A stretch of 64,000 bases of DNA. It comes from Blasia pusilla. Lineage: Eukaryota. Positions 1-64,000 of this stretch are shown here, in pieces (within the stretch, counting starts at the first letter, position 1; each line of letters opens with the position of its first letter). The DNA lies in NCBI GenBank assembly GCA_050084515.1, contig CM114271.1, positions 21,514,001 through 21,578,000 of the forward strand, in the 5' to 3' direction. Below the pieces are notes generated by a model. It was not told where the DNA came from. It made no database searches and saw only the letters and a list, made by a program, of their open reading frames with translations. Position numbers and translations under genes: made by a program.

Positions 1-2230
1 ATTAGAAATCTTTCAACCTAAACATATAGAGATGCAGTGAAACAGGAATCGTAGAAAAGGAGCTTCAGGTGAGAAGGTAGTCTTTCGAGAAGCAGAAGTC
101 GGCACATCAGGACCTCTGAGAGACTTTCAGAGATTGGATTGTGGCTGAAGGATTAGAAAGCATTCTGAAACAGTTCAAATAACTTTTGAGTTCATTGCAC
201 TAAAGAGAGGATACCAGAATTCTAAATAAAGAAAGCTCTCTTACCAGTAGCAGCAACCACACATTATATTCTAGAAATGCTATCTAAAACAAGTAGGTTG
301 GAGAAATTGCATGGCAAAGATGGACTCCATCTTACCATAGCCAAATAGTCATGAAATTTTATATCTTTTGAGCTTTAATGATTGGAAAAATTGTTGTTTT
401 GCGTCTTGAGGGATTATAAAAGTAATCAACAGGCGACCCCTCATTGTAATGTCCCTCCAAAAAAAGCACTAAAATCATCTTTACAACCCCAACTATGCAA
501 TCCTACTTGCCTTGAACCCAAATGTGGAGTATTTAACACTCATACCACCAATCCAAGTATCCTGAAAGTAGTCTTATAAACCTATAGATACCCTCTCATC
601 AAAATTTAAGTAGAAGGTTAGACCAACATCTAAGTCATTTCCATTGCAATCTCTCATCATATCAATGGAACTTTTTACCTTTTACTTCAGAGTGTAAGTG
701 TTTCAGATATCCATTATGGGGGCTAAAGCGAGCTAACAAATGGTTAACAAATGAGTTAACTTATATCTTTTGAAAAAGTAAAAACATTTTAGCCACAATT
801 CTCCACAATGACAATTGTGGAGAATAGAAGCAATTGTAATTCATAATAGTACATATAGTACTAACTTCTATACATTTATATTGGAAAATCTTACTCAAGT
901 TAGCAAGAATAAACAATAAGGGTGCCAAAACATACAATTCTATATCATTTGAAATGATCGCATCTAGCATACATTACCATCATCCAAGTAGGGGAAATAT
1001 CCTTGAAATATCTTAGAATTGACTCCAAAAAGACACAAAATAAATTAACCGTTTGCCAATTAACATGACAACCAACAAATTTTATGATATCTCTTTATGA
1101 CCCTCTAAGAGTCATTGAACTTCTCTTGCAACAATGCAAGAGCGTACTTCCTCTTGGAAGATCCCCTCAAGATATCCAACTGCGACATTCAAAATGGAGC
1201 CCATTTCTATTATCACATCTTAGTATCCGATAGGTAGAGATCTATCGTGGCGAACTAAAAAAGCCAGCGGACTGTTTTTGAGTGTAGCTTTGTCCCGACG
1301 TGTCGAATGAGGTTGAGGATAGGTCTGTTGTGTCAAGAACATCGTTTCTGACAACTTTCCTGTTGGGTTCTTTCACAACCGGATGACTTGTTCAGCAGGT
1401 CACCACCCATGGTAAATTGTGCGCGCAGGTTACCGAGGGGGTTGCTATTTTTAGGTCTCATACCTATATAAGGGAGGAAAATGGCTTTCCCAAGCCATCT
1501 TTCTCATGTTGGGCCGTTGGAGGTTCATTCTTGCTCGGATGTGTGAGTTAGGATTGGTTACTTGCGTCTGGATTCCTTGATAGCACAGGGTGGACGAGGT
1601 TCGATATGTCGATGTAGATTGAGGAGAGGAGTTTTAGGCCGGGTGTGTCATTTTTACTCTTATTTTTACTTTTACATGAGAAAGATACGAGGGGGCAGGG
1701 GGAATTCGTTGTTTGCAGGTAGGCAAGCAAGTTGCCTCGGTTGGGAGCTCTTGGAGGCGCCAATTGGCGTTTGCTTTGTCAATTTTTCGTTCGGAAGGCC
1801 GTGTGCGGAAGCGCTGTTCATGTTTCGTAGATTTCGTTGGTGCATATTGACGAGAACGAGTCTCCGAGTGTAGCACGGAGGATGGCGGCAGGAGTAGTGT
1901 CGTCATATAGCGGCAATGATGAGTGTAAAGGGGAAGGAGAGTTAGATCTTGCAGCTTTTGGGGGGGCTATTTAGTAAAAGAGCAACCAGGTTACAAGAAC
2001 CGGGTTAAGCCAAGCGTGAAGTTTCTGGCGGGGTTGGAGGAGAGTACCAGGTAGAAGACCCGGCGTATTCGGAGTCGCCACAGAGAAAAGGAACTGAATC
2101 GCGGTTGGAGGTCCAATCGCGTGAAGAGCCACAACTGCAAGTAGTCAAAAAGTTGGGAAGTTGAGAGTGAGAAGCGCGTGGCCAGGGGTTGAAGGAGCAG
2201 TACGAGGCGTGTAAGAGAATAATGATGCAC

Positions 2231-3745
2231 TTTGATATAAACGTGTGATGGAAAACCCATCGGAAGTACAAAAGAGGGGGACTCAAAGAGTCAAAACCTG
2301 AAGGCTACAACAAGACCAGAAAAGGAAGAAGGGGGCATTCCCCCCCCTAATGACAAAACTCACCAACAGCAGAGACAATATCAACAACAACAAGAGAGCT
2401 ATGACTACTACTAAGTGGGCCTCTAGCTCCGGCGTCTCCCACAGCCTGAGCCCGCCGCAAAAGCCCATTAGCCTGGGCGCGCTGTAACGCTATGGAGACT
2501 CGCTGCCTACAATAGAGAATCGCAATAGCTAAGGACAACCCATTTCTCGATTGGAGATGATGGGCGCAGTCCGTAAGGAACGAGTCAAACCTCTCCCCCA
2601 TAGCCCCATACATCTCTATGGCCAGGGGGATGAAGATGTGTCCCTCGTGAAGTCGAATGTAGATATGTGTCTTCTTCACCGCCGCCGCCGCCGCCGCCGC
2701 CGCTCCTTGTAGCATTCGCCCTTGGGCCACCACTTGGCCTCGCACTACCTCTTGCATAGGATCTCTAACTACCACGTCCGCCACCACCACCTCAGCCTCT
2801 CATGTCATGTAAAGATAAGCTCGAATAAGGGAATCCCGCATGGAGTAGTGCCTCTCTCTCTGCACATGGAAGCCACTCTCCCAAGCAATACTGAACATGA
2901 TATCCTGCACTGCATCGTGAGTGGCGATCCTCTCACCCCCAACTGGACAGCGTGCCAAATGCACACCAAGTGGATCCAGGCTCCTGCAACACTCACAGTG
3001 TGTCGAACCAACCAACGATGGTTGGGGGAGGCCCAAGCAGAACCGCATCGCTGTAGTATAGGTAAGTGGTGCGATACGGAAAGCCGAGAGAAGGGGGCGC
3101 GCCCCTACCCATGAGCCTGCCCTCTTTCCGGAGCAAGAGCGAATACGGGCCCTAACCTCAATGGGGATATTCCCATCAGACATAGTGCCTCTAAAAACTG
3201 CCTCAAAGTGGGCTTCCATCAAGGAAGATTGGAGCCCAAACTGACCGGAGGTAACTAAGGAGGAGAAAGTGGGGAGAACGGCTCTGGCCTTAACTCGAAG
3301 GGAATCTCTACAAGCTGTGAGTGAAGAATGAAGTGGGAAAGAGCCATCCTCAACCTGGGAGACGTACTGTAGAAGGAGCGGTCTATCTCTAACCAAAAAT
3401 CGGGAGCAAAGGAGGGGTGCCACTGTGGCCCAACTCCCTAAAAAAGCGGAGGGCGCCACTAACCCAGTCGAGAGAAGACCTACTCCACCAAAAGAAATCG
3501 GCCAAGAGGCCTGTCTACGAGCTAACTCCCCCATGGGGCACTCTAAGGAGCCGGGTCCTAGAAGATCCCCAAACACCTGCATGAGCTTCCTATCAAAGGA
3601 TCTATATAGGGAAGAAAGGTGACTAGATGTCCAGACCGTTCTAGTGAGGTAACCAGGTCTACGAGCAAAACAAGAAGAGAGAATGCAAAAGGCGACTTGA
3701 GGGTCACGAATCCTCGTAAGATCATCAACAGGGGCTACGCAAAGA
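2231..3745 (-). mobile_element. 5'-truncated non-LTR retrotransposon with restriction-like endonuclease (CRE/NeSL-type)
   Basis: RT C-terminal ARRQASWPISFGGVGL, CCHC knuckle CECCRSLDPLGVHLARC, RIATHDAV, and PD-(D/E)xK region VVADVVVRDP...KKTH...FIPLAIEMYG. Stop at 2347 with a short 3' UTR. Boundaries approximate. Confidence 0.8.
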
Positions 3746-5076
3746 TTAGCCGGACAAAGAAGAGAGTAAAGACACGCATGCCGAGAAGTGGCAGGAGTAG
3801 GAGAGAGGCGTTGTGATGACACAGGAGGACGCAATTAAGGCGACGGTGAGCTCCTTAGGGAGCCGTGACAAGGCACGTTGTAACTCGGGACAGTTGACGT
3901 AAGGACATGGCTCCCAAGGTGACGAGCATAGGGCAACGTGCCCAAGAAGCACGTAGGCGAGAGTAGAAAAGAGTCGAGAGTTTGGGGCGTAAATAGGTCC
4001 ATAGGAACACATGCCAAAATGGGAGACGAGAGCTAAGTTGGGAGTTGGCTGGGAGTCTAGGACCAAGTGAAAGGAACTATGGGAGACGGAGGCCGGGGTG
4101 GCTTGGTCAGACGGGTCCGAGATGTCGTGTGCATACACATCGTTACAAAATATACATCGTTGTCACCGAAGACACACACAAATACGCACGACCCCATGCT
4201 AACTCATGGTATCCAAATAACGAAACAAGAAGTACCAAAATATCTCCAATAAATCAAGATTCTATCTCTCTCAACACCATAGCTCTCAAATGTGTGCACT
4301 CTCACATGTCTCTTTCAATGTCAAACCAAACCCACTCTCCTAATGAGAGGCTTGGGTTACACACACAAGGCAAGCAAGACCATAGCTCCGCCGCCTCATG
4401 CCAAGAGGTTCAACAAAGAGAGAATGAGCTCTCAAGCTTTCTTTCCTTGAGGTATACCCCTCCCCTCTCCCAAGCTCTCTCCATGGTAACCTATGCTCCT
4501 AAGTTACCTCCTTGGCTCTTGACATGATGTAGGAGGTCAAGGGTCACTTACCAAAAATAAAAAGTCGACCATATACTCAAAATGGTACTTACCTAAAATA
4601 GCAAGTTCTTCAATATGGCTCCAAATGAGCCGAAATGAAGGGGAAACGTGCTCTCTCAGGTTTCTCCGGGCCTCAACAAGTCATTCTCGACCTTGTGAGT
4701 CTATCCTCCACTACTCGCGAAGGCGCTCTACTAAATCTCACCGATCTATCCTAAGAGACGTGACACTTGTCGTGCGCATACTCATCGCTACACAACATAC
4801 ATCGTTGTCACCAAACACAAATATGAACACGCACGATCCCATGCTAACTCATGGCATCCAAACAACGAGACAAGATATACCAAAATATCTCCAATCGCCC
4901 CCCTAGCTGGTGGTTAAGTCCCTCTAACTCTAGATAGTTATCTATCCCTACCTACCATGACATAAATCTCTCGGACGCTAAGAGCAAGAAGGCCAAGTGC
5001 TCATGTGGCCCCATCGTTAGTCGCCTTCTTGTCATCCATCTCACATACACAAGTCGGAATGTAGAACTACCTACTC

Positions 5077-6128
5077 TATGTACATCTGGGACACATCCAT
5101 CATCCTTGAGGAACCCTAGTGAAAGGTGGCGTCAAACATGCCATATGCCATCCTCTCGAATATCCATCATAGACTAGCATATTGGCTGCACCACGAGCAT
5201 AACCACACAACATACATCCTAAGCCTGCAAGAACTACTGCTAAGCTCGGATCAATTGTACCGTCAAAGTTTGGAAGATGACACGGCTCATAGTTACGCAC
5301 ATGGTCCTTCCAAACCATACCATCACGTCCCTCCAATAAGAGAACACCTGATGGCAAAACCTCACGCATTCTCAAGATGGTGCGCCTTGTAGTCACATCC
5401 AACGTCGTGGATGTCGCTGCTGCAAGTAGACATAGTCTCCCTAATGAAACCTCCGGATAGTAGGTCGATAACTCCCCCGCGAATAGGCGCATACCTCAAT
5501 GTATCCCGATGTTTCGAAATCGCCAAGTTCTTAAACGCCATGGGCATCACTCACCAGAACAACTCAGCCCTCTGTAAACATGCTCTCATCCATACATTAG
5601 GGTCATCAAGGTTCAACACCTCTCCAACATCTCTACGAATGGCCATAGGTAAATCTGGCTCACGGCCATAAAGCAGCAAGTACGGTGAGAAAGACGCTAA
5701 GGATACTTGCCCGTTGAATCTGTATCCCATCGCCAACCATGACAACGGGAGGTTCCAATCTCCTAGATTACCTCTCTTCATCGTCTGCACAACCCTCTCC
5801 GCTAGTCCATCCGCCTCTGGTTGATCTCGGAAAATGGTGCGGTGGTCGATCAATGCCTAATCATACAAGGCCTGAAACTCCCCGCAAAAGTCTATACCCT
5901 AGCCTGTCAACACCTTAGTTGGTGCGCCGTAATGACTCAGCACTCGATCTAGGAAGGCATACACTATTCCCTCACTCACTTTGTCAAGCAATGCAACCAA
6001 CTCTATCCACTTCGAGAAGTGCTCGACAATCACCAACACATAACGACTATGATGCTCCTTCAAAGGCAAAGGTCCTGCAAAATTTAAACTCCATCTATAA
6101 CCTAAACCCATGACCGGAAGTGGATAGC
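5077..6128 (-). pseudogene. DDE integrase core followed by a C-terminal PHD finger (degenerate)
   Basis: Integrase: PLPVMGLGYRWSLNFAGPLP...YVLVIVEHFSKWIELV...GAPTKVLTG, QPEADGLAERVVQTMKR, FSPYLLLYGREP. PHD: CMLCG...MLVYDGYSRGWHMACLTPPFTRVPQG*WMCPRC. Confidence 0.88.
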
Positions 6129-6419
6129 AGGTCGATAAGCTAGTGAGGAGCGCGGGAGACTCTTGGTGAGTTTGAGTGGTTGAGCGGGTGAGACAAGGTG
6201 ATGATCACAACGTTCTTCTAGGTTTGGGAAGAACATGGTAGTTTGAGTAGTAGTGGTGGTGTGACACGGAGTGGGGTGAGATATCGAGGGGTTTCTAGTG
6301 AGGAGTCACCTCAACTTCCATTCGTAGCTAGATTGTCATCACTACACAGCGGGCCTGGTGACGAGATTGCAGACGGAGGTAGCGTTACTTGGCAAGAGAT
6401 GGACGACATGAGCCATTGG

Positions 6420-7140
6420 GGCCTGCCTACCTTGTTGACCACAGTCAACGGTGGTCAATCATCGTGCCTCATTGCTTGTGAGCGACAAGCTGGATCTAGA
6501 ATGGAATCCACTAATAAATGGGATGGGCGCTCCACTCTCGCATACCACCTTCGGAACATTGCATGGGGCACCAAGTTGGTCCACCATATATGCATAGACG
6601 CGGGTGATGGGCTCTAGAACCTACACTCGCCGCATCCAAGAACATTGCTAGGCCGATCCAAGCACGCACCTGATGAGCACTCGTCACCATCCGTGATCTG
6701 GAGTCTCCTAAGATTGGCACATTCTCCAGAATGTAGGCTAGAGAACAAGACTGGTGCTCCTGCAATTGCCGTAAGACCCTCAACATCTCCCAACACAACC
6801 TGGACCGAGTGTCAGCCAACCTGCTGCCTCGTCCAACACTCGATTGGCGGTGACATGGCCAACCAGAAATAACCAAATCAATGGTCCCTACCCGCTCTAA
6901 GTCCTACGCCCCCAACAACGAAATATCCCTCGGTAGGGAACTCTGGTACTTCGAACATGGATTTGAGACAATAAGTCGGGAAAACATAGGCGTAACTGTG
7001 CCACATGTCGTAGTGAGACGCGCCTCGCAACATCATCACTCTCCACATACAGGTACTGTTGTACTCGCACTCCTGCCTACAAAACATCATCTAGCCCGGT
7101 GCTAATCCCTCCAAAGAGATCTAACACTCGAATATCCTTC
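6420..7140 (-). pseudogene. DNMT3-like C5 cytosine DNA methyltransferase domain within the retroelement pol (motifs I-VIII; degenerate, C-terminus deleted)
   Basis: Motif I IRVLDLFGGISTGL, motif II YLYVESD, motifs III-IV LPRDISLLGA*DLERVGTIDLVISGWPC, motif VI YILENV, motif VIII region FLDAASVGSRAHHPRL..WWTNL. Order and spacing parallel DNMT3A (IRVLSLFDGIATGL, GPFDLVIGGSPC, WLFENV, IDAKEVSAAHRARYFWGNL). Confidence 0.9.
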
Positions 7141-7493
7141 TTCAGGGTACACCACACAATAGGTGTGATATCCAAGGGTGTCATCGTAGCACTCCTTGAT
7201 ACCTCGAATTCCTCAGACCCATCACACTCTGGTGCAAACGCCTCGCTCCACGCGGTCTGCACGTGCTTATCTGCCAATCGTCGAAGCTCCTCAGTCGAGC
7301 CCCACAACGGCACCTCTCCTCCATGGAATGATGCGACTACCATAACACTCCTCTCCATAGAAATGCCAGGAATGGGAGTATCCTCTACATGGACATGTCC
7401 CTCAATCAAATCACTAGGCCAAGTGACGGGACTGCTAAATGCTGCTAAGGTCGCCATCTCTCCTGGCTGTTGCTTGATCATTGCACCTGTGAA

Positions 7494-8041
7494 TCAAACG
7501 GGTAATGAGCTAATGCGCCCATCACATGATTGCCATCCTAGTGTGTAATTGGCTGACTCCTCCGAGTAATCTAGGGAAAACTTCATCGGGTATAACACTG
7601 TTCCACCAACCAAGATGTCGTAGGACTCTGCATCAATCACTATTGCCTTGGCTCGCACCACGGATGTCCCGGGCGAATCCTCACCACGACCTCCTGTCGG
7701 GTGATATACTGTATGGTACCTGCTCCACCCAAGGATGTCTATATCTGAAAAGGACAACGCTCCACCTCGACTCTCGTCAAGCCCAATCCTATGAATGACG
7801 CTTTCCCCAACATCAGGGGTTGCGCTCCTGAATCCAACAAGACGCGCTGCGGACTAAAAGCTCTACCTCCGGGACTCACCAAGTGGAAGACCGCTCCTCG
7901 TTTATCCAGTAACACAACATCATGAGAAGCCATGGCACGCTCTATCGCGGGTCTAGCGGGCATCTCCGCCATCCTAGCAGCCGTAGCTTGCCATGAATCT
8001 GACGTGGACGGCCCGAGCATCCGCTCCAAGGGCAAGTCCAT
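7494..8041 (-). pseudogene. Retroviral-type aspartyl protease domain of the inner element (frameshifted)
   Basis: LLDSGA catalytic motif and the downstream YDILVG motif lie in adjacent ORFs 7739-8041 and 7494-7757. Confidence 0.85.
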
Positions 8042-10731
8042 CGCTTCCTCTGCAATCTCCTCTTAACGTGATGCAGGAACTCCAACTCCGCGCTCATATA
8101 GTGAAGCGGCCAGCCAAAAAGCCTCGGCGGGCGTACCCCCCAACGTCATAACATCGGAAGCAGAAAATAAAGGAGTGCGATACACAACGGTGGCCGCCCC
8201 CAACAGCGTGCTCGACACATGCCCCTCCTGAGCATCAACATTAGGAGTCCTCGTACTTGCTTCTCCCATCACCCTCTATGCCTGCACACCAACAACATCA
8301 CCAACTCTCCAAGAACTCTGATCAGGACCCATCGATGGGGTCCTCATTGCCTCGGACAACGTGAAAGATTGAGGAAGCCTAGTCTATTTTCGGGCTTCCC
8401 CTCGTTGTGGATCCAACTCTGCGGCTCCTCTATTGGGGGCATATCACCCACGCAGTACATGACTCGACATGAGTTGGTGGTTAGACTCCAGCAAGAGCAT
8501 GAGTCGGATAGTGTGATGGTTTAGGGTCGGGCGATTACGACACCGACGGAGTCGTATGATGCGTTGGTAGGGAGTACAATGTTGTATCCCCTTGGGTTCA
8601 TTCTGGATTTTTGGGAGGAGAAGGTTTCTTATCGGCCAGGGTGGCAATCAAGTGATGGACGGGTGAGCCATCTATTGGTGTTTGAAGGGAATAGTGGTGG
8701 TTCGACCACGTGAGGATACAGTGACCACGTTGGTAACATTCATAGGTGTTGTTCGCTGATCATGAGGGTTTGGAGAGAGGAGCACACATGTAGAGGACAT
8801 TCTCGTAGCAGATAGTCCCACGGAGAGACATGTCAGGGTGGGTGTCTCTTCCCATGGTGCAGAGCTTCTTTATTGTTGTTGGAGATGATCGTTGAGATGC
8901 ATGGAGTGCAGATGAGCTTGTGAGGCAGGTGTGGAGCCGTGTCTATGTTTGGAGTAGGGCACGAGAGTGTTAGATCTCTTTGAAGGGATCAACACGGCGG
9001 GTTGCTGCAGTGTGGCAATGTTTCAGGGACGACGACACCAATGGTGCTAGATGTATATAGGATAGTAGATCATGTGAAGTACATAGGTGTTGACTATCTG
9101 GAGTTAGGGGGACCCAATTGCCAGCTAGGGGGGCGATTGTGGGGTCTCGATGTATATGTGTGAGTTGGGAAGATCGGTGTTGTGTGGTGTGTAGATGTGA
9201 CCAGCAATGTGGGTTGTGTAAGGATGTGTATGCGCACGACAACTGTCACATCTTAATAGCCAATAGGTAGAGATCTATCGTGGCGACGGCATAGAGAGCC
9301 AGCCGATTGTTTCTGAGTGTAACTTCGTCCCGAGGTGTCGGATGAGGTTGAGGATAGGTTCGTTGTGTCAAGAACGTCGTTTCTGACGACTTTCTTGTTG
9401 GGGTCTTTCATAGTCACCCCCCCTGGTAACTTGTGTGTGCAGGTTACCAGGGGGTTGCTATTTTTAGGTCTCACACCTATATAAGGGAGGAAGATGGTTT
9501 TCCCGTTGGAGTATCATTCTTGCTCGTGTGTGTGAGTTAGGATTGATTACTAGCGTCTGGATTCCTTGATAGCACATGGTGGATGAGGCTCGATATGCTG
9601 ATGAAGATTGAGGAATGGATTTTTAGGCCGGGTGTGCCATTTTAGGGGGGCGGTTGTGGGGTATCGATGTATATGTGTGAGTTGTTTGGTTTATGGATGG
9701 ATCGACCCGTGTGTTGGGAAGATCGGTGTTGTGTGGTGTGTAGATGTGACCAGCGATGTGGGTTGTGTAGCGATGTGTATGCGCACGACAGCATCGATAT
9801 ATCCTTACAACTTGGTACTTTGGTTGTTGTCAAAGTGGCCAAAATTGGTCCTATGTGCAATATAGTGCATAGAAAGCACAAAAGCGTTAACCTTTTGCTT
9901 CAATTTGGATATTGGCACGTTGTGACTCCCTACTATAGTTGACGCTCTATTCAAGCCAAAAGCCTCCATTGTTGTACTCTCTAGTCGCAAGTCTTTGATC
10001 AGATCCAACTTATTATCGATAGTAGCAGCATTTGACCATTTATCTGGACATTGCATTGCATCAATGCGTAGAAATGAACTCTCAACTTCCTCCTCTTCTG
10101 ACTACGTAAAAAATACAACCGGATGCCATGTTATAGAAATATCACTTGACTCATTGATCGTGATATCAATTTTCAAAAAAAGGGAATCTCTACATTTTGA
10201 TATTGGTCTTTATGACAAGAACCATGCTAATGTAGTAGCATATATCAATGCAACTCTTCTCATATTCATACAACTCTCTAGTGATTGGTGCATTCCAAAA
10301 AAAAAATATCTTACTCAAAATACTCAAAATCAAGAATTTAGCAAAAGCCAAGACTTCTTTTATTGTATGCACGCATACTTAAATAAAGTCAACATAGCAA
10401 CATCACGAGTTCGATTAGTACTAGAGATGGCCTTGGTCATGGATCTATTCCCATGAGAGCTTCATATGTTCCTTAGATTTTCCATGATATGTAAGGGCTG
10501 AAGCCTTTATGGCACAATTTCTTGTAAAAAACTTTGCACAAAATCTTACCACTTTCTACATGAAATTCTATCTAATTCAATAAAGAATACCACAAATCCT
10601 TCCAAGCTTCAATTCTTATTGGCTATGCCTTCCGAATGTGCATTTTTCTATCCACTTTCTTCTCATATCATATGATAAACATGATCTACTTGTATGCTCT
10701 AAACTATCTTTCTACAATCCTTATTCAACAT

Positions 10732-10832
10732 CTCATTCATAATTCTCCATCTCTTGGCCATCTAAAGGTGGTAGATCTTCCCTCATTCATAATTCTCCAT
10801 CTCTTGGCCATCTAAAGGTGGTAGATCTTCCC
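10732..10832. repeat. Perfect 50-bp tandem duplication
   Basis: ctcattcataattctccatctcttggccatctaaaggtggtagatcttcc occurs twice in tandem. Confidence 0.9.
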
Positions 10833-12372
10833 CCATCCCTTTGGATGCATAGAATGGACCAATGAAAATAGAATAACTTCTACTCCATATCACAACCCTA
10901 AACAAAGCAAGTGAGTGGCTGAAATGAAGTGGTGATAGTTGGGGAAGCTATGGTAGCGACGGTCTTCAAACCCTAAACTAAGTTTGGGACTATTTGAAAG
11001 GACGTGCATTTGAAAACAGCGTGGAATGTAAGAGTGCCTCCTTCGCGTTTACGTTAACAGTTCAGACTTGATAGGAGTCTGAAAACGTCTAAAGATGAAA
11101 GAAAAATTGCCAGTGCTGTAGGTTTAGGACGGTCAAGACGGAGCCGAACTCGTTGCGGCGAGCAAAGACTCGTACGAACACAAAGCGGATCGTAAAGCCG
11201 AATACGAAAAGCACTGAAGAAAAAACAAACTGAGCAAAGACCGCAGAGCAAGCGCAACGAAGGCACTACAAAGTATGGACTGGGGAATGCGAGGACTAGA
11301 GCACGAGCTAGTTGCTACGTGAGTCGAGACACCAGAGCGGATGCTGAGTGCCCGCGGAGTGGCGGAGAGGCTAAAAGCACGAAGTAGGCAACAAAGATGA
11401 GGTCGCAGTACCGATTGGCGTCGACAGTGGAGACTCATTACTCGTGAGCACTGCACTGCGGATTGAGCGAAGTGAGTGAGGTGCAGCGGAGAGAGCAGAG
11501 TGAACAGGCGCAATGGAGCTGTCGAGTGCAGACTCGCGGAGTAAACAGATTGCGGGGTAGAGCTGAATTGAAACAGAGACGAGATATGATGCGCGAAATT
11601 CCACCTGACGGATCCCAAATCGATCGCTAACTCGGTTGCCCCCAAGGAAAAACATGTGACGTGCAGAAGAGTTTGAAAATCTCATCACAAAATTATGTTG
11701 CCTAGAGGTACGAGCACGCGAATCCGTGACGGATGGACAAGAACGACCGCTGCAAAAGTGTGGAACATGAGGAAACCAACCGGAGAGAACGTTTCAACCC
11801 TGTCTAAATGTCATTGGAAATAATGTGAGTAATTTCACTTCCGGAAGCTTCAAGGATAGTTGAGAACTTTTCATGTGAATCTCACAAGAATCTTACTCTT
11901 AGTATTCCGAGCAATACTAACGTCCCTCTCCCAACAGATTCATTTCTTCGTCAGTTTCCTTCAGTTGGGGTTCAGAGGAAACGTCCATCTCAAGTTTTCG
12001 CTCTGTTGTAGGACTGGGAAATTTTCGAGATGGCAGCCCAAAACGCTTAGAGCCTGAGTGGAAGTCGAAGGTTTCCCACGCGACGTTTGTTCTTTAAATG
12101 CACTGTACGAGAGCCTATCATCTCTACCACCATACAACGAGTCCTCTTGCAAAACTTATATGTTTCGCCCCTCAGGAATCCAAGCGCGGCTCCAATCAAT
12201 TAATCCAGGCTTAAAGCTGAAATGTCAATACGCCCCACTTACCACATCCATCCTCATGCAAATGGTTTGCAACGACCCTTTTCTTTGAGACATCTGTTCC
12301 ACTGACTATGGGAACACCTTCTGAAGATTGATTCCTATCTACAAATCTCCGAATGCAACCCTCAACTTCTTT

Positions 12373-15300
12373 CTACTCCGCCATCTCTTTCTTCTTCTTC
12401 TTCTCCTTCTCCTTCTTCTCCTCTTCCTCCAGAAGGATATTTTTCAATGCTTCATAGCACATAAACGACAGCCCGGCTGCCGGTACAAGCTTAAGACAGC
12501 TGGGCCCAAGACCCCTGTACAAACCAGCCAGTCCCTCCTCTCGAAACACAGAAACCAAACAATCTAATGTATTCCTGTACAGTGGTCTCCCTTTAAGAGC
12601 GCCAACCTGCATCCGCTTACGAGCAACTTCTAGGGGAAATGTGGCAGAGCTAGCAATAGCTCCAGCTAGTGAACCGATCAAAAGAGTTTGAAAATTGCCG
12701 ATATGGTCTGTCTCGAAGCACCTTTTGTAGAGAGAGCGCAAATAATCATAGGCAAAATAATTCGTACCAGCGTATGGGACTATACCGACCACGCTCGGCC
12801 CAAGCCCCCGATATAGCTCCGCAAAGCCTTCCTCGCGGACTATCCGCCATAACGCATGGGAAAAACTGCGATACTCTTCTGGCTGTTTCTCCAATTCGAA
12901 ACAAAGAAACGCATGCATCAGGACCACAGGGATGTTACTTGCTGTGACAGATTGATTTTGGTTTCGAATCGGAAAAAAAAATTTGACGGGGACTCTCAAC
13001 AGTGCTATCTGAACATCTTCTTACGAACTCTGAACACAATATATGCTCCATTACGCTTTCCAAGTTTCCTGCCCTCGTCCATAAACTCCACACCCTTTGC
13101 ATTCGAAATTTACGAATCATCACCGTAGATAATACACAAGACCCTCGGATATCAAAAGAAAAATTTGATTCAATACTGTACAAAAACTTTCACAGATCTC
13201 ATTAACGTGACCTTCCGAAAAGTTAGAACAAAGTGCACAACCCTTCAAAGACCAAGTTACCAAACAAGTGAGCATGACAATGCCTCCTAGAAACCTATTT
13301 AACCTTCCAAATATCCATTTCGCACCGTTTCTGCGACTAACTACGGGATGAACGAGAAGAGTTTGCTAGCTCTCATTCTCTATTCGGCAGAGAGCCTATT
13401 GGCCTTTAGGACCCTTCCATATGTGTGGCTTGGCGTCCCCTCTATCTAACCACGGGCTGAACTAGAGAAGATTGATGGATCTCAGTGTCCAGTCCGCAGA
13501 AGCCTATGGGCAACAAGTCTATGTATGGGCACTGGCGTCTCAACCATCTAACCACCAACCGAAGAAGCAATGCTTTGTTGGTTTCATTTTCTAGGGCCAT
13601 GGGCAATGCACACTTTTTCCTGTGGTTGTGACAACCCCCAATGTCAGAACCAGTTATTGAACTCACGACTCTATTGGGAGGATGTTAGAAAAGTTCCACT
13701 GGACTCAGCAGCCATCCACCTCTGGAGTGTTATTGTCCGAATGGGAAACCACACTCAAATCATCTATTATAATCTGTTGGGTAACTTCAGGTGGGAATTG
13801 AAGGGTCCAGTGATCAGGGCTGAGTAGGTCCGTCTGGGTTAGAGTAACAGGAGGTGATTCTCTTGGCGTGTCTAGTCTGGTATTGGTCTATACGACCAAA
13901 TAGATCCCAATTGGGATAATTTTGGGTACCGGTCGCTGGCACCTTGCCTCTACAACCCTGGGCAGGTCGAGAATGGGTGGCAGTCATACTCCACGCTTCT
14001 GACACCATTGTTGTGCTAACAATACAATAAACTTGGGTCAAAAGTCTTCCTTTTGGGACGGTGTTTCCTACGAGCTATCTCCGTCATCCTATAGGTGATC
14101 TCAGAGAATTTCTTCTCATATTTCGCAGTACACACCATGGTGACTGTGGAAACGAAAACTAACTGGAAGTTAGCATTCCCTCCAGAGAAGAGAGTGCACT
14201 AACCACGGATATGTACGTCGCTATCATCCTGCCATTGAACTAAAAGAAAGCGTATGAAGAGACGCAACAAAAAGTGTAAAGACCATTATTGCATGTGTCT
14301 TAATATAAGTGAGAGGACCATTATGCCATGTGTCCAGGCATTTAAAAGATACGTGACAAAGTCGTGGAGAACGTCTTGGTAAGGGATAATTGAAATAACC
14401 TGAATGGTAAGGCGTGTTTTGAGAAGCTCCAGAGGATACATCAACACTGTGGAACTGATTCCTGCTGCTGAGCCAGCTATTGATGAAGCGGGAATTTTGA
14501 GACCAGCTTCTCCTTCCTTTGGTGTCAAAGCGACTTTCAACTTATCAAATACGAATAGCTGATACAAGGTAAAACAGATAAGGTTAAACCAAGATTTAGT
14601 ACGTTGTTCTTCACAATGTCGGACCCAAGAACTTGACGGCACTAAAACATTGTCCTCACTGAGAGATGAGAAAAAACTGCCAGAAAGTCGTCAATGAACA
14701 CTCCTATCCGAAGCCAATAGACGGGTTTCCTCAAAATTAACAGACAATTATTCAGTTTGAGAGCTTTGGAATTCCAATGCTCTCATTTGAGACTCTGCGT
14801 GAAGACAACATATTCATACTCAAAGACATCGTGTATTTAAATCTTGGCCAATTAAACACTTTCAGGTTTAAAATTTCACCTCGATAGCTTTGCTTGGAGC
14901 CACCCTGATGACATTGATGGTGTTACCGCGAAAGAGCCCTGTCCAACCTTCATTCTCCAAGATCCACTCCATAACGCCTTTGATGGATTTACCATGTCTC
15001 CCAACCATCATATGCGTTCTTATAGTTTCCAATGGAGCTACGGCCGTGCGAGAAAAAGCTCCTGCGATAGCTCCACTAAGCAGTCTTCGCCCATTGCTTC
15101 CTATCTTAATCTGAAATCTAAACCCTTTCCGTCCAGCAGCGTCCGGATGATTCTCACCCGATGATTCATATTCGTCACTAGAACTACAGCGTTCAAAATT
15201 GGTTTGTTTCTCCCGGACAGATTCGTCGAGGGCCAAATGAGTGCATTCATCTACCGAATTGGGAAGGAACTCAGGATGCGGTTTATCCTTCGAAGAGGTC

Positions 15301-15770
15301 ATCGAGCTGAAGTTCGACAGGTCAGGTGTAGACGGATCATATTCAGGTGTCGACCCAGGGAAAAGATGATCCATTGAGTCGTACAGCAACTCGGCACAAG
15401 TTAGTTCGCCGAGTTCTCCTATTTTCCGAATCTTCTGGCTACCACTAAAACTCTCCACGCCGAAAACTGGAGAGTCCTGGCGCGGACCTTCGGACAGCAC
15501 AGCTCCTCTTTTCCTCGACCTCTGCCTTTCAGAAAACGTAACATTCGGCTTGACTTTGGTGCTGAAAACGGGGGGTAAATCTTTCCTTGGAGACGCAGCT
15601 TTTCTGCTGGAAACCTTGAAGAGACTGTGAGAAAAACGGTCGCCATCGGATGTTCGTGACGCATTCAAGCCATTCCAGTTCGCTCGCAGTGGATTGGAAT
15701 TCTTCAACCATGTCACAAACTCCAAAACACTATTAAACGGCGGCTTCAAGTCTAGTGCAGGCCCCGCCAT
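12373..15770 (-). CDS. BT1: Adenine nucleotide transporter BT1 (Brittle1)-like mitochondrial carrier family protein; exons 14880-15770, 14400-14558, 12373-12882
   Basis: Three carrier repeats (APLETIRTH, YPLELLKTR, FPLEVARKR), GLFRGNTINVIRVAPSKAIE, canonical GT-AG junctions in frame, and a long N-terminal extension. Confidence 0.92.
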
Positions 15771-18700
15771 GGAACCCTGCCCTTCGAATCTTCTTCTTCT
15801 CACTCCCTCCCAGTTCTTCCTCTGTCCTTTTCCAAATTCGATTCTCACCGCAACTCAAGCGCTTCGCTCTCCATGTTTCTTCACAATTCGCCCTTCATTC
15901 TGCTGGATCTCCCTACCTTCCACATCCGACGCCGCTTCGCAAAGCCTCCGTCTCCGTATCGCGTTGGCCACTCACTTCTCCGCTGGTGGGCAATATAATT
16001 AAATCACACACACACTCTTATAAAAAGAAAAAATACAGACGACTGACAAATGTTGAAACCCCACCGTTTACCCAACCAACAATCATCTCTACCCTACACT
16101 TCTCACTACTCCTCGGATGTCCCGTGGCAGCGTTGATTCGACGAGTGCGCCTCAAAAGCTTCGAGACGGGCCACGGCCACACGACAGCCAGCCGGACCGG
16201 CTTCCCACGACGCTCCCGCTGTGCCAAGTGTGGACCCAGGTGCCGCCCACTTGGCGAGCTCCCGAGGCTTACACCTTTTCCTGCAGACGGACGCTCCGTC
16301 CCCTTGTACCGAATGCTGATGGGAACCGCGATATGCGGTATTTGTTGAATTTTGAAGCCAGGCTATGGTGGTCGGGGAAGGGGTTGTGGTTTCCCCTTTT
16401 ATCATGTATGTTCGGCAATGCCATAAGGAGTATGTTACAAGTCTAAAGGAGATGGTGAACAAGATTTGATTTATATCGTAAAAGGATATAGATTCATCTC
16501 ACTAACCACAGAAATGTATGGGAGCGGAGATGATGACCAAGGTTTAATTCTATGGTCGTATAAGGATAAAGATTCATCTCCCTAACCATAGAAATGTATG
16601 GGACTACGAGGAACGTTTTTGACGTGTTGGAACACGCCCTGGTCGCGATCAATTTTTTTCAATTGAAAAATGACTTGTCCTTTGACCACTTATAGTGTAA
16701 ACAACTTGTCTCCATCGCTTCGCAACAAACCAATGGGCTTATGAGGGAGGAGCCACTACTAGTCACCATTAAGAAAGCCTCCCAGAGTGTGTGGATAAAC
16801 GAATTGAAATTGAGAAGATGGTCCTTGGGTACTACTGGTTTTACCGGGATTTGTAGTTAATGAATGTGTGCATCTCTTACGTGCAGGTGGTTTATGGCCG
16901 CAGTTTCGGAGGAGGAAAGGATAGGGCCTTGTAGTCAATGACTGCGTGTATCTCTTACGTGCAGGTGGTTCGTTGCCTCGGTTTTACAGGAGAAAAGGAT
17001 AGGGCTTTCATCGATGTTACAGTTGAAGTCCCATCCCTGTTTTGCAGACGTCGTGACTGCTGTGCTGCTCTCTCGTCTTGCAATTCTCTGTGGTTTGAAT
17101 TGTACGGAGTCCGCGAGTAATCTGTCGAGTGCATGAATGCACTGACTACGGCAGACAATGTGCGGCAGTATCACGACCACAAGTATCCTTCGCATAGCCC
17201 CCCCATGGCAAGCTTGTCTGTGCAATGAATAGGTTTGTCATCTACATCATGTACTGTAATGGAACAATGTACTGTCAGGAAAGTAGGAAGCCCATGCGCA
17301 TGCTCTTTATTTCTACAGCTTCAATGCGGCTTCTTACAGGTGGGTGAAATTTGAGGAAACCAATGTATCATTGGGCAGTCGGACGCATCTCGTATGTTGT
17401 CGATCCGGGGATGTCGTTCAGTCGAGTGGAAGTCCGAAAAGTGTTGGAGATCCTAGCCTGAGTAGTATTGGGAGGGGAACTGGACGATGCCTATTGCATC
17501 AATGCCGGAAGGAGGCAGACGAGAAATACTGCAGTGGATAGCGTTCAAGGCGGAGATGAACATCTAGCTAGGATAGTTCCTCCTCTGGCTAACGGCTTAT
17601 GGTCCCAAAGGCTAAGAAAAGCAGTACCTAGCCACTTAACAAACACAAACATCAAAGTACGCTTTGTAGTAAGCAAGCCCAACTCAATCAACTCCACTAC
17701 AACCCGTACATATTGGACAAATTGAACCCTAATTTAGCTGCCTCGCACATTTCTCTTACCTTCTTTTCTAACCCTATCTATCTCTGCTCAAATTCAGCTC
17801 TCATTCATAAATTAAAGTATCTGAAGGAAAGGACTCCACCATCAAGACGTAGAGTGTGGCTAAACCAAATCTTTAGCACTTTTTTCCTTACAACACTCAA
17901 CAGTTCACAAGAAATTCCCGTCATACAAACGTCTCATATCGCCGATGTAAGCACAAACTGGAGTTGCGTACATACCTAAGAACCGATGGGAAGTAGACTC
18001 GCTTGGGACGGCGCTGGTTGAGAATGACGTTTTTTTTTACGCTGGTTGGTTCGCTCTGTTGTAGGTAAATATGGTTGGGCAGGGCTGAAGTCAGCCGAAG
18101 ATGGGGAGAACATTTTCCCCAATAGTTTCATGTTCCAAATCAGCCGTAGAAGACGAATCATATACGTGTTTTCAGTCGGAATACATCGTGGAAAGTGCCT
18201 CGAATGGATCAGCATGTTGAACCCCGAGCATTCAATCGCATTTTCAAGACTCACTTGAACTGCTATTTGCTTCACTCCTCCCTAAAATCATTATACGGAC
18301 TCTGCCACGATGTTCACAACCTCACATGCAGTACACATACAACCAAGTAGCGCTCCAAGGTTTCTCCAGGCTGCGAGCTAATACGAAGAGAGTGGTAGCG
18401 ATTCAGGTCTAGACAGCAAAGTAGGTGAATTCAACGGAGAAAGACACGTAGGGCATGCCACAAGGGTGAGAAGAGGAGATGAGCAGCATTCGACATCCTG
18501 TCCTTGATACGCAAGGCCGCATATTCCAGATTACAATCACGTCGAAGATGGAAGTAGTAGAGGTTCTTGAAAATCTACCAAGACTGGTTGGATATAGAAA
18601 CATTTACATTCTCAAGAGAAGATGCCTTCTTGTTACGAAGAAATGTGTATATGATGCCATGGAATGGTTGACAGATGTGAGATGACAAAATGTTGGTGCG

Positions 18701-19924
18701 ACAATTTTATGACAGAATTTGAGCTTGGACTCTTTTTTTTAATATTGAACGAAGTAGTTTTGTGATGCATCGGGATTAAGTAATGTGCATTAAGGAAGGG
18801 AAGGAACTCAATTAGCCTCGGGCACACCGAAACTGCTCAGAAAATTATTGGGAGCCTGATTAATCTGAACAAGAACACAGTACAAGAAACTCTGAAATTT
18901 AACTGAGCTCCAGCTGTAGCAGCATGCCTCGAGCACAATTGAGTCATACTCCTTCGTGCTAGTTCCTAATCAGTACCCGAGAGATCTTGCCGAAAAGTAG
19001 TCTGTGGGAAATAATTGGCACCCGAGAGATCTTCTCGGAAAAGTAGTCTGTGCTAAAACCAAAGCTACGTTAAACCACCTCAAAAGACACCAACGGCCAG
19101 CTCCAATTGGCGGGAAGATGCTACACTTGGGCAGCGATGGCCATGACTAGATACATTCAGGATTCCCGCCAGAGGATCATTTCCACTCAAGGTGTGACAC
19201 CGCTGTTGACGGGGACGATATTTCTTCGCGAGCACAACCGCATTGGCTAAACCAATCAGCAGTTGTGATTATTTAGAGCTTTGACTATTTATTATTCTTT
19301 CTACCTAGAACCTTGAGAAATTTGCGGAGAACGGAAACAGTGATGTGGTCAATTGCATAGAGGATTGAAGGGACAGAGAAACAGAAAGGAAGTCGGGGAC
19401 TGATTGAATTGGATAACTCTTAACGTGGTGATCCATATCCTTCATGCGGGCTCGACGGGTGTGACTAGCATCAGGAGGTGTGTAAGTGGCGCTCAAGAAA
19501 CACTTGTCGATCCGTGTGATGGGGTGAGTGGACCAAGCAATCCTTTGACTCCTGAAAAGCTTGAAGTCTTAGTTGTGGGTCTGGTTGAAGTGGGAGGATG
19601 TAAAACTCTGGTCTGTTTAACGCTTGAGAATGCAATAGTGGATTTCGGGTGTTGGGCTCCAGGATATAAAGGCTGTAAGTTCATCGCTCATACGATAGAG
19701 ATAGTCACAGAGGATTAGAGTTGCTGTGCTTCGGATCTCCTGAGTTTGATTCGAATTTGTGATAAATCTTGTAGATTTGATTGCAAGGCAGCTTCATGTT
19801 GTTGGGCTCTTCTGGGTTCTGTAAGGATCACTTTCGTCCATGCGTGCTTGATGATGGAAGGAGTTACGGATTTCGGGACAGGGTGCGAGAGCTAAAATTT
19901 CTCGTCTTGTTTGATTCTTTCAAG

Positions 19925-22900
19925 GCACGACTTGGGAGCTTTGTCGGGAATCACCCATCGCTTCATCAAAACCAATGGCATCAACATGCACATTGCAGAA
20001 GCAGGAACAGGTAAGACGATCAAGACGGTGGTTAAGCTTAGTGAGTTCTCTCGATCCTCAATTTATGCGAAGTGTTACACACTACCATCATAGCTCTTAC
20101 CCCATATACTGCGGGTTAGAAGACGGGAGACAATCGCGTCTGCACACAAAGAATATGGGTTGACCCATTTTACATTCAAATTGCACGTCTATGTCAATTC
20201 CCCGTCAATCTCGTCGGGAAAACTGAAAGAGGACTGTGATCACAGGCATGGGAAAGTTCTCAAATTGCTTTCGAATGCTTTCTCATGTAAGACCGGGGAA
20301 CAAGTTCAACCCATAGGAGACGAAGAAAAAGAAGACCTTACTGTGAAAGCAAAATTAGACTGATCACGAACAGGTAGATGCTGTTCTTGGACAGGGACTG
20401 GAATCGGCCTGTGGGTACTTTCTGATCAAAACCTCGTTTGAACTGATCTTTTCGAAGAAGTCGTTAGGATATTTCCCTATCGAATCGAGCTTCCTTGGGG
20501 TTCTTACTGATGCAATTGCACCAATCATCTGAGACTTCACATAGGAAGTTTCTACTGAAATTGTAGAGTTGCACACTGTATGGCAGGGTTACATAAAGCT
20601 TTATGACTTGGTTGTTGTCTTTTTCGGATTTATACTCTCTTCTCAGACCACGTGGATTTCGTTTCTAATGTCCCTTGGTTACCTGGAAGGCCCCAGCTTT
20701 TGAAAGTCTCGATGAATAAGTTATGGCCAGGAATAGTCTCCTGCTCTTTACTTCAAGAAGCTCTGCGAGTTTCGTGATATGCAATCTATTGTGTTCTTGG
20801 TACGAGGAAACTACAGGACCGCTTGTTCTTCTAGTGCATGGGTTCCCCGATTTTTGGTACACTTGGCGTTCCCAACTACCTGCACTAGCAAAGGCAGGAT
20901 TTCATGCGGTTGCCCCAGACGTTCGAGGGTTTGGTGAAACTGATGGACCATTGGAAGCCGAAAAGTACACAATGTTCGACATAGTCGGCGACTTGGTTGG
21001 CCTAATTGATGCTCTCGGGGAAGACCAGGTGATCACCTTATTCACCATTTATGATGTGCTTCTAATCTGGACTCTGTTTGAACAATCAACTACTTGTGTT
21101 TCTCGTTGTAAGTCTAGACACCCACCAGATTGGAACATCTCGACTCATATGCATGGCTGAATTTAAGGGTGCCACATGATATTACGCTTACTTTTGCTTT
21201 ATAATAACTTGAAGCGCTTTGCTTCGAATCAAGTTTCCCAAAGAGTGATAGTGAGTGTTCTTTTTATTAGCGTCTGACCTGTGCTGTATATGAAGATTGT
21301 ATGAGAACTTACGGCTCATATATCAAGGAGCAGTATGCAAGAGTGTATGTTTTCATGCAATCCACGGTCATTTTTATGAACAGATCTTAAATCTGTGATT
21401 GAGAGGTCCTAAGTCATCGCATCGAGTTCAAAAATGTGACTTAAGGGCTGGTGCTGCTTGTATTCTATATGTTTGAAGCACCCTTCTTGTGCCTCGAGGA
21501 TTGCTGACAAGAGAGAACAGATCTTTGTGGTAGGACACGATTGGGGAGCGGAGGCTGCTTGGGCTTTTGCCCTATTTAGACCAGACAGAGTGCGAGGAGT
21601 ACTTGCCCTCAGTGTTCCGTACGGCCCAAGGCAGGCAAAAGGGAGCTTTCTTTCAAACGTTAGATCACGACTGGGCGAAGGGTGGTATATGGTCCACTTC
21701 CAGGTATTAGGGCGGCTTTGTGTCCGTAGTCGTGAACGTCCATATCTGTTTTTAATGAATTTATGGCAGGTTGGATGCGGGGTGCTGGAAGAGGTAGACG
21801 CTCACCTCTTACTCCCGGACTTGGAGATATTTTGTAAGGTGCCTCAAAGCACGGCACCTTATAAAGAAACATACCCTCTGACGTAAAGAGACATCTAATT
21901 ATTTACAATCAATGGCTCTAGATTCAATCACCACTTTGGAAATTCTCGACATGTCATATTCCACTACATGCAGTCAGATATCAATTTTGCAAAAAAAATA
22001 ATATCAGCTATGGTATCTCTCCGTTTCTTTCTCACCTGTTCCTATTCCTATTCTTTAGAGGCTTGAATTCATGCCAGTCTGAGGGAAGTGTGTGCTCTTG
22101 CCCAAGATTTACTGGCAATTCGGTAGGGACACTGCTCATTTGCTCTTCCTTGAGTTTTCCTCGTACATTGGCGGCCACTGCATTCACCCCATCAGTATCC
22201 AATCTTTCCATAGTTCACGATGGAAAATGGAAAAGGAGAATACTGATATCAAGTTTCCTCTTTTGTTGGAATGTGTTGAACTACAGAAACCAGGATATGC
22301 AGAAGCTGAAATCAACCACATCGGCCTGCCTACGTTTTTACGACAGATTCTGCTTTCTTCGCAAACTAGTCCCTTGATTGTTCCGGATGGCAAAAGACTA
22401 CGGGATGTCTTCCAAGGAAATGCATCACTGACGTCATGGTTCAGTGCAGAAGATCTCAACAATTATGTTCGAGCTTTCGAAAAGAGTGGTTTGACTAGGC
22501 CTTTGAATGTGTACCGCAACATAGAGAGGTGAGTTCTTCACTCCTCTCAGTTAGTGATTAGTTTTCCTTCTCTTCTGCTTATGAGTGTTTGGGGCAGTCG
22601 CATGGATGAGGAGAATAGCTTCGTTTCCAGATGCAATCGGAGAGAGAAATTTGGACACAGCCATTTTCATTTGGGTGGGCATGATTTAGTACTGGTGAGT
22701 GTTCGATGCAGTAGCCATGTTCACAATGAGAGTGGGTGGACTCTCCTTCGGAATATACATGAGTGAACTCCGCAATACCAAATTCCTTTAGCTTCAAGGT
22801 TGGAAAGTGATCACTGATATATGCAGAGTAGCAAGAGCAATCTTTCACCATAAAGCTTGTTCTGTTTGACTCATGAACTTGTCCGATTGACAGAAAGATA

Positions 22901-23187
22901 TGGTAATGTTATGTTTGGGTAGGACATGGCAACTTCAAGCACCATACACGAGAGCAAAGATTCAAACACCAGCATTTTTCATAGCTGGGTCGAAGGACAT
23001 TGTTTGGCATGTTGCAGGAACAAGAAAATATGTTGAAGATGGGGGCTTGAAGTACTTTGTGCCATCTTTAAGGGGTCATGTGGTTCTTGACTGCGGCCAC
23101 TTCATCCAACAAGAGAAGGCTGAAGAGGTGAATCAGCTGCTGATTAAGTTCCTGCAGCAGGAGCTTCAGCCTAAATCCAGGCTCTAG
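19925..23187 (+). CDS. Soluble epoxide hydrolase (alpha/beta hydrolase); exons ~19925-20010, 20817-21028, 21521-21703, 22287-22528, 22923-23187; start codon unresolved
   Basis: HRFIKTNGINMHIAE, HGFP motif, nucleophile GHDWG, catalytic CGHFIQQE, GT-AG junctions, C-terminal SRL. TATA-like gatataaa at ~19663. Confidence 0.92.
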
Positions 23188-24499
23188 TGGTTGAGTTTAG
23201 CCTACTAACTTACTAAATTTACTTACTAGTCTTTCTTGTTAGCGGCCTTCTAGTCGGAGTAGTTAGGGCTTCCTTAACCTATCTCTAAATTGGTGTGTTT
23301 CCTTACTAAAGAAAGGTCTACACCTAAGAGGTTTTAAGCTAACCCTCTTGGCGTGTTTAGGTTGAGATTCAGCTCACATAATGTCTTCCTTTACTTGTAG
23401 TATACAACCTACAACATCAAAGGTATTGGTTTCTCTTCTCATAGAAGCTTGGCCAAACCTCTCCTTCCTGATCTGTCATGTTTATTCTCCTCTCTACTCT
23501 TTCCATTGTGTTCCATGAAACAGAGTGTCCTCTCTCGCAGTTCCGATAACTTATATATACTTCGAGGCCTTATGTTGTAGCTAGATTTGTGCTTTCTATT
23601 GTCGCAATACTTTATTACATATTCATTTGAGTGCCTTGTCTTCACCGTAGGTAGCTATAGACATCTACATGTCACTTTGCACCTAACTATGGCTTCTTAA
23701 TTATCCAACTTAGTGAGAGACAAGGGATGATTAAAAATGGTGAGATTAAAAACTCAAAAAATGGTGATAGAGGAAGCTTTAGCCCACTTTTTTTCCAATA
23801 ACATAAACTTGGAGCAAGATATCTAGCCCGCAACACAAGTTTGCACATAGCGAGATCACATAAGCTAATCTTGGGACAAGAGGTTGTTCCTATGAGAGCA
23901 CATTATGTTGCACATATGTGGTGGACAAAATCAAAGAAAGATGAACATACCATATAATTTAGAGAGCTCCATCACCTTCCTCAAAAGTTATTTTCCTCGG
24001 CCAAAATGTAATAATAGGGTTCCAAACTTCCAAGGAGTCGTCATTATAAAAGGATCAAATTTGGGAGATAAGGAATTTTTAAGGGAAGCAGTCCATAAGG
24101 GGATTGACACTCAAATGGTTTGCAATTGTCATGTGATGAAACTTTCATGCATTTTACAATTCACAAGTTGAACTTTCACTATTCACTAGTTTTTGTTGTG
24201 TGAGAGTTGATAGTATTGTCCAATAGAGGCCCTAAACTAGAATCTATTATGTGGTGCACTTGGTATATCAAAGGCTGGTGTTAAACATGCCATATTGTAA
24301 ATCACACAATTCCTTATGGAATAGTATATAAACACGTGTTAGGTGTGGTATTTTGGATCGAATGTGAGTATGTATACGATATTAGTGTATTTTGTATAGA
24401 AATGTTCATATGCATGACAAAGAAGAGAACTGTTGAGAAAAAACTAAAGAGTACAACAGTATAGATTACTACTATATTTCAGAAAGTTTTACAAGTGCA

Positions 24500-25471
24500 A
24501 ACATTCGCAATTCAATGGCTATATGGATGTAAGTTAGTCGCAACATAGTCTTACAATTGTGATTTCAATCCACACTCTGTGACTACGTCTCGGCTCTGAA
24601 GTTTCGTTTTATTACTCTTGTAAGACAATTGCAACGACTTGCAAATCATTTGCCGACCATTGACACTTGGCTCCAAAAAAGAGTTTGACCTGCGAGTTTG
24701 GGTAGTCACGAATGAGTTGCGAAAATTCAGTCACAACATAGTCGCAAATCAGTGGTTTTCTACACTTGCAAACGAGTTGGTTTTTGCTCATTTTTTCTCT
24801 GATTGGACTCACTTTTGGGTCTATGAAACACATTTTCAAGGGATATTTCGCTCCTTCGAATTATTTTTTAAGGATGAATTTTTTTCCCTCCTTCATTTCA
24901 AGAATTGTGGAACAAAAACATGGAAGACAATGAACTTCACTCATCAATATGTCCCTAAACGTTAAGAGAAAAATCCCACCCAAATAAAATTAGAGTCGTT
25001 ATGCTATAGAAAAAAAGTAGTTGTAAAGTGAGGAGCACAATCTTGGAAAGTTAGGAGAAAAATAAAAAAATAGAGGAGATTGGAGGCAGAATTGGAATTC
25101 ATGGCCAATAATTAATTTGAATTATGAGACTCAAAAGGAAGTCTCAATTTGGGTGTTTTGACATTTGCAAAGTAGTCACAAGTTGCAGCATAATTGCGAG
25201 TCTCAGTGCTCGCGCTTTGCCACTTCATGGCGATTGTTACTCGCAATGTTATATATGGCTACCTCGTAGTTGTCTTGCGACTGCTATGACTCACAAAACA
25301 ACCAAGAGTTGCAAGTTGCATATCAGTCACATATTAGTGGCAAGTTAGTCATAAGCTACTTGCACGAACCACACTTGCAAATTTCATTTGCAAGACAGTC
25401 ACGAAAGTAGCCATAAAGTTGATAACTGGACTCGAAAATCTGCCACAACCAAAAGACAATCCCTTGTAGTG
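24500..25471. mobile_element. Non-autonomous CACTA-like element remnant
   Basis: Right end cttgtagtg (CACTACAAG on the minus strand) and many subterminal gtcgcaa/ttgcgac repeats. Left TIR not found. Confidence 0.45.
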
Positions 25472-26289
25472 TATGACCTTGAGTTGCATGAATATCTCTC
25501 AAAGGACAAGAAGCCATAAGCCATCAGTTTCAGTTCTCAAGGGTATTTTTGTGCTAGCTAAAGTGTAAAGGTCTTTGAAAAATATTTCAATATAGTATTT
25601 TGATAGTTCCTACCTTTCTTTTGAATTGGACATCTTTGATTGTATTATGATGATCATTTGGAAGTAGCCTTTGGGCATTCCAATGTTTGTATGACAAAGA
25701 CAATCTATATAAATTTCATTTTCTTAACTTTCTTATGGTCACATCTAGTTAAGATTTCATTCAAATGTATATACGAAAGAAATCATGTTATGATGTATGG
25801 TTAATTTTCTTTGGTTGATTTCTATCATGGTTAGGTGGAATCCCATGGAATTTATTTGTATTGCAAAAAAATAGCCTATTAAGAAAATAAAATTGAATTC
25901 TTTTCTAATTGAGATGTAATGAAGATAAGATAGACATACCAAAGAAATAAAAAACACAATCAACTTAGAAATTTGCGGAATCACAAACACATGGATTCCA
26001 ATCATGGCATTAAAGGAACATCAAAATCTCTTGATATTTGGGTTATACAAACGATGCAATATCATACAAAATTTAAGACCATTGTCTATTTCTACGTTTT
26101 AAATTAATAGATTGAAAATATTTTTAAAATATTCCTAAATGTTACCATAAATATTAAAACCTTGAATTAGTTTATACATGTACAAGAAATGTGTAAGTCC
26201 AATCCAAGAAGAAAAATATGAGATTCCGATGCATGAATCTGAATTGTGGGCTTTTAAAGGAACACAAGAAATTTATATGTACCTCTTAT

Positions 26290-27330
26290 ACTATGGCAAT
26301 TGCAAATCCAATGAAGATAATGTACGATATATGCTCCAGATCCTTTTGAAACAATAATTCCAAAATCCTCCTTACCTAGAAACGTGGTTGAAGTCCAAAA
26401 ATGAATTTTATATCTTTACATTTCCCACATTCCCTAATAATGGAAAAAAGTATCAAAAAAGCAAAAAAATCCCCTTCAATTTCATATTCTCTCATCTATA
26501 TAATTAAAAGAAGACGGGTTTTAAAAACACTACTCAGGTGTCGACACATGTCCTCTAAGGGCTCTTATGATGTCGAAACATGTCACTTTGAGAGAGGGAG
26601 TTGAATTGAGGAGAGATAATAAAGAAAATTAAGTATGAAGGATTGAAATCCAGATGCCCGTGCATAGCACGAGCACTTAGAGCATTTGTTATTTAGTAAA
26701 AAAACTAAGTAACAAACTGGTATCAAAACATAATCTCCATACATAATAAACTAATGAAAGAGTAGATGAAGACTAAGTATGTATGATTGTTCTATAGAAT
26801 GGAAAATCACGAAGATTTACATATTGATCATGAATACACCCTTTTATGAGAAGATTCATTGGCTATTTTTGTGTACATCATGATCACATGTGTATGCATG
26901 CAATGAGGAAAAGAAGTGAAAATATTGAAGGGTTAGTTATCTTGTGAAGCTATGAAGGATTGAAATTCAACCCTTGATATTTTTTTTACCGTTGAAAAAT
27001 TAGGAAAATAAAAGGAAATTTCACAATTCTCCTCAATGGGCACGACCTCTACTACAAGGTATAATGGGAAGAAATTTTTTACGCTTTATATGATGGATAG
27101 TTCATCATCCAGCATACAAGCTCTATTCTCAAATGAATTTCACTAAATACAACTTCACTAGAATGATGATGTAATCAATACATCAATAATAATAATATGA
27201 TGTTTTTTCTTTATGACATGTATTGACCTTTTCAATGTGTGCATATGGAGAGATTCATACAACAAATAATAATGAACTGAAAGCCGTCAAGATTTTTTTA
27301 AATCCAAATTTCTCAATGAATATGGAAACA
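26290..27330 (+). repeat. Dispersed AT-rich repeat, homologous to ~44810-45690; contains a Helitron-like hairpin at ~26657
   Basis: Shared blocks in the same order, e.g. aagtccaaaaatgaat, tgcatgcaatgaggaaaagaa, aaaaggaaatttcaca. Confidence 0.65.
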
Positions 27331-27994
27331 CAATTATGTCACACTAGTTGTAGTCAAGCAAGAGTAGATGGTGCAACCCAATTCAAGGGATATATGTATA
27401 TACTTAGGGATTGAGAGGATAGGAGTAACCTATTGGTCTCCATTGGTGACCTATGTCTATATGTCATCCTTTTGGGGGAATTCTTAGAACCCTCTCGGAG
27501 GTTTCCTGATTGGTTAATCAATAACTTGTTGTACACGTTTGGAGTGGCTTTTGGGCTTACATCACTTTCTTGGAGCAATATTGGGGTCTTGGACAGGGTT
27601 ATACACCTAGGCAAGGCTTGGGAAGGCTAGACTTTCTATATATGAGCCTTTCAAGCACATGCCAAGGGAGGGTGTTGTGGATGTTACATTAGACATGGAC
27701 TTCCTTACATTTAGGAAGGGTTTAGCTTGATTGTTATTGAGAAACTTAGAGAGGGGTGTGTTTCCCAATGGAGTTTTACTATAGAAAGATTTGAGTTATC
27801 TAAGAATTCATTGCGTGCGCTATTATAGATGTTTGTGTATATTTATGGTCATTGGAAATTATGAAAATTGTTGCATGTTTGAATGTGAAATGCCATCTTA
27901 ATAGGTAAGAATGTTCTTAGAGGGAAATTTGAGATGTTGGGCGAAATATAAGTGTGAATGGCTAGCAAGAAAGGGGTTGGCCTAAATAGTTTTT

Positions 27995-28537
27995 GTGCGC
28001 ATAGCAACATTCACATTGCTACACAACATACATCGTTGTCATCAAACATACACACAAACACACATGATCTCATGATAATTCTTGGTATTCAAACATCGAG
28101 ACAATAAGTACCAAAATATCTCCAATCATCCCCCTAGCTAGTGGTTAGGTCCCTAAAACTCCAAATAGTCACATTTCCCTACCTACCATGATATACATCT
28201 TTAGGACGCTAAGAGCAAAAAAGTTCGGTGCTTATGTGGCCCCATAGTTAGTCGCCTTCTTGTCATCCATGTCATAGTTTCAAGTCGGAATTTATAACTA
28301 CCTACTCTATGTACATATGGGACACATCCATCATCCGCGAGAAATCCTAATGAGAAGTGGCGTCAGACATACCATATCCGACCCTCTCGAACATCCATCA
28401 TAGACTATTATAGTGGCTTCACCATGGGCAAAACCACACAACATACAACGTAAACTTGTAGGACCTATTGCTAAGCTCGAATCAACTGTACCGTCGATGT
28501 TAGGAAGGTAACTTGGTGCATAGTTACGCACATGACC
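27995..28537 (-). mobile_element. Second fragment of family 2 (integrase tail, PHD, 3' UTR, PPT, B1)
   Basis: Colinear with 4771-5305. Translation HVRNYAPSYLPNIDGTVDSSLA...CMLCGFAHGEATIIVYDGCSRG. Confidence 0.88.
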
Positions 28538-29189
28538 CAATTAGGGCTTGGCAACTTCTCGGCTACCTACGAAATGTCCCATCGATTGAGTCTTTAGGAC
28601 TTAATCTAAGTGTTCCTCTTGCAAAGCTCAAAGTTGAGAGTGCTTCAAGATAAAGCAAGGTGAAGTGGAGGATAAGCATAACAAAGTAGTATCATAGCAA
28701 ACCACTAAATAGGCCAAAGTTAGTGAGCAATTTTGTCAACAGCGATCGACATGGCCCCAAACGCGAGCCTAAGTATGGAGACAAGCCGTATAAGGGTAGG
28801 AAAAAGATCATGGATCTCGAACCGCCTCGGCTAGGGGAAGATCCAAGGGATGTGGAAAATGAGCCTACTAGGCCGACCCGATCTTCCATAAGACTTTGAC
28901 GATATATATGAACTCAACGAGTTACTCGATCATAATAAACGTTTGGGGGACGAAATGCCGATCACCAACAACTCCCCATCCAAGACTCTTGGCCACTAGT
29001 TGGAGCAACTAGACCAAATGGATAAACCCAAGGAGTCATTTTTAATGAAGAAGAAGGTAGCAAGGACGCTCGGAGGAAGGTCATGTGGGTTCAATCGCCC
29101 GCAAGTTTTAGAGAACCATCTCTGAGACATTGAAGAAACAATCGCAACCCCTAATCAAAAATCATTTGATATCCTGTCTGTCTAGGTTA

Positions 29190-32172
29190 TGATTTTTGGG
29201 GCAATTTTAGGGAAAAGAGATTTTTCCACGAAGAAAGAAAGAGATAGCTTTCAAGCCATTTTTTCCATTCCGAGCCTTTATCTCACTTGTCTTGCTAAGG
29301 TTTGGTTGGAGCTTGGGAGTTAGATTTCGGATTCCCTCATACCAGAAGGTGGATGTGGCTTGATATTAGGATATAGATTCTGTAGAAAATTGCTAAAGAA
29401 GCATAACTGGTGGGAAACGGCTCTCACACTCACACACCACCGTGGAGAACAAAATTTTGCAATGAGAGAATCAATGGAGGCTGGTCCCCTTCTCAATTAT
29501 GTAGGGTATATACAAGCAACCCTAACCCTAATCTTAACCATAGTTTCAAGTAAGACTAACTGTGATTAACTAACCCTAGTTAAGATAATCACACTTAACT
29601 CACTAACCAAAATTAAGCTTCCCTACTTCGTGTGAGTAGCAAATGTAGCAGTTCATGTGTCTCATGAGCTTGTCTCACTAGAAGGAAACATATCCATTGC
29701 TACTAAAATATGAAACTATATTTAGTGCATATATACAATATACAATTATTGCGATTGTTTAGTGCCTAGTTGCAAAGGACGAGTCATGTAGATCACTAGT
29801 CGCAATGAGTCCACGATGGCATAATGACGTGGTTGTTGACTTGGCTAGTTTTTCTCTAGTGTTTTTGGACGTGGAAAGTGTCCTGTCATACTACATGTGA
29901 CGTGGTAATATTGTAAGGATGACATGGCTCATAGAAGGAAAGATCCACGTCATCTTATGAATGACTACATCTAGTCATTATAATCCCCTAAAAAAGTATT
30001 GCCACAAAGAAAATGCACTAAATTTAGTATAGATATGTTCATTTAAGCATGTTATGTTCTAACATGTGGCATGTTTTTCGTTATAGTTGTTATTTGACTA
30101 CACGTAGTGCATGATATTAACTAGAAGTAGTATCATGTAGAGTACTAGTTTTGGTACTTTTAGAGTGCTATATCGGTAGTCCGCATTCATGTACTATATA
30201 TAGTTTTATTCTTCTCATAGTGCTCATTTGTGTACTAAAAGGTTTTTTTATAATTTTTGGTTGATTATTAAGACTCATATTGAAGCTATTGTTTTCACCT
30301 CTCCAGGGAGCTAGATCCCATAATTGAATGATATATTTCTTAGGTACACATTTTAAAACATTAGAAACACATGTTAAGTAAGGGTACTTATAACTCATTT
30401 ATTCTAGAACCAATGATAGAGATAATGCAAGCATTGTTCAAACTCCATATGTAACACAATAGAAGCAGACATGGAATGAGAGTTCATAATCTCATTTACG
30501 TTGAAGTTGTCATACTCCTACAAACTATTCATACCATCAATACAAAAAGATTGGGTAACAAAAGAAACTCCACTTCTCTGGAGTTTGTTCAAGGTACTGA
30601 TTTTAAATGCATCAATAGAGTGGCAGCTCCGTGCAACACATCATCCACTCAGAATACTGAATACATTAACTTCAAACTCCATATTTAGCACAATGGAAAG
30701 GAGAGAAACAAAGGAAGCATCCAGATTAAAAAAACACAAGTCAATATGATAAGAAAATGCAAGAAAATAGGATTCTGATCACCAACTCCAACAAAATAGG
30801 AGTTTTAGATTTTAGTATTAAAAAAAAAATTTCTTGCAACCTATTCCAATGGGAAAAAAAAATCCATTCATAATAGTCACAATTGGTTGTGCTTGTATAA
30901 GATATGGTCACCTATTCCAATGGAATCTCTTTCTTCAATAACCTCTTAGGCCATAAGACTTGAGACCCAACAAATTGGTTCAAGAACAATTGTGGGGGGT
31001 CATCATCACGGTTTGGAAATGGCAGTTCAACACCGCCATTCAAAATTACCTTGATATCAACCCTCATAAATCCAAATGGGATTGCTTCCCATGGATCATA
31101 TCTCGACCTGCAAGACCTGATACATATCCTGCTCCCACAGATTGGCGTGTGTTTTTGTTTTGCTTCATCAAGACATAATCACCTATCACAAGTTGATACA
31201 AACACAGCCGAAGACCATGAGTATAACGTGTTCACTTGGAATGATAAATCCAAGAATATACGTTCTACACATGCATGAAACAAAAGAGAATGCATCACTA
31301 ACACAACCACAAGAGTTACCTTCAAAATACTCCAACCAATGTTAGGAATGTTGGAAGAAAAGATAGGATGTGCTTGGCTGGTCTACAATGTATACATGAA
31401 CATGGTCAAACACTTTAGTTGTTCCAATTGAAGTTTGAATGCAATATAAGAGGATTCGGTGAAAAGAAGAGGGAAGAAGATAGAAGGGAAAAAAGATTGA
31501 TGGACCAAGTCTGAAACTTACAGCCAATTTCTCTTTCTTCACCACTCGAGACTCCTTCTTCTTCTTTGGAAACCCTTACTTTGGTTGAATGTGATGTTTA
31601 CCATCTTGCTTGTTTTGTTCTTCTCTATTTCACCTGAAATCTACACCCACTAAGCTTTGTACAAAATTTCCCTCTCCCAAACTGAAATTGTGTCTTCTCT
31701 TGCCTCTCTTCTCTCCTCAAACACCAAAAATTTCAAGTGATGTTCTCCTATTGTTCTGATACCATGTGGAAAACTGCTAAAAAAACATAACTGGTGGGAA
31801 ACAGCTCTCACACTCACACACCACCATGGAGAACGAAATTTTGCAATGAGAGAATGAGTGGAGGCTGATCCCCTTCTCAATTATATAGGGTATGTACAAG
31901 CAACCCTAACCCTAATCTTATCCATGGTCTCAAGTTAGACTAATTGTGATTAACTAACCCTAGTTAAGATAATCGCGCCTAACTAACTAACCAAGATTAA
32001 ACTTCCCTACTTTGTGTGAGTACCAAATGTAGTAGTTTAGGTATCTCATGAACTTATCTGTAACTCAATCTTCAATAGATCTGAGAGTGGATTTGGTCAT
32101 ATGAGCTATTTTTTCCTCGATTTTGTAATGTTTAGTGTATAGATGTGATGAGCAATATATATGTGCACGACA
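29190..32172 (+). mobile_element. Diverged A-B terminal unit related to family 1, interrupted by the 29381-32077 LTR element
   Basis: 29230-29380 aligns with the A region of 35333-35915 (gagatagctttcaagccatt; attccctcata...ggtggatgtgg). The alignment resumes after 32077 and ends gtgcacgaca at 32172. 5' start not located. Confidence 0.6.
29381..32077 (-). mobile_element. Non-autonomous canonical LTR retrotransposon (LTRs 31765-32077 and 29381-~29675) with CACTA-derived interior
   Basis: Two ~300-bp direct repeats. PBS tggtatcagaac (tRNA-iMet type) on the minus strand at 31753-31764. Flanks gattc/gatct fit a decayed 5-bp TSD. The interior has cactag...ctagtg ends (29676-29861) and a minus-strand TnpA-like relic VELPFPNRDDDPPQLFLNQFVGSQVLWPKRL (~30930-31030). 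Confidence 0.7.
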
Positions 32173-32969
32173 AAGAAAGCAACGTCTATCAAATCTAGTT
32201 ATGCATAAGAACATACTTACCTTAGTCACTTAGTGTTAACTCCATTTCAACTAAAGGAATGAGTAATATCTATTTGTCATTATTCTTACATATATGTTTA
32301 CCTTATGGATTACCTTCATAATTTATGCTTGAAGATTGATGCACCAATTATGATTTTACTTACAAAATTTTACTTACTTATGAGGCTCTTACAAAATATG
32401 AACACGGTTGAAGGAACAAGAAATGATACTTAATTGGTGATTTATGGATTTATGTTACCTAGGATAGATATTAAAATCATAACAAAGACGAACATTGGAG
32501 ATCTAATTTTCATCCCATGTATTCCATTTACAACATGTGATTCAAATGCAACTTTCAATTTACAAATACAAACTTCAATTTCTTGTTTATCCAAATTTGG
32601 CTACTAATACTAATAAGTCTCAAGGTGAAGCTTTTTAAAAAGTTGGAATTTACTTTCCTATCTTTATATTTTCTCATACCCAATTGGTATATATGGCATT
32701 ATCTACAATAGCATGGAGAATTTTTAATGTAGATTTTTAATGGCAGTAAAGTGCATTCAATAATAAGATAACTACACATATTATATGTTATGTATATTAA
32801 CATGTTATATGTACAAAGAGATCATTAAATAAAAAATAATTTTTAAACTATTTTATGCAATAAAAATATTTTTAAAGAAAACATCGTAAAGGTCATTTAT
32901 TTAGTAGCTAGTGTGCTCTAATGGTATGTTCTAGATCATTGTATTCATAAAAGAAAAATATAGAAGGAA

Positions 32970-34296
32970 CAAGGCTGCACGCAGACTTGTCTCCGTCCCT
33001 AGCTAGGACGGACATGTTTGTACAGGCGCGGGTACCCGCGGCCCATACCTAAGCCCACCCGTCCCGTAACATACACCTGGGCTCGGCCAACCCACATACA
33101 ATCTAAGAATCCCTTGCCTGTTTTGTAGTCTTCACTGCATGGGCGATAGGCCCATGCAGGCTCCAACCCATGGAGGGCAGACTTTGGCATGCAGTGTCGT
33201 GCACCTACTCCTCTTGAATGTCAATCTCAAATGTTGCGGAAGCATATGTTTGGTAGGTCACATTTACTCTACTGACCTACATCCAAACACACTCTAATTA
33301 GTCTTGGTTTGAGTCAACCAACCTTTAAACTTCCCGAGTTCTCAACTCAAGCTATTCATCAAGCTCAACAGGTCCTAACTTGCAAAAATTTTTTGGATAG
33401 TCTTGACACTTAAAACCGCGTTTGTATGTCAAGCGGTCCTAAATTTCCAATGGACTTTGCATGAGTTCCTAACCGAGACCCATGAATTGAGTCTCGAGTT
33501 CGATTCCCTCCCTTGGACTTGGCTTGGTGTTCGCACTCCAACGCTAACCTCCAAATTCATTTGGTGCCCTTAGTTCGCCCCGTGACTCCCCAAAGTGGAG
33601 TTCAAGTCCCAAGCACCCTTTGGAGACACCCTTTCTTTCCCTTACCTTTAGGAAAGTACTCTCGGGCTGCTCATTTTGGCCCTCAGCCCAACTATCCTTC
33701 CGATAGTTTTTGGACAATTTCTTTTGTGTATTGGAATAGGCTTTTCACAAGCTTTCCAACATCTTTTTACTCGTTCCCAATGCATCTCGGTTTTGGCCGT
33801 CATGACCTAAAACACAATAAAACCCCAAACGCTAGTCAAGTTCCAAGTCCGATTCTCATCCTCTTTGGTAACCCAGCCTTCTTAGTCTCAACTCCTCTCA
33901 AGTCTTGGCTCATGTTTTCTCCAGGTTTCCTGATTCACGAGCATTAACACATGAAACACTCTACCTTACTCTTGTATCACATCTTATGTCTCCTTCAAGA
34001 GACCTCTCCAACGTGCATCCATCCTAGTGTGAGCCTATTCGAGTCATAATGTTTCACATCGGCGCACATTTGGTTTTGAGGGTGGTGACATGCCGAGGGT
34101 GTGCCGCATCCCACCCTCTACAAGCCCTGCGCGGATTAATGGCCTCAATGCGGGCTCAGGCTTGGTCGATTCTTGGCCACCTCCCTTAGTCTAAGCTCAC
34201 ACATGTTCCCATGTCTTGAGCTTGCACGGACCATCGGCGGACCGAAAAAACCCGGGCAGGGACCAATTCGGCATAGTTCGTTTCCGTGCAACCTCT
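32970..34296. mobile_element. Non-autonomous TIR element (hAT-like); its interior 33385-34010 has an inverted homolog at ~42990-43685
   Basis: Imperfect TIRs aaggctgcacg / cgtgcaacctc, with gaaggaa as a flanking direct repeat on both sides. Shared block ccaaacgctagtcaagttccaa occurs in opposite orientation near 43150. Confidence 0.6.
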
Positions 34297-35332
34297 GAAG
34301 GAAGTTATATTTCCTTTGGTTTGTAGTTAAATTTCCATTAAATTTATTTATTTAAAAGTATATTTAAAAATTAAAATTTTTATCATATTATTTAAATTAG
34401 GAGCTCATAAACTATAAATAAAATTTTTTAACATGAAATTTTCTATTTTTTATTAAGATATTATTCCCAATTTTTTTAAATGATTCTTTTGTAAACCACA
34501 TGCTATTTCAATCCTAATTTGATAGAAAAGTATAAAGAAATTAGAGATCCATCTTCTTCACCACGTCCTTACTAGGAATGATCTCTTCGTCACCCAATCC
34601 CTTATGAATAAAGAGTCCTAATTAGACATCAAATTGCAAAATGTTTTTAAGGGTACAATAGAAAATGGATAAAAATCCAAGTCTTATTTATCAGATCATA
34701 GATTGGCATATATCTTAGAGTTCCTTGGGAACAAGGATTCCTCATTGGCATATCAAAATGCAAGGACTTCATCGACAAGGAAAGTAGAATCCGCGCATAT
34801 TTCTTATATGTCAAACGACATATCCATTTTGCAATTGTAATCTACTATGGATGTGAATACGGAGTCACAATTGAGCAACCAAAATGCAAGTACATAGTCA
34901 ACAATGAAATGATATTGCACAAACTCCAAGCATTGATTACAACATTTTAGAGATTGTGGCCAGGAAAGTTGTTTTATAAGACCATGAAAGAAGAAAGAAA
35001 GAAAGAAAACAAGATGAGAGAAGAGTAGGAATAAAATAGCAACAACATCATGTATTCATTTAATTAGCTCGGCCAAAGAAAGCTTTCTTGAATCAACCAG
35101 ATGCATTTCATGAGGTTGATTCAAGATATTTTATCTCTACTTGATTCAATTGGCTAGGGCAAGGCAATGAGAGAAGAGGGTTGTAGATCTTAGAAAGCAT
35201 GAGAATGCAATAGTACTGAGCGCATTCAATTTTCCCATTAGTGAGGAAGATAGTGGAATTTACTAGCAGAACCAATTAAATAGCCCTAGTTGTACTCGAC
35301 AAAATTGGTGAGGAAGGTAATGGAATTTACTA

Positions 35333-35915
35333 TGTCACATCTTAGTGGCCGATAGGCATAGATCTATCGTGGTGACGGTGTAGAGAGCCATGGGACTGTC
35401 GTGAGTGTAACTTCGTCCCGAGATGTCGGATGAGGTTGGCAACATGTGTGTTGCATCGGCAACGTCGTTTATGGCGATGTCCCTAGTTTTCTCTTAGTCC
35501 ATCAAGTGACCAATTGACCGAGTCAACGGTCATCTGGTAACCTGTGCACGCAGGTTACCGTTATGAGGGCTATTTTTGGGTATAAGAGTGAGAGAGATGG
35601 CTTTCTCAAGCCATCTTTCTCATGTTGAGCCTTAGGAGCACCTCTCTTGCATGTAGGTGTGTGGGTGTGTAGGAACTAGGGTGCTAGCGTCCGTATTCCC
35701 TCATAGTGGAGGGTGGATGTGGTTCGATATACCAATGTAGATTCATAAGTGGAGTTTTAGGCCGGGTGAGCCGTTTCTACTACTCTGATTTTTGTTGTGG
35801 GGTCTCGATGTATATGTGTGATTTTGCTTTGTTTATGGTTAGATCGACCCGTATGTTGGGAAGATCGGTGTTGTGTGGTGTGTAGATGTGACCAGCGATG
35901 TGTACGTGCACGACA
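35333..35915 (+). mobile_element. Solo A-B terminal unit of family 1 with a 4-bp TSD (ACTA)
   Basis: TGTCAC...CACGACA, colinear with 9244-9790. ACTA at 35329-35332 and 35916-35919. The neighbouring copy of a ~67-bp tandem repeat shows the empty site ggaatttACTAgcagaacc. Confidence 0.92.
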
Positions 35916-36387
35916 ACTAGCACAACCAATCAAATGACCCTAGTTGTACTCGACGAAACTAATATGCTAGATTATAAGAGTTTTTATGCCACAAAATATG
36001 GGTACATACATGAAGCGAGAAAGACATACCAAATTGGAGTTGGAGGAAACCATAGCATGTTGAAGAAGATGAGCATGGTGGCTGTAAATGGAATAAAGCC
36101 TAAAGTAATCTTTTAAAATACCTAGAAAATTTCTCTATTGGACTACAATCTTGCATTATGTGGTACATCACTTTGTTGTGTCTAGGTCTATGTTTGGGTA
36201 TTGTATGAAGTTAACATAATCCATGGCGGTGGCTGATTTTTAGCAACCATTTTGTGTTCCACGAGAGGAGGCCTTTGTGATCATCAAGTTCAGTGGAAAT
36301 ATCTACATATGCCAGATACAATGTGTTTAGGATGGGGATTTAAACTAGGGACAAGCCCTAGCCTTTGAGGAGAAAATTTAGTGTTAT

Positions 36388-39300
36388 CTATATCTTCATA
36401 AGATCTGCCATGATTGGGTTGCTATTGATATCATCAAAGCGAACATCCTTCATCATCTTGGCCTTTCTACAAGAGTACCAAAAAGAGAGCATGTGAGTGT
36501 ATGGCAACCAACCACTTAAATTTACTAGTTAGCATGCTTGTGCTTGCACATGAGAATGATTTTTTTAATAATTTAAACATATTTTTCATTTCAAAATTTA
36601 AGTATAATTTCCAATTTTTTAAATCTTAAAAGATTAATAAAATTTCACGTTTAAATAATACCCAACTCCCCTAAATAATTTCAATCCTCCACAAAAATTT
36701 GAACAATACCTACTCTTCCCCTTTGAGTCTTCCCACCAATCCAAAAATTAAATGATTTTTTTAATTAAAGAAACAACTTCCATTTTCCACTCAAATTGAT
36801 TTTCCTTTCCCAAAATATCAAAAGGGAATTAACATGATTATTTTAAAATAATAAAAATAAATAAAAAATTCTATTCCCGCATATCTTAGAAGAGTAACAA
36901 CACTTTCTAAGTAATTTCACTCCTCAATTAATATTTAAATGATATCCTACTCCCCTAAATAATTCTATCCTATAATAAAATTTAAGCAATAGAGATACTC
37001 TTTTTCCATTAAAATTAATTTTCAATGAATTTTAATGGAATTAAGGAAAAAAATTCTAAAATATTTGTCCTTTTTTCGTGTTATCTCACTTTTTCTCACA
37101 TAAGATCATCCATTACAATATTAATTAAAGAAAATTTCAATTATTTATTAATTAAATTACTTTTCCTCCTCGAGTCAAATCCATTCTCTCTACCCATCTA
37201 ATATGACTCAAGGAAAAGGATTCAAACATGTTGCTCTTTTTTCTTATTATCCCACTAATTTGTCTTATTTTCCATGTAAGATCTCCCACTGTAATATAGA
37301 TAAGGAAGAAATTGAAAATGGTAAGTTTTTTTATTCTTGCAATGGTAGAGACACAAAGATGAACCATTAAATTCACTCACAGGTCTTGATGCAATGCTGA
37401 GATTGTTGGTGCAGGTATATCCTTGTTGCGTCTGGCGATAAAGTTGATCAACAAGAAGAACAATTGCATTGGAAGTCTTTCTCCGGACAAGGATCCAAAC
37501 ACCTTGAAGATGCCTCTCATTATGGCCACAAAACTCTGCCCCACAAACATCAATCTATCAAGTAGGGCATGCAAGAAAACTATGGAAAGTTATTCTACTT
37601 CAAACAAGTGAAGGAAGCTAGATGGGCAAAAGAAGTTTTCATGACAAGAAATTTTCATTTGCTGAAAAAATGGAGATGAGAATTTTTCCAAAGAGAGCTC
37701 AAAATAGAGAAGAAAGAGGGTTTTATTTTCCCTCAAACATTTAGTAACTTGCCATGGCAAAGTTTTCTTGATGAGAAAGGCCAAAAAGGTTTTAGAAGAA
37801 AAGAGGGTTTACAAAAACGAAATTTGGATGGTTTTGAAATTTACTAGGAAATTAAGAAGAGTATTTCATTTTCAATCACACCACACAATCATGCATACCA
37901 ATATGTACATGGTTTGCAAAATTTACATCAATTGAAAGGAATCTTATTTTTGTTTCATTTATTGTATATCACGTGCTCTCTCAAAGAAGTGGTTCTAGTG
38001 GTTGCATCCTAAAAAAATTCATAACATACAATTATCAATTTCTCATTGAAAAGCCTTTTTCTAAATGCTACAAAACAAAATAGTGACATTCCTTCCCCAT
38101 TCATCCCTTTCTCTTCTTCTTTTTCTTAAGATTTAAAATAGAATGTAAATCATGATTAGAATTTGGACGGTGGGGATAGCAATTCCATTAATTTGAGGAA
38201 TCAATCATTTGAAATGTGGGAGGGTAATTTTTCTACCCTAAGGAGCTCGAAGGTATCTCTCATAAATCTACATAGATTATGGATACCCAAGTGAATGGCA
38301 TATTATAAGCAAAAGGTCATACAATAAGTGAATTGATATTCATGACCATACACAACCTATATGCACCATGCATTTGACAAATATTTTCAAATGAAATCTA
38401 AATTTACTTATTAGCATTACTTATAGAAGAAAGCTTCTTAATTGGTCCAAAGCCTTCATACAATAAGTGAATTGATATTCATGACCATACACAACCTATA
38501 TGCACCATGCATTTGACAATTTTTTTCAAATGAAATCTAAATTTACTTCTTAACATTACTTATAGAAGAAAGCTTCTTAATGGGCCCAAAGCCTCCACTC
38601 TTTTATTATCTACCTTCCGTTTGATATCCATGTTTGTTTACAAGAGTAACAAGAAAATATTTTGAAAATTACCCCACAAATTTTCATGGCCCTAAGACCT
38701 TTATCCATCCTATAGGCTACACATTGGCACACCATGAGGATAAGGAACAAAGTAACTTTCCCCACCTCCACACATCACCAAAAGGCATGCCCCCATTCAT
38801 TTGCAAAGACCTATTATTTCTATCCTAGAATCCCCTTCCTTGTGGTCACCATGCATGAGGCATAGCACCTACGCCTTCTACCTATTTTGCATAAAAAAAC
38901 ATATTGGCAAATACGATACTCCCATCATTTATTCCATAAATTATTAAAAAGTCCACTCTACAAAGGAATATTTCGACAAAATGATAATTGGATCATTGTT
39001 CTACAAAATGAAAAGTACAAGAAATTAGGGATTTTCCTCGCACTTGCATGGGACCAAGCACATAGAACTCAATCCCTTTGAGGCGAGCGATTTCACAACA
39101 ATCTTGAAACTTGTGATCAACTTACATCTTAATTAACCGGGGAACTTATTTCAATTGGATCACAATATAGGATCCTTCATTCTCAACGGCGAAATTAGGT
39201 GTTCGCAAAGGATCCACACACACATACATGGGGGAAGTCTTTATCCAATTGTATGCGATGATCGAGAAGAAACTACTCTCAACTAAGATCCAACTTAAAT

Positions 39301-41032
39301 TTGTGATCTAACAAACAAACTACAAAGACTTTAGGAACTTTTGCAAAAAAATTCCGTGGTACTAGATACTTAGTAGCCAAGGTCATGTCCACGTCCACAT
39401 TATTAGGGGAATGTTTCCTCTTGATATTTGCACACTTCTCCTTTAGACATTACTACTTAGTACCCGTGAGGACATATACGCGTCGGGTTTAGAGTGGGCA
39501 TATGTATTATGTCGGGTTTGGGGTTGGCATGTGTATACACGGGGCCTGGTTTAGGGTGTAAGATGTCGCCATGTCATAAAGGCTCCTAAAATTATAGTAT
39601 AGATGTTTTCAACCAATTAAATCTTGGCATGAATCCTTAGATAATTTGGAGTGGAGTGTAGTGATCAATTAATAATACCGATGGGTAGTTAAATTCCCAC
39701 CAGTAGCCCCTGTATCTATTAGTCCACCTTGGACATCATAGAATGGCTTAGGGCTAGATCCCATGGACGGCCACATGGGTCCCAAGGACCGATTCTTTGC
39801 AGTCGCATAACAAAAGAAATCATTGGACGACAGTGTGCTACACATCTCCTGCACCCAAAACGTTTGAAGGCATGGGATCCGGCCCTAAGAGGCTAACTAC
39901 TCAAGATTTCAGGAATATGAATTCACTCGCGGAGTGACCCGATCCCGTCGTACTGAACAATGGCATGTTTGATAATCGGGTTGATGAGTAGAAGTTGGAG
40001 TATGAGAAACACGAAAGTACCTTTGCTGTGGACGTGATGAGTAGGACTATAACTTCCTTCGGATCGATAAGATCAGACGGAAAGTTGGCCAATTTGAAAA
40101 TGTTGTCGCACGCATTGGAAGCAATCCCGCACTTCGTCAGGATTGCGCGCATGGGCTCTTGGTCTGTGAACTCCAGATCCTTGCACTTTTCCCAGACTGA
40201 GATGAGCTGCACATGGCAAGATCGATGGGTCAGGCAAGAAGAAAAGAGTGTGAGGCTATGGTGTAGAGTCTTCGCACACGATCGTTGGTTGAGATTCTCG
40301 ACCAAATATGGGACACTTGGCTCTAATCCTCGTAGACTTTCATGGGAACGCAACGAGCGACCCACGAGTGGCTACAATCGCATGAGGTGCTTTATGCAGT
40401 GTCGACTGTCAGTGCGGTGTGCGCGAGAATCGATGGAGGCGAGTCTGTGTGCGCACAACGAGTCGGGATATCACAGGAGAGACATCACCACAATGGCTTT
40501 CCTCTGGTGTACTTCAGCGGTCGGTCCGCACAAGGACGGACGGATGCACTACAAGTCACCGAAAAATCTAGATTTACGCCGAGTCATTCGCCGCAATCAG
40601 CTGTTTCTCGACACCAAACCTACACGGGAGGAACCGTTGGACCAAACTCGTGCATCCCCGGATTTCTCCGCAGCAGTTGACCTCCGGAACTGCATTCCGT
40701 CTCCGAGCAATGTCGTGGAGAAGAAGAAGAAGTTGACCTAAGATGAAGGTACCGCGATTCTATATGCACTGATACGTCAGGAGGGAGCCGGAGACCGCGA
40801 GCGATCGGGCATCCAGGAAGGAAACCTGCGGAATGGTCGGAGGAGGAGCGGTATCATCAAGCTTGACGGTAGCAGCGAGCTTCTCGAAATACTTCCATGC
40901 GAATGTTTCTAGATCTTTAGGGTTGTGACGGATCGCTTCCTTACAAAACACTTTCAGCATCGCCGGGAGGCCTTCGGGAATGATTATCTGCTCCACGCAG
41001 TATATGGGATTCTGATCCAGAAGGTTCGTCAT
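36388..41032 (-). CDS. RSP11: Radial spoke protein 11 / ropporin-1-like RIIa (D/D) domain protein, 208 aa; exons 40826-41032, 40021-40206, 37381-37535, 36388-36466
   Basis: PIYCVEQIIIPEGLPAMLKVFCKEAIRHNPKDLETFAWKYFEKL is a ROPN1L/RSP11-type RIIa domain. Four GT-AG exons join in frame (207+186+155+79 nt). Exon 3 SFVAIMRGIFKVF parallels the C-terminal half of Chlamydomonas RSP11 as I recall it. Confidence 0.85.
38317..38595. repeat. 139-bp tandem duplication in RSP11 intron 2
   Basis: tcatacaataagtgaattgatattc...ccaaagcct occurs twice with few mismatches. Confidence 0.9.
39751..39885. mobile_element. Small MITE (PIF/Harbinger-like) in RSP11 intron 2
   Basis: 15-bp TIR gggctagatcccatg / catgggatccggccc (2 mismatches), flanked by tta and taa. 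Confidence 0.55.
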
Positions 41033-41632
41033 TTTGCAGCTGCTGATCCTCTTCTTCCTCAGCAATCTGAAGAATCGTCATACAATCCCACGCAATTGGC
41101 CCATCCCGACCCACCCTCTCACCATTCACACGCGGTTACGCGATGATGATCCCTAAACCTTTCGATCTGATGTGGTGAAGCCAGTTCTGGAGGTATCCAG
41201 ACGACAGATCGACTCGCTCGTTCGTTACGAAGCCTCGCAGGAACGGTTCGGAAGTGGCGGAATCCACGAAAAGGACGACAATCGACTACAGCGCACATAT
41301 CGTGGAGCCTGGAATGAGTTACGCAGACTAACCGGAGCGTTCTGTCCTAATATCATGGCCAATCCTTTGTAGAGCGTCAAATGACAAGATGTCTAACTGC
41401 TGTGTACTCCCCTGAACATTACGTTACTGCGTCTGCTGATCTGGTTGCGGAGTGTTCTCGCCGGGACATCATGGGACTGAGAATGCTGACAGTTCCATGA
41501 GAACTGCAGCCAAAGGAAGATTGCCAAAACACTCGTCCACATAGATGCGCACGCTGGCGGAAGTCTGAGGTGACGGTTTAATAGAGAAAAAAAAACCACG
41601 GGCGGTCTTGAGACGGGTATGTGAGAGAAGAA

Positions 41633-41887
41633 TCTATATTATTACGGGAGAGGACTTATACGGGGCTTTTTGAAACCTCTAATTAATTGATAAGTGTCCT
41701 CTTCCCACTAATCTATATTACTATGAGAGAGTGCACTTATTAGGGGTTTTTTTTTTGTGAGACCGGTCTTTTTTGGCCTTTAATTGATTGATAGGTGTTA
41801 TATTTCCCAATTATCTCTTCTGAAACCCGAGCTTTCGTCTTCTCGAACAAATTTTATTAATCCGTGCAAAGCACGGACACGGGCTAG
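41633..41887 (+). mobile_element. Short non-autonomous Helitron-like element upstream of RSP11
   Basis: 5' a|TCTATATTA (repeated at ~41712) and 3' hairpin CCGTGC-AAA-GCACGG followed by CTAG. A second decayed hairpin plus TTAG lies at 42103-42130. Confidence 0.6.
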
Positions 41888-44800
41888 CTAATTATTATAC
41901 CGGTGTTATAATTAATTTTTATGTGAAGGCCGTAAATACTCGTGTGAAGGACATGTGGATAGGTTAGATAGTGAGGGAAAAAAACAGCGAGAGTATGTAA
42001 AGGCCATGAAGAAAAAAAATACCTTATCACAAATCCCCATGCTATGCTGAGATCAGACTGGGAATCAAACGAGATAATTGATATTAACTCTCGTAAATTT
42101 GCCTCGTGCATCACACGGGCGTCCATTAGTAAAAGATAATGTAACACATGAGAAGGGCGAGGAGGGGAGCCTTAGAGGTCCAGGAAACACAAAGATCAAA
42201 ATACAAGAAAAAAATAAAGGAACCCCCTAAAATCTAAATTTACAAACAAAAAAATAATATCAACACAACTAAGAAGAATTTATAAAAGATTTTAAGGACA
42301 ATTGAGACTTAAGTCACATGGGATCACATTGCACAATGTTCTCCTACTCATCTGGCTAACTAATTGGGCCACCCAGCCACCATTGCTACCATATGTTAGA
42401 ATAGTTGGTCATTAAGAACCCTGAAACCTCATCCGATAAGCAAAATTGGAATACTTTGTTTATGACTTGCAACAATACAATACAACATACCGCACTAGTT
42501 GGATGAAAAGATTAAGATTGTGTACATAAGATTAATGAAGGGTAGAGCACGATACCTATTATTATTTTATGAATATTGTTGATTGATCTAGATTAAGATC
42601 GTATAATGTGAGAGCTTTTAGGCCTTTGTGAAGTTTAGGGTTAGAAGCTTCAATACACAATTTGGAATTTGTTCTTCTCCCAATGGGCTTAGCATTCCTT
42701 TCTTGTTTGCGTTAGAACCTTGTTCACTTCATCTCCTGCCTAGATAACAAATCGAAAGCATAGTCTAAATCCCACTCCCCCAAATAAAGAGGGAGATATT
42801 ACGAATACTGACACAATATCAGCTAACATAGTCTTTACATAAGTTTTTCTGCCACTCATTGCAACAGATTGAAATGAACCTCCCAATTCATGATACAATT
42901 GACCTTTTCTCGCGACCCTCATAGCCAAACATGCGTCAAGGCGGAACATCAAAACTCTAATGGGCTTATACTAGGATGGTTGCATATTAGAGAGGTCTCT
43001 TGAATTAGACACAAGATGTGAGACGCGTGTAAGATTGACCATTTCACGTATTATGGTCACGACTTGAACCTCAATCAAATGTGAACCAAGATTCGAGAGG
43101 AGTCGAGCCTAGGAAGAGTGGGTTGCCAAGGAGGATGAGACCAAAATTGGAACTTGACTAGCGTTTGGGTTTTCACTGTGTTTTATTTCATAACAGTCAG
43201 GCCCAACATGCGTTTGAAATGAGTAAGATGGCGTTAGAAAGCTTATGCAAAGCCAGTTCCAACGTGTAAAAGATCTAGATAAACACATAAGCACATGTCA
43301 AGAAATTGCCTAGAAAGTATTGGAAGGATAGTTGGATTGAGAGCTAAAAGCAACGGTCCGAAGGGGTCTTTCCCAAAGATAAGGAGAGGGTGGAGAACCC
43401 TAGAATTATATATAAGGGTAATTTTTTCCCATGGTGCTAAGGACATGAACTCCACTTTAGGGAGCCACGGGGCGAACCAAGGGCATGTAATGGATCAAGA
43501 GGTTTGCATTGGGATGCGGACACCAAGCCAAGTCCAAGTGAGTGGATTCTACAGGTCCTTCTTGGATTCCAACACATGACTCATTTTTGGGTCTTGATTA
43601 GGGATTCATGCGAGGTCCATTGGACAAATAAAACAACTAGGCGTGCGAGCGCCATTTTAGGTACATGGACTATCCAAAAAATGTAAGTATGTCTTTCATA
43701 GCATCAAAGAAGAAGTTGGACAAATCCACAATAATCCTACACTGCATGCTTCTACACAAGTCCACAAACACACACTTATTGAGACTTTCCAAAAGCTACT
43801 AACCAATTTTCAATGTGAAAAAGGCCCATGATCAAAACGACTCAATGCTCCCAAGGCAAAAATCTGGAAAAGATTACCAAATGAACCTTTGCTTCCGTTC
43901 CAACACTTTTGAACCTTAGTGATCAAAAGATTCCATTGACCCATCTATCATAACACCCTACTAGTAAAGGGCATGCTTGCCAATCCTTGGAAGGTCTTCA
44001 TGCATTACAATGCTCTTTTACTGCAAATTGGATCCACAAGACTATTTGGTGAAAGTGTCATATTAAAAAAAAACATCTATAGTCACTCCATAATTAGATG
44101 TCACAAAATAATATAATGCATTGTGTGAAACCATCATGCACTACATTCACCACACATAGCCTAGCAAAGGATTGTTGATCTAAGATTAAGGCAATACATT
44201 GGAGAAAACTTACCTCTTAATCATAAAGATTGAACAAAAGATATCTCAAATTTTGTCTAAGTTTGTGATAGATATAAAGTCTACCTTATCATTTAAAATT
44301 TGATCATAACATCTCTTGTGTAATCCACTATGGCTATCCAAAGGCGTAGCACGTCAACACCCTTTCTAAGCTCTCTCTCTCTCTCTCTCTCAAAGAGAGA
44401 AATTACATGTGGTAGTTTTAACCAATGCTACTCAATGGCACCGTGGATAATTTAGGGTTAATTTTGGATTTAATGAAGTTTACGATCAATTTAGGTTCTG
44501 CAAATCAGGGGTCAATTAAGGTTATTATGGATAGCTTAAATTACCCATCAATAGCACTCGTACATTGCCCTTAGAGAGTGTCCCTTTTATTTTTGAATAT
44601 CTCTCTCATTGATATTTGAAAATTTTAGCTGATCAGGTCTTCACACGTATTATTGGATAATTTCATATCAATTTTGGAGTAAATCAAGTTTAGGGCCAAT
44701 TCGGGATGTGTAAGTTCGTAGTCAATTAAGGTAATGATGGGTAATTAAAATTATCCATCATTAGCCCCTAGTGAAGAAAGATAGGAACTCATGTTTGTAC

Positions 44801-47800
44801 CTCTCACACACTAGATATTGCAAATCTAATGAAGATAACACAATATGGTCATTAGGAAAGAATAATGCGTAAATACTTCTTAGTTATAAAGGTGATTAAA
44901 GTCCAAAAATGAATGTGATATCCTTATATTTCCTAGATTCCCTAATATGGAAATAAGTATCATATAGGTACATAGAATTACCCCTTCAATTCCATATACT
45001 CTTATATTAGAGATTTAGAACAAACTAACATGAAAACATATACAATTAGAAAACCATACACATATAGTATAAACTAGTGAAATAATAGATGATAGTGCAC
45101 ATTCCTATTCTATGTAAATTGAATGTGGGTTGCGTGGGAAATCACGTAGACATACATATTGCTTTATTGATCATTAACATATCCTCTTGCGAGAAGAAAT
45201 CCATTTACCAATTTTTATATTCATTACATACATATATACAATATTCTGCATGCAATGAGGAAAAGAAATAAAAATGTAGAAGAAAAGTAAGTAATCTTGT
45301 GAAGGTATAGAGATCTAAGATTAATTCCCAAAAAAAATTTGCGCGAGTAAAAATATGGTGGAGAAAAAGGAAATTTCACAACTATCGTTAATAAGCATAA
45401 CGTTCATCTTCGGATGTACTGGGGAAAGTATTTGTAAGCTCTTTGTAATAGGTAGTACTCATCCAACATAGAAGTGCTACTCTCAATGGAAAGTCACTAG
45501 ATATAATTGTAACTTAAGTGGAATGATGATGCAATTAGTAGATTGAGAATACACTTATATAGTTATTGTCAGCTTTTCCAATATACATATGTGGAGAGAT
45601 GAATATAACAAATCGGTGTGAAATTAAATCATTAAAACTTAAAAATTTGAGTGTAATATTTTGAATCAATAAATATGGAAAAAAAATGATAATAAAAAAA
45701 ATAATGTCATCATCATTGTATTTCTATATTTATTAAGCAACTAACATCAAATGGTGGGCTATCTCATATTGGGACAGTCTTTCTTAATTAATACATTGAG
45801 GTTATATCCGAAATCTTTAGGACTATTTGAATCTTTCTAGTAACTATTTGATTGGTTCTCACGTGGATATAGCCACCATGTGTCATACTTCTCCACCATT
45901 ATTAAATGACAATTTCTCATTTTATTTCCTACTTGAATAACAAAAGACTACTTATCTCGACAAAATTTTATTTGAGCACAAAGAATATAAATATATAAGA
46001 TGTACAATATGAACTAATGAAGTAAGGAGAACTCAATTTCAAATTTTGGTTTTAATCATGATTCATGTCATAAGCTAAATTCTAGTGTATTACCATATGA
46101 TTTAATAAGTTTTTGGTTTGTGACTACATGAATAATTGAGATGTTTCCAAGTGTGCAACATAAGATAATTAGAGCAAGAAGGTTTAAATTCATTTGGGTA
46201 CGTTCAAATAAATATGCATTGAGGGCTCATACATGCAAGGCATTTACATCCTATTTCCAAAATTTCATGTTATTATTCATAGTCCTAAACTTTCACTGGA
46301 GTCCCTCTTTCTAAAATATTTATAGTAAGAAATTCTAAGATTTAACATCCAAACAAAATAATGTTTCCTTCACTATCATTGCATATGAACCTAAGCCATC
46401 ATCTCCTCATATAAGGAAGATTGCTTGTATAAAATAATTGAATATGAAAATTCTCAAAAAGATAAGAGAGGTCTTATTATTTTATTATAAGTCTTCATTT
46501 GTTTTTGAATATTATACCACATCAAGTAATTAAATCCCTTTATTTAAACTACAATATAGATGAACGATCAAATATCCCACTCATATATAGCCACGTGTAA
46601 ATGACTCACCTTATCTCTTTCCCATAAGATAATATATTTCATTTCATATTTCCTCTTGTAAAAAAAGAAGTTTCACCACTTTTAGAAGAAAGTTTCATTA
46701 CAAAATAATCCCTCCTTCCTCAATTAATATAGGAAAAATATATATGTAATACATGGATGTCTCTGAAATATATTTTAAGATTTTAATGTTCTAGATATTT
46801 AGTTTTTATAATAATCTACATTGTTTTACTCTTATGAAAACACTCCATATAAAAAATATTCCTTATTCTATGAAAGGAAAGATATACCTCATCATTCTTT
46901 CCATGATAAGTAACCTTGCTCTTTTAATTCCACAATAGATGAGACTATAAGGCGTTCCATTCATATATACAACTTATTGACTCATGTTATTTATTTTCCA
47001 TGATAGATAATGCAACATCTCATATTTCCCTTTAAAAAAAGTTTTCTTTCTTGTAGAAGAGATTTTTCTCAGATAATTATCCCGTTCATTCTATTAATTG
47101 TATAGGTAGATGAAATGTTGTGTAGAAGTTATCATATTCTCCATAATAATCCACCCAAAATTAATAAGTATTATTGAATCCTCAAGCCCTTGAATTTTTC
47201 ATTTAAGGGTTTTACTTGTGTATTACTATTCTTCTTATCATACAGTCAAATTTTCCCATGTTAGTTATGTCTTTTTCCTCTTATCTCATGCTTGATTGAG
47301 TTGCCTGTATTTCACACTGGGGATATTACCATCCATGAAGTTGGCAGCAAACCCTTTGACAAAATTTTCTCTTCACACTATTGGTTGCATTCGAACTCTC
47401 CACAGTAGATGAAATTTCTTCGAACCATTCAAAAACATTTGATGTACGCACTATTGGATTCAATTAAACTCTCCACTATGGATTGAAATTCTTACACCCC
47501 TTTTCAATCGAACTACATAGTGTACTTTAAGATACACATATTGAGAGACAAAATAGTAAACTTTAGGAAATAACATGTTTATAATAATTTAACTCTAATT
47601 TTAAATTTTTTCCATTTGGTGAAGGGAATGCTTTATTCTTCATCAATAAATTTTAATCTACCACAAAACATGGTAAGATGATATTATTTTGGGTATTAGG
47701 ATGCCTCAAAAAAACCATTGTTACAAGTAATAAGTCATACTGGGTCTTATATTTGTACCCCATTAATATCAAATAGTGTTTGAATGAGGGAGATAAGTAA

Positions 47801-47911
47801 GATGGAGGTAATGGAGTAGTGGAATTTTGCTAATTTTCCACCTTCACTTGTAGTTAATTCCCTAATGTCCAATTGACCCTTGAGATACGATGCAAGGTCA
47901 AATTATATATT

Positions 47912-48500
47912 ACTAGTAAGGTGTCCATCCATTGCACGGGAAATAAAAAGTGTTTGAAAAACTTTTTCTAGTGTCTAACTTGTGAAGGGAAAAGACTAAT
48001 GATGTTGCACCTAAATTCATTTTTTTTCTGGGTGCTTGTAGCATGTGAAACATTTTCTTGTTGCCCAATTGCCACGTGTTAAACAGAGAGGTGTTTGCAA
48101 ATCAAGAAGCCACGGTCCCATAATAATATAGATTCCTCCCTTCCACTCTTACCACAAGAATAACATTCACTAACTAAATTCTTAGTTAATTTTAATTAAC
48201 GAAATCATTTTCCTTTTCTATTCAAATTTCTTTTCCTTTACCAAAATATCACATGTGAATTAATCAGATTATTTTAAAAATAACTATATTATTCATTTCA
48301 AATTTTAAACATAAATTTTATTCTCCAAAATCTTAGAAGAATAATCACATTTCACTCTTCTAAGTAATTACACTCATCCATTCAAATTTAAATGATATCC
48401 CAATCCCCTTAGTAATTTTACCTTTCCATAAAATTTACTCTTTCTCCACTCAAATTTATTTTCACTTTCCATCAAATATGAATTAAGGCACAAATCATAA
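47912..48500 (-). mobile_element. Helitron-like AT-rich element, related to ~36525-37050 in RSP11 intron 3
   Basis: Both start with actagt plus a decayed gtgc/gcac hairpin (a minus-strand 3' end) and share atcttagaaga...ttctaagtaatt...atttaaatgatatcc. Confidence 0.5.
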
Positions 48501-50592
48501 AATTGTGGTTATTTGTCATAATTATTATAATTTTAAATATTTAAAATCACTAATCATAATATTAATTAAATTCTTAATTGATCAATAAAAAAATTGTATT
48601 CCATATTTCTAATGCCTATCCATTTAATGTGATTAACCAACAAAATTGCCTATATTTTCGTATCCTCTCACTATCTTATCGTATTATGCAAATGGGGTCG
48701 CCAATTATTACATTCCTCTATGGTGACACCCATTTATTGATACGCACCAATTATATCTTAAATTATGAAAAAAAAGGAAAATTATCAAGGGAAGCTCCGC
48801 GCATATACAAGCCTTATGAGCAACTTTCTTGTATTTGTTATTGTTTAATGGTTGATTGTTGATGATTTGGTGGTTAAGTTGCATAATCACTTCTTTTTAA
48901 TAATATAAATATATGAAATTTAATTATTTTAATACTAAAGGAAACTAATGGACACTCATGCTATATATGGGTTTGTTGTAAATATTTTTAATTTAAATTA
49001 TTCATTATGATCCTTACAAATTTACAAGTTTTTTACGTGACCATCTGATCCATCCATCCACGTGTCCATGTTTGATAATTATGTTTTGTCCTTTGTGTTT
49101 CGAGCCCATTGTGGCCTTCAAGTGACTCTTTGAGTCACTTGTTATAAATTCTGGACTAGTGTTTGAAAAAATCAGCGTGCTAGGGAAACACGTATGTTAA
49201 ATCGTTAAATCTATTCCATTAGCTCCTCTTGTTAGTTCTCTCGTCAAACCGTACACACGTAAATTCGGGAGGAATGCAAAAAACATAAGTGTGGACAACT
49301 TAATTCTTCAAACCCCATCCTCTTTTAAATGGATTCTCCATCACCCTAAACGTTTTTCTTTTTAGACAAAAGGTCTCTCAAAGGACCGTGCACATGTAAA
49401 TAATGGGAGGAGGAATGCAAAAAATGTTAGATTCTTCAAATCCAAAAGTTCGAACACCAAAAGGCTTTTATTTTTTTAAAGAAAAGTTCTCCTTGTTTGC
49501 ATGAAAATGTGACGAACGACTAACCCTAGAAATTATAAACTAACCTTGCAATATTATTTACCGAAAAACATTGTGACTAGGACACCATAGTATTCAGGCA
49601 GAGTTGAGAAATCTCCGTGACCGACAACAGAACTCCCGGGAAGTTATTAAGCTTCCAAGGAACTGCCCACACCGTAGTAACGCGTAAGTGGAAGAATAAA
49701 ACGATTTGACGAAGAGGCCGAGAAAAAGCCACAAAACGCGACAACAAGCAAGCATGCCCGCGCGGATGTGGACGGAATCCGCCGGATGTGCCTCTGCGTG
49801 CGAACGAATGGAAGGAAAAAAACGGAGCTGGAAAGCAGCCACCGTTCTCCTTGCGGTGCACGAACGAAGACAGAAAGAAAGCCTCATTCGCTCATAGGAA
49901 ACGGCGCGCTTTTCCCGGAGGAAAGCGAAAGATGAGTCGGCCGTTTCGTGTGCCTTCCTTGCTTTCATGCTGATGCTGATGCTGGTGGCGACGACCGGAG
50001 GGCAGCGCGGTCACCCCACACTCGTCCCACTCGCTCTGGCCACTTTGCCGTTCGCGCACACATGTTTCGGGGAGTGCACCGTGGCTGCGTTCAAATTTAA
50101 AGCGCTCAACGGCTCTCTCTCTCTCTCTCTCGCGTCGGGTGCCTCCGCGCGAGCGAGCGAGCGAGCGATTCGAGGGAGACTCGGAGAGGGAGAGGTCATG
50201 ATTATCATGACGATGCGGGTACGTAGAGGACGCTGGCGATTCCCACGAGAGAGAGACGCACTTCGCTCGCGAGAATAGGCAGAGAGAGAGGGAGGTGCGT
50301 ACGCGGGGGGTACGAAGGGGTGGGGGATGGGCGATGGTTGTTTCGATCCGCGACGACTCCACTCGTCTTCCGACTTCCCACACGGTGCCCCGATCGGCGG
50401 TTGGCAGCGCCAGTCGACCACGACCATCGGGATGTTCCTACGGGGGCGGAGGTACAGACACTGCAATTGCCCGCCGGTTATGGAGTCGTTGCTCGGATTC
50501 GCCGGTTGCGAGGAGCGGAGCTGAGCCGAGCTGAGACGAGACGAGAGCAGGCAGGGGCCGGAAGGGTAGTACCATCATCGTTATTAATAAAT

Positions 50593-53500
50593 ATGGGGTC
50601 GGGGAGCCATAGATCGCCCGGTGCGACGGGAGCGGCCGGGGAGAGGAGAGCAGGGAGCCGTGGGGTGCGGTGGGCGGAGCTGAGCAGCGAATGGAATTTG
50701 GCGAATGGTGGTGTAATGGGAACGAAGGAGAGGAGCATGGTTGTCTCCCTTCATCCTCGCGTGGATTCTTCCACGTCCCCTCGAAGGATCATGAAGGCGG
50801 CAGGAGGAGCAACTGCCGCAGCAGCAGGGGATTCGGGCAATGCCGTGGTGAGGTCCTCACGTCGGGGTCCCACCCGCAACAGTGCGTCCATTTTGGCGAT
50901 GGAGGAGGTGGATGCGGCGGGAAACATTGTCGAAGCGAAGCTCGGGCGGCAGGATGGCTGGAGCTCGCACACCGGTGGCACTGTCAGATCCGTTTCTTCA
51001 AGAGCCGGTACAGGAGAGGCGCCCGATGTGCAAGCTAGTAGCGGCGGTCGGAGTCTAATGGCCGAGGCCCGAGGGAAAAGCCCGAAGCCTTCCCGAGTCG
51101 TCGAATTTGCGGAATTGCAAGATCAAACCAACGCGCAAAGATTGCCTCGTCCAAGGTCGGCGAAAAGCCCGACTCGAAGGATCAGAACGGTGGCCCAGGA
51201 AGCTGCTCCGGACGTACAGGAATCGCGTAGCCAAAGCCGCTTGCGCGAACCGAGATTTCTGCGTGGCCGCGTGGAGAGCCCGAGTCGCACGAGAGCGGAC
51301 GATGACGACCTTCAAGACGTTATGGCCGAGATTATTCACGATCACAGCTTGACGCTGGAGAAAGCTGCCCGCCGGCAGGTCAAAGGCACGAGACAAGCCC
51401 GGATTGATTCGCAGGAGCCTTCGAACGAAAATCCTTCTGGATCGTTTAGAAGCCCGTCGGCAGCTGAGACTCAAGAAGAAATTCAGGCCAAGGCCGCAGC
51501 CCGCCGCGCAAGAACTCGTCGACATAAGCGGAAAACCGATGGTACCAACGATCCTTCGTCCGAGGAGGCTCCCGAGCGGGGTTTGCCCGATGATCGTCCA
51601 TCGACCGGATTGCCCGGCTCTCATCAATCCGCGCCAAGGAAAACGACAGCGCGAGGTTTGTACTGCTCCTCGGGCTCCTGGAACGTTGGGCGAACCACCC
51701 TATCTCGCAGTGATTCTTCGGCTTTAATTTACATTTGTGAGAGTCGAGCTCGTGCGGTATGAATTTTCATTTGTGCGAAGACGGATCTGGAAAGTGTCTT
51801 GTCTGTCTTGGGAAGGTTTACGACTCACGTCTTTTGACAGTTAAGGACCAACCGTGACGCCGTATACCGTTGGTGGTAATTTCCACTCGAGCTTATCTCT
51901 TCTTGCAGTGATGGTCTATTCTCCGGCCCGAAACAGCTCCCAAATTCCTCACCCCATTGCGTTAACGTTACTGCCAGAGGGATCGAGCATTGTGAAAGAT
52001 TCACATCCTGTCTTCTTGCCTTGAAGCCTCACGGTGTGCCGATGACGACTTATTCTGCATTCGTGATTAATTGGTGCCTCTTTTAGTAAAGCGTGCAAGT
52101 CTGATAAGTTGCTGCTCCTCTCGAGCTGATAACAGTGGAGTGGAGAGTCATGTCAACTTAGCTTCGTCTCAGACGACGCGGTTGTTCGAATTTCCGAATT
52201 TATGAAGTCATCAGGAATCACCCTGAGGTCTGTAGGCTGTAGTTATCCGTGAAATCGTAGCACTTCCGGTGATGGTTAAGTATGCGGGTGCCCCTTATCA
52301 TACTTCCAGAACTGCGCATCTCGACCCTGACATACGACTCGACCTTCTCCTTTGTCCTAATTCCGTCCTGTCGTATCTTGCAGAATCGACCTCTGACGCT
52401 AGTACTTGGGCGCAAATGTTTGGTAAGTGCGATCTGCTTAAAGAGCGCACCAATGTACCTTCAGTAGTTTCGTCCGCTCGCACATTGAATGTCCCGCTGA
52501 AGAGCGTATCATTCTGACCTTCAGCTGATTTTGGTGGCTTCAGGGGATGTGCTAATGTGGAGGGACATTCCCAGATCAACGCTATTCTTCGGAGCAGGCC
52601 TTTTCTTTGTTTTGTCTGCATCCTACATGCGAGACACTCGCTTAGGGTGGGTGAACTACACTTTAACTGGTGTACTTGATCGAAAGAATGTTCCTTGATC
52701 AACGCTTTTCTTCGGAGTCGGACTTTCCTTTCTTTTATCTCCATCCTACAAGCCAGACACTCGCTTAGGGTCGGTGATCCTAACTGCAGCACATCTGCGA
52801 AAGAATTCGCGACTCCAAAGGCAGTCCTTCAGATAAAGTAAACCCGCCCTAGTTTCGCAACAGAGCAGTAGGCCTTCTGTGCGCACCTTGTTCTCCTCTG
52901 CAGACCGGTGCAAGCAACATCTGATGATTTGGTCTATGGATGCAGTGCACTGACTTTCACCTCGTACCTCGCCCTCTTGTATCTAGCGGGAGTGTATTGC
53001 CATCGAAATTTCTTAGGCGGGTAAGCATCCAGCCCAGCATGGGGCATGACCAAGCCCACTGTCTGCTGACTTTCCAACGACGAACGCGAACATGTCCCAG
53101 TGAGGTTTCTCTGTCGCATGCTCGTCTGATCGAGTTCTATAGAATTCGAATTAAGATAGTGTTGGAATTAAAGCTCATTTCGCATGATTTTCCGTGCTGT
53201 TTTCAAGGGGAATCGCGGATGCAAGCGGTTTAGATTGGAAATTGAGTGAATCAGAGGCATTCGAACTGATGCGAAGGGCTCTGCCAGCTGTGAATGCGGT
53301 GCTCAGCAAGTGTGGGCAGCTCTTTAGTGGAGATCCTTTCACCACTCTGAAGGTATCCATTTTGCTCAATTAAGCGTAGCAACGTTTCACCTCAGCACTC
53401 AAGATTGCGGGTGCTCTTCGTTTCAATGTGTTCATCGTGGTTTTTGAGAGTGAAAATTTTACTCGTCATCGACTTGTGTCAGGTTGCAACAATGCTGTGG

Positions 53501-54757
53501 TTCCTAGCACAAGCAGGGTACTACTTAAGTATTTGGAGTTTTGCTCGCTTGGGTACACCCTACTATCCTATCACGTCCACCCATGTACATCGCTTCATAT
53601 TCATCTGACTGCCGGCGCTTTTATGCTTCCCTCGATATTCGCTGGATCTTGGCAATAGAAAGAACTTGGGCCAGTTGTTTTATTTCGCTCTTCCTCCTCC
53701 CCATATCCCGGATGATTTTCTCAGTTTCATACTCTGAGAGCTGTGATGAGGGTTTTCCGAGCTGCTAGGTCAGTTTAGAAGTCAGGACGCATGAGTACCA
53801 GGAAGCATAGTGTCAGCAGCTACCAATATGTCGATTCTTCCCGTTTCAGCTTCCAGCTTTTTGTTGAGTGATTATTGCTCTGTTTTTATTGCAGCTTTTA
53901 TTGCTATGTTTTCTGTGCCTAAGCTTGTATCTTCCTACTCGCATCATCTCCAAGGACAAGGTATACTCACTACCGTGATACGGAATCTTGTCAAATGCTG
54001 TGATCCAATTCGATCTCCTTGAAGCTGTGTCGTAGCCTATTGAAATGGGAGTCTAATTCACTTCTGGTTCGCGCGTGTTGATGGCATCATGACGACACAG
54101 CCCATGTCTTAACGGAGCGGTTTTGGAAGTCTTGGGATGCATACGCACACAAAAAAGCGGCTATGGCCGGAGTTTTCATTGTAGCCTGGAATTTGTCTTC
54201 TATGACAGCTCGTCTCTTTGGTGGTAAGCCTCCGGAACTTGTTGATCGTTTTTCCTTTCTCGGAGTCTGGTGCAGAAACGTTTCTCGTATCCGTATTCGT
54301 ACATGGCTCGTGGCTTTGGGAAATTCGCGGGGCACTGAGAAAATCGTTGTGCGGGGAACAGCTTTTGTGATGTTGGTCGCAGTACGAGCCTACTATGGTC
54401 AGTTGGTCGAGCTAGAGGAGGTGCAAGATGACCACAAAACGTTTCCAGCTCGTCAGCACGAGGAGGCACGCGCGCCCATCGTCTCACCATCGCCCGAAAG
54501 AGTGCTTCGTCGTCATCCTCTTTTGAAAGAAGTGAAGGTTTGGCATTTCACCTTCTGATGGCATCACCTGCAGCCTGGGCTGATGCAATTCTTGAAACCA
54601 AGATTATTAGTTCCTGATTTTTGTTGTCTCCTTCTCGCCTCCTGAGATGTGTACCACCGATCGGCCATCTTTAACCATTTTTATTCAGCGGACCACACAG
54701 ACTCATTCTGATGTAGTCTGTGCACCAATTTCTCTGTGCACTGCCCATGCGCTGTGA
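50593..54757 (+). CDS. Reticulon-like protein of the RTNLB17/18/21 type with a long disordered N-terminus; about 10 exons, last exon uncertain
   Basis: Spliced reticulon domain: DVLMWRDIPRSTLFFGAGLFFVLSASY (52544-52646), ALTFTSYLALLYLAG, LPAVNAVLSKCGQLFSGDPFTTLK, FIAMFSVPKLVSSYS, FWKSWDAYAHKKAAMAGVFIVAWNLSSMTARL. First coding exon 50593-51655. Confidence 0.88.
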
Positions 54758-57057
54758 GGGAGCTCGCTGCTCGTACATTCCGCAATTCGTCCACCGAATC
54801 GTCGGCATGATGTTGTTACCTAGAGTCGTCTCTGCAGGCATGGACAGGAAGGGACTGAGCTGCAACTTAGGTTTTTTCATTTCGATACGAGTTGAGCGCA
54901 GAAAGTAATGGACTCTTACAGCCTTCGCGTGTCTGCTCAGATCCAGGACTGATCCTTGGGAGTGTCCGTGATCTTGTGCAGACGGAACCGTCGTAATATG
55001 CCTCCGAAGTGGGATTAAGGGTCTGCACTTCTTTTCATCCAAGAGCGGAGAGACGTGGTGTGAGTGGTGTTGTACCGAGCCATCGTCACCCTGTCATGTG
55101 TGTGCATCCCTGAACAAGGACCCAGAAAAGAATGCATCCCGAGTTGCCCAATGGAGCGGACGGCCTCGGCTGTATAGATGGCGGTGCACAGTTACAGCTT
55201 CCTAAAAGTAGAGAGCGACACAGATGATGACTGCGGAATTGTACAGTACCAATCATTGCGGCGACCGAAATCTTTCTCGAAGGAAAGTAACCCGGCATCC
55301 TGTACCCAGGGTAAATGCGGGGCTTTTGGGACCGTATGTAGCCCCGGCAATTTCTTGCCAGCGACATGAGATTTCCAACTGCGATTGTCAGCTTGTTACT
55401 CATCTCCAGATCTCAGACGGATTTTTCGCCACGCACATTTTTTCACCATGAGAAACCGACTGCGAGCTTAGCGAGTCACTGAACTGTTGGGGTGTATATT
55501 ACATGGCTTCCTCCTCCACCTTGCCACTTGTTTTTACATCACGGTATGATTTGTAGGAGCGGAATGATATATGACCTACATATTTTGTAGGAAAAGGAAA
55601 AGTCTCCATACGCCAGCCACTTAAGAGACAGACATCGTCTATAATTGCAACATGGTTGGCTATGGTTTTGTGGATTATCATTATACGAAAAATATGACCT
55701 TCAATTTTAGGGAATCCCGCAATTCCTTCCTAGATTGTGATCTCCGCTTTCGAGGATTCTCGTCATGCGCCTCAACCTGTCTCAAACGCCGTGTTGAACC
55801 TCGGAGAGTCCGATGAATTCTCGGATTCCTTCTTGTTTAGGTCTTTCTTCATCCGTGTTCCATCTACTGTTGTCCGAATCTTCTACGAGCCCTGCCCTAA
55901 CGGTCGGTCCCCAAAGAGTTTTTCGGCTCAGACGCATAAAATCTTGAGCACCGTGGTCACGGCTCGAGTTAGATTCCAGACGCCCTGGTGTACGGGAATT
56001 GGGCCGGTCTTGTTTCATGAACGAAGCAACTAAATCCCCGCTCCCGAGCGAGATGTGTCACACCACCCCAAAACATCGCATCGGGGTTACCGACGCTTTA
56101 TCATCAGGTAGCGTCTTCGCGTCGCGGATCTCATCAGACAGGCCATGTATCGACTCCGACCACGTATGGTCTTTCGTCTCAGCAAGCGCTTGTTGGCACG
56201 AGAAGAGGAGCCCAGGAGAAGCTCTGCAAAGCTCGCGGTAACGCAAGGAGGTACATGTATGCAGTCAATGGAACAAAGGTGTTGTCGTTCACACACTCGG
56301 CATCCAGCGCCTCGGCGGGTGCAGTGGAGGGTTTGTGGAGCGCTCGGGAGCGGGGAGATACAGCCGGCGCTGCGGAGAGCGGAGGAAATATCGGGCCACA
56401 CCGGTAGGATAAACCGGGGAAAGGACGAGCTCATGGAACCCGAACCCTACCTACCTGAACGGGAAACGACACAAGTGGATAGGCACAGTAGCAGATCCAG
56501 CGGCACGAGAATTCGGCAGTCAGTCAACGTAGCTTATCTTGTTCGCAACCGAGCTCTCCGACGGAGTCCCGGAGGCTGACCGAATGGCGCAGCACGGACG
56601 GAACGAACGACCGAAAGAATCTCGGGCTGGGGGGCGTGAATCTGGACTCTCGCTGCGCTTACGTCACAGAGAGTGAGACGATTGTTTGCTGGTTTCTTTG
56701 TGCTCGACCGCTCTGCCGTGCCCGCTGCGGTGGGATCGCTTGCGGGCTTCTTGTCCTCCGCGTCCTCTTGGTCCTTGCGTTTTCGTCGCGCAGGAGCGAG
56801 GAGCAGGCAGGAAACCAGGAGGGAGAGCACGCGCCTGGAGTAGGACGGACGAGAAGCGAATGACTTCGAGGGAACCGAAGATCTGGAGCGCGCATGTCTT
56901 TGACTCCGAGCAACTCGATTCCGCATTGAATTGGAGGCGCGAGAGAGAGACGGGGCCTTGGAGATAGGTGGGAGAGGGAGAAAGAAAGAGCAGATGTAGT
57001 TTGTGCAACAATTTCTCCAAGGGAAAGAGAGAGAGAGGAGGAGGAGCAGGAGAGGGC

Positions 57058-57162
57058 ATGGGGAGCAGGGGCGCAGCGAGCGCCTTCGTGGAGAAGGTGG
57101 TGCTGTGGGTGTCGCAGGAGAAAGAGGAAGTTGGAGAAGCGGCGGGAGAGAGGGGTGAGTGA
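57058..57162 (+). promoter_or_regulatory. Candidate upstream ORF (34 aa) in the SLT1/FYD-like leader
   Basis: ATG in ggcATGG context. Encodes MGSRGAASAFVEKVVLWVSQEKEEVGEAAGERGE* and ends 35 nt before the main ATG. Confidence 0.55.
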
Positions 57163-57197
57163 TCGATCGAGCGGTTACATGCTGGGAGACTGCGGCC

Positions 57198-58589
57198 ATG
57201 GAAAGTCCATCCACTCTGTTGTGCATGGACACGGCCTGTCCACCAGATATCAACCTGCCTCTGGCGGCCGATGCCTGGGCCACCGCCGGGAAGGACGATG
57301 GTGATTGCGGAAGCTTGCTCGCTGCGTCCACAAAGGGAAGACGGTGGGTTCGCCGTGGGGATTCCATCTGGGGTGCCTGGTTTTTCTTCACTCATTACTT
57401 CCGGGCTGCGTTGAGTGATACGAGTCGAAGTCGAGTCGGAGGAGATGGCCTCACCTCGGGGAAATTGGATTTGCGCCTGGACCTTTTCCTCGTTCAGCAC
57501 GACATGGAAAACATGTACATGTGGGCTTTCAAGGAGCGGCCAGAAAATGCTCTTGGAAAGATGCAGCTTCGCAGCTACATGAACGGGCATACGCGTTTCG
57601 GGGAGCCCCAGTTTCCATTCAGTGCCGATAAAGGGTTTACTCGCTCTCATCGCATGCAGCGGAAGCAGTACCGTGGGCTCTCCAATCCCCAGTGCGTCCA
57701 CGGGATAGAGGTGGTTAGGTCTCCGAGCTTCGCAAATGTGACCGATGAAGACCGGAAGCGCTGGACGGAGCTCACGGGCCGAGATTTGAACTTCTCCATT
57801 CCTCCGGATGCCGAGGCGTTCTCTCTGTGGAGGAACATGGCAGGCCCGGAATTCGATTTCGAAAGGTCCGGTGCATCCTCTCCAAGCAAGGCCATGAATG
57901 GCTCTGCCAAGAAGCATTCCTCTCGGCAGAGTCAGAAGTTGAACGGATCGACGCTCAATCTGTCCGGCAAGATGCCTGATGAAGTCGGTGTAGGTAGCGA
58001 GCTCGGTCTATGCGCCGGGAGCAAGAAGAAGAGGAAAGCGTTGCTCCCTGATGAGAACGAGGTGGAATCATGCGTTCCTGTCGTAAGCTATGGCGGGGCA
58101 CCGAGCTTGGATAATCAATCGGGGGGGCCGCCTTGCTGGTTGTCAAGCTTTTCGGGGGTGATGACGGAGGTGTGCGGTCCGGTAACCGGAGCCAAAACAG
58201 TCTATGAAGACGAAAAAGGATACTTGATTTTTGTCAGCTTGCCATTTACAGATTTGCAGCGTTTGAGGGTCTCATGGCGCAATACGGCCACTCATGGCAT
58301 TATCAAAATCCACGGCAGAAGTACGGGCTGCGTACCTTTCATCACCAGGGGAGAGAGGACGTTCAAGCTCACCGATCCCAACCCGGAGCACTGCCCCCCC
58401 GGAGATTTTGTGCGAGAGATCGGCCTCTCTACCCGGATACCGGAGAACGCGGATCTTACGGCTGTCTATGCGGAGGCGTGTGCCGGATTGGAGATTATGG
58501 TTCCCAAGCACCATGTTTTTTCCGAAGAAAGAGAAGTGCGTGTGTTCTTGTCTCCTCAATTGGGAGACAGTGATACCGTGCTCTCGTGA
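57198..58589 (+). CDS. SLT1: SLT1/FYD-family protein with C-terminal HSP20-like (alpha-crystallin) domain, single coding exon
   Basis: Family signature DSIWGAWFFF...VQHDMENMYMWAFKERPENALGKMQLRSYMNGH, plus GPVTGAKTVYEDE and PEHCPPGDFVREI. Confidence 0.9.
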   Translation: MESPSTLLCMDTACPPDINLPLAADAWATAGKDDGDCGSLLAASTKGRRWVRRGDSIWGAWFFFTHYFRAALSDTSRSRVGGDGLTSGKLDLRLDLFLVQHDMENMYMWAFKERPENALGKMQLRSYMNGHTRFGEPQFPFSADKGFTRSHRMQRKQYRGLSNPQCVHGIEVVRSPSFANVTDEDRKRWTELTGRDLNFSIPPDAEAFSLWRNMAGPEFDFERSGASSPSKAMNGSAKKHSSRQSQKLNGSTLNLSGKMPDEVGVGSELGLCAGSKKKRKALLPDENEVESCVPVVSYGGAPSLDNQSGGPPCWLSSFSGVMTEVCGPVTGAKTVYEDEKGYLIFVSLPFTDLQRLRVSWRNTATHGIIKIHGRSTGCVPFITRGERTFKLTDPNPEHCPPGDFVREIGLSTRIPENADLTAVYAEACAGLEIMVPKHHVFSEEREVRVFLSPQLGDSDTVLS

Positions 58590-60536
58590 GTCACCTCCCT
58601 AATTATTTCCCTCGATGGATCCTTCGACATTTTGTACTATAATAGACAGCAGCAGCAGCAGCAGCAGCGTAGTTTTAGTCACCGATTGTAGATTACCATT
58701 CATATTCCCATAACCGTTCTATTTTTGGTGAGCGGCGCTGTAAAAAAGTGCCTAATGTCGCCGTTCCTGTAAAGCAGAGGTGGCTACCTCGTTTGTGATT
58801 TGCTAGTGGTTGACCGAAGTGAACATTTTCCGTTGCCTCTTGGTTATCTCGTGTAGCGTCGTTCACCGAATGCGATTTCAATTTCACTTCCGAGTTGTGC
58901 TTCTGTGGTGGTGACAAGCGATCATCTTGTTTCCTGTATGTCATCGTGGGAGGAGGTAGCCAGGGAAGCTAGACTGTCCGTGCGCACACACAAACACACC
59001 TCCAAGCTGGACCGAGCGTTGGAGCGCCTGGATTTCTGCGGATCTCCAGTCGATGTCTGCAGGGTACGGGCTCAAGAGGTTCAAGACTCTCCAGACAAAT
59101 ATTCCTGCTAGATTCTTGTGGAGTCGCATGAGCTGCTGATGAGCTCTGCCACCACCTCCAGAGTCCCCTCATCTCTATCGGAGATGCGTGGGTTCGCTCT
59201 GCTGTATATGCGTGGGTTCGCTCTGCTGTATGTACTTGACCCGTACATGGCATTGTGTCACACACGTGGAGGCGTTTCTACGAATTGATAAGCGAGTTTC
59301 ACAAACGGCCTGCCTCAGAGAAGGCTATGTTCGAGTTTACGCCCACATTCCTGTAGCCACAAAAAATGATTCACGTGGAGGACAACGGCCAATACACTCA
59401 CTATTCACGCGGTGCTCGATGAAGAAAGACTGCACCACTCGAGTCAGATTTAGATTCAGGATTCTCTCCCCATATTTCACCTCACAAAGCCCATGATTTG
59501 TTTTCTATCTGTCTTGTATAAACAGATACAAATTTGATTTACCAATTCTGTACTTGATACCGCTAGGATTGTGCCATCCAACAATTTGCTTCGCGTGTCT
59601 CTCCAGGAGATTCGCTTTCCGTAACAGCTGTGAAATATGTGTGCTGGCAAACCAGCGCCGAGCCACATGCGCTGCCAGACTGATGATGAAAGAAAGAATT
59701 TGGAAAAAGGGTCGACTGTGACAGTTCCTCCTGATGACCGGAATAATACTCCTACTTCCACATCATGTTCCACAAGCACCGAAAGTAGATGGTGTAAGCA
59801 ATAACTACAAGTAACTTAAATGACTCAGTCATTTTATATGACCGAGTCATTAAAGCCACGTGTCAAAAAATAAGTATCTCAAGCCCCAGCGGACAGTCCA
59901 ATCATTAACAATCGTTAAGAGAACAGAAGGCTAACTGAGCAACCACTGGTACCACGAAGCTGGAATCGATGTTCGCTGGAGCTGCTGTTCAGGAAATTGT
60001 GAAGTCATGTGAAGTAGAAATCGGTAGCGAGACGTTCCAGGGCATGGGTGTAGTATCTATTACTCACCATGGAGAAATGGAAATAAGCATCGCTGCAACA
60101 GTAATTACAAGTGGAAAATTCAATCCGCGTGGACATTCAATTACATGAATTCTCTCCATTACTTTACAAGACTGAATCCTATAGCTCTGCTCGCATGAAT
60201 ATTTTCACAGATGTTGTCTAACAGCCTGTTTCAGTATTTTGGTATCCTTTTGAGTGTAAAGTCTACACAATGCGGATGAGGTTCTAAGTATAGAAACCTT
60301 GAGAAAAATCTCGTGCACCCATTTGTGTTTGAGAGGAAGCTAATTTGTATTGACTCTAAGTAGAATGTGGGTGAATGTTCCCTGAACAATGAATGAAGCA
60401 ACTCCATTCTGATTGTTGTTACTCCAATAATCCCGAATTTCAGAGCAGGCTGCAAAATTTCCTAACATTTACAATCTTACAATAAATCGTTCCCCAGCCT
60501 CCAATTTATTTTACAATGAAAATGTTGACAGTTGAT

Positions 60537-63500
60537 TCATTCCCTAAATTCCGCAGTATGAACTTCCGGTGTTGCTGCTTTGTGTGTTCCATTCAGACCT
60601 GCATCCACCAAATCAGGCATCCATGACATACGATCTCCAAAAATTGCATTTCTATCCAAACAAATTCATGAAATCATAGCTGATGACAACGGCACATACC
60701 TGACAGGACTGTGTCTACAGCTGGGTTCGGAATATGTAGTCCCACAATACGTTGACTGTCATTTGTTGTCTCCAGTCGAACCACGCGAAGTCTTCTGTGG
60801 CTTGTCCGTACCTACATCACATAAATATATCTAAATCTTCTCTCCACCATGGTAGCTCAACATAAATCTTATCTAGGCCAGAGTAGCAAGACAAGTGAGA
60901 AGAATATGGACATAATTTGCAAACCTGCTTTGAAAGGGCTTTCTCCACAGCACCCCAAACTGGTAGAATAAGCCCACCCAATATGTTCATCTGCTGTATT
61001 CGTCTACCGACAGTACACATATCGCTAACTTTGCACTTAGGCCCGTGCATGCACTGCATCCCAAGCATGTCCTTATCTTAGGCCCACAAAGGAGGAATGA
61101 AAATCAACAAAACAAAAAGGATTTCCATATTTTAAAGGATACAGCTATGCTCTATTAAAACACATCATGGAAAATTAGCCGTAGAAGAAGTAGAAAATAT
61201 TAGGATCCATCAAATCCAAAGAGAATCTCATCAGATTTTACTTTCCTTAAAATTGTCACAAGTCAAAGTTGATAGAATGAGAAGGACCGGACAACCTGAC
61301 GGTAGATTCGAAAAATTTGAGAAAGTTACCTGGTTTTCTGACAATGTGTAATCTTTCAACCATCCTTCCTTGGCCTGTCCTGGCAAAGATATTTTGCTGT
61401 ACTTCCCTCGAAGCTCTGTCCATGACATTTCCCTAAGGAACATACACTCCAGTGGGTCAGCACACCTTTGGCTGGACCAAGAACAATAGCACTACATGAG
61501 ACACATAGCTAATGTCCACCTTGGCCCTATCAGTTCATCCTTTGCAGGGCCTATCAAACAATCACTTTCTCCATCAACCTAAACCTTATCTCACTTGCAG
61601 ATGGAAGACATTTCCTGGAGCTTCCTTCAGTACTTCAACTTGGTTATACCAAAAGCCTGTTACCTGGGGATCCACTCCAAACTAAGATCTCAAAGTAAAC
61701 TTCGCTGCTTGTAAGGAAGATGAGGGTTGCTAGTGAGAAAATCCAGTGAAGTGGAAGTTTTCCGTATCCAAACTTTGCGAGAACCAGAGAGAACCTTCAC
61801 TTCAAGGTTTTGTCTTTAGAAAGAAGAAAAGTGATTTATTAGGCTTCCGATGTTAGGTATAGTTTTCTTTCAAACTAGCAGGATCCAGTGTATGATTCTA
61901 TATTTCATTTCTAGTTTGTAGGTGGCAACTTCTGGTCTCAACTGTTCACAGAACGTTTATTCCCACAAGAAGCAATGCCAAATGAAGAAAACCAAATTTC
62001 ATCACAAGAACTTTTAATATTGCAGGCACCAATGACAAATGCAAGAGATTAAAGCAAGGATGAATAACCTTGGAGCCTCTCCGCTTGCTGGGCGAAAAAT
62101 CCTGAAATTGCGTGGGTTTGACCCAAATCTTCATAACACCAAAACCAAGGCAGACACATGTCAACAGGACTCCATCTAAATCTCCATGACAGTGAGTAAT
62201 TCTATCTCCTTTCCTTGGTTGTTTGAAGGATTTCTTTCAATACACTTGCAAAAGAAGCACACCAGCAATAGGTAATCTCTAAGCCAGAAGGGAGAGACTG
62301 TACTCATCAAGTAGTGCCTGTCGTGACCTTGCAACCATACTGGTTGCAAGGTCGCGACCCCAAACCCTGGTTGGCCCAGTGACATACTGTGTTCATTAAG
62401 TGTTGCCTGTCATAGCCTTGTAAACATAGACCCTGTGCCCTGGTTGGACAGTGCTAGACAATGGGATGGGAACAGGGAGAAGGTTACATATGAGAGCAGG
62501 GAGACCCTCATCTAGTCTGATTGCTGACCATATAGAGTGTTGGTGTGGAGCTTCCAGATATAAACCTCAATGAGTGAAGCGATTTCTTGTCCGCAAAGGG
62601 CCATGGGACTTTGATTTCCAAATAGAAGAGGGAAAAAAGAACATGCTCCAATTACTGGGAATTTGTGTAACAAAAGTTGAACACTCTTGAGACTTACTTT
62701 TCAATCGCGAGCAGATAGTGAGTCCTTCCATGCCATTCTCTTTTTGATTGATAAAAACCATTTTCGGACTTGCTCTCTTCCTCCCGACAATTATCCTCCA
62801 GTAGTCGACTAGCATCCTGAAAAAAATGCATCCAAATCCTTTCAATCAGCTACATAGGTTGTAAAAAATGGATTCTTAACAAATAGTATGGAAGATAACT
62901 TGAAATCGAGGTAGGGATCTGGAATTGCTTACCTCCCATGTGAGTCCCCTATCAATTCTGAGTACAAAAAGGGTGGTCAAAGCTCCAGACATTGGATCCC
63001 GATGCACTGCCTGCTCCATCGTGTTGTTAGAAAGTTGATTGAAAATTTAAGAAAAAGAATGATGAGGAAATTGTAAAGAAGCCTCAACTTGACCGTTCCC
63101 ACTTGAGACCAAGAGCAAGTACATAAGGCGAACCAGTTCAGCAGGAACAGTCCTGTTCGTGTCTTACTTTGTACAAATGTCACTTTCTGTGAAACCTGAA
63201 TTGTTAATCAGCCCTCTACGTCATAAATTGAACAGGCTTACAATACTCTGGGAATTTACCATTGCTGAGTGGATTTTGTGCAGATGAGTACCTCAAAAGA
63301 ATCGATTTCAATCAGCTATTTCTAAAGTAGGTTGGTGTTGGTTGGAGCTCAGGCTTACTCCTTTGGTTGACACTCCAGCATGAACGACTCCCTCAAGACT
63401 AAAGGGCTGATTCTAGCCAGCTAAGGTCGTGAATATGTCCCAAATACTGAGCTTGAAATTACAAAGACGAAGCAAATTTACCAAAAATCTGACTTGGAGT

Positions 63501-64000
63501 AAAGGTGGGCTGATAGGAGATCGTTGTAAAGTTGAAAATTGCTGAACTATGTTAATCTTTCCAGATGAAGCCCTGTCAGGTCTGGCCATATCCTTTCAAC
63601 CTGAAATGCATGGATTGCATATGATATGGAAAACTGGTGGCATTACATTGATACCAGTCGATCAATTACAAGATATAACGTAGCTGAACATGGTGTAAGG
63701 CAGACAAGAAGGACAACCTTTGGCTCTTCTTGCAACTCGATAAGGTTTGCTTTGATATCCACAATCCCTGAATCAAACTGCCCATCCTTGCGAGCCCCTT
63801 GTACTAGATCATCAAATATGTTCACGAAGTACTCAAAGATACTGCACACTCAATTAAAAGATGCTGATTAGTAAAACATGCCAGACTTATGCCATACATT
63901 GTGTGAATGGAAAGATAGAGCTCATGCTAAACAAAAACACAATCTTGCTACAGGAAAGAGATCATTGTGGAATCCAGAATGACTGGAATAAAGTCTTTTT
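60537..64000 (-). CDS. FGT1: FORGETTER1 / strawberry notch (SBNO) homolog, 3' exons only; the gene continues beyond the window
   Basis: Exons encode FEYFVNIFDDLVQGARKDGQFDSGIVDIKAN, RIDRGLTWE, NGFYQSKREWHGRTHYLLA, CMHGPKCK...GGLILPVWGAVEKALSKQ and RRLRVVRLETTNDSQRIVGLHIPN. Putative stop at 60537-60539. Confidence 0.9.

Follow-up and report, generated by a model that had tools for sequence, protein, structure and literature searches.

Decayed copies of a probably self-priming Ty3/gypsy lineage with the repeat order A1...PPT-B1-A2-B2 in a Blasia pusilla locus

The stretch of Blasia pusilla DNA analysed here (64,000 nucleotides, hereafter the window) raises the question of how retroelements that encode a DDE integrase come to be bounded by one repeat, A1, at the 5′ end and by a polypurine tract (PPT) followed by B1, A2 and B2 at the 3′ end. 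DIRS-order elements (PAT, Ngaro and TOC1) use a tyrosine recombinase. They are not known to make a target-site duplication (TSD) or to have TG/CA ends. The first-pass annotation had read the locus as a Ty3/gypsy lineage, possibly undescribed, with a non-canonical replication scheme. The features of the outer of the two families found there, all on the plus strand, are as follows.

1211–1654: A1, the 5′ terminal repeat (repeat alignment)
1465–1472: TATA box TATATAAG within A1
1497–1509: putative RNA first bases ATCTTTCTCATGT, 32 nt past the TATA box and complementary to 1674–1686
1674–1686: putative self-priming site (primer-binding site, PBS) ACATGAGAAAGAT, directly past the A1/U5 end
8426–8668: outer-type protease remnant (tblastn with an open reading frame of L037, E 2.5e-22)
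8950–8995: remnant of methylase motif I, outer-type; a stretch of about 2 kb from here to the pre-PPT region is missing
9126–9136: PPT TAGGGGGGCGA adjoining B1; the G-rich tract TAGGGGGGCG is 9126–9135
9137–9241: B1 (repeat alignment)
9242–9243: 2-nt spacer AC, inside the near-palindrome ACA-AC-TGT
9244–9642: A2 (repeat alignment)
9643–9790: B2, opening with an 11-nt PPT copy and ending ...GCACGACA
35333–35915: solo A/B unit, with the TSD ACTA at 35329–35332 and 35916–35919

A1 and A2 are 79% identical over 443 columns, and B1 together with its PPT (9126–9241) is 95% identical to B2 in two blocks, B2 carrying a 24-nt insert relative to B1. The start of A1 is TATCACA, which is read as TGTCACA with its TG decayed to TA. 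The homology between A1 and the solo unit ends at 1667, and the solo unit suggests that the U5 extends to about 1673. The empty site of the solo unit is represented by the adjacent host tandem-repeat unit, which reads uninterrupted GGAATTTACTAGCA. A second PPT copy, TAGGGGGGCGG, lies at the A2/B2 border (9643–9653), a feature that had not been stressed before. The inner family shows the same 3′ layout on the minus strand.

4123–4250: B2, the 3′ terminus, ending ...CACGACA
4251–4765: A2, holding TATAC and, 31 nt later, CTCATTCT
4766–4767: 2-nt spacer AG, from the B1 end to the A2 start
4768–4895: B1
4896–4905: PPT TAGGGGGGCG adjoining B1
5079–6204: integrase core and C-terminal PHD-finger region, interrupted by stop codons
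6413–7191: C5 cytosine DNA methylase remnant
7500–8437: aspartic protease (reading LLDSGAQ) and upstream polyprotein
28008–28534: third copy, of the inner family, with the internal 3′ end, the PPT and B, then unrelated DNA, without A2-B2

Inner B1 and B2 are 86% identical, and the CTCATTCT motif of A2 was also found in the related family F3. Repeat alignment thus confirmed the split repeats of both families where the first-pass annotation had placed them, as well as its end point of the solo-unit homology and the 4-bp TSD of that unit. Other points needed correction. The outer copy is a decayed mosaic: it has no TSD (left flank CTAT, right flank GCAT), its interior is near single-copy at 1903–2203 and a different repeat with a minus-strand reading at 2224–3708, and outer-type coding sequence is confined to 8426–8668 and 8950–8995. 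No gag match was found in 1655–4122 by tblastn with the gag frames of L037, L055 and L056. The inner copy extends only over 4123–8437; it is 5′-truncated at about 8437, with loose ends at 8430, and no inner-family A1 occurs within the window. Its reverse transcriptase (RT) and RNase H (RH) are deleted between about 6413 and 6126, a part that follows the methylase in intact relatives.

These copies belong to a probably self-priming Ty3/gypsy retrotransposon lineage whose intact polyprotein has the order GAG (zinc knuckle)-PR-C5 DNA methylase-RT-RH-IN-PHD. Two domains absent from the first-pass annotation were recognized in the window. One is the C5 DNA methylase (PF00145), which scores 31.4 bits in the inner copy (cut-off 22) and was also detected by Pfam scans in L037 and L055 and in the proteins P0012, P0030 and P0043. 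Another is the PHD finger, whose match in the window is weak (21.3 bits, under the cut-off of 24). For the integrase, the rve match in the window scores 21.5–22.6 bits, likewise under the Pfam cut-off of 32.6, and the call is made because homologues at 63–64% identity score well over this cut-off. In P0030, the protease lies at 663, RT at 1443, RH at 1660 and the integrase at 1925–2090; P0043 has similar domains plus zf-CCHC at 517, and P0012 concurs on the Pol order. Protease, RT, RNase H and integrase thus follow one another as in Ty3/gypsy elements, and among solved chains the best match is to the Ty3-G Gag-Pol polyprotein (7q5b, E 3.5e-101), followed by the Ty3 RT (4ol8, E 1.3e-79). Both rve and Integrase_H2C2 were detected in the Pfam scans, whereas a tyrosine recombinase (PF00589) was matched in none of them (the window, L037/L055 and P0012/P0030/P0043). 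The scans of the intact relatives gave no chromodomain; the PHD finger (PF00628) is there instead. The named relatives among the matches listed are from Calypogeia, Sphagnum and Marchantia (bryophytes) and Closterium (a zygnematophyte).

Whether the layout is regular was judged from 80 related metagenome loci, examined by self-BLAST and by BLAST with A and B. All 14 distinct 5′ ends start at A alone after unrelated DNA, with neither B nor A-B upstream of the leader in any of them, and the order PPT-B1-(2 nt)-A2-B2 was seen at 10 distinct 3′ ends. A form terminated by PPT-B was found at 19 distinct loci. Perfect 4-bp TSDs lie outside the A-start and the B-end in 6 of 9 complete elements, three of them B-A-B copies (L006, L037 and L055) and three PPT-B copies (L020, L029 and L056); the TSD is absent in L014 and L079, matches at 3 of 4 positions in L039 and is ambiguous in L008. 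Integrated copies begin with TGTCA..., end with ...CGACA and have the order A1, leader, coding region, PPT, B1, 2-nt spacer, A2 and B2. Paired identical long terminal repeats (LTRs) at the integrated ends were not found: the left end has A only, and the right end has B-nn-A-B or B only. Because of the uniform 5′ ends, the 10 distinct 3′ ends and the TSDs, the A1...PPT-B1-A2-B2 order is the regular integrated form and a trait of the lineage, not a chance truncation. The outcome that the first-pass annotation had named as refuting, with A1 a chance truncation, was therefore not obtained. The evidence likewise supports its assignment to Ty3/gypsy, with a DDE integrase and an aspartic protease, termini of the TG...CA type and TSDs of 4 bp. 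The depth of genomic reads was about 16,600 for the inner A and about 3,200 for the outer A, and about 7.5 for a near single-copy bin (one bin).

The signals for reverse transcription lie at other borders than the integrated termini. A run of at least 5 G just past the pol end was found in 48 of 58 loci, and wherever B1 was mapped, the PPT directly adjoins its first base. At the other end, the first bases past A are exactly complementary to a site 31–32 nt past the TATA box over 17 nt in L037, 12 nt in L056 and 13 nt in the window, lengths that none of 300 shuffles reached. As the exact-match test is too strict for decayed copies, a local-alignment test was added; the alignments at this site in L014, L020, L039, L045 and L079 were reached by 0–3 of 300 shuffles. 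A 15-nt complement joins the L012 leader and the L070 A2. Besides this pair, 8 of the 15 5′ ends tested have the complement. It lies 30–32 nt past the TATA box in four families, and the sequences are unrelated between families. In shuffle tests, the match was not significant in L006, L008, L011, L029 and L030 and was borderline in L062 (10 of 300 shuffles); the A1 of L055 has no TATA box. We infer that the stretch abutting the A end is a Tf1-like self-priming site, with the RNA start placed from motifs. The PPT and primer-site borders are thus the B-start and the A-end, as in an ordinary LTR of the form B-GC-A, and the non-canonical replication scheme proposed earlier is not borne out.

The junctions between the repeats show three features. 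One is that the last A base is fused to the first B base at the A2/B2 junction, exactly so in 5 of 5 distinct F2 loci as well as L070; the F1 junction holds 1–4 nt of PPT or a 17-nt filler, and in the outer copy of the window it holds 11 nt of PPT. Two independent loci, L053 and L060, stop exactly at the last A base and then continue into different unrelated DNA. Another is that the spacer between B1 and A2 is always 2 nt and consists of a purine followed by a pyrimidine in 14 of 14 distinct loci (GC in 5, AC, GT and AT in 3 each), with GT 60, GC 46 and AC 22 in genomic reads. Since transitions prevail among the genomic-read differences (X21; C>T 363 and G>A 398, vs 42–92 per transversion class), this mix fits the decay of GC by transitions. 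The spacer of L070, the youngest copy (B1 and B2 98% identical), is GT, not GC. The spacer and the first two TSD nucleotides coincide in 2 of about 9 elements, which we judged to be chance. The last feature is that, in a comparison across copies, the two B repeats are not distinguished by any column (0 of 201 for F2, 0 for F1); both B copies therefore seem to be renewed from one template. The B1/B2 identity is highest within an element in 3 of 4 F2 copies, not in L055 and several F1 copies, and therefore gives no clear dating.

On these grounds, we cautiously favour ordinary reverse transcription followed by an integrase cut at an internal palindrome, which would yield a circularly permuted insert. 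Reverse transcription would be canonical and Tf1-like: the RNA, its start and poly(A) site being placed from motifs only, would begin in A1, finish in A2 and prime itself. Because the PPT adjoins B and the self-priming site adjoins the A end, the repeat built by RT would be B-GC-A, with U3 consisting of B and the first part of A, and R-U5 of the rest of A. The linear cDNA would then be [B-GC-A]...[B-GC-A]. The integrase would pass over the cDNA tips, which are neither conserved nor TG/CA, and would instead cut the conserved palindrome ACA-GC-TGT within the left repeat. The right tip (the A end) would be joined to the left tip (the B start) to give A2/B2, and the integrated copy would be a circular permutation of the cDNA. 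The ends of L053 and L060 at the last A base are what a free cDNA tip would give, and integrases have been reported to cut palindromic LTR-LTR junctions (PMC1905944, PMC1180852). The dead A...PPT-B form would result from cutting at both palindromes or from later B1 × B2 recombination, and solo units from A1 × A2 recombination or from the insertion of a small A/B fragment. The odd step is thus most likely integration, the replication signals being unlike those of DIRS/PAT elements.

Several observations count against the permuted-cDNA reading. If a plain 2-LTR circle were cut at either palindrome, A/B-nn-A...PPT-B copies should be equally numerous, and none of the 14 5′ ends has this form, so that a hypothetical asymmetry would be needed, for example the left repeat becoming double-stranded first. 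The PPT-B form outnumbers the B-A-B form (19 vs 10 loci), which would be wasteful if the PPT-B form is a primary product. The GT spacer of L070, the loci lacking a TSD and those with a non-significant self-priming match are also counted here. The PPT remnants at A2/B2 could alternatively come from B1-to-B2 gene conversion. RNA reads spanning A/B numbered 5 in one run and 0 in two, which is too few to count for or against transcript entry into B2.

A DIRS/PAT-like replication would run from RNA reaching from inside A1 to inside B2, with the B1-A2 junction templating the missing tips and closing a circle, which the DDE integrase, replacing the tyrosine recombinase, would insert. The A1...B1-A2-B2 order is shared with PAT, Ngaro and TOC1; 'A-coding region-B-A-B' is the layout given for DIRS-type elements (Fig. 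1e legend), and the repeats of the Klebsormidium Gypsy-Dnmt3 elements are described in DIRS terms (PMC5890265). The homogenisation of B1 and B2 is also predicted, in part. This scheme, however, has no use for the conserved PPT at B and self-priming site at A, which are ordinary LTR-type cDNA signals, and it does not accommodate the two loci that stop exactly at the A end or the A2/B2 junctions that differ among close relatives in F1. Moreover, its circle with two identical B-nn-A junctions predicts the A/B-nn-A... form, which was not seen. In contrast to PAT, Ngaro and TOC1, the window lineage combines a DDE integrase and a protease with 4-bp TSDs, a PPT and a putative self-priming site, and its Pfam scans gave no tyrosine recombinase. 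We regard this alternative as unlikely.

We think it quite improbable that the mobile unit is A...PPT-B without repeats and that A2-B2 is a second, internally deleted unit always 2 nt behind, as in tandem insertion-sequence dimers. Such a unit, lacking a downstream R repeat, would give an RNA unable to complete the first strand transfer, and in 6 of 6 distinct F2/F3 loci the deletion that A2-B2 would have undergone ends precisely on the borders of PBS and PPT, which is not expected of random internal deletions. The head-to-tail dimer would, on the other hand, account for A...PPT-B being the commonest form, with TSDs of its own, for the lone insertion of A/B units such as the solo unit of the window, and for the constant 2-nt spacer.

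The solo unit, being A+B with TG...CA ends and a TSD, resembles a solo LTR, as expected of ordinary LTR elements (LTR = A+B) with truncated or rearranged copies. We dropped this reading as extremely improbable: it is contradicted by the 14 A-only 5′ ends, no B-end-to-leader joint occurs in the best 15 of 595 genomic-read joints, the PPT adjoins B and not A, and three B-A-B copies have intact TSDs. An LTR consisting of A alone, with B1 internal, leaves B2 and the position of the PPT unexplained. A Ginger-like cut-and-paste DNA transposon with a gypsy-type integrase, suggested by the TGT.. termini, the 4-bp TSD (both presumably fitting Ginger1) and the inner window copy with protease, methylase, integrase and PHD and without RT, is scarcely conceivable and was dropped, as RT and RNase H lie between methylase and integrase in the intact relatives, the PPT and self-priming site are conserved, and the closest solved relative is the Ty3 polyprotein.

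The layout is not undescribed. It is in print for KnitGypsy-Dnmt3 of Klebsormidium nitens (Fig. 4c legend, de Mendoza 2018, PMC5890265), which shares the Gypsy-type polyprotein, the C5 DNA methylase inside Pol and the A-coding-B-A-B repeats. The host there is an alga, whereas the named relatives here are from bryophytes and a zygnematophyte, and no K. nitens protein is among the 27 and 30 matches listed, of which only about a quarter are named. The window lineage is thus a new member of the known, barely described Gypsy-Dnmt3 kind, matched by layout and methylase and not by K. nitens sequence. The main-text portions of PMC5890265 give no TSD, PPT, PBS or mechanism for KnitGypsy-Dnmt3, the literature found proposes none for the A-coding-B-A-B layout, and our literature searches found no other integrase element with it; the supplements of PMC5890265 may hold more.

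Tf1/Sushi-type elements have no tRNA-type PBS, and the first bases of their RNA are complementary to a site beside U5. The window lineage would resemble them in both respects, its RNA first bases being predicted from motifs; it differs in carrying a methylase domain and a C-terminal PHD finger in place of a chromodomain on the integrase, and in that the ends of its integrated copies differ from those of the repeat that RT would build. Self-priming is mentioned for Tcn1 and Tf1/Sushi in PMC6317226. In retroviral 2-LTR circles, the CA-nn-TG palindrome of abutted att ends is reported to be an internal integrase substrate (PMC1905944, PMC1180852). There, it arises when the cDNA tips are ligated, and its use is a side path; here, every repeat carries the palindrome in templated form, it seems to be the regular att site, and the ligated tips would be kept as A2/B2. 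It is tentatively possible that a streptophyte Ty3/gypsy clade (bryophytes and charophyte algae) moved its integrase sites from the cDNA tips to this LTR-internal palindrome. The CHG sites (CAG/CTG) of ACA-GC-TGT might then be a target of the DNA methylase that the clade inherited along with it.

These families are abundant in the genome of the reads, as judged from read depth, and tools requiring paired LTRs with TSDs will miss them, as the first-pass annotation anticipated; the REXdb survey required TSD-flanked pairs of TG/CA LTRs with at least 95% identity. Such tools may instead annotate A1 and A2 as an LTR pair that lacks a TSD, or take B1-A2-B2 for a miniature LTR element. The Pol-borne C5 DNA methylase across bryophyte-type hosts widens the single published Klebsormidium case (PMC5890265). 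If the internal palindrome is indeed used, a permuted provirus is compatible with a DDE integrase, and a split-repeat layout would not by itself identify an element as one with a tyrosine recombinase. Each productive insertion would need the cDNA tips joined and the repeat cut open, and the lineage would be a natural system for junction cleavage, a side reaction in retroviruses. It would represent a third integration logic for LTR retroelements, resembling the split repeats of the DIRS type by convergence.

The A and B repeat segments in the window were located with a repeat finder and with BLAST within the window; the A/B blocks described in the first-pass annotation were reproduced.

Repeat segments of the elements in the window
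1211-9790, plus strand: copy of the outer family
1211-1654, plus strand: A1 of the outer copy, 79% identical to its A2
9126-9241, plus strand: B1 of the outer copy, 95% identical to its B2 in two blocks
9242-9243, plus strand: spacer AC of the outer copy
9244-9642, plus strand: A2 of the outer copy
9643-9790, plus strand: B2 of the outer copy
8437-4123, minus strand: copy of the inner family, nested in the outer one
4905-4896, minus strand: polypurine tract (PPT) of the inner copy
4895-4768, minus strand: B1 of the inner copy
between B1 and A2, minus strand: spacer AG of the inner copy
4765-4251, minus strand: A2 of the inner copy
4250-4123, minus strand: B2 of the inner copy
28008-28534: third fragment, which ends with PPT-B followed by unrelated DNA
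35333-35915: solo A|B unit, with ACTA at each side

The two families have common sequence only at the B end, at the A start and in the stretch preceding the PPT. The 4-bp target-site duplication (TSD) claimed for the solo unit was also verified: ACTA is present on both sides, and the empty site is intact in the adjoining unit of a short host tandem repeat. The host DNA there (35254-35965) consists of a ~68 bp tandem repeat (GGAATTTACTAGCA...TCGAC...), the source of the empty-site copy beside the insertion.

The observation of split repeats was thus confirmed, and it was extended beyond the window by scanning metagenome contigs with a 17-protein alignment, in which 475 of the 514 candidate stretches were confirmed and 80 loci (L-numbers below) were kept, loci with common flanks, or with about 100% identity to one another, being merged. 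The 35 distinct 3′ ends that could be classed (three more loci were too short) comprise PPT-B1-nn-A2-B2, where nn is the 2-nt spacer (10 loci), PPT-B followed by unrelated DNA (19 loci), PPT-B1-nn-A2 with the last base of A as precisely the final one (2 loci) and deletion variants (4 loci). L053 and L060 stop at the same last base of A, and the adjoining host DNA differs between them. At the 5′ side, a TGTCATG-type A directly follows unrelated DNA at all 14 distinct ends. The first-pass annotation had pointed out that a full A and B at intact 5′ ends would make the A-only start a chance truncation; neither B nor A-B was found ahead of A at any of these ends (0/14). Perfect 4-bp TSDs flank six of the nine complete elements (L006, L037, L055, L020, L029 and L056); the TSD matches at three of four positions in L039 and is ambiguous in L008, and none was found in L014 or in the deletion variant L079. 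The A ... B-A-B layout characterises the lineage. Two independent copies (L048:3321-3602 and L079:10185-10601) lack B1 together with the initial 65-176 nt of A2; in them the PPT or the pol end runs into a partial A, and B comes next. In addition, an inverted B (L053:7608-7769) and an inverted A (L074:3208-3500) of this family are situated near other copies, which indicates that nesting or clustering of the elements also takes place in the genomes derived from metagenomes.

The two internal junctions differ in character. The B1|A2 junction reads ...ACA-nn-TGT..., and all 14 distinct loci have a purine followed by a pyrimidine as the spacer (GC in 5, AC in 3, GT in 3 and AT in 3), while GT, GC and AC were counted 60, 46 and 22 times, respectively, in the genomic reads. 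Because transitions dominate the decay of the copies, these variants suggest that the original spacer was GC, with which the junction becomes the perfect palindrome GACAGCTGTC. At the A2|B2 junction, the last base of A is joined to the first base of B, exactly so in all five distinct loci of family F2 and in L070. Among the loci of family F1, one extra base is present in L037 and L028, four PPT bases in L018, and a 17-nt filler with four PPT bases in L006; the outer copy of the window has 11 PPT bases there. No alignment column was found to separate B1 from B2 across the copies.

Signals for reverse transcription were found in the same regions. In 48 of 58 loci, the pol end is followed by at least five consecutive Gs, which adjoin the first base of B1. 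No tRNA-type primer site was found after A1; the bases that directly follow A complement a site located 30-32 nt downstream of the TATA box within A. The exact complements of 17 nt (L037), 12 nt (L056) and 13 nt (the window) were reached by none of 300 shuffles. The local alignments of five F2 loci were reached by 0-3 of 300 shuffles and that of L062 by 10 of 300; a 15-nt complement also exists between L012 and L070. The test was not passed in L006, L008, L011, L029 and L030, and A1 of L055 has lost its TATA box. Among four families, the sequences at both sites are unrelated, and the complementarity is kept. We take this to be the Tf1-type self-priming arrangement. Self-priming of this type is also inferred for Tcn1 in the REXdb paper (PMC6317226). 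On this reading, U5 would end with the last base of A and U3 would start with the first base of B, and the repeat built by reverse transcriptase (RT) would be B-spacer-A.

The reads from the host species agree with the junctions. For Hi-C DNA reads taken at 80% likeness, the depth was about 3,200 for the outer A and about 16,600 for the inner A, compared with about 7.5 for the one near single-copy bin; measured against this single bin in a Hi-C library, the copy number would be in the hundreds to thousands. Read joints confirmed the connections of the B end to the A start with 2-nt spacers, of the A end to the B start, and of the A end to the leader, and loose ends of diverse sequence accumulate at 4765 (A start) and 4768 (B end). 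RNA of the inner family was found at a depth of 35-300 in three RNA runs, with the first mate nearly always on the plus strand, which means sense RNA given the usual stranded libraries. Relative to the B1/A2 bins, the B2 bin reaches 7-10% in RNA depth and 24% in DNA depth, a comparison confounded by multi-mapping; it gives a weak hint that the transcripts stop before B2.

The copies in the window are badly damaged. No TSD flanks the outer copy; within it, the genomic read depth falls to about 7.5 at 1903-2203, the reads show 2224-3708 to be another repeat with RNA from the opposite strand, and outer-type coding sequence was detected by tblastn with the reading frames of intact relatives solely at 8426-8668. 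Besides a protease motif, the reading of the inner copy (stops read as X) shows a C5 DNA methylase (PF00145) as well as integrase-core and PHD-finger domains; no RT was found in it, and, as compared with L037, the methylase-to-integrase stretch and all sequence upstream of the protease region are absent. The copies at 1000-10000 differ from the family reads mostly by transitions (in the X21 reads, C>T 363, G>A 398, A>G 264 and T>C 278, versus 42-92 per transversion class), as expected of methylated repeats. Several other features were noted.

Other features in the window
2224-3834, minus strand: long open frames at 2803-3834 (344 aa) and 2350-2799 (150 aa), no Pfam match, in a repeat of DNA depth about 1,300-2,900 and RNA depth 37-243 (first mate on the plus strand); read alignments end abruptly at 2224; probably a piece of a different, unnamed transposon family and not the ORF of the outer element
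10732-10831: perfect 50 bp tandem duplication, two copies, 100% identity
12373-13020 and 14868-15854, minus strand: open frames with a repeated ...LYRGLGPS... motif, by eye candidate exons of a mitochondrial carrier-type protein
26278-27191 with 44796-45551, and 33388-34083 with 43682-42915: dispersed repeats, 65-75% identity, one pair inverted
29381-29675 and 31765-32059: direct repeats of 295 bp, 89% identical, 2.4 kb apart, which could be the repeats of a small element
57159-58589, plus strand: open frame of 476 aa in a stretch of about 58% GC (30-40% around), likely a host gene

When the integrase-PHD reading was used as the query, 27 longer proteins were matched, and the best of them, at 63-64% identity, have RT, RNase H, integrase zinc finger, integrase core and PHD domains; the named matches are from Calypogeia, Sphagnum, Marchantia and Closterium. 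The domain order of the full-length relatives is zinc knuckle, protease, methylase, RT, RNase H, integrase and PHD, the methylase being upstream of RT in L037 and L055, and among solved proteins the Ty3 Gag-Pol polyprotein is the nearest (E 3.5e-101). In the legend of Fig. 4c of de Mendoza et al. (2018, PMC5890265), KnitGypsy-Dnmt3 is described as having repeats in a DIRS-like arrangement and Gypsy domains; in the main text of that paper, no mechanism for the layout was found. Literature on the element itself, on split direct repeats and gypsy, on DNMT3, Gypsy and bryophytes, and on PHD and self-priming gave no further description of the layout. The elements of the window belong to a known but barely described kind.

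Starting from the observed anatomy, TSDs, PPT and self-complement positions, we lean slightly toward a permuted-LTR model as a whole. The RNA would extend from A1 to A2, and the cDNA would be [B-GC-A]...[B-GC-A]. Integrase would cut at the conserved palindrome in the left repeat, not at the unconserved tips; palindromic LTR-LTR junctions are reported to be cut by integrase in HIV-1 and foamy virus (PMC1905944, PMC1180852). The two cDNA tips would be joined by end joining, circle formation or template switch to give A2|B2. A simple 2-LTR circle predicts copies of the form A|B-nn-A...B, which none of the 14 5′ ends shows, and the sole suggestion that we can offer is that the left repeat may become double-stranded first. 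DIRS/PAT-like replication with a swapped enzyme, which would suit DIRS-like repeats, is unlikely: the first-pass interpretation held for the layout as a lineage trait but not for such replication, against which the PPT and the self-priming site argue. That the elements are head-to-tail dimers of A...PPT-B units is still less probable. According to the permuted-LTR model, cutting of both palindromes, or recombination between B1 and B2, would yield A...PPT-B, a form that should be dead because it has no downstream R.

What the first reader, a model, noticed from the sequence alone, without database searches (positions are those of the whole stretch)
6420..7140. DNMT3-like C5 methyltransferase embedded in a land-plant retrotransposon pol
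Seen: motifs I, II, IV (GWPC with the catalytic Cys), VI (ENV) and VIII in order, on the pol strand, after the protease and a linker and upstream of the integrase. Established: retrotransposon-borne cytosine MTases were reported in dinoflagellates and the charophyte Klebsormidium (de Mendoza et al. 2018). Inference: such a lineage persisted in, or entered, a land plant and may methylate its own cDNA or target sites. This copy is dead (stops, frameshifts, motifs IX-X and RT deleted).
Basis: partly seen in the sequence, partly recalled or inferred. Interest (0 to 1): 0.85.

Follow-up and report, generated by a model that had tools for sequence, protein, structure and literature searches.

The report
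Dead retrotransposon copy carrying DNMT3 methylase
A broken copy of a jumping gene in a moss-like land plant shows that its family carries its own DNA-methylating enzyme, a trait so far described in print only for algae.

Summary
On the minus strand, 7175-6416 encodes motifs I, II, IV (GWPC), VI (ENV) and VIII of a C5 cytosine methyltransferase (Pfam PF00145, 31.4 bits against a cut-off of 22). It lies after a protease and a conserved linker and before an integrase core and a decayed PHD finger.

The copy is dead. It has in-frame stops and frame breaks. About 770 residues found in intact relatives are missing: motifs IX-X, reverse transcriptase, RNase H and the integrase zinc finger.

It is not a one-off capture. 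The same protease-linker-methylase layout occurs in 8 Marchantia polymorpha models, one Calypogeia fissa model and 65 of 72 fetched metagenome loci. One intact relative has protease-methylase-RT-RNaseH-integrase-PHD in a single ORF. A family profile and a predicted fold both rank DNMT3A/B/C first.

In relatives a stop codon separates the Gag-protease-methylase frame from RT-integrase in 35 of 35 loci. In DNA runs under the species label of the best holder, thousands of contig pieces match. RNA reads cover the methylase region, probably in sense.

Host genes place the window in a bryophyte-grade land plant. I found no paper naming such elements in land plants. Enzyme activity is untested.

The parts
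7664..8437 (-). Aspartic protease region of the element (LLDSGAQ at 7820-7840). It is broken by an in-frame stop at 7739-7741 and a frame change near 7700. The Gag part of relatives (Marchantia P0275 residues 1-452) has no match upstream.
   Evidence: tblastn: P0275 residues 453-695 map to 8437-7664 at 44% identity. Pfam itself gave no hit on the pieces.
7176..7663 (-). Linker between protease and methylase, shared with liverwort models. It holds an in-frame stop at 7494-7496.
   Evidence: P0275 residues 705-941 map to 7649-6951 (48% identity) and P0151 residues 213-378 map to 7667-7053. The P0014 alignment runs through the stop in one frame.
6416..7175 (-). DNMT3-like C5 cytosine methyltransferase domain: motifs I, II, IV, VI and VIII and the start of the target-recognition region. 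It has three in-frame stops (7077-7079, 6904-6906, 6455-6457) and two frame breaks (6984-6951 and 6598-6589).
   Evidence: Pfam PF00145 at 31.4 bits. PDB sequence search puts DNMT3A first. It is 61-67% identical to P0001, P0002, P0006, P0151 and P0152. In the tree it sits in a 14-row clade with all 8 Marchantia rows and the Calypogeia row, SH-aLRT 99.
6151..6415 (-). Copy-specific junction where intact relatives carry about 770 more residues (motifs IX-X, RT, RNase H, integrase zinc finger).
   Evidence: P0040 residues 1193-1960 are unmatched between window 6458 and 6120. P0006 stops aligning after about residue 132. Family read depth collapses in 6207-6343. Reads and contigs that match up to 6125 then continue with other letters: 20 and 60 DNA records, 80 and 65 RNA reads.
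5491..6150 (-). Integrase catalytic core (VEHFSKWIELVAL at 5989-6027), with frame breaks.
   Evidence: P0285 residues 1978-2213 map to 6153-5473 at 49.6% identity; P0040 residues 1961-2177 map to 6120-5491 at 46%. Pfam rve scores only 21.5 bits, below its 32.6 cut-off.
5082..5477 (-). Integrase C-terminal region with a decayed PHD finger. Two zinc-binding Cys are replaced by Tyr and there is an in-frame stop at 5100-5102.
   Evidence: Alignment to P0285 residues 2221-2344, whose PHD is Pfam PF00628 at 2300-2344. There was no Pfam hit on the window piece itself.
4768..5081 (-). 3' untranslated end of the internal region.
   Evidence: Window 4761-6111 aligns at 68% with L002 16317-14967, and L002's 3' LTR starts at 16313. 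The same stretch is 82-83% identical to 28008-28331.
8345..8740 (+). Inverted fragment of a second protease region, head-to-head with the main copy. This is a rearrangement at the 5' side.
   Evidence: P0151 residues 184-269 and P0275 residues 670-755 map to 8426-8680 on the plus strand at 50% identity; P0152 residues 107-210 map to 8345-8680.
28008..28534 (-). Second fragment of the same family elsewhere in the window (PHD and 3' end). It shares the in-frame stop before WMCP with the main copy.
   Evidence: blastn: 4777-5303 is 82% identical to 28008-28534. tblastn finds the PHD at 28534-28313.
9246..9643 (.). Dispersed direct repeat with copies at 1213-1654 and 35333-35793. It may be an LTR, but whether it belongs to this copy is unresolved.
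   Evidence: 79% gapped identity to 1213-1654 and 69% to 35333-35902. No significant likeness to the LTR of relatives.

Best explanation
The locus is a decayed, internally deleted and 5'-rearranged copy of a Ty3/gypsy-type LTR retrotransposon family that encodes its own DNMT3-type C5 cytosine methyltransferase. The intact layout is Gag(CCHC)-protease-methylase, then a stop, then RT-RNaseH-integrase-PHD.

Shown:
- the domain identity and order
- the family-wide, multi-species occurrence, including liverworts
- the DNMT3-like sequence and fold
- purifying selection on the methylase between intact lineages
- the conserved stop between the methylase frame and the RT frame
- abundant copies and RNA reads in runs that carry the species label of the best holder

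Inferred:
- In living copies, Gag-protease-methylase is the main translation product and RT-integrase-PHD is made by occasional read-through of the stop.
- The methylase would therefore be made with Gag, and perhaps packaged with it. It could then methylate the element's own new DNA or its landing site, while the PHD finger on integrase reads histone tails to choose that site.

This particular copy makes no enzyme and is a fossil.
For: Domain identity:
- Pfam PF00145 on the window piece.
- 239 relatives at E<=1e-3.
- Of 24 long relatives scanned, 19 carry retroelement domains and none carries a host-type PWWP or ADD domain.
- Of 40 mid-length relatives, 9 carry retroelement domains.

Architecture:
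- P0285 has PR 663, MT 953, RVT 1443, RH 1660, INT 1925/1996 and PHD 2300 in one ORF.
- L036 has ORF1 with PR+MT and ORF2 with RT-RH-INT-PHD in the same frame, one stop apart.
- LTR pairs of 307-342 nt at 88-94% identity flank about 9 kb in L002, L029 and L038.

Land-plant relatives:
- Calypogeia fissa and 8 Marchantia polymorpha models.
- They collinearly cover window 8437-6350.
- The window's methylase sits in their clade, SH-aLRT 99.

DNMT3 likeness:
- Profile against PDB: DNMT3A 91 bits, the next family at 49 bits.
- AlphaFold model of the L014 methylase ORF: pLDDT 84.4, pTM 0.81.
- Every row shown through rank 50 is DNMT3A/B/C.

Selection between stop-free copies:
- L036 vs L041: dN/dS 0.13 at dS 0.26.
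- L002 vs L014: 0.17; L014 vs L023: 0.16. dS is near saturation for both.

Stop between the frames:
- Present in 35 of 35 loci that span the junction: 26 TAG and 9 TAA.
- Followed by CAACCC in 29 of them.

Abundance and RNA:
- 13350 and 77104 DNA contig pieces were laid at >=80% likeness.
- 3218 and 3585 RNA reads were laid, with a strand bias of 10:1 or more.
- RNA depth is 45-80 over the methylase region.
Against: - This copy has no RT or RNase H, so its class rests on relatives.
- Its own LTRs could not be fixed. The flanking repeat 1213-1654 / 9246-9643 also occurs at 35333 and shows no significant likeness to relatives' LTRs.
- No tree with host DNMT3, DRM or the Klebsormidium elements could be built, because no tool supplied those sequences. 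'DNMT3-derived' therefore rests on profile and fold ranking.
- Most copies elsewhere are also decayed. 33 of 40 loci have stops in the methylase. Only 5 of 32 family loci of 6 kb or more have a plus-strand ORF of 400 aa or more.
- Over all usable copy pairs, dN/dS is only moderately low: methylase median 0.53, RT 0.39.
- Catalysis is untested. The Klebsormidium enzyme gave no detectable methylation in yeast, which the authors called inconclusive.
- The sense-strand reading of the RNA assumes the usual stranded library chemistry.
Confidence: 0.9

Rival explanations
1. A piece of the host's own DNMT3 gene was captured once, or simply landed next to a retrotransposon fragment at this locus. On this reading it is a local accident and not a trait of an element family.
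For: This copy lacks RT, so the protease, methylase and integrase pieces could in principle be an accidental mosaic. The region is visibly rearranged, with an inverted protease fragment at 8345-8740.
Against: The same protease-linker-methylase collinearity holds in 9 named liverwort models and in metagenome loci. Identity to those methylases is 61-67%, against only a weak match to DNMT3A (E 0.017). Thousands of contig pieces in DNA runs match the methylase part.
Confidence: 0.02
2. The Gag-protease-methylase frames of liverworts are domesticated host genes derived from an old element and are no longer parts of mobile elements. The window would then hold a pseudogene of such a gene.
For: The Marchantia annotation lists them as genes of about 960-1280 aa with PF00145 as the only precomputed Pfam domain (none for P0318) and no RT.
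Against: In 35 of 35 metagenome loci spanning the junction, the frame continues past one stop codon into RT-RH-INT-PHD. LTR pairs flank the unit. The copies are many, diverged and mostly decayed. In the window, integrase and PHD follow on the same strand.
Confidence: 0.05
3. The domain is kept by the elements but does not methylate DNA. It might act as an RNA m5C methylase on the element's transcript, or as a DNA- or chromatin-binding module without catalysis.
For: No activity has been shown for any streptophyte element enzyme; the yeast test of the Klebsormidium enzyme was negative or inconclusive. In part of the wider family motif IV reads GWECQ and not GWPCQ.
Against: The catalytic Cys, ENV and the motif VIII arginines are kept in intact relatives, and motifs IX and X are present. 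The fold and best matches are those of the DNA enzymes DNMT3A/B/C and not DNMT2. dN/dS is low across the whole domain between stop-free lineages.
Confidence: 0.15
4. The lineage did not persist vertically from streptophyte algae. It entered bryophytes by horizontal transfer.
For: The wider family is patchy and includes a chlorophyte (Chlamydomonas eustigma). Methylases have moved between Gypsy and Copia backbones.
Against: The window, Marchantia and Calypogeia copies form one well-supported clade with deep internal branches, which fits long residence. No donor is identifiable. Taxon sampling here is set by what the databases name.
Confidence: 0.25

Closest known systems
KnitGypsy-Dnmt3 of the charophyte Klebsormidium nitens (de Mendoza et al. 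2018, PMC5890265; section 9 and passages read)
   Same: A non-rearranged DNMT3-type methylase sits inside the coding region of a Gypsy-type LTR retrotransposon of a streptophyte. Many intronless copies exist, and purifying selection on the methylase is reported there (Ka/Ks < 0.2) and seen here between intact lineages (0.13-0.23).
   Different: The host here is a land plant of bryophyte grade, with named relatives in liverworts. Relatives here have ordinary direct LTRs, whereas the paper's figure legend describes a DIRS-like repeat layout. A conserved stop between methylase and RT and a PHD finger after integrase are seen here; the word PHD does not occur in that paper. No direct sequence comparison was possible, because the element sequences are in supplements I could not see.
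SymbioDIRS-Dnmt3 and SymbioLINE-Dnmt of Symbiodinium (same paper)
   Same: Retrotransposons that carry a C5 methylase. Two SymbioDIRS-Dnmt3 enzymes methylated CG de novo in yeast.
   Different: They have different backbones (DIRS with tyrosine recombinase, and LINE), a different host kingdom and independent acquisitions.
Host DNMT3A/3B/3C (solved structures) and plant DNMT3 and DRM2
   Same: They are the best sequence-profile and fold matches. The motif order I to X is not rearranged. The C-terminal pattern E-x-ER-x-x-GF ... R-x-LLG of intact relatives resembles DNMT3A.
   Different: There are no PWWP or ADD reader domains. The methylase is fused to Gag-protease. Identity in the fold alignment is about 20-21%. 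Motif IV is GWPCQ or GWECQ and not the DNMT3A SPCN seen in the alignment. DRM matches only over its rearranged half.
Chromoviruses and PHD-bearing LTR elements, as named in de Mendoza et al. [quoted passage not shown]
   Same: A chromatin-reader domain sits at the integrase C-terminus and is thought to steer integration.
EpiLTRs (bioRxiv 10.64898/2026.05.21.726589, passages read)
   Same: LTR elements that assemble several epigenetic modules.
   Different: Those combine an adenine methylase, a methylase sister to the DNMT4 clade and a chromodomain, and occur in protists. That preprint lists 'streptophytes (Gypsy-DNMT3)' only as earlier work.

Membership tests
C5 cytosine DNA methyltransferase (Pfam PF00145) | Score above the curated family cut-off | tested here: met
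   31.4 bits against a cut-off of 22 for window 6514-6903(-).
C5 cytosine DNA methyltransferase (Pfam PF00145) | Motifs I (FxGxG), IV (PC with catalytic Cys), VI (ENV) and VIII in this order (motif names recalled) | tested here: met
   Coordinates. Alignments to relatives.
C5 cytosine DNA methyltransferase (Pfam PF00145) | Motifs IX and X, which complete the fold | tested here: not met
   Absent from this copy, because the match ends near 6416-6353. Present in relatives P0006, P0014, P0017 and P0040. The copy is a truncated member.
DNMT3 family | Closer to DNMT3 than to DNMT1, DNMT2, DRM or bacterial enzymes | tested here: met
   Profile: DNMT3A 91 bits, DRM 49, HaeIII 42, HhaI 40, DNMT2 28, no DNMT1 at E<=0.01. 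Fold: every row shown through rank 50 is DNMT3A/B/C. This is a ranking and not a phylogeny.
DNMT3 family | Monophyly with host DNMT3 genes in a tree that includes DRM and other classes | not testable with these tools
   No tool returned host DNMT3, DRM or Klebsormidium sequences as usable records. The tree holds element methylases and one bacterial-type row only.
Ty3/gypsy LTR retrotransposon | Order PR, RT, RNase H, INT with RVT_1-type RT | tested here: inconclusive
   RT and RNase H are missing from this copy. The order is met in relatives P0285, P0040, L036 and L014.
Ty3/gypsy LTR retrotransposon | Flanking direct LTRs | tested here: inconclusive
   The window repeats 1213-1654 and 9246-9643 are 79% alike, but a third copy lies at 35333 and they show no significant likeness to relatives' LTRs. 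Relatives have LTR pairs.
Retrotransposon-borne DNMT3 (Gypsy-DNMT3 sense of de Mendoza 2018) | Methylase is part of the element's own coding region in many copies, not a neighbouring gene | tested here: met
   Collinear PR-linker-MT in 9 named models and in metagenome loci. The frame is shared with RT across one stop in 35 of 35 loci.
Retrotransposon-borne DNMT3 (Gypsy-DNMT3 sense of de Mendoza 2018) | Same lineage as the Klebsormidium elements | not tested
   No Klebsormidium sequence was available. The supplements of PMC5890265 were closed.

The most novel reading that the evidence does not exclude
A Gypsy lineage that is still alive in bryophytes, including the model liverwort Marchantia, makes a Gag-protease-DNMT3 fusion as its main product, upstream of a conserved leaky stop codon. 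The methylase travels with the particle and methylates the new DNA copy or its landing site, while a PHD finger on integrase picks the chromatin. On this reading, part of the methylation on land-plant transposons is written by the transposons themselves and not by the host.
Probability: 0.2. Interest if true: 0.85.

Novelty: new member of a known kind. Interest (0 to 1): 0.62.

Why it matters
Retrotransposons that carry their own cytosine methyltransferase are known in print from dinoflagellates and one charophyte alga. The role of the enzyme is open, and the charophyte enzyme could not be shown to work.

This finding places the same kind of element in land plants. Relatives are annotated, unremarked, in the genetically tractable liverwort Marchantia polymorpha. 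In public runs under the species label of the best holder the family is abundant and transcribed.

That makes a standing question testable with ordinary genetics and methylome data: does a transposon-coded methylase hide the element, mark its insertions or disturb host methylation? The conserved stop that puts the methylase on the Gag side, and the PHD finger on integrase, give concrete hypotheses to test.

The window's copy itself is a fossil and has no function.

Tried and rejected

Searches that found nothing:
- Rfam found no family in the window.
- No tRNA genes were found, so no primer-binding-site check was made.

Sequencing runs: organisms are coded, so no species name came from this. 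No RNA holder is listed among the indexed runs.

The closer alignment A2 worked.

LTR hunt:
- L036 has no terminal repeats in its contig.
- LTRs of L029, L002, L038 and L053 find nothing in the window.
- Global alignment of the window repeat to the L029 LTR scores within shuffles for 2 of 3 copies.
- A short inverted likeness between 9093-9253 and 4938-4756 (68%) and a tandem piece 9126-9241 / 9643-9790 (95%) are left unexplained.

Pfam gave no hit for the window's protease, linker or PHD pieces.

The all-pairs dN/dS is blurred by decayed copies, so I rely on stop-free pairs only.

A tree with host DNMT3, DRM and Klebsormidium was not possible. I considered using PDB chain sequences printed in alignments and rejected the idea, because they are not stored records.

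Literature:
- Searches for a report in liverworts, bryophytes or land plants found none.
- Passages read in PMC11982613, PMC5784723, PMC12344493 and PMC10952607 do not mention one.
- Supplements were closed and might hold such a listing.
Full report
**The observation**

Reading the minus strand, three adjoining pieces carry the methylase motifs.
- 7080-7493 ends in motif I (LDLFGGISTG, 7095-7124).
- 6900-7076 holds motif II (YVESDD, 7032-7049).
- 6514-6903 holds motif IV (ISGWPCH, 6850-6870), motif VI (ILENV, 6718-6732) and motif VIII (SRAHHPR, 6598-6618).

The last piece alone passes Pfam's curated threshold for C-5 DNA methylase (31.4 bits against 22, E 1.7e-7). In a sequence search of solved structures its best matches are DNMT3A chains, though weakly (E 0.017). 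Against 1.84 billion representative proteins it finds 239 proteins at E<=1e-3 and 30 at E<=1e-10. The best has E 1.8e-31 and 61% identity.

**Anatomy of the copy**

I mapped intact relatives onto the window with tblastn. The order on the minus strand is:

| Window coordinates | Part |
|---|---|
| 8437-7664 | protease (LLDSGAQ at 7820-7840) |
| 7663-7176 | linker shared with liverwort models |
| 7175-6416 | methylase |
| 6415-6151 | unmatched stretch |
| 6150-5491 | integrase core |
| 5477-5082 | integrase tail with a PHD finger |
| 5081-4768 | 3' untranslated end |

The 3' end aligns at 68% with relatives up to the first bases of their 3' LTR.

- The methylase has in-frame stops at 7077-7079, 6904-6906 and 6455-6457, and frame breaks between 6984-6951 and at 6598-6589.
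- Further stops lie at 7739-7741 and 7494-7496 and at 5100-5102.
- Two zinc-binding Cys of the PHD finger are now Tyr.
- Residues 1193-1960 of the full-length relative P0040 have no counterpart in the window. These comprise motifs IX-X, reverse transcriptase, RNase H and the integrase zinc finger.
- Gag is also absent. In its place there is an inverted fragment of a second protease region at 8345-8740 on the plus strand.

A further fragment of the family (PHD and 3' end) lies at 28008-28534. It shares the stop before WMCP with the main copy.

I could not fix the LTRs of this copy. The repeat at 1213-1654 and 9246-9643 is 79% alike, but it also occurs at 35333 and is not significantly like relatives' LTRs.

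**It is a family trait, not a local accident**

Domain content of the relatives:
- Of 24 long relatives scanned with Pfam, 19 carry retroelement domains (RVT_1 or RVT_2, RNase H, integrase, protease, zinc knuckle). Four show only PF00145 and one is unrelated. None has PWWP or ADD.
- Of 40 mid-length relatives, 9 carry retroelement domains and 2 are ordinary bacterial-type methylases.

Three layouts occur:
- protease-methylase-RT-RNaseH-integrase, with or without PHD
- RT-RNaseH-methylase-integrase-PHD
- a Copia-type form

The window shows the first layout. Its integrase is closest (49.6%) to P0285, a 2358-aa single ORF with protease 663, methylase 953, RT 1443, RNase H 1660, integrase 1925/1996 and PHD 2300.

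A scan of metagenome contigs gave 72 loci, of which 65 have a methylase match.
- L036 carries ORF1 (1369 aa, protease and methylase) and ORF2 (1047 aa, RT-RNaseH-integrase-PHD) in one frame, one stop apart.
- L014 is similar but has one extra stop.
- L002, L029 and L038 show LTR pairs of 307-342 nt at 88-94% identity around about 9 kb, beginning TG and ending CA.
- Most copies are decayed. 33 of 40 loci with a full-length methylase match have 1-9 in-frame stops. Only 5 of 32 family loci of 6 kb or more have a plus-strand ORF of 400 aa or more.

**Host and named relatives**

The host gene at 57159-58589 (an SLT1 / HSP20-like protein by the names of its relatives) shows this gradient of identity:

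| Relative | Identity |
|---|---|
| Sphagnum | 67% |
| Physcomitrium | 63-64% |
| Diphasiastrum | 62% |
| Selaginella | 57% |
| ferns | about 54% |
| angiosperms | about 53% |

That gradient fits a bryophyte-grade land plant. A mitochondrial-carrier gene and an alpha/beta-hydrolase gene with introns lie nearby.

The only named relatives of the element's methylase in its own layout are liverworts: one Calypogeia fissa model and eight Marchantia polymorpha models. A Chlamydomonas eustigma protein belongs to the second layout.

In a tree of 49 methylase domains, the window's copy (read through with X at the breaks) falls in a 14-row clade with all Marchantia rows and the Calypogeia row (SH-aLRT 99). 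The second layout forms one clade (99). Copia-borne methylases nest among Gypsy-borne ones. The tree has no host DNMT3 row, and its one bacterial-type outgroup row is short and on a long branch.

**DNMT3 likeness**

- A profile of 18 family methylases hits DNMT3A at E 4e-25 (91 bits) and DNMT3B/3C at about 1e-22. Next come DRM (49 bits, over its rearranged half only), M.HaeIII (42), M.HhaI (40) and DNMT2 (28). No DNMT1 appears at E<=0.01.
- The methylase ORF of L014 is 72% identical to P0006 and lies in the window's clade. It folds with mean pLDDT 84.4 and pTM 0.81, with pLDDT above 90 over most of residues 11-350.
- Every row shown through rank 50 of the Foldseek PDB list is DNMT3A, 3B or 3C. 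TM to target is 0.79-0.84 for the catalytic-domain chains, at 20-21% identity.
- The motif order is not rearranged as it is in DRM.
- In part of the wider family motif IV reads GWECQ and not GWPCQ. The window has GWPC.

**Selection**

- Between stop-free copies, L036 against L041 gives dN 0.034 and dS 0.259, so dN/dS is 0.13 over 324 codons.
- L002 against L014 gives 0.17 and L014 against L023 gives 0.16, with dS near saturation.
- The very close pair L002 and L023 gives 0.93, as expected for decay after insertion.
- Over all usable pairs the median is 0.53 for the methylase (433 pairs) and 0.39 for RT (75 pairs). These values mix selection with neutral decay.

**A conserved stop puts the methylase on the Gag side**

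- In 35 of 35 loci that span the boundary, the frame that carries Gag, protease and methylase ends in a stop. RT follows in the same frame.
- The stop sits at the same alignment column in 33 loci and a few columns away in 2.
- It is TAG in 26 and TAA in 9.
- It is followed by CAACCC in 29.
- L036, L041 and L014 have TAG followed by CAGTTA or CAACCA. These fit the CARYYA read-through context that I recall from plant viruses. That motif is recalled and was not tested, and the common CAACCC departs from it at the last base.
- The single-ORF relatives P0285 and P0040 lack this stop.
- The window's copy has lost this region.

**Abundance and RNA**

I laid two DNA runs (contigs) and two RNA runs (raw reads) on 4700-8800 at 80% likeness or more. 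All four carry the species label of the best holder.
- DNA: 13350 and 77104 contig pieces were laid, most of them 80-95% alike. This marks a large, diverged family; the depths are not copy numbers.
- RNA: 3218 and 3585 reads were laid, from 6% and 12% of the runs. Only 17 and 18 were 99% alike or better, so this copy itself is at most faintly represented.
- First mates lie on the plus strand by 10:1 or more. In the usual stranded libraries this means the RNA is of the minus strand, which is the coding sense.
- RNA depth is 150-270 over integrase, PHD and the 3' end, and 45-80 over protease and methylase. It is near zero in 6207-6343 and beyond 8536.
- At 6125 many DNA and RNA records continue with other letters, which fits other copies not sharing this deletion.
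- At the frame break near 6585, 33 of 41 and 24 of 26 RNA reads differ from this copy by an 8-letter gap.

**How it most likely works**

Shown: the family encodes a complete DNMT3-type domain under purifying selection, in the same frame as Gag and protease, ahead of a conserved stop.

Inferred: Gag-protease-methylase is the major product and RT-integrase-PHD a minor read-through product. The enzyme would then be made in Gag-like amounts and could be carried in particles next to the new DNA copy.

My best guess, at about 50-60% given an active enzyme, is de novo methylation of the element's own new DNA or insertion site, with the PHD finger guiding integration. Other roles are possible, such as acting on host or rival sequences, acting on RNA, or a non-catalytic role.

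Near-intact relatives are strongly depleted in CpG (observed/expected 0.28 in L014 and 0.55 in L036, against 0.74 for the whole window). This fits long-term CG methylation but does not show who writes it.

**What is known**

- De Mendoza et al. 2018 describe such elements in Symbiodinium and in Klebsormidium nitens, and speak of an acquisition 'in the K. nitens lineage'.
- Two later papers by related authors refer to 'streptophytes' only by citing that work.
- Seven searches found no report for liverworts, bryophytes or land plants, and none for two Marchantia gene identifiers.
- Supplements were closed and could hold such a listing.
- PHD fingers in retrotransposons are known.

**Verdict**

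The locus is a fossil copy of a land-plant member of a known kind of element. The family-level facts are what make it worth follow-up: relatives in Marchantia, the conserved stop, the PHD finger, the abundance and the RNA reads.

Noticed in passing
window 2350-3834 (-): Two open frames (344 and 150 aa) between the element's 3' end and the repeat at 1213-1654 have no Pfam hit. By protein-language features they are nearest to clusters named 'reverse transcriptase domain-containing protein (fragment)' from streptophytes (score 0.96). They probably belong to the tail of a non-LTR retroelement inserted here. This is a lead only.
   Followed up: partly
L001-L065, junction between methylase and RT frames (e.g. 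L036 5083-5085, L014 4509-4511): A stop codon is conserved in 35 of 35 loci, usually TAG followed by CAA CCC, with RT in the same frame. This suggests programmed read-through as the way the pol part is made.
   Followed up: yes
alignment A1, e.g. P0083, P0048, P0081, P0143: In part of the wider family the catalytic motif IV reads GWECQ and not GWPCQ. The proline before the catalytic cysteine is replaced by glutamate.
   Followed up: no
window 9126-9790 and 4756-4938: A piece at 9126-9241 recurs at 9643-9790 (95%) on either side of the 9246-9643 repeat. It is weakly similar, in inverted orientation, to the element's 3' untranslated end (68%). The origin of this arrangement is unexplained.
   Followed up: partly
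window 5100-5102 and 28313-28534: The main copy and the second fragment share the same in-frame stop inside the PHD finger. Both may descend from an already defective copy or from a duplicated segment.
   Followed up: no
L014, L036, L002: Near-intact relatives are CpG-poor (observed/expected 0.28, 0.55 and 0.59) with an excess of TpG+CpA. The window's old copy is at the window's average of 0.75.
   Followed up: partly
tree; P0122, P0053, P0055: Copia-type elements (RVT_2, copia Gag) carry methylases that nest among Gypsy-borne ones. The methylase module has therefore moved between element classes.
   Followed up: partly
window 12373-15854 (-), 20720-22532 (+), 57159-58589 (+): Host genes flank the element: a mitochondrial carrier with introns, an alpha/beta-hydrolase with introns, and a single-exon SLT1 / HSP20-like gene.
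   Followed up: partly

What the first reader, a model, noticed from the sequence alone, without database searches (positions are those of the whole stretch)
9232..9252. Encoded end-to-end junction CACGACA-NN-TGTCAC resembles a pre-formed integrase substrate
Seen: the B1/A2 junction is CACGACA-AC-TGTCAC in family 1 and CACGACA-AG-TGTCAC in family 2 (minus strand, 4760-4774). In both, the right end is joined to the left end with a 2-nt spacer. Inference: nicking 3' of the CA on each strand would release both ends with 2-nt 5' overhangs, the geometry of processed retroviral ends. This suggests integration from a circular or junction-containing intermediate rather than a linear two-LTR cDNA.
Basis: inference. 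Interest (0 to 1): 0.72.

Follow-up and report, generated by a model that had tools for sequence, protein, structure and literature searches.

The report
Permuted-LTR Gypsy retrotransposon end junction
The motif is the place where the right and left integration ends of a plant-lineage Gypsy retrotransposon carrying a DNA methyltransferase sit two bases apart inside the element, which suggests, without proving it, that the element integrates by cutting such a junction in a circular DNA copy.

Summary
CACGACA-AC-TGTCAC lies at 9235-9249 (+) and CACGACA-AG-TGTCAC at 4774-4760 (-). These are two homologous junctions, not independent events.

Both lie in the 3' parts of degenerate Ty3/Gypsy elements. 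Family 2 encodes DNMT, rve integrase and a PHD finger. The repeat layout internal-B1-nn-A2-B2 was already noted for KnitGypsy-Dnmt3 of Klebsormidium (PMC5890265).

New evidence from this window:
- A solo A-B copy runs from TG to CA and is flanked by a 4-bp duplication, with an empty-site paralogue beside it.
- A conserved polypurine tract abuts B1, not A2.
- A 13-nt candidate self-priming site abuts the end of an A-only 5' end.
- A|B joints equal the predicted U5 end joined to the U3 start.

So reverse transcription should produce LTRs of the form B-nn-A, and the integrated copies are circular permutations of that product. The best reading is that the two-LTR cDNA is joined end to end and the integrase cuts one CA-nn-TG junction. 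That cut leaves the 2-nt 5' overhangs reported for foamy-virus integrase.

This is inference from few, decayed copies. No genome-wide census and no biochemistry was possible. Confidence is about 0.5. I class it as a new member of a known kind, with an unpublished mechanistic reading.

The parts
9235..9249 (+). Family 1 B1|A2 junction: CACGACA (B1 end) - AC - TGTCAC (A2 start)
   Evidence: Lies inside one of only four islands conserved between the two families (9213-9254).
4760..4774 (-). Family 2 B1|A2 junction: CACGACA - AG - TGTCAC
9126..9135 (+). Polypurine-tract candidate TAGGGGGGCG directly 5' of family 1 B1
   Evidence: Conserved island 9091-9143 between the families (I2).
9136..9241 (+). 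Family 1 B1, inferred 5' part of U3
   Evidence: 95.3% identical (101 of 106 aligned) to B2. Lacks about 33 nt that B2 and the solo copy have.
9244..9642 (+). Family 1 A2, inferred rest of U3 (TATA at 9478-9485) plus R-U5. Carries a 24-nt deletion over the self-primer segment.
9643..9790 (+). Family 1 A|B joint with a retained 10-nt PPT copy (9643-9652), then B2 (9653-9790), which ends CACGACA before the flank GCAT
8459..8695 (+). Only coding remnant of the family 1 copy, from the region N-terminal of the DNMT. This copy lacks DNMT, IN and PHD.
   Evidence: tblastn. Also 8950-8995 matches 7144-7099 on the - strand (I4).
4896..4905 (-). Family 2 polypurine-tract candidate TAGGGGGGCG directly 5' of B1
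4768..4895 (-). Family 2 B1
   Evidence: 86% to B2; 84.7% over the 118 nt that one search aligned (4768-4885 vs 4123-4240).
4123..4765 (-). Family 2 A2 (4765-4251) and B2 (4250-4123). B2 starts at ATTGGAG, the base that follows the PPT in B1. It ends CACGACA before the flank TCTC.
5082..7960 (-). Family 2 degenerate pol remnant: pre-DNMT region, C5 DNA methyltransferase (about 7265-6400), rve integrase (about 6204-5450), PHD finger (about 5480-5082). No RT is left.
   Evidence: Pfam. tblastn, for example P0036 residues 592-947 at E 2e-69.
1211..1673 (+). Family 1-type A-only 5' end (starts TATCAC). TATAA at 1467. The 13-mer 1497-1509 is the inferred RNA 5' end and self-primer.
1674..1686 (+). 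Candidate self-priming primer-binding site, perfectly complementary to 1497-1509, directly after the end of A
   Evidence: 0 of 2000 shuffles reach 13 nt. The two arms are paired in the MFE and centroid folds.
35329..35919 (+). Solo A-B LTR (35333-35915, from TGTCAC to CACGACA) with 4-bp target duplication ACTA on each side. The A|B joint is ...GATTTTT|GTTGTGGGG.
   Evidence: The neighbouring tandem unit 35236-35304 is an uninterrupted empty-site paralogue.
27991..28537 (-). Family 2-like fragment: PHD-coding end, PPT, then B, followed directly by flank with no A

Best explanation
The motif is the internal abutment of the two integrase-recognised termini of a Ty3/Gypsy retrotransposon of the Gypsy-DNMT3 kind. 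The termini are the right end ...CACGACA and the left end TGTCAC....

The integrated form is A-PBS-internal-PPT-B-nn-A-B.

Inferred mechanism:
1. Transcription starts about 30 nt after the TATA box in the 5' A and ends in the 3' A.
2. Minus-strand synthesis is self-primed at a PBS that abuts A.
3. Plus-strand synthesis starts at the PPT that abuts B.
4. The linear cDNA therefore carries LTRs of the form B-nn-A. Its physical ends, (A/G)TTG... and ...GATTT, lack TG/CA.
5. The cDNA ends are joined, either as a two-LTR circle or as an equivalent tandem. This creates the A|B joint.
6. The DDE integrase nicks 3' of CA on both strands of one CA-nn-TG junction. This gives a linear molecule with two processed ends and 2-nt 5' overhangs.
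7. That molecule inserts with a 4-bp target duplication.

The second junction stays uncut. It is the one seen in the genome, and it templates the junction for the next cycle.

Shown by sequence: the layout, the termini, the duplication, and the positions of the PPT-like and PBS-like sequences. Inferred: the RNA ends, the circularisation, and the cleavage by integrase.
For: 1. Termini. The solo A-B copy runs from TG to CA, has the 4-bp duplication ACTA and an empty-site paralogue beside it.

2. Integrase type. The family 2 copy encodes rve integrase next to a C5-DNMT and a PHD finger. Of the 23 DNMT-matching proteins I scanned with Pfam, 12 carry rve and/or Integrase_H2C2, 8 have the order RNase H < DNMT < integrase, and 0 carry a tyrosine recombinase.

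3. PPT position. TAGGGGGGCG sits directly 5' of B1 in both families, and a close variant sits there in the 28-kb fragment. B2 of family 2 and the B of the solo copy begin exactly at the next base. The sequence 5' of A2 (...GCGCACGACAAC) is not purine-rich.

4. PBS position. A 13-nt perfect complement links 1497-1509 (30 nt after TATAA) to 1674-1686, directly after A1. It is the only inverted repeat of 9 nt or more in 1440-1760. 0 of 2000 shuffles reach 13 nt. The same 13-mer lies 32 nt after TATAA in the solo copy. No B follows A1.

5. Joints. The A|B joints equal the predicted U5 end joined to the U3 start in the solo copy and in family 2. In the 9244 copy the joint is imprecise: the U5 end is short by about 14 nt in the alignment and 10 nt of PPT are kept.

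6. Conservation. The two families are 44.5% identical over the aligned 3' regions. The conserved islands are the PPT region (9091-9114 and 9116-9143), the junction and the B2 end.

7. Precedent. PFV integrase cuts its LTR-LTR junction on both strands 3' of CA and leaves a 2-nt 5' overhang (PMC1180852, sections 8-9 read). HIV-1 integrase cuts its own junction in vitro (PMC1905944, abstract read).

8. Published layout. PMC5890265 (section 9 and Fig. 4c legend read) reports DIRS-like repeats with Gypsy domains.
Against: - Only 2 junctions, 3 A|B joints and 1 A-only 5' end are available, and all sit in decayed copies.
- Neither junction-bearing copy has its own 5' end. The A-PBS end at 1211 is only 88% identical to A2 over aligned columns (80% by BLAST), while B1 and B2 are 95% identical. 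Its flank CTAT does not match GCAT after 9790. It may belong to another copy.
- The sequence after the PBS (1687-4122) matches no gag or pol.
- The whole 5' leader does not fold better than shuffled sequence: z = -0.99, and 31 of 200 shuffles fold as well.
- The junction is not a true palindrome. Only 4 bp are symmetric and the spacer is not self-complementary, whereas PFV cleavage needed its palindrome (PMC1180852, section 8).
- Cutting either of two identical junctions at random predicts an equal number of A-B-nn-A-internal-B isomers. None is seen in the window, though the window is small.
- The different joints could instead be inherited subfamily differences.
- RNA ends, circles and cleavage were not observed.
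Confidence: 0.5

Rival explanations
1. Same permuted layout and internal att sites, but no ligated circle. The A|B joint is made by reverse transcriptase jumping end to end between templates, or within a concatemer. The integrase then cuts junctions in a linear tandem.
For: The evidence for an LTR of the form B-nn-A only requires that the A end becomes joined to the B start. It does not say how. The imprecise joint of the 9244 copy shares a TA microhomology between the A end and the PPT, which fits template switching as well as end joining.
Against: No evidence separates this from the circle model. End-to-end jumping by Gypsy reverse transcriptases is not something I could document.
Confidence: 0.15
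2. An ordinary LTR element whose LTR is A-B and which integrates from linear cDNA ends. B1 is a passive partial LTR duplication carried in the internal region, or the remains of an adjacent or nested insertion.
For: A-B has canonical TG...CA ends and a 4-bp duplication. A canonical small LTR element with a tRNA-Met-like PBS abutting its LTR lies in the same window, so ordinary elements are active in this genome.
Against: - There is no purine tract next to A2; the conserved PPT is next to B1.
- The PBS-like site abuts A with no B between them.
- There is no duplication around A2-B2.
- The same layout and the same 2-nt spacing occur in two families that are otherwise 44.5% identical.
- B1 resembles its own B2 more than it resembles the other family's B copies: 95% against 79-80% for family 1. 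For family 2 the margin is small (85% within the copy, up to 83% across families).
- The same layout is published for KnitGypsy-Dnmt3 (PMC5890265).
Confidence: 0.08
3. A DIRS-order (PAT/Ngaro-like) element that integrates a circle by a tyrosine recombinase. The integrase remnant would belong to something else.
For: The A1-B1-A2-B2 split direct repeats are the hallmark of PAT, Ngaro and VIPER elements (PMC4157794, passages read).
Against: - No tyrosine recombinase was found in 94 frames of at least 45 codons, taken from the 118 listed between 1000 and 10200. None was found in the 23 relatives scanned.
- The rve integrase lies in line with the DNMT and PHD finger, just upstream of PPT-B1.
- The termini are TG...CA with a 4-bp duplication.
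Confidence: 0.04
4. The B-nn-A-B blocks arose after insertion, by unequal recombination or rearrangement between copies. They have no role in transposition.
For: The region is rearranged. The two copies are both 5'-truncated and lie head to head near 8100. Recombinant forms exist: the solo LTR, and the fragment that runs from internal sequence through B straight into flank.
Against: Independent rearrangements would not give the same 2-nt spacer and the same PPT-B boundary in two diverged families, nor conserve the junction island.
Confidence: 0.05

Closest known systems
KnitGypsy-Dnmt3 of Klebsormidium nitens (de Mendoza et al. 2018, PMC5890265; section 9 and Fig. 4c legend read)
   Same: A Dnmt3-type C5 methyltransferase sits inside a Gypsy pol. 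The Fig. 4c legend says the repeat structure is that of a DIRS element while the domains are typical of Gypsy; the same paper's Fig. 1e legend spells the DIRS arrangement out as A-coding region-B-A-B. The window shows DNMT, then rve, then PHD, then PPT-B-nn-A-B.
   Different: The host differs. The closest named DNMT relatives are from the liverworts Calypogeia fissa (63%) and Marchantia polymorpha (61%). The text I read gives no termini, spacer, PBS/PPT positions or mechanism. The supplementary PDFs could not be read. The copies here are decayed and lack RT.
PAT, Ngaro and VIPER tyrosine-recombinase retrotransposons (DIRS order)
   Same: The split direct repeats A1-B1-A2-B2 have the same topology, with an internal B|A junction identical to the junction of joined ends (PMC4157794, passages read).
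   Different: Those elements encode a tyrosine recombinase. The elements here have a DDE (rve) integrase, TG...CA termini and a 4-bp duplication.
Retroviral two-LTR circle junction, especially prototype foamy virus (Delelis et al. 2005, PMC1180852, sections 8-9 read; HIV-1: PMC1905944, abstract read)
   Same: CA and TG are separated by 2 nt in PFV. The integrase cuts both strands 3' of CA and leaves a 2-nt 5' overhang. The authors propose this as a route to linear DNA ready for integration.
   Different: In retroviruses the junction arises by joining cDNA ends and is not encoded in the provirus. Here it is encoded inside U3, and the joint made by end joining is A|B. The PFV junction is a long palindrome; here only 4 bp are symmetric. 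The older model of circle junctions as retroviral att sites (Panganiban and Temin, 1984) is recalled, not read.
Self-priming Tf1/sushi elements and the plant Tcn1 clade (Neumann et al. 2019, PMC6317226, passages read)
   Same: There is no tRNA-type PBS. The start of the presumed transcript is complementary to a site right after U5 (13 nt).
   Different: The transcription start was not measured. The clade of these elements was not determined because no RT is left in the window. The 11-nt length of the Tf1 primer is recalled, not read.

Membership tests
Ty3/Gypsy LTR retrotransposons | DDE (rve) integrase in pol, downstream of RT and RNase H | tested here: met
   An rve remnant lies at 6204-5450 (-) (E 2.9e-4; tblastn, E down to 2e-69). 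Relatives have the order RVT_1, RNase H, DNMT, H2C2/rve, PHD. RT itself is missing from the window.
Ty3/Gypsy LTR retrotransposons | Termini TG...CA with a short target duplication | tested here: met
   Solo A-B copy 35333-35915, from TGTCAC to CACGACA, with ACTA on each side and an empty-site paralogue.
Ty3/Gypsy LTR retrotransposons | Two identical LTRs, with the PBS abutting the 5' LTR end (CA) and the PPT abutting the 3' LTR start (TG) | tested here: not met
   The PPT abuts B1 and the PBS-like site abuts A. The TG/CA ends lie inside the unit bounded by PPT and PBS. A canonical control element in the same window does meet this feature.
Gypsy-DNMT3 (KnitGypsy-Dnmt3 kind) | C5-DNMT domain inside the Gypsy pol | tested here: met
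   PF00145 at 6514-6903 (-), E 1.7e-7, in line with the integrase. 239 representative proteins match it.
Gypsy-DNMT3 (KnitGypsy-Dnmt3 kind) | Repeat layout A-coding-B-A-B | tested here: inconclusive
   Internal-B-nn-A-B is seen twice and A-PBS without B once. No single copy has both ends.
DIRS order (PAT/Ngaro) | Tyrosine recombinase | tested here: not met
   0 Phage_integrase hits in the 94 frames scanned and in the 23 relatives scanned.
DIRS order (PAT/Ngaro) | Split direct repeats A1-B1-A2-B2 | tested here: met
Self-priming LTR elements (Tf1/sushi, Tcn1) | The 5' end of the RNA is complementary to the PBS next to U5 | tested here: inconclusive
   A 13-nt perfect complement lies at the expected places. 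The transcription start is inferred only from the TATA distance. The whole-leader fold is not unusually stable.
Integrase-cleavable LTR-LTR junction (PFV type) | CA and TG of the two ends separated by 2 nt | tested here: met
   The PFV geometry is from PMC1180852, sections 8-9.
Integrase-cleavable LTR-LTR junction (PFV type) | Extended palindrome and cleavage by the cognate integrase | not testable with these tools
   Only TGTC/GACA is symmetric. Cleavage needs an enzyme assay.

The most novel reading that the evidence does not exclude
A lineage of DDE-integrase (Ty3/Gypsy) retrotransposons in streptophytes has moved its att sites into the middle of U3. It therefore must integrate by cutting an LTR-LTR-type junction in a circular or tandem cDNA. 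This would be a natural, obligate version of the circle-junction integration route, which retrovirology has largely regarded as a dead end. It would also explain why these elements share the split-direct-repeat layout of tyrosine-recombinase elements.
Probability: 0.4. Interest if true: 0.8.

Novelty: new member of a known kind. Interest (0 to 1): 0.58.

Why it matters
Two-LTR circles are generally treated as by-products of failed integration, and whether their junction can serve as an integrase substrate in vivo has long been disputed. An element family whose integrated copies are circular permutations of its reverse-transcription product would need such a junction every cycle. That would give a natural system for testing the question. 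It would also show that the A-B-A-B repeat layout follows from integrating a two-LTR circle, whichever enzyme opens the circle. In practice, standard LTR-finding tools that expect LTR-PBS...PPT-LTR will mis-annotate these elements.

Tried and rejected
- The 344-codon frame 2803-3834 (-) downstream of the A-PBS end has no homologue. The atlas search was inconclusive: recognition was below the usual level, and the hits were unnamed TE-like clusters. The frame lies on a pyrimidine-rich strand and may be spurious.
- The only readable supplement of PMC5890265 is a species table and holds no element sequences.
- No tRNA genes are in the window. The recalled tRNA-Met PBS motif is not near A1. Its best match belongs to another, canonical element.
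- The ends at 1211 and 9790 do not share a duplication (CTAT vs GCAT), so a single 8.6-kb element could not be shown.
- The leader fold gave z = -0.99 and gives no support beyond the 13-nt pairing.
- Literature searches for the published layout or mechanism: 'KnitGypsy' finds 1 paper. 'Split direct repeats' with integrase and Gypsy finds 8 papers, seen only as a listing, none evidently about DDE elements. Marchantia with DNMT3 and Gypsy finds nothing relevant in the 12 of 38 papers listed.
- I did not scan genome contigs, which holds only bacteria and archaea. Spacer length, joints and isomers across genomic copies therefore stayed unchecked.
Full report
**What is in the sequence.** The motif is present as described. 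CACGACA-AC-TGTCAC lies at 9235-9249 on the + strand and CACGACA-AG-TGTCAC at 4774-4760 on the - strand. The exact pattern with any 2-nt spacer occurs twice in the window, and none of 100 shuffles gave a match. The two sites are homologous rather than independent, because 52 nt spanning them are 83% complementary between the strands (I1).

Repeat analysis and alignments give the layout:
- Family 1 (+): internal remnant, PPT-like TAGGGGGGCG 9126-9135, B1 9136-9241, AC, A2 9244-9642, a second PPT copy 9643-9652, B2 9653-9790, then flank.
- Family 2 (-): pol remnant, PPT 4905-4896, B1 4895-4768, AG, A2 4765-4251, B2 4250-4123, then flank.
- Further family 1-type pieces: an A-only 5' end at 1211-1673 and a solo A-B copy at 35333-35915.
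- A family 2-like fragment at 28537-27991 (-) runs from internal sequence through the PPT and B directly into flank.

**What kind of element it is.** In the internal region Pfam finds only a C5 DNA methyltransferase piece (6514-6903 -, E 1.7e-7) and an rve integrase piece (5902-6204 -, E 2.9e-4). The methyltransferase piece matches 239 representative proteins.

I scanned 23 of those proteins with Pfam:
- 12 carry rve and/or Integrase_H2C2.
- 12 carry RVT_1.
- 7 carry a PHD finger.
- 8 have the order RNase H, DNMT, integrase.
- None carries a tyrosine recombinase.

tblastn of 20 of these proteins, then of all 150 listed hits, against the window maps a decayed reading frame from 7960 to 5082 on the - strand. 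It covers a pre-DNMT region, the DNMT, the integrase and a PHD finger. For example, P0036 residues 592-947 match at E 2e-69. No RT is left in the window.

The family 1 copy keeps only a pre-DNMT fragment (8459-8695 +) and has lost the DNMT, integrase and PHD finger. The two copies are both 5'-truncated and lie head to head near 8100.

The host is a streptophyte. A BT1-like carrier gene with introns (12376-15854 -) is at most 71% identical to land-plant and Sphagnum proteins. The closest named relatives of the DNMT piece are from the liverworts Calypogeia fissa (63%) and Marchantia polymorpha (61%).

De Mendoza et al. 2018 (PMC5890265; section 9 and the Fig. 4c legend read) described KnitGypsy-Dnmt3 in Klebsormidium nitens. 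[quoted passage not shown] So the layout is published. The termini, spacer and mechanism are not given in the text I could read.

**The integration ends.** The solo copy begins TGTCAC at 35333 and ends CACGACA at 35915, with ACTA on both sides. The host flank there is a tandem repeat. Its upstream unit (35236-35304) carries the uninterrupted site ...GGAATTTACTAGCAGAACC..., which acts as an empty-site control. TG...CA ends plus a 4-bp duplication are the signature of a DDE integrase. All B copies lose similarity directly after CACGACA. There is no duplication around A2-B2: CAAC vs GCAT in family 1, CAAG vs TCTC in family 2. A2-B2 is therefore not a separate solo insertion.

**The reverse-transcription landmarks lie elsewhere.** The conserved purine run TAGGGGGGCG sits directly 5' of B1 in both families, and a close variant sits there in the 28-kb fragment. 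B2 of family 2 and the B of the solo copy start exactly at the next base. The sequence 5' of A2 is not purine-rich.

At the A-only end, the 13-mer ATCTTTCTCATGT (1497-1509) lies 30 nt after TATAA. It is perfectly complementary to 1674-1686, directly after the end of A. This is the only inverted repeat of 9 nt or more in 1440-1760, and none of 2000 dinucleotide shuffles reaches 13 nt. The MFE and centroid folds pair the two arms. The fold as a whole is not unusually stable (z = -0.99).

The same 13-mer lies 32 nt after TATAA in the solo copy. This is the arrangement of self-priming elements such as Tf1/sushi and the plant Tcn1 clade (PMC6317226, passages read). No tRNA-Met-type PBS is nearby.

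For contrast, a small canonical LTR element in the same window has LTRs at 29381-29675 and 31765-32059 on the - strand. Its LTR ends ...CA and is followed at once by TGGTATCAGAAC.

**Inference.** With the PBS after A and the PPT before B, standard reverse transcription gives a linear cDNA with LTRs of the form B-nn-A. Its ends, (A/G)TTG... and ...GATTT(TT), lack TG/CA. The integrated copies start at the TG of A, end at the CA of B, and carry an extra A|B joint. They are circular permutations of that cDNA.

The simplest route has two steps. First the cDNA ends are joined, as a two-LTR circle or an equivalent tandem. Then the integrase nicks 3' of CA on both strands of one CA-nn-TG junction. The second junction survives as the B1|A2 junction seen in the genome.

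The A|B joints fit this route. In the solo copy (...GATTTTT|GTTGTGGGG) and in family 2 (...TTGATTT|ATTGGAG) the predicted U5 end meets the predicted U3 start. In the 9244 copy the U5 end is short by about 14 nt in the alignment and 10 nt of PPT are kept. By recall rather than from a paper I read, this resembles aberrant retroviral circle junctions.

Across families the 3' regions are only 44.5% identical. The conserved islands are the PPT region (9091-9114 and 9116-9143), the junction (9213-9254) and the B2 end (9762-9793). This argues that these sites are functional.

**Precedent.** PFV integrase cuts its LTR-LTR junction on both strands just 3' of CA and leaves a 5'-protruding AT. Only 2 nt are lost on integration, and the authors propose circles as a source of linear DNA ready for integration (PMC1180852, sections 8-9 read). 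HIV-1 integrase cuts its own junction in vitro as a tetramer (PMC1905944, abstract read). The split direct repeats A1-B1-A2-B2 otherwise define the tyrosine-recombinase elements PAT, Ngaro and VIPER (PMC4157794, passages read).

**Caveats.**
- The window offers 2 junctions, 3 joints and 1 A-PBS end, all in decayed copies.
- The A-PBS end at 1211 may not belong to the copy that ends at 9790. A1 and A2 are 88% identical over aligned columns (80% by BLAST) against 95% for B1 and B2, and the flanks are CTAT and GCAT.
- The sequence after the PBS (1687-4122) matches nothing recognisable.
- The junction has only 4 bp of symmetry and a spacer that is not self-complementary, whereas PFV cleavage needed its palindrome.
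- Random choice between two identical junctions predicts a mirror isomer (A-B-nn-A-internal-B), which is not seen here.
- RNA ends, circles and cleavage were not observed.

**Not checked.** No eukaryotic genome DNA collection was available. The supplementary PDFs of PMC5890265 could not be read.

**Verdict.** The object is a member of the published Gypsy-DNMT3 kind with DIRS-like repeats, probably in a liverwort-like host. The mechanistic reading, junction cleavage in a circular or tandem cDNA, has about even odds. My searches did not find it in print.

Noticed in passing
window 29381-29675 and 31765-32059 (- strand element), PBS 31764-31753: A pair of 295-nt direct repeats, 89% identical, bounds a small element of about 2.7 kb. 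On the - strand its 5' LTR ends ...CA and is followed at once by TGGTATCAGAAC, one mismatch from the recalled tRNA-Met PBS motif. This is a canonical TRIM- or LARD-like LTR element. I used it only as a contrast.
   Followed up: partly
window 9417-9454; also about 1405-1440, about 35535-35560 and about 4506-4486 (-): A hairpin-forming inverted repeat, GGTAAC, about 10-12 nt, then GGTTACC, lies upstream of the TATA box in all four A copies. It is kept between the two families although the rest of A is not alignable. In family 1 it extends to CCCCCTGGTAAC...GTTACCAGGGGG. Its function is unknown.
   Followed up: no
window 2350-3834 (-): A frame of about 495 codons with one in-frame stop (2803-3834 plus 2350-2799) lies on the pyrimidine-rich strand between the A-PBS end and family 2. 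It has no Pfam hit, no homologue and only unnamed TE-like atlas neighbours. It may be spurious.
   Followed up: partly
window 12376-15854 (-) and 20720-21883 (+): Host genes with introns: a BT1-like mitochondrial-carrier gene (Mito_carr in three frames; at most 71% identical to land-plant and Sphagnum proteins) and an alpha/beta-hydrolase gene.
   Followed up: partly
window 7960-8459: The family 2 (-) and family 1 (+) remnants are roughly colinear mirror images meeting near 8100. For example, 7660-7530 (-) and 8528-8662 (+) match the same protein region, and 7144-7099 matches 8950-8995. The origin of this head-to-head arrangement is unexplained.
   Followed up: no
window 50227-51759 (+), 57159-58586 (+), 56667-58007 (-): Long open frames of 447-511 codons lie in two GC-rich blocks (0.58-0.59 GC). 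None has a Pfam match.
   Followed up: no
window 38317-38594; 10732-10831; 16476-16603; 16846-17001; 33505-34083 vs 43546-42915; 36759-36984 vs 48190-48437; 26348-26492 vs 44856-45002: Other repeats: tandem duplications of 139 nt (96% identical), 50 nt (100%), about 80 nt and 78 nt, and several dispersed or inverted repeat pairs of 75-82% identity in the AT-rich part of the window.
   Followed up: no
relatives P0040, P0023, P0101 vs P0074, P0079, P0095 and others: Among the Gypsy polyproteins that match the DNMT, two domain orders occur. In 3 proteins the DNMT lies upstream of RT. In 8 it lies between RNase H and the integrase. The window's copy fits the second order.
   Followed up: partly
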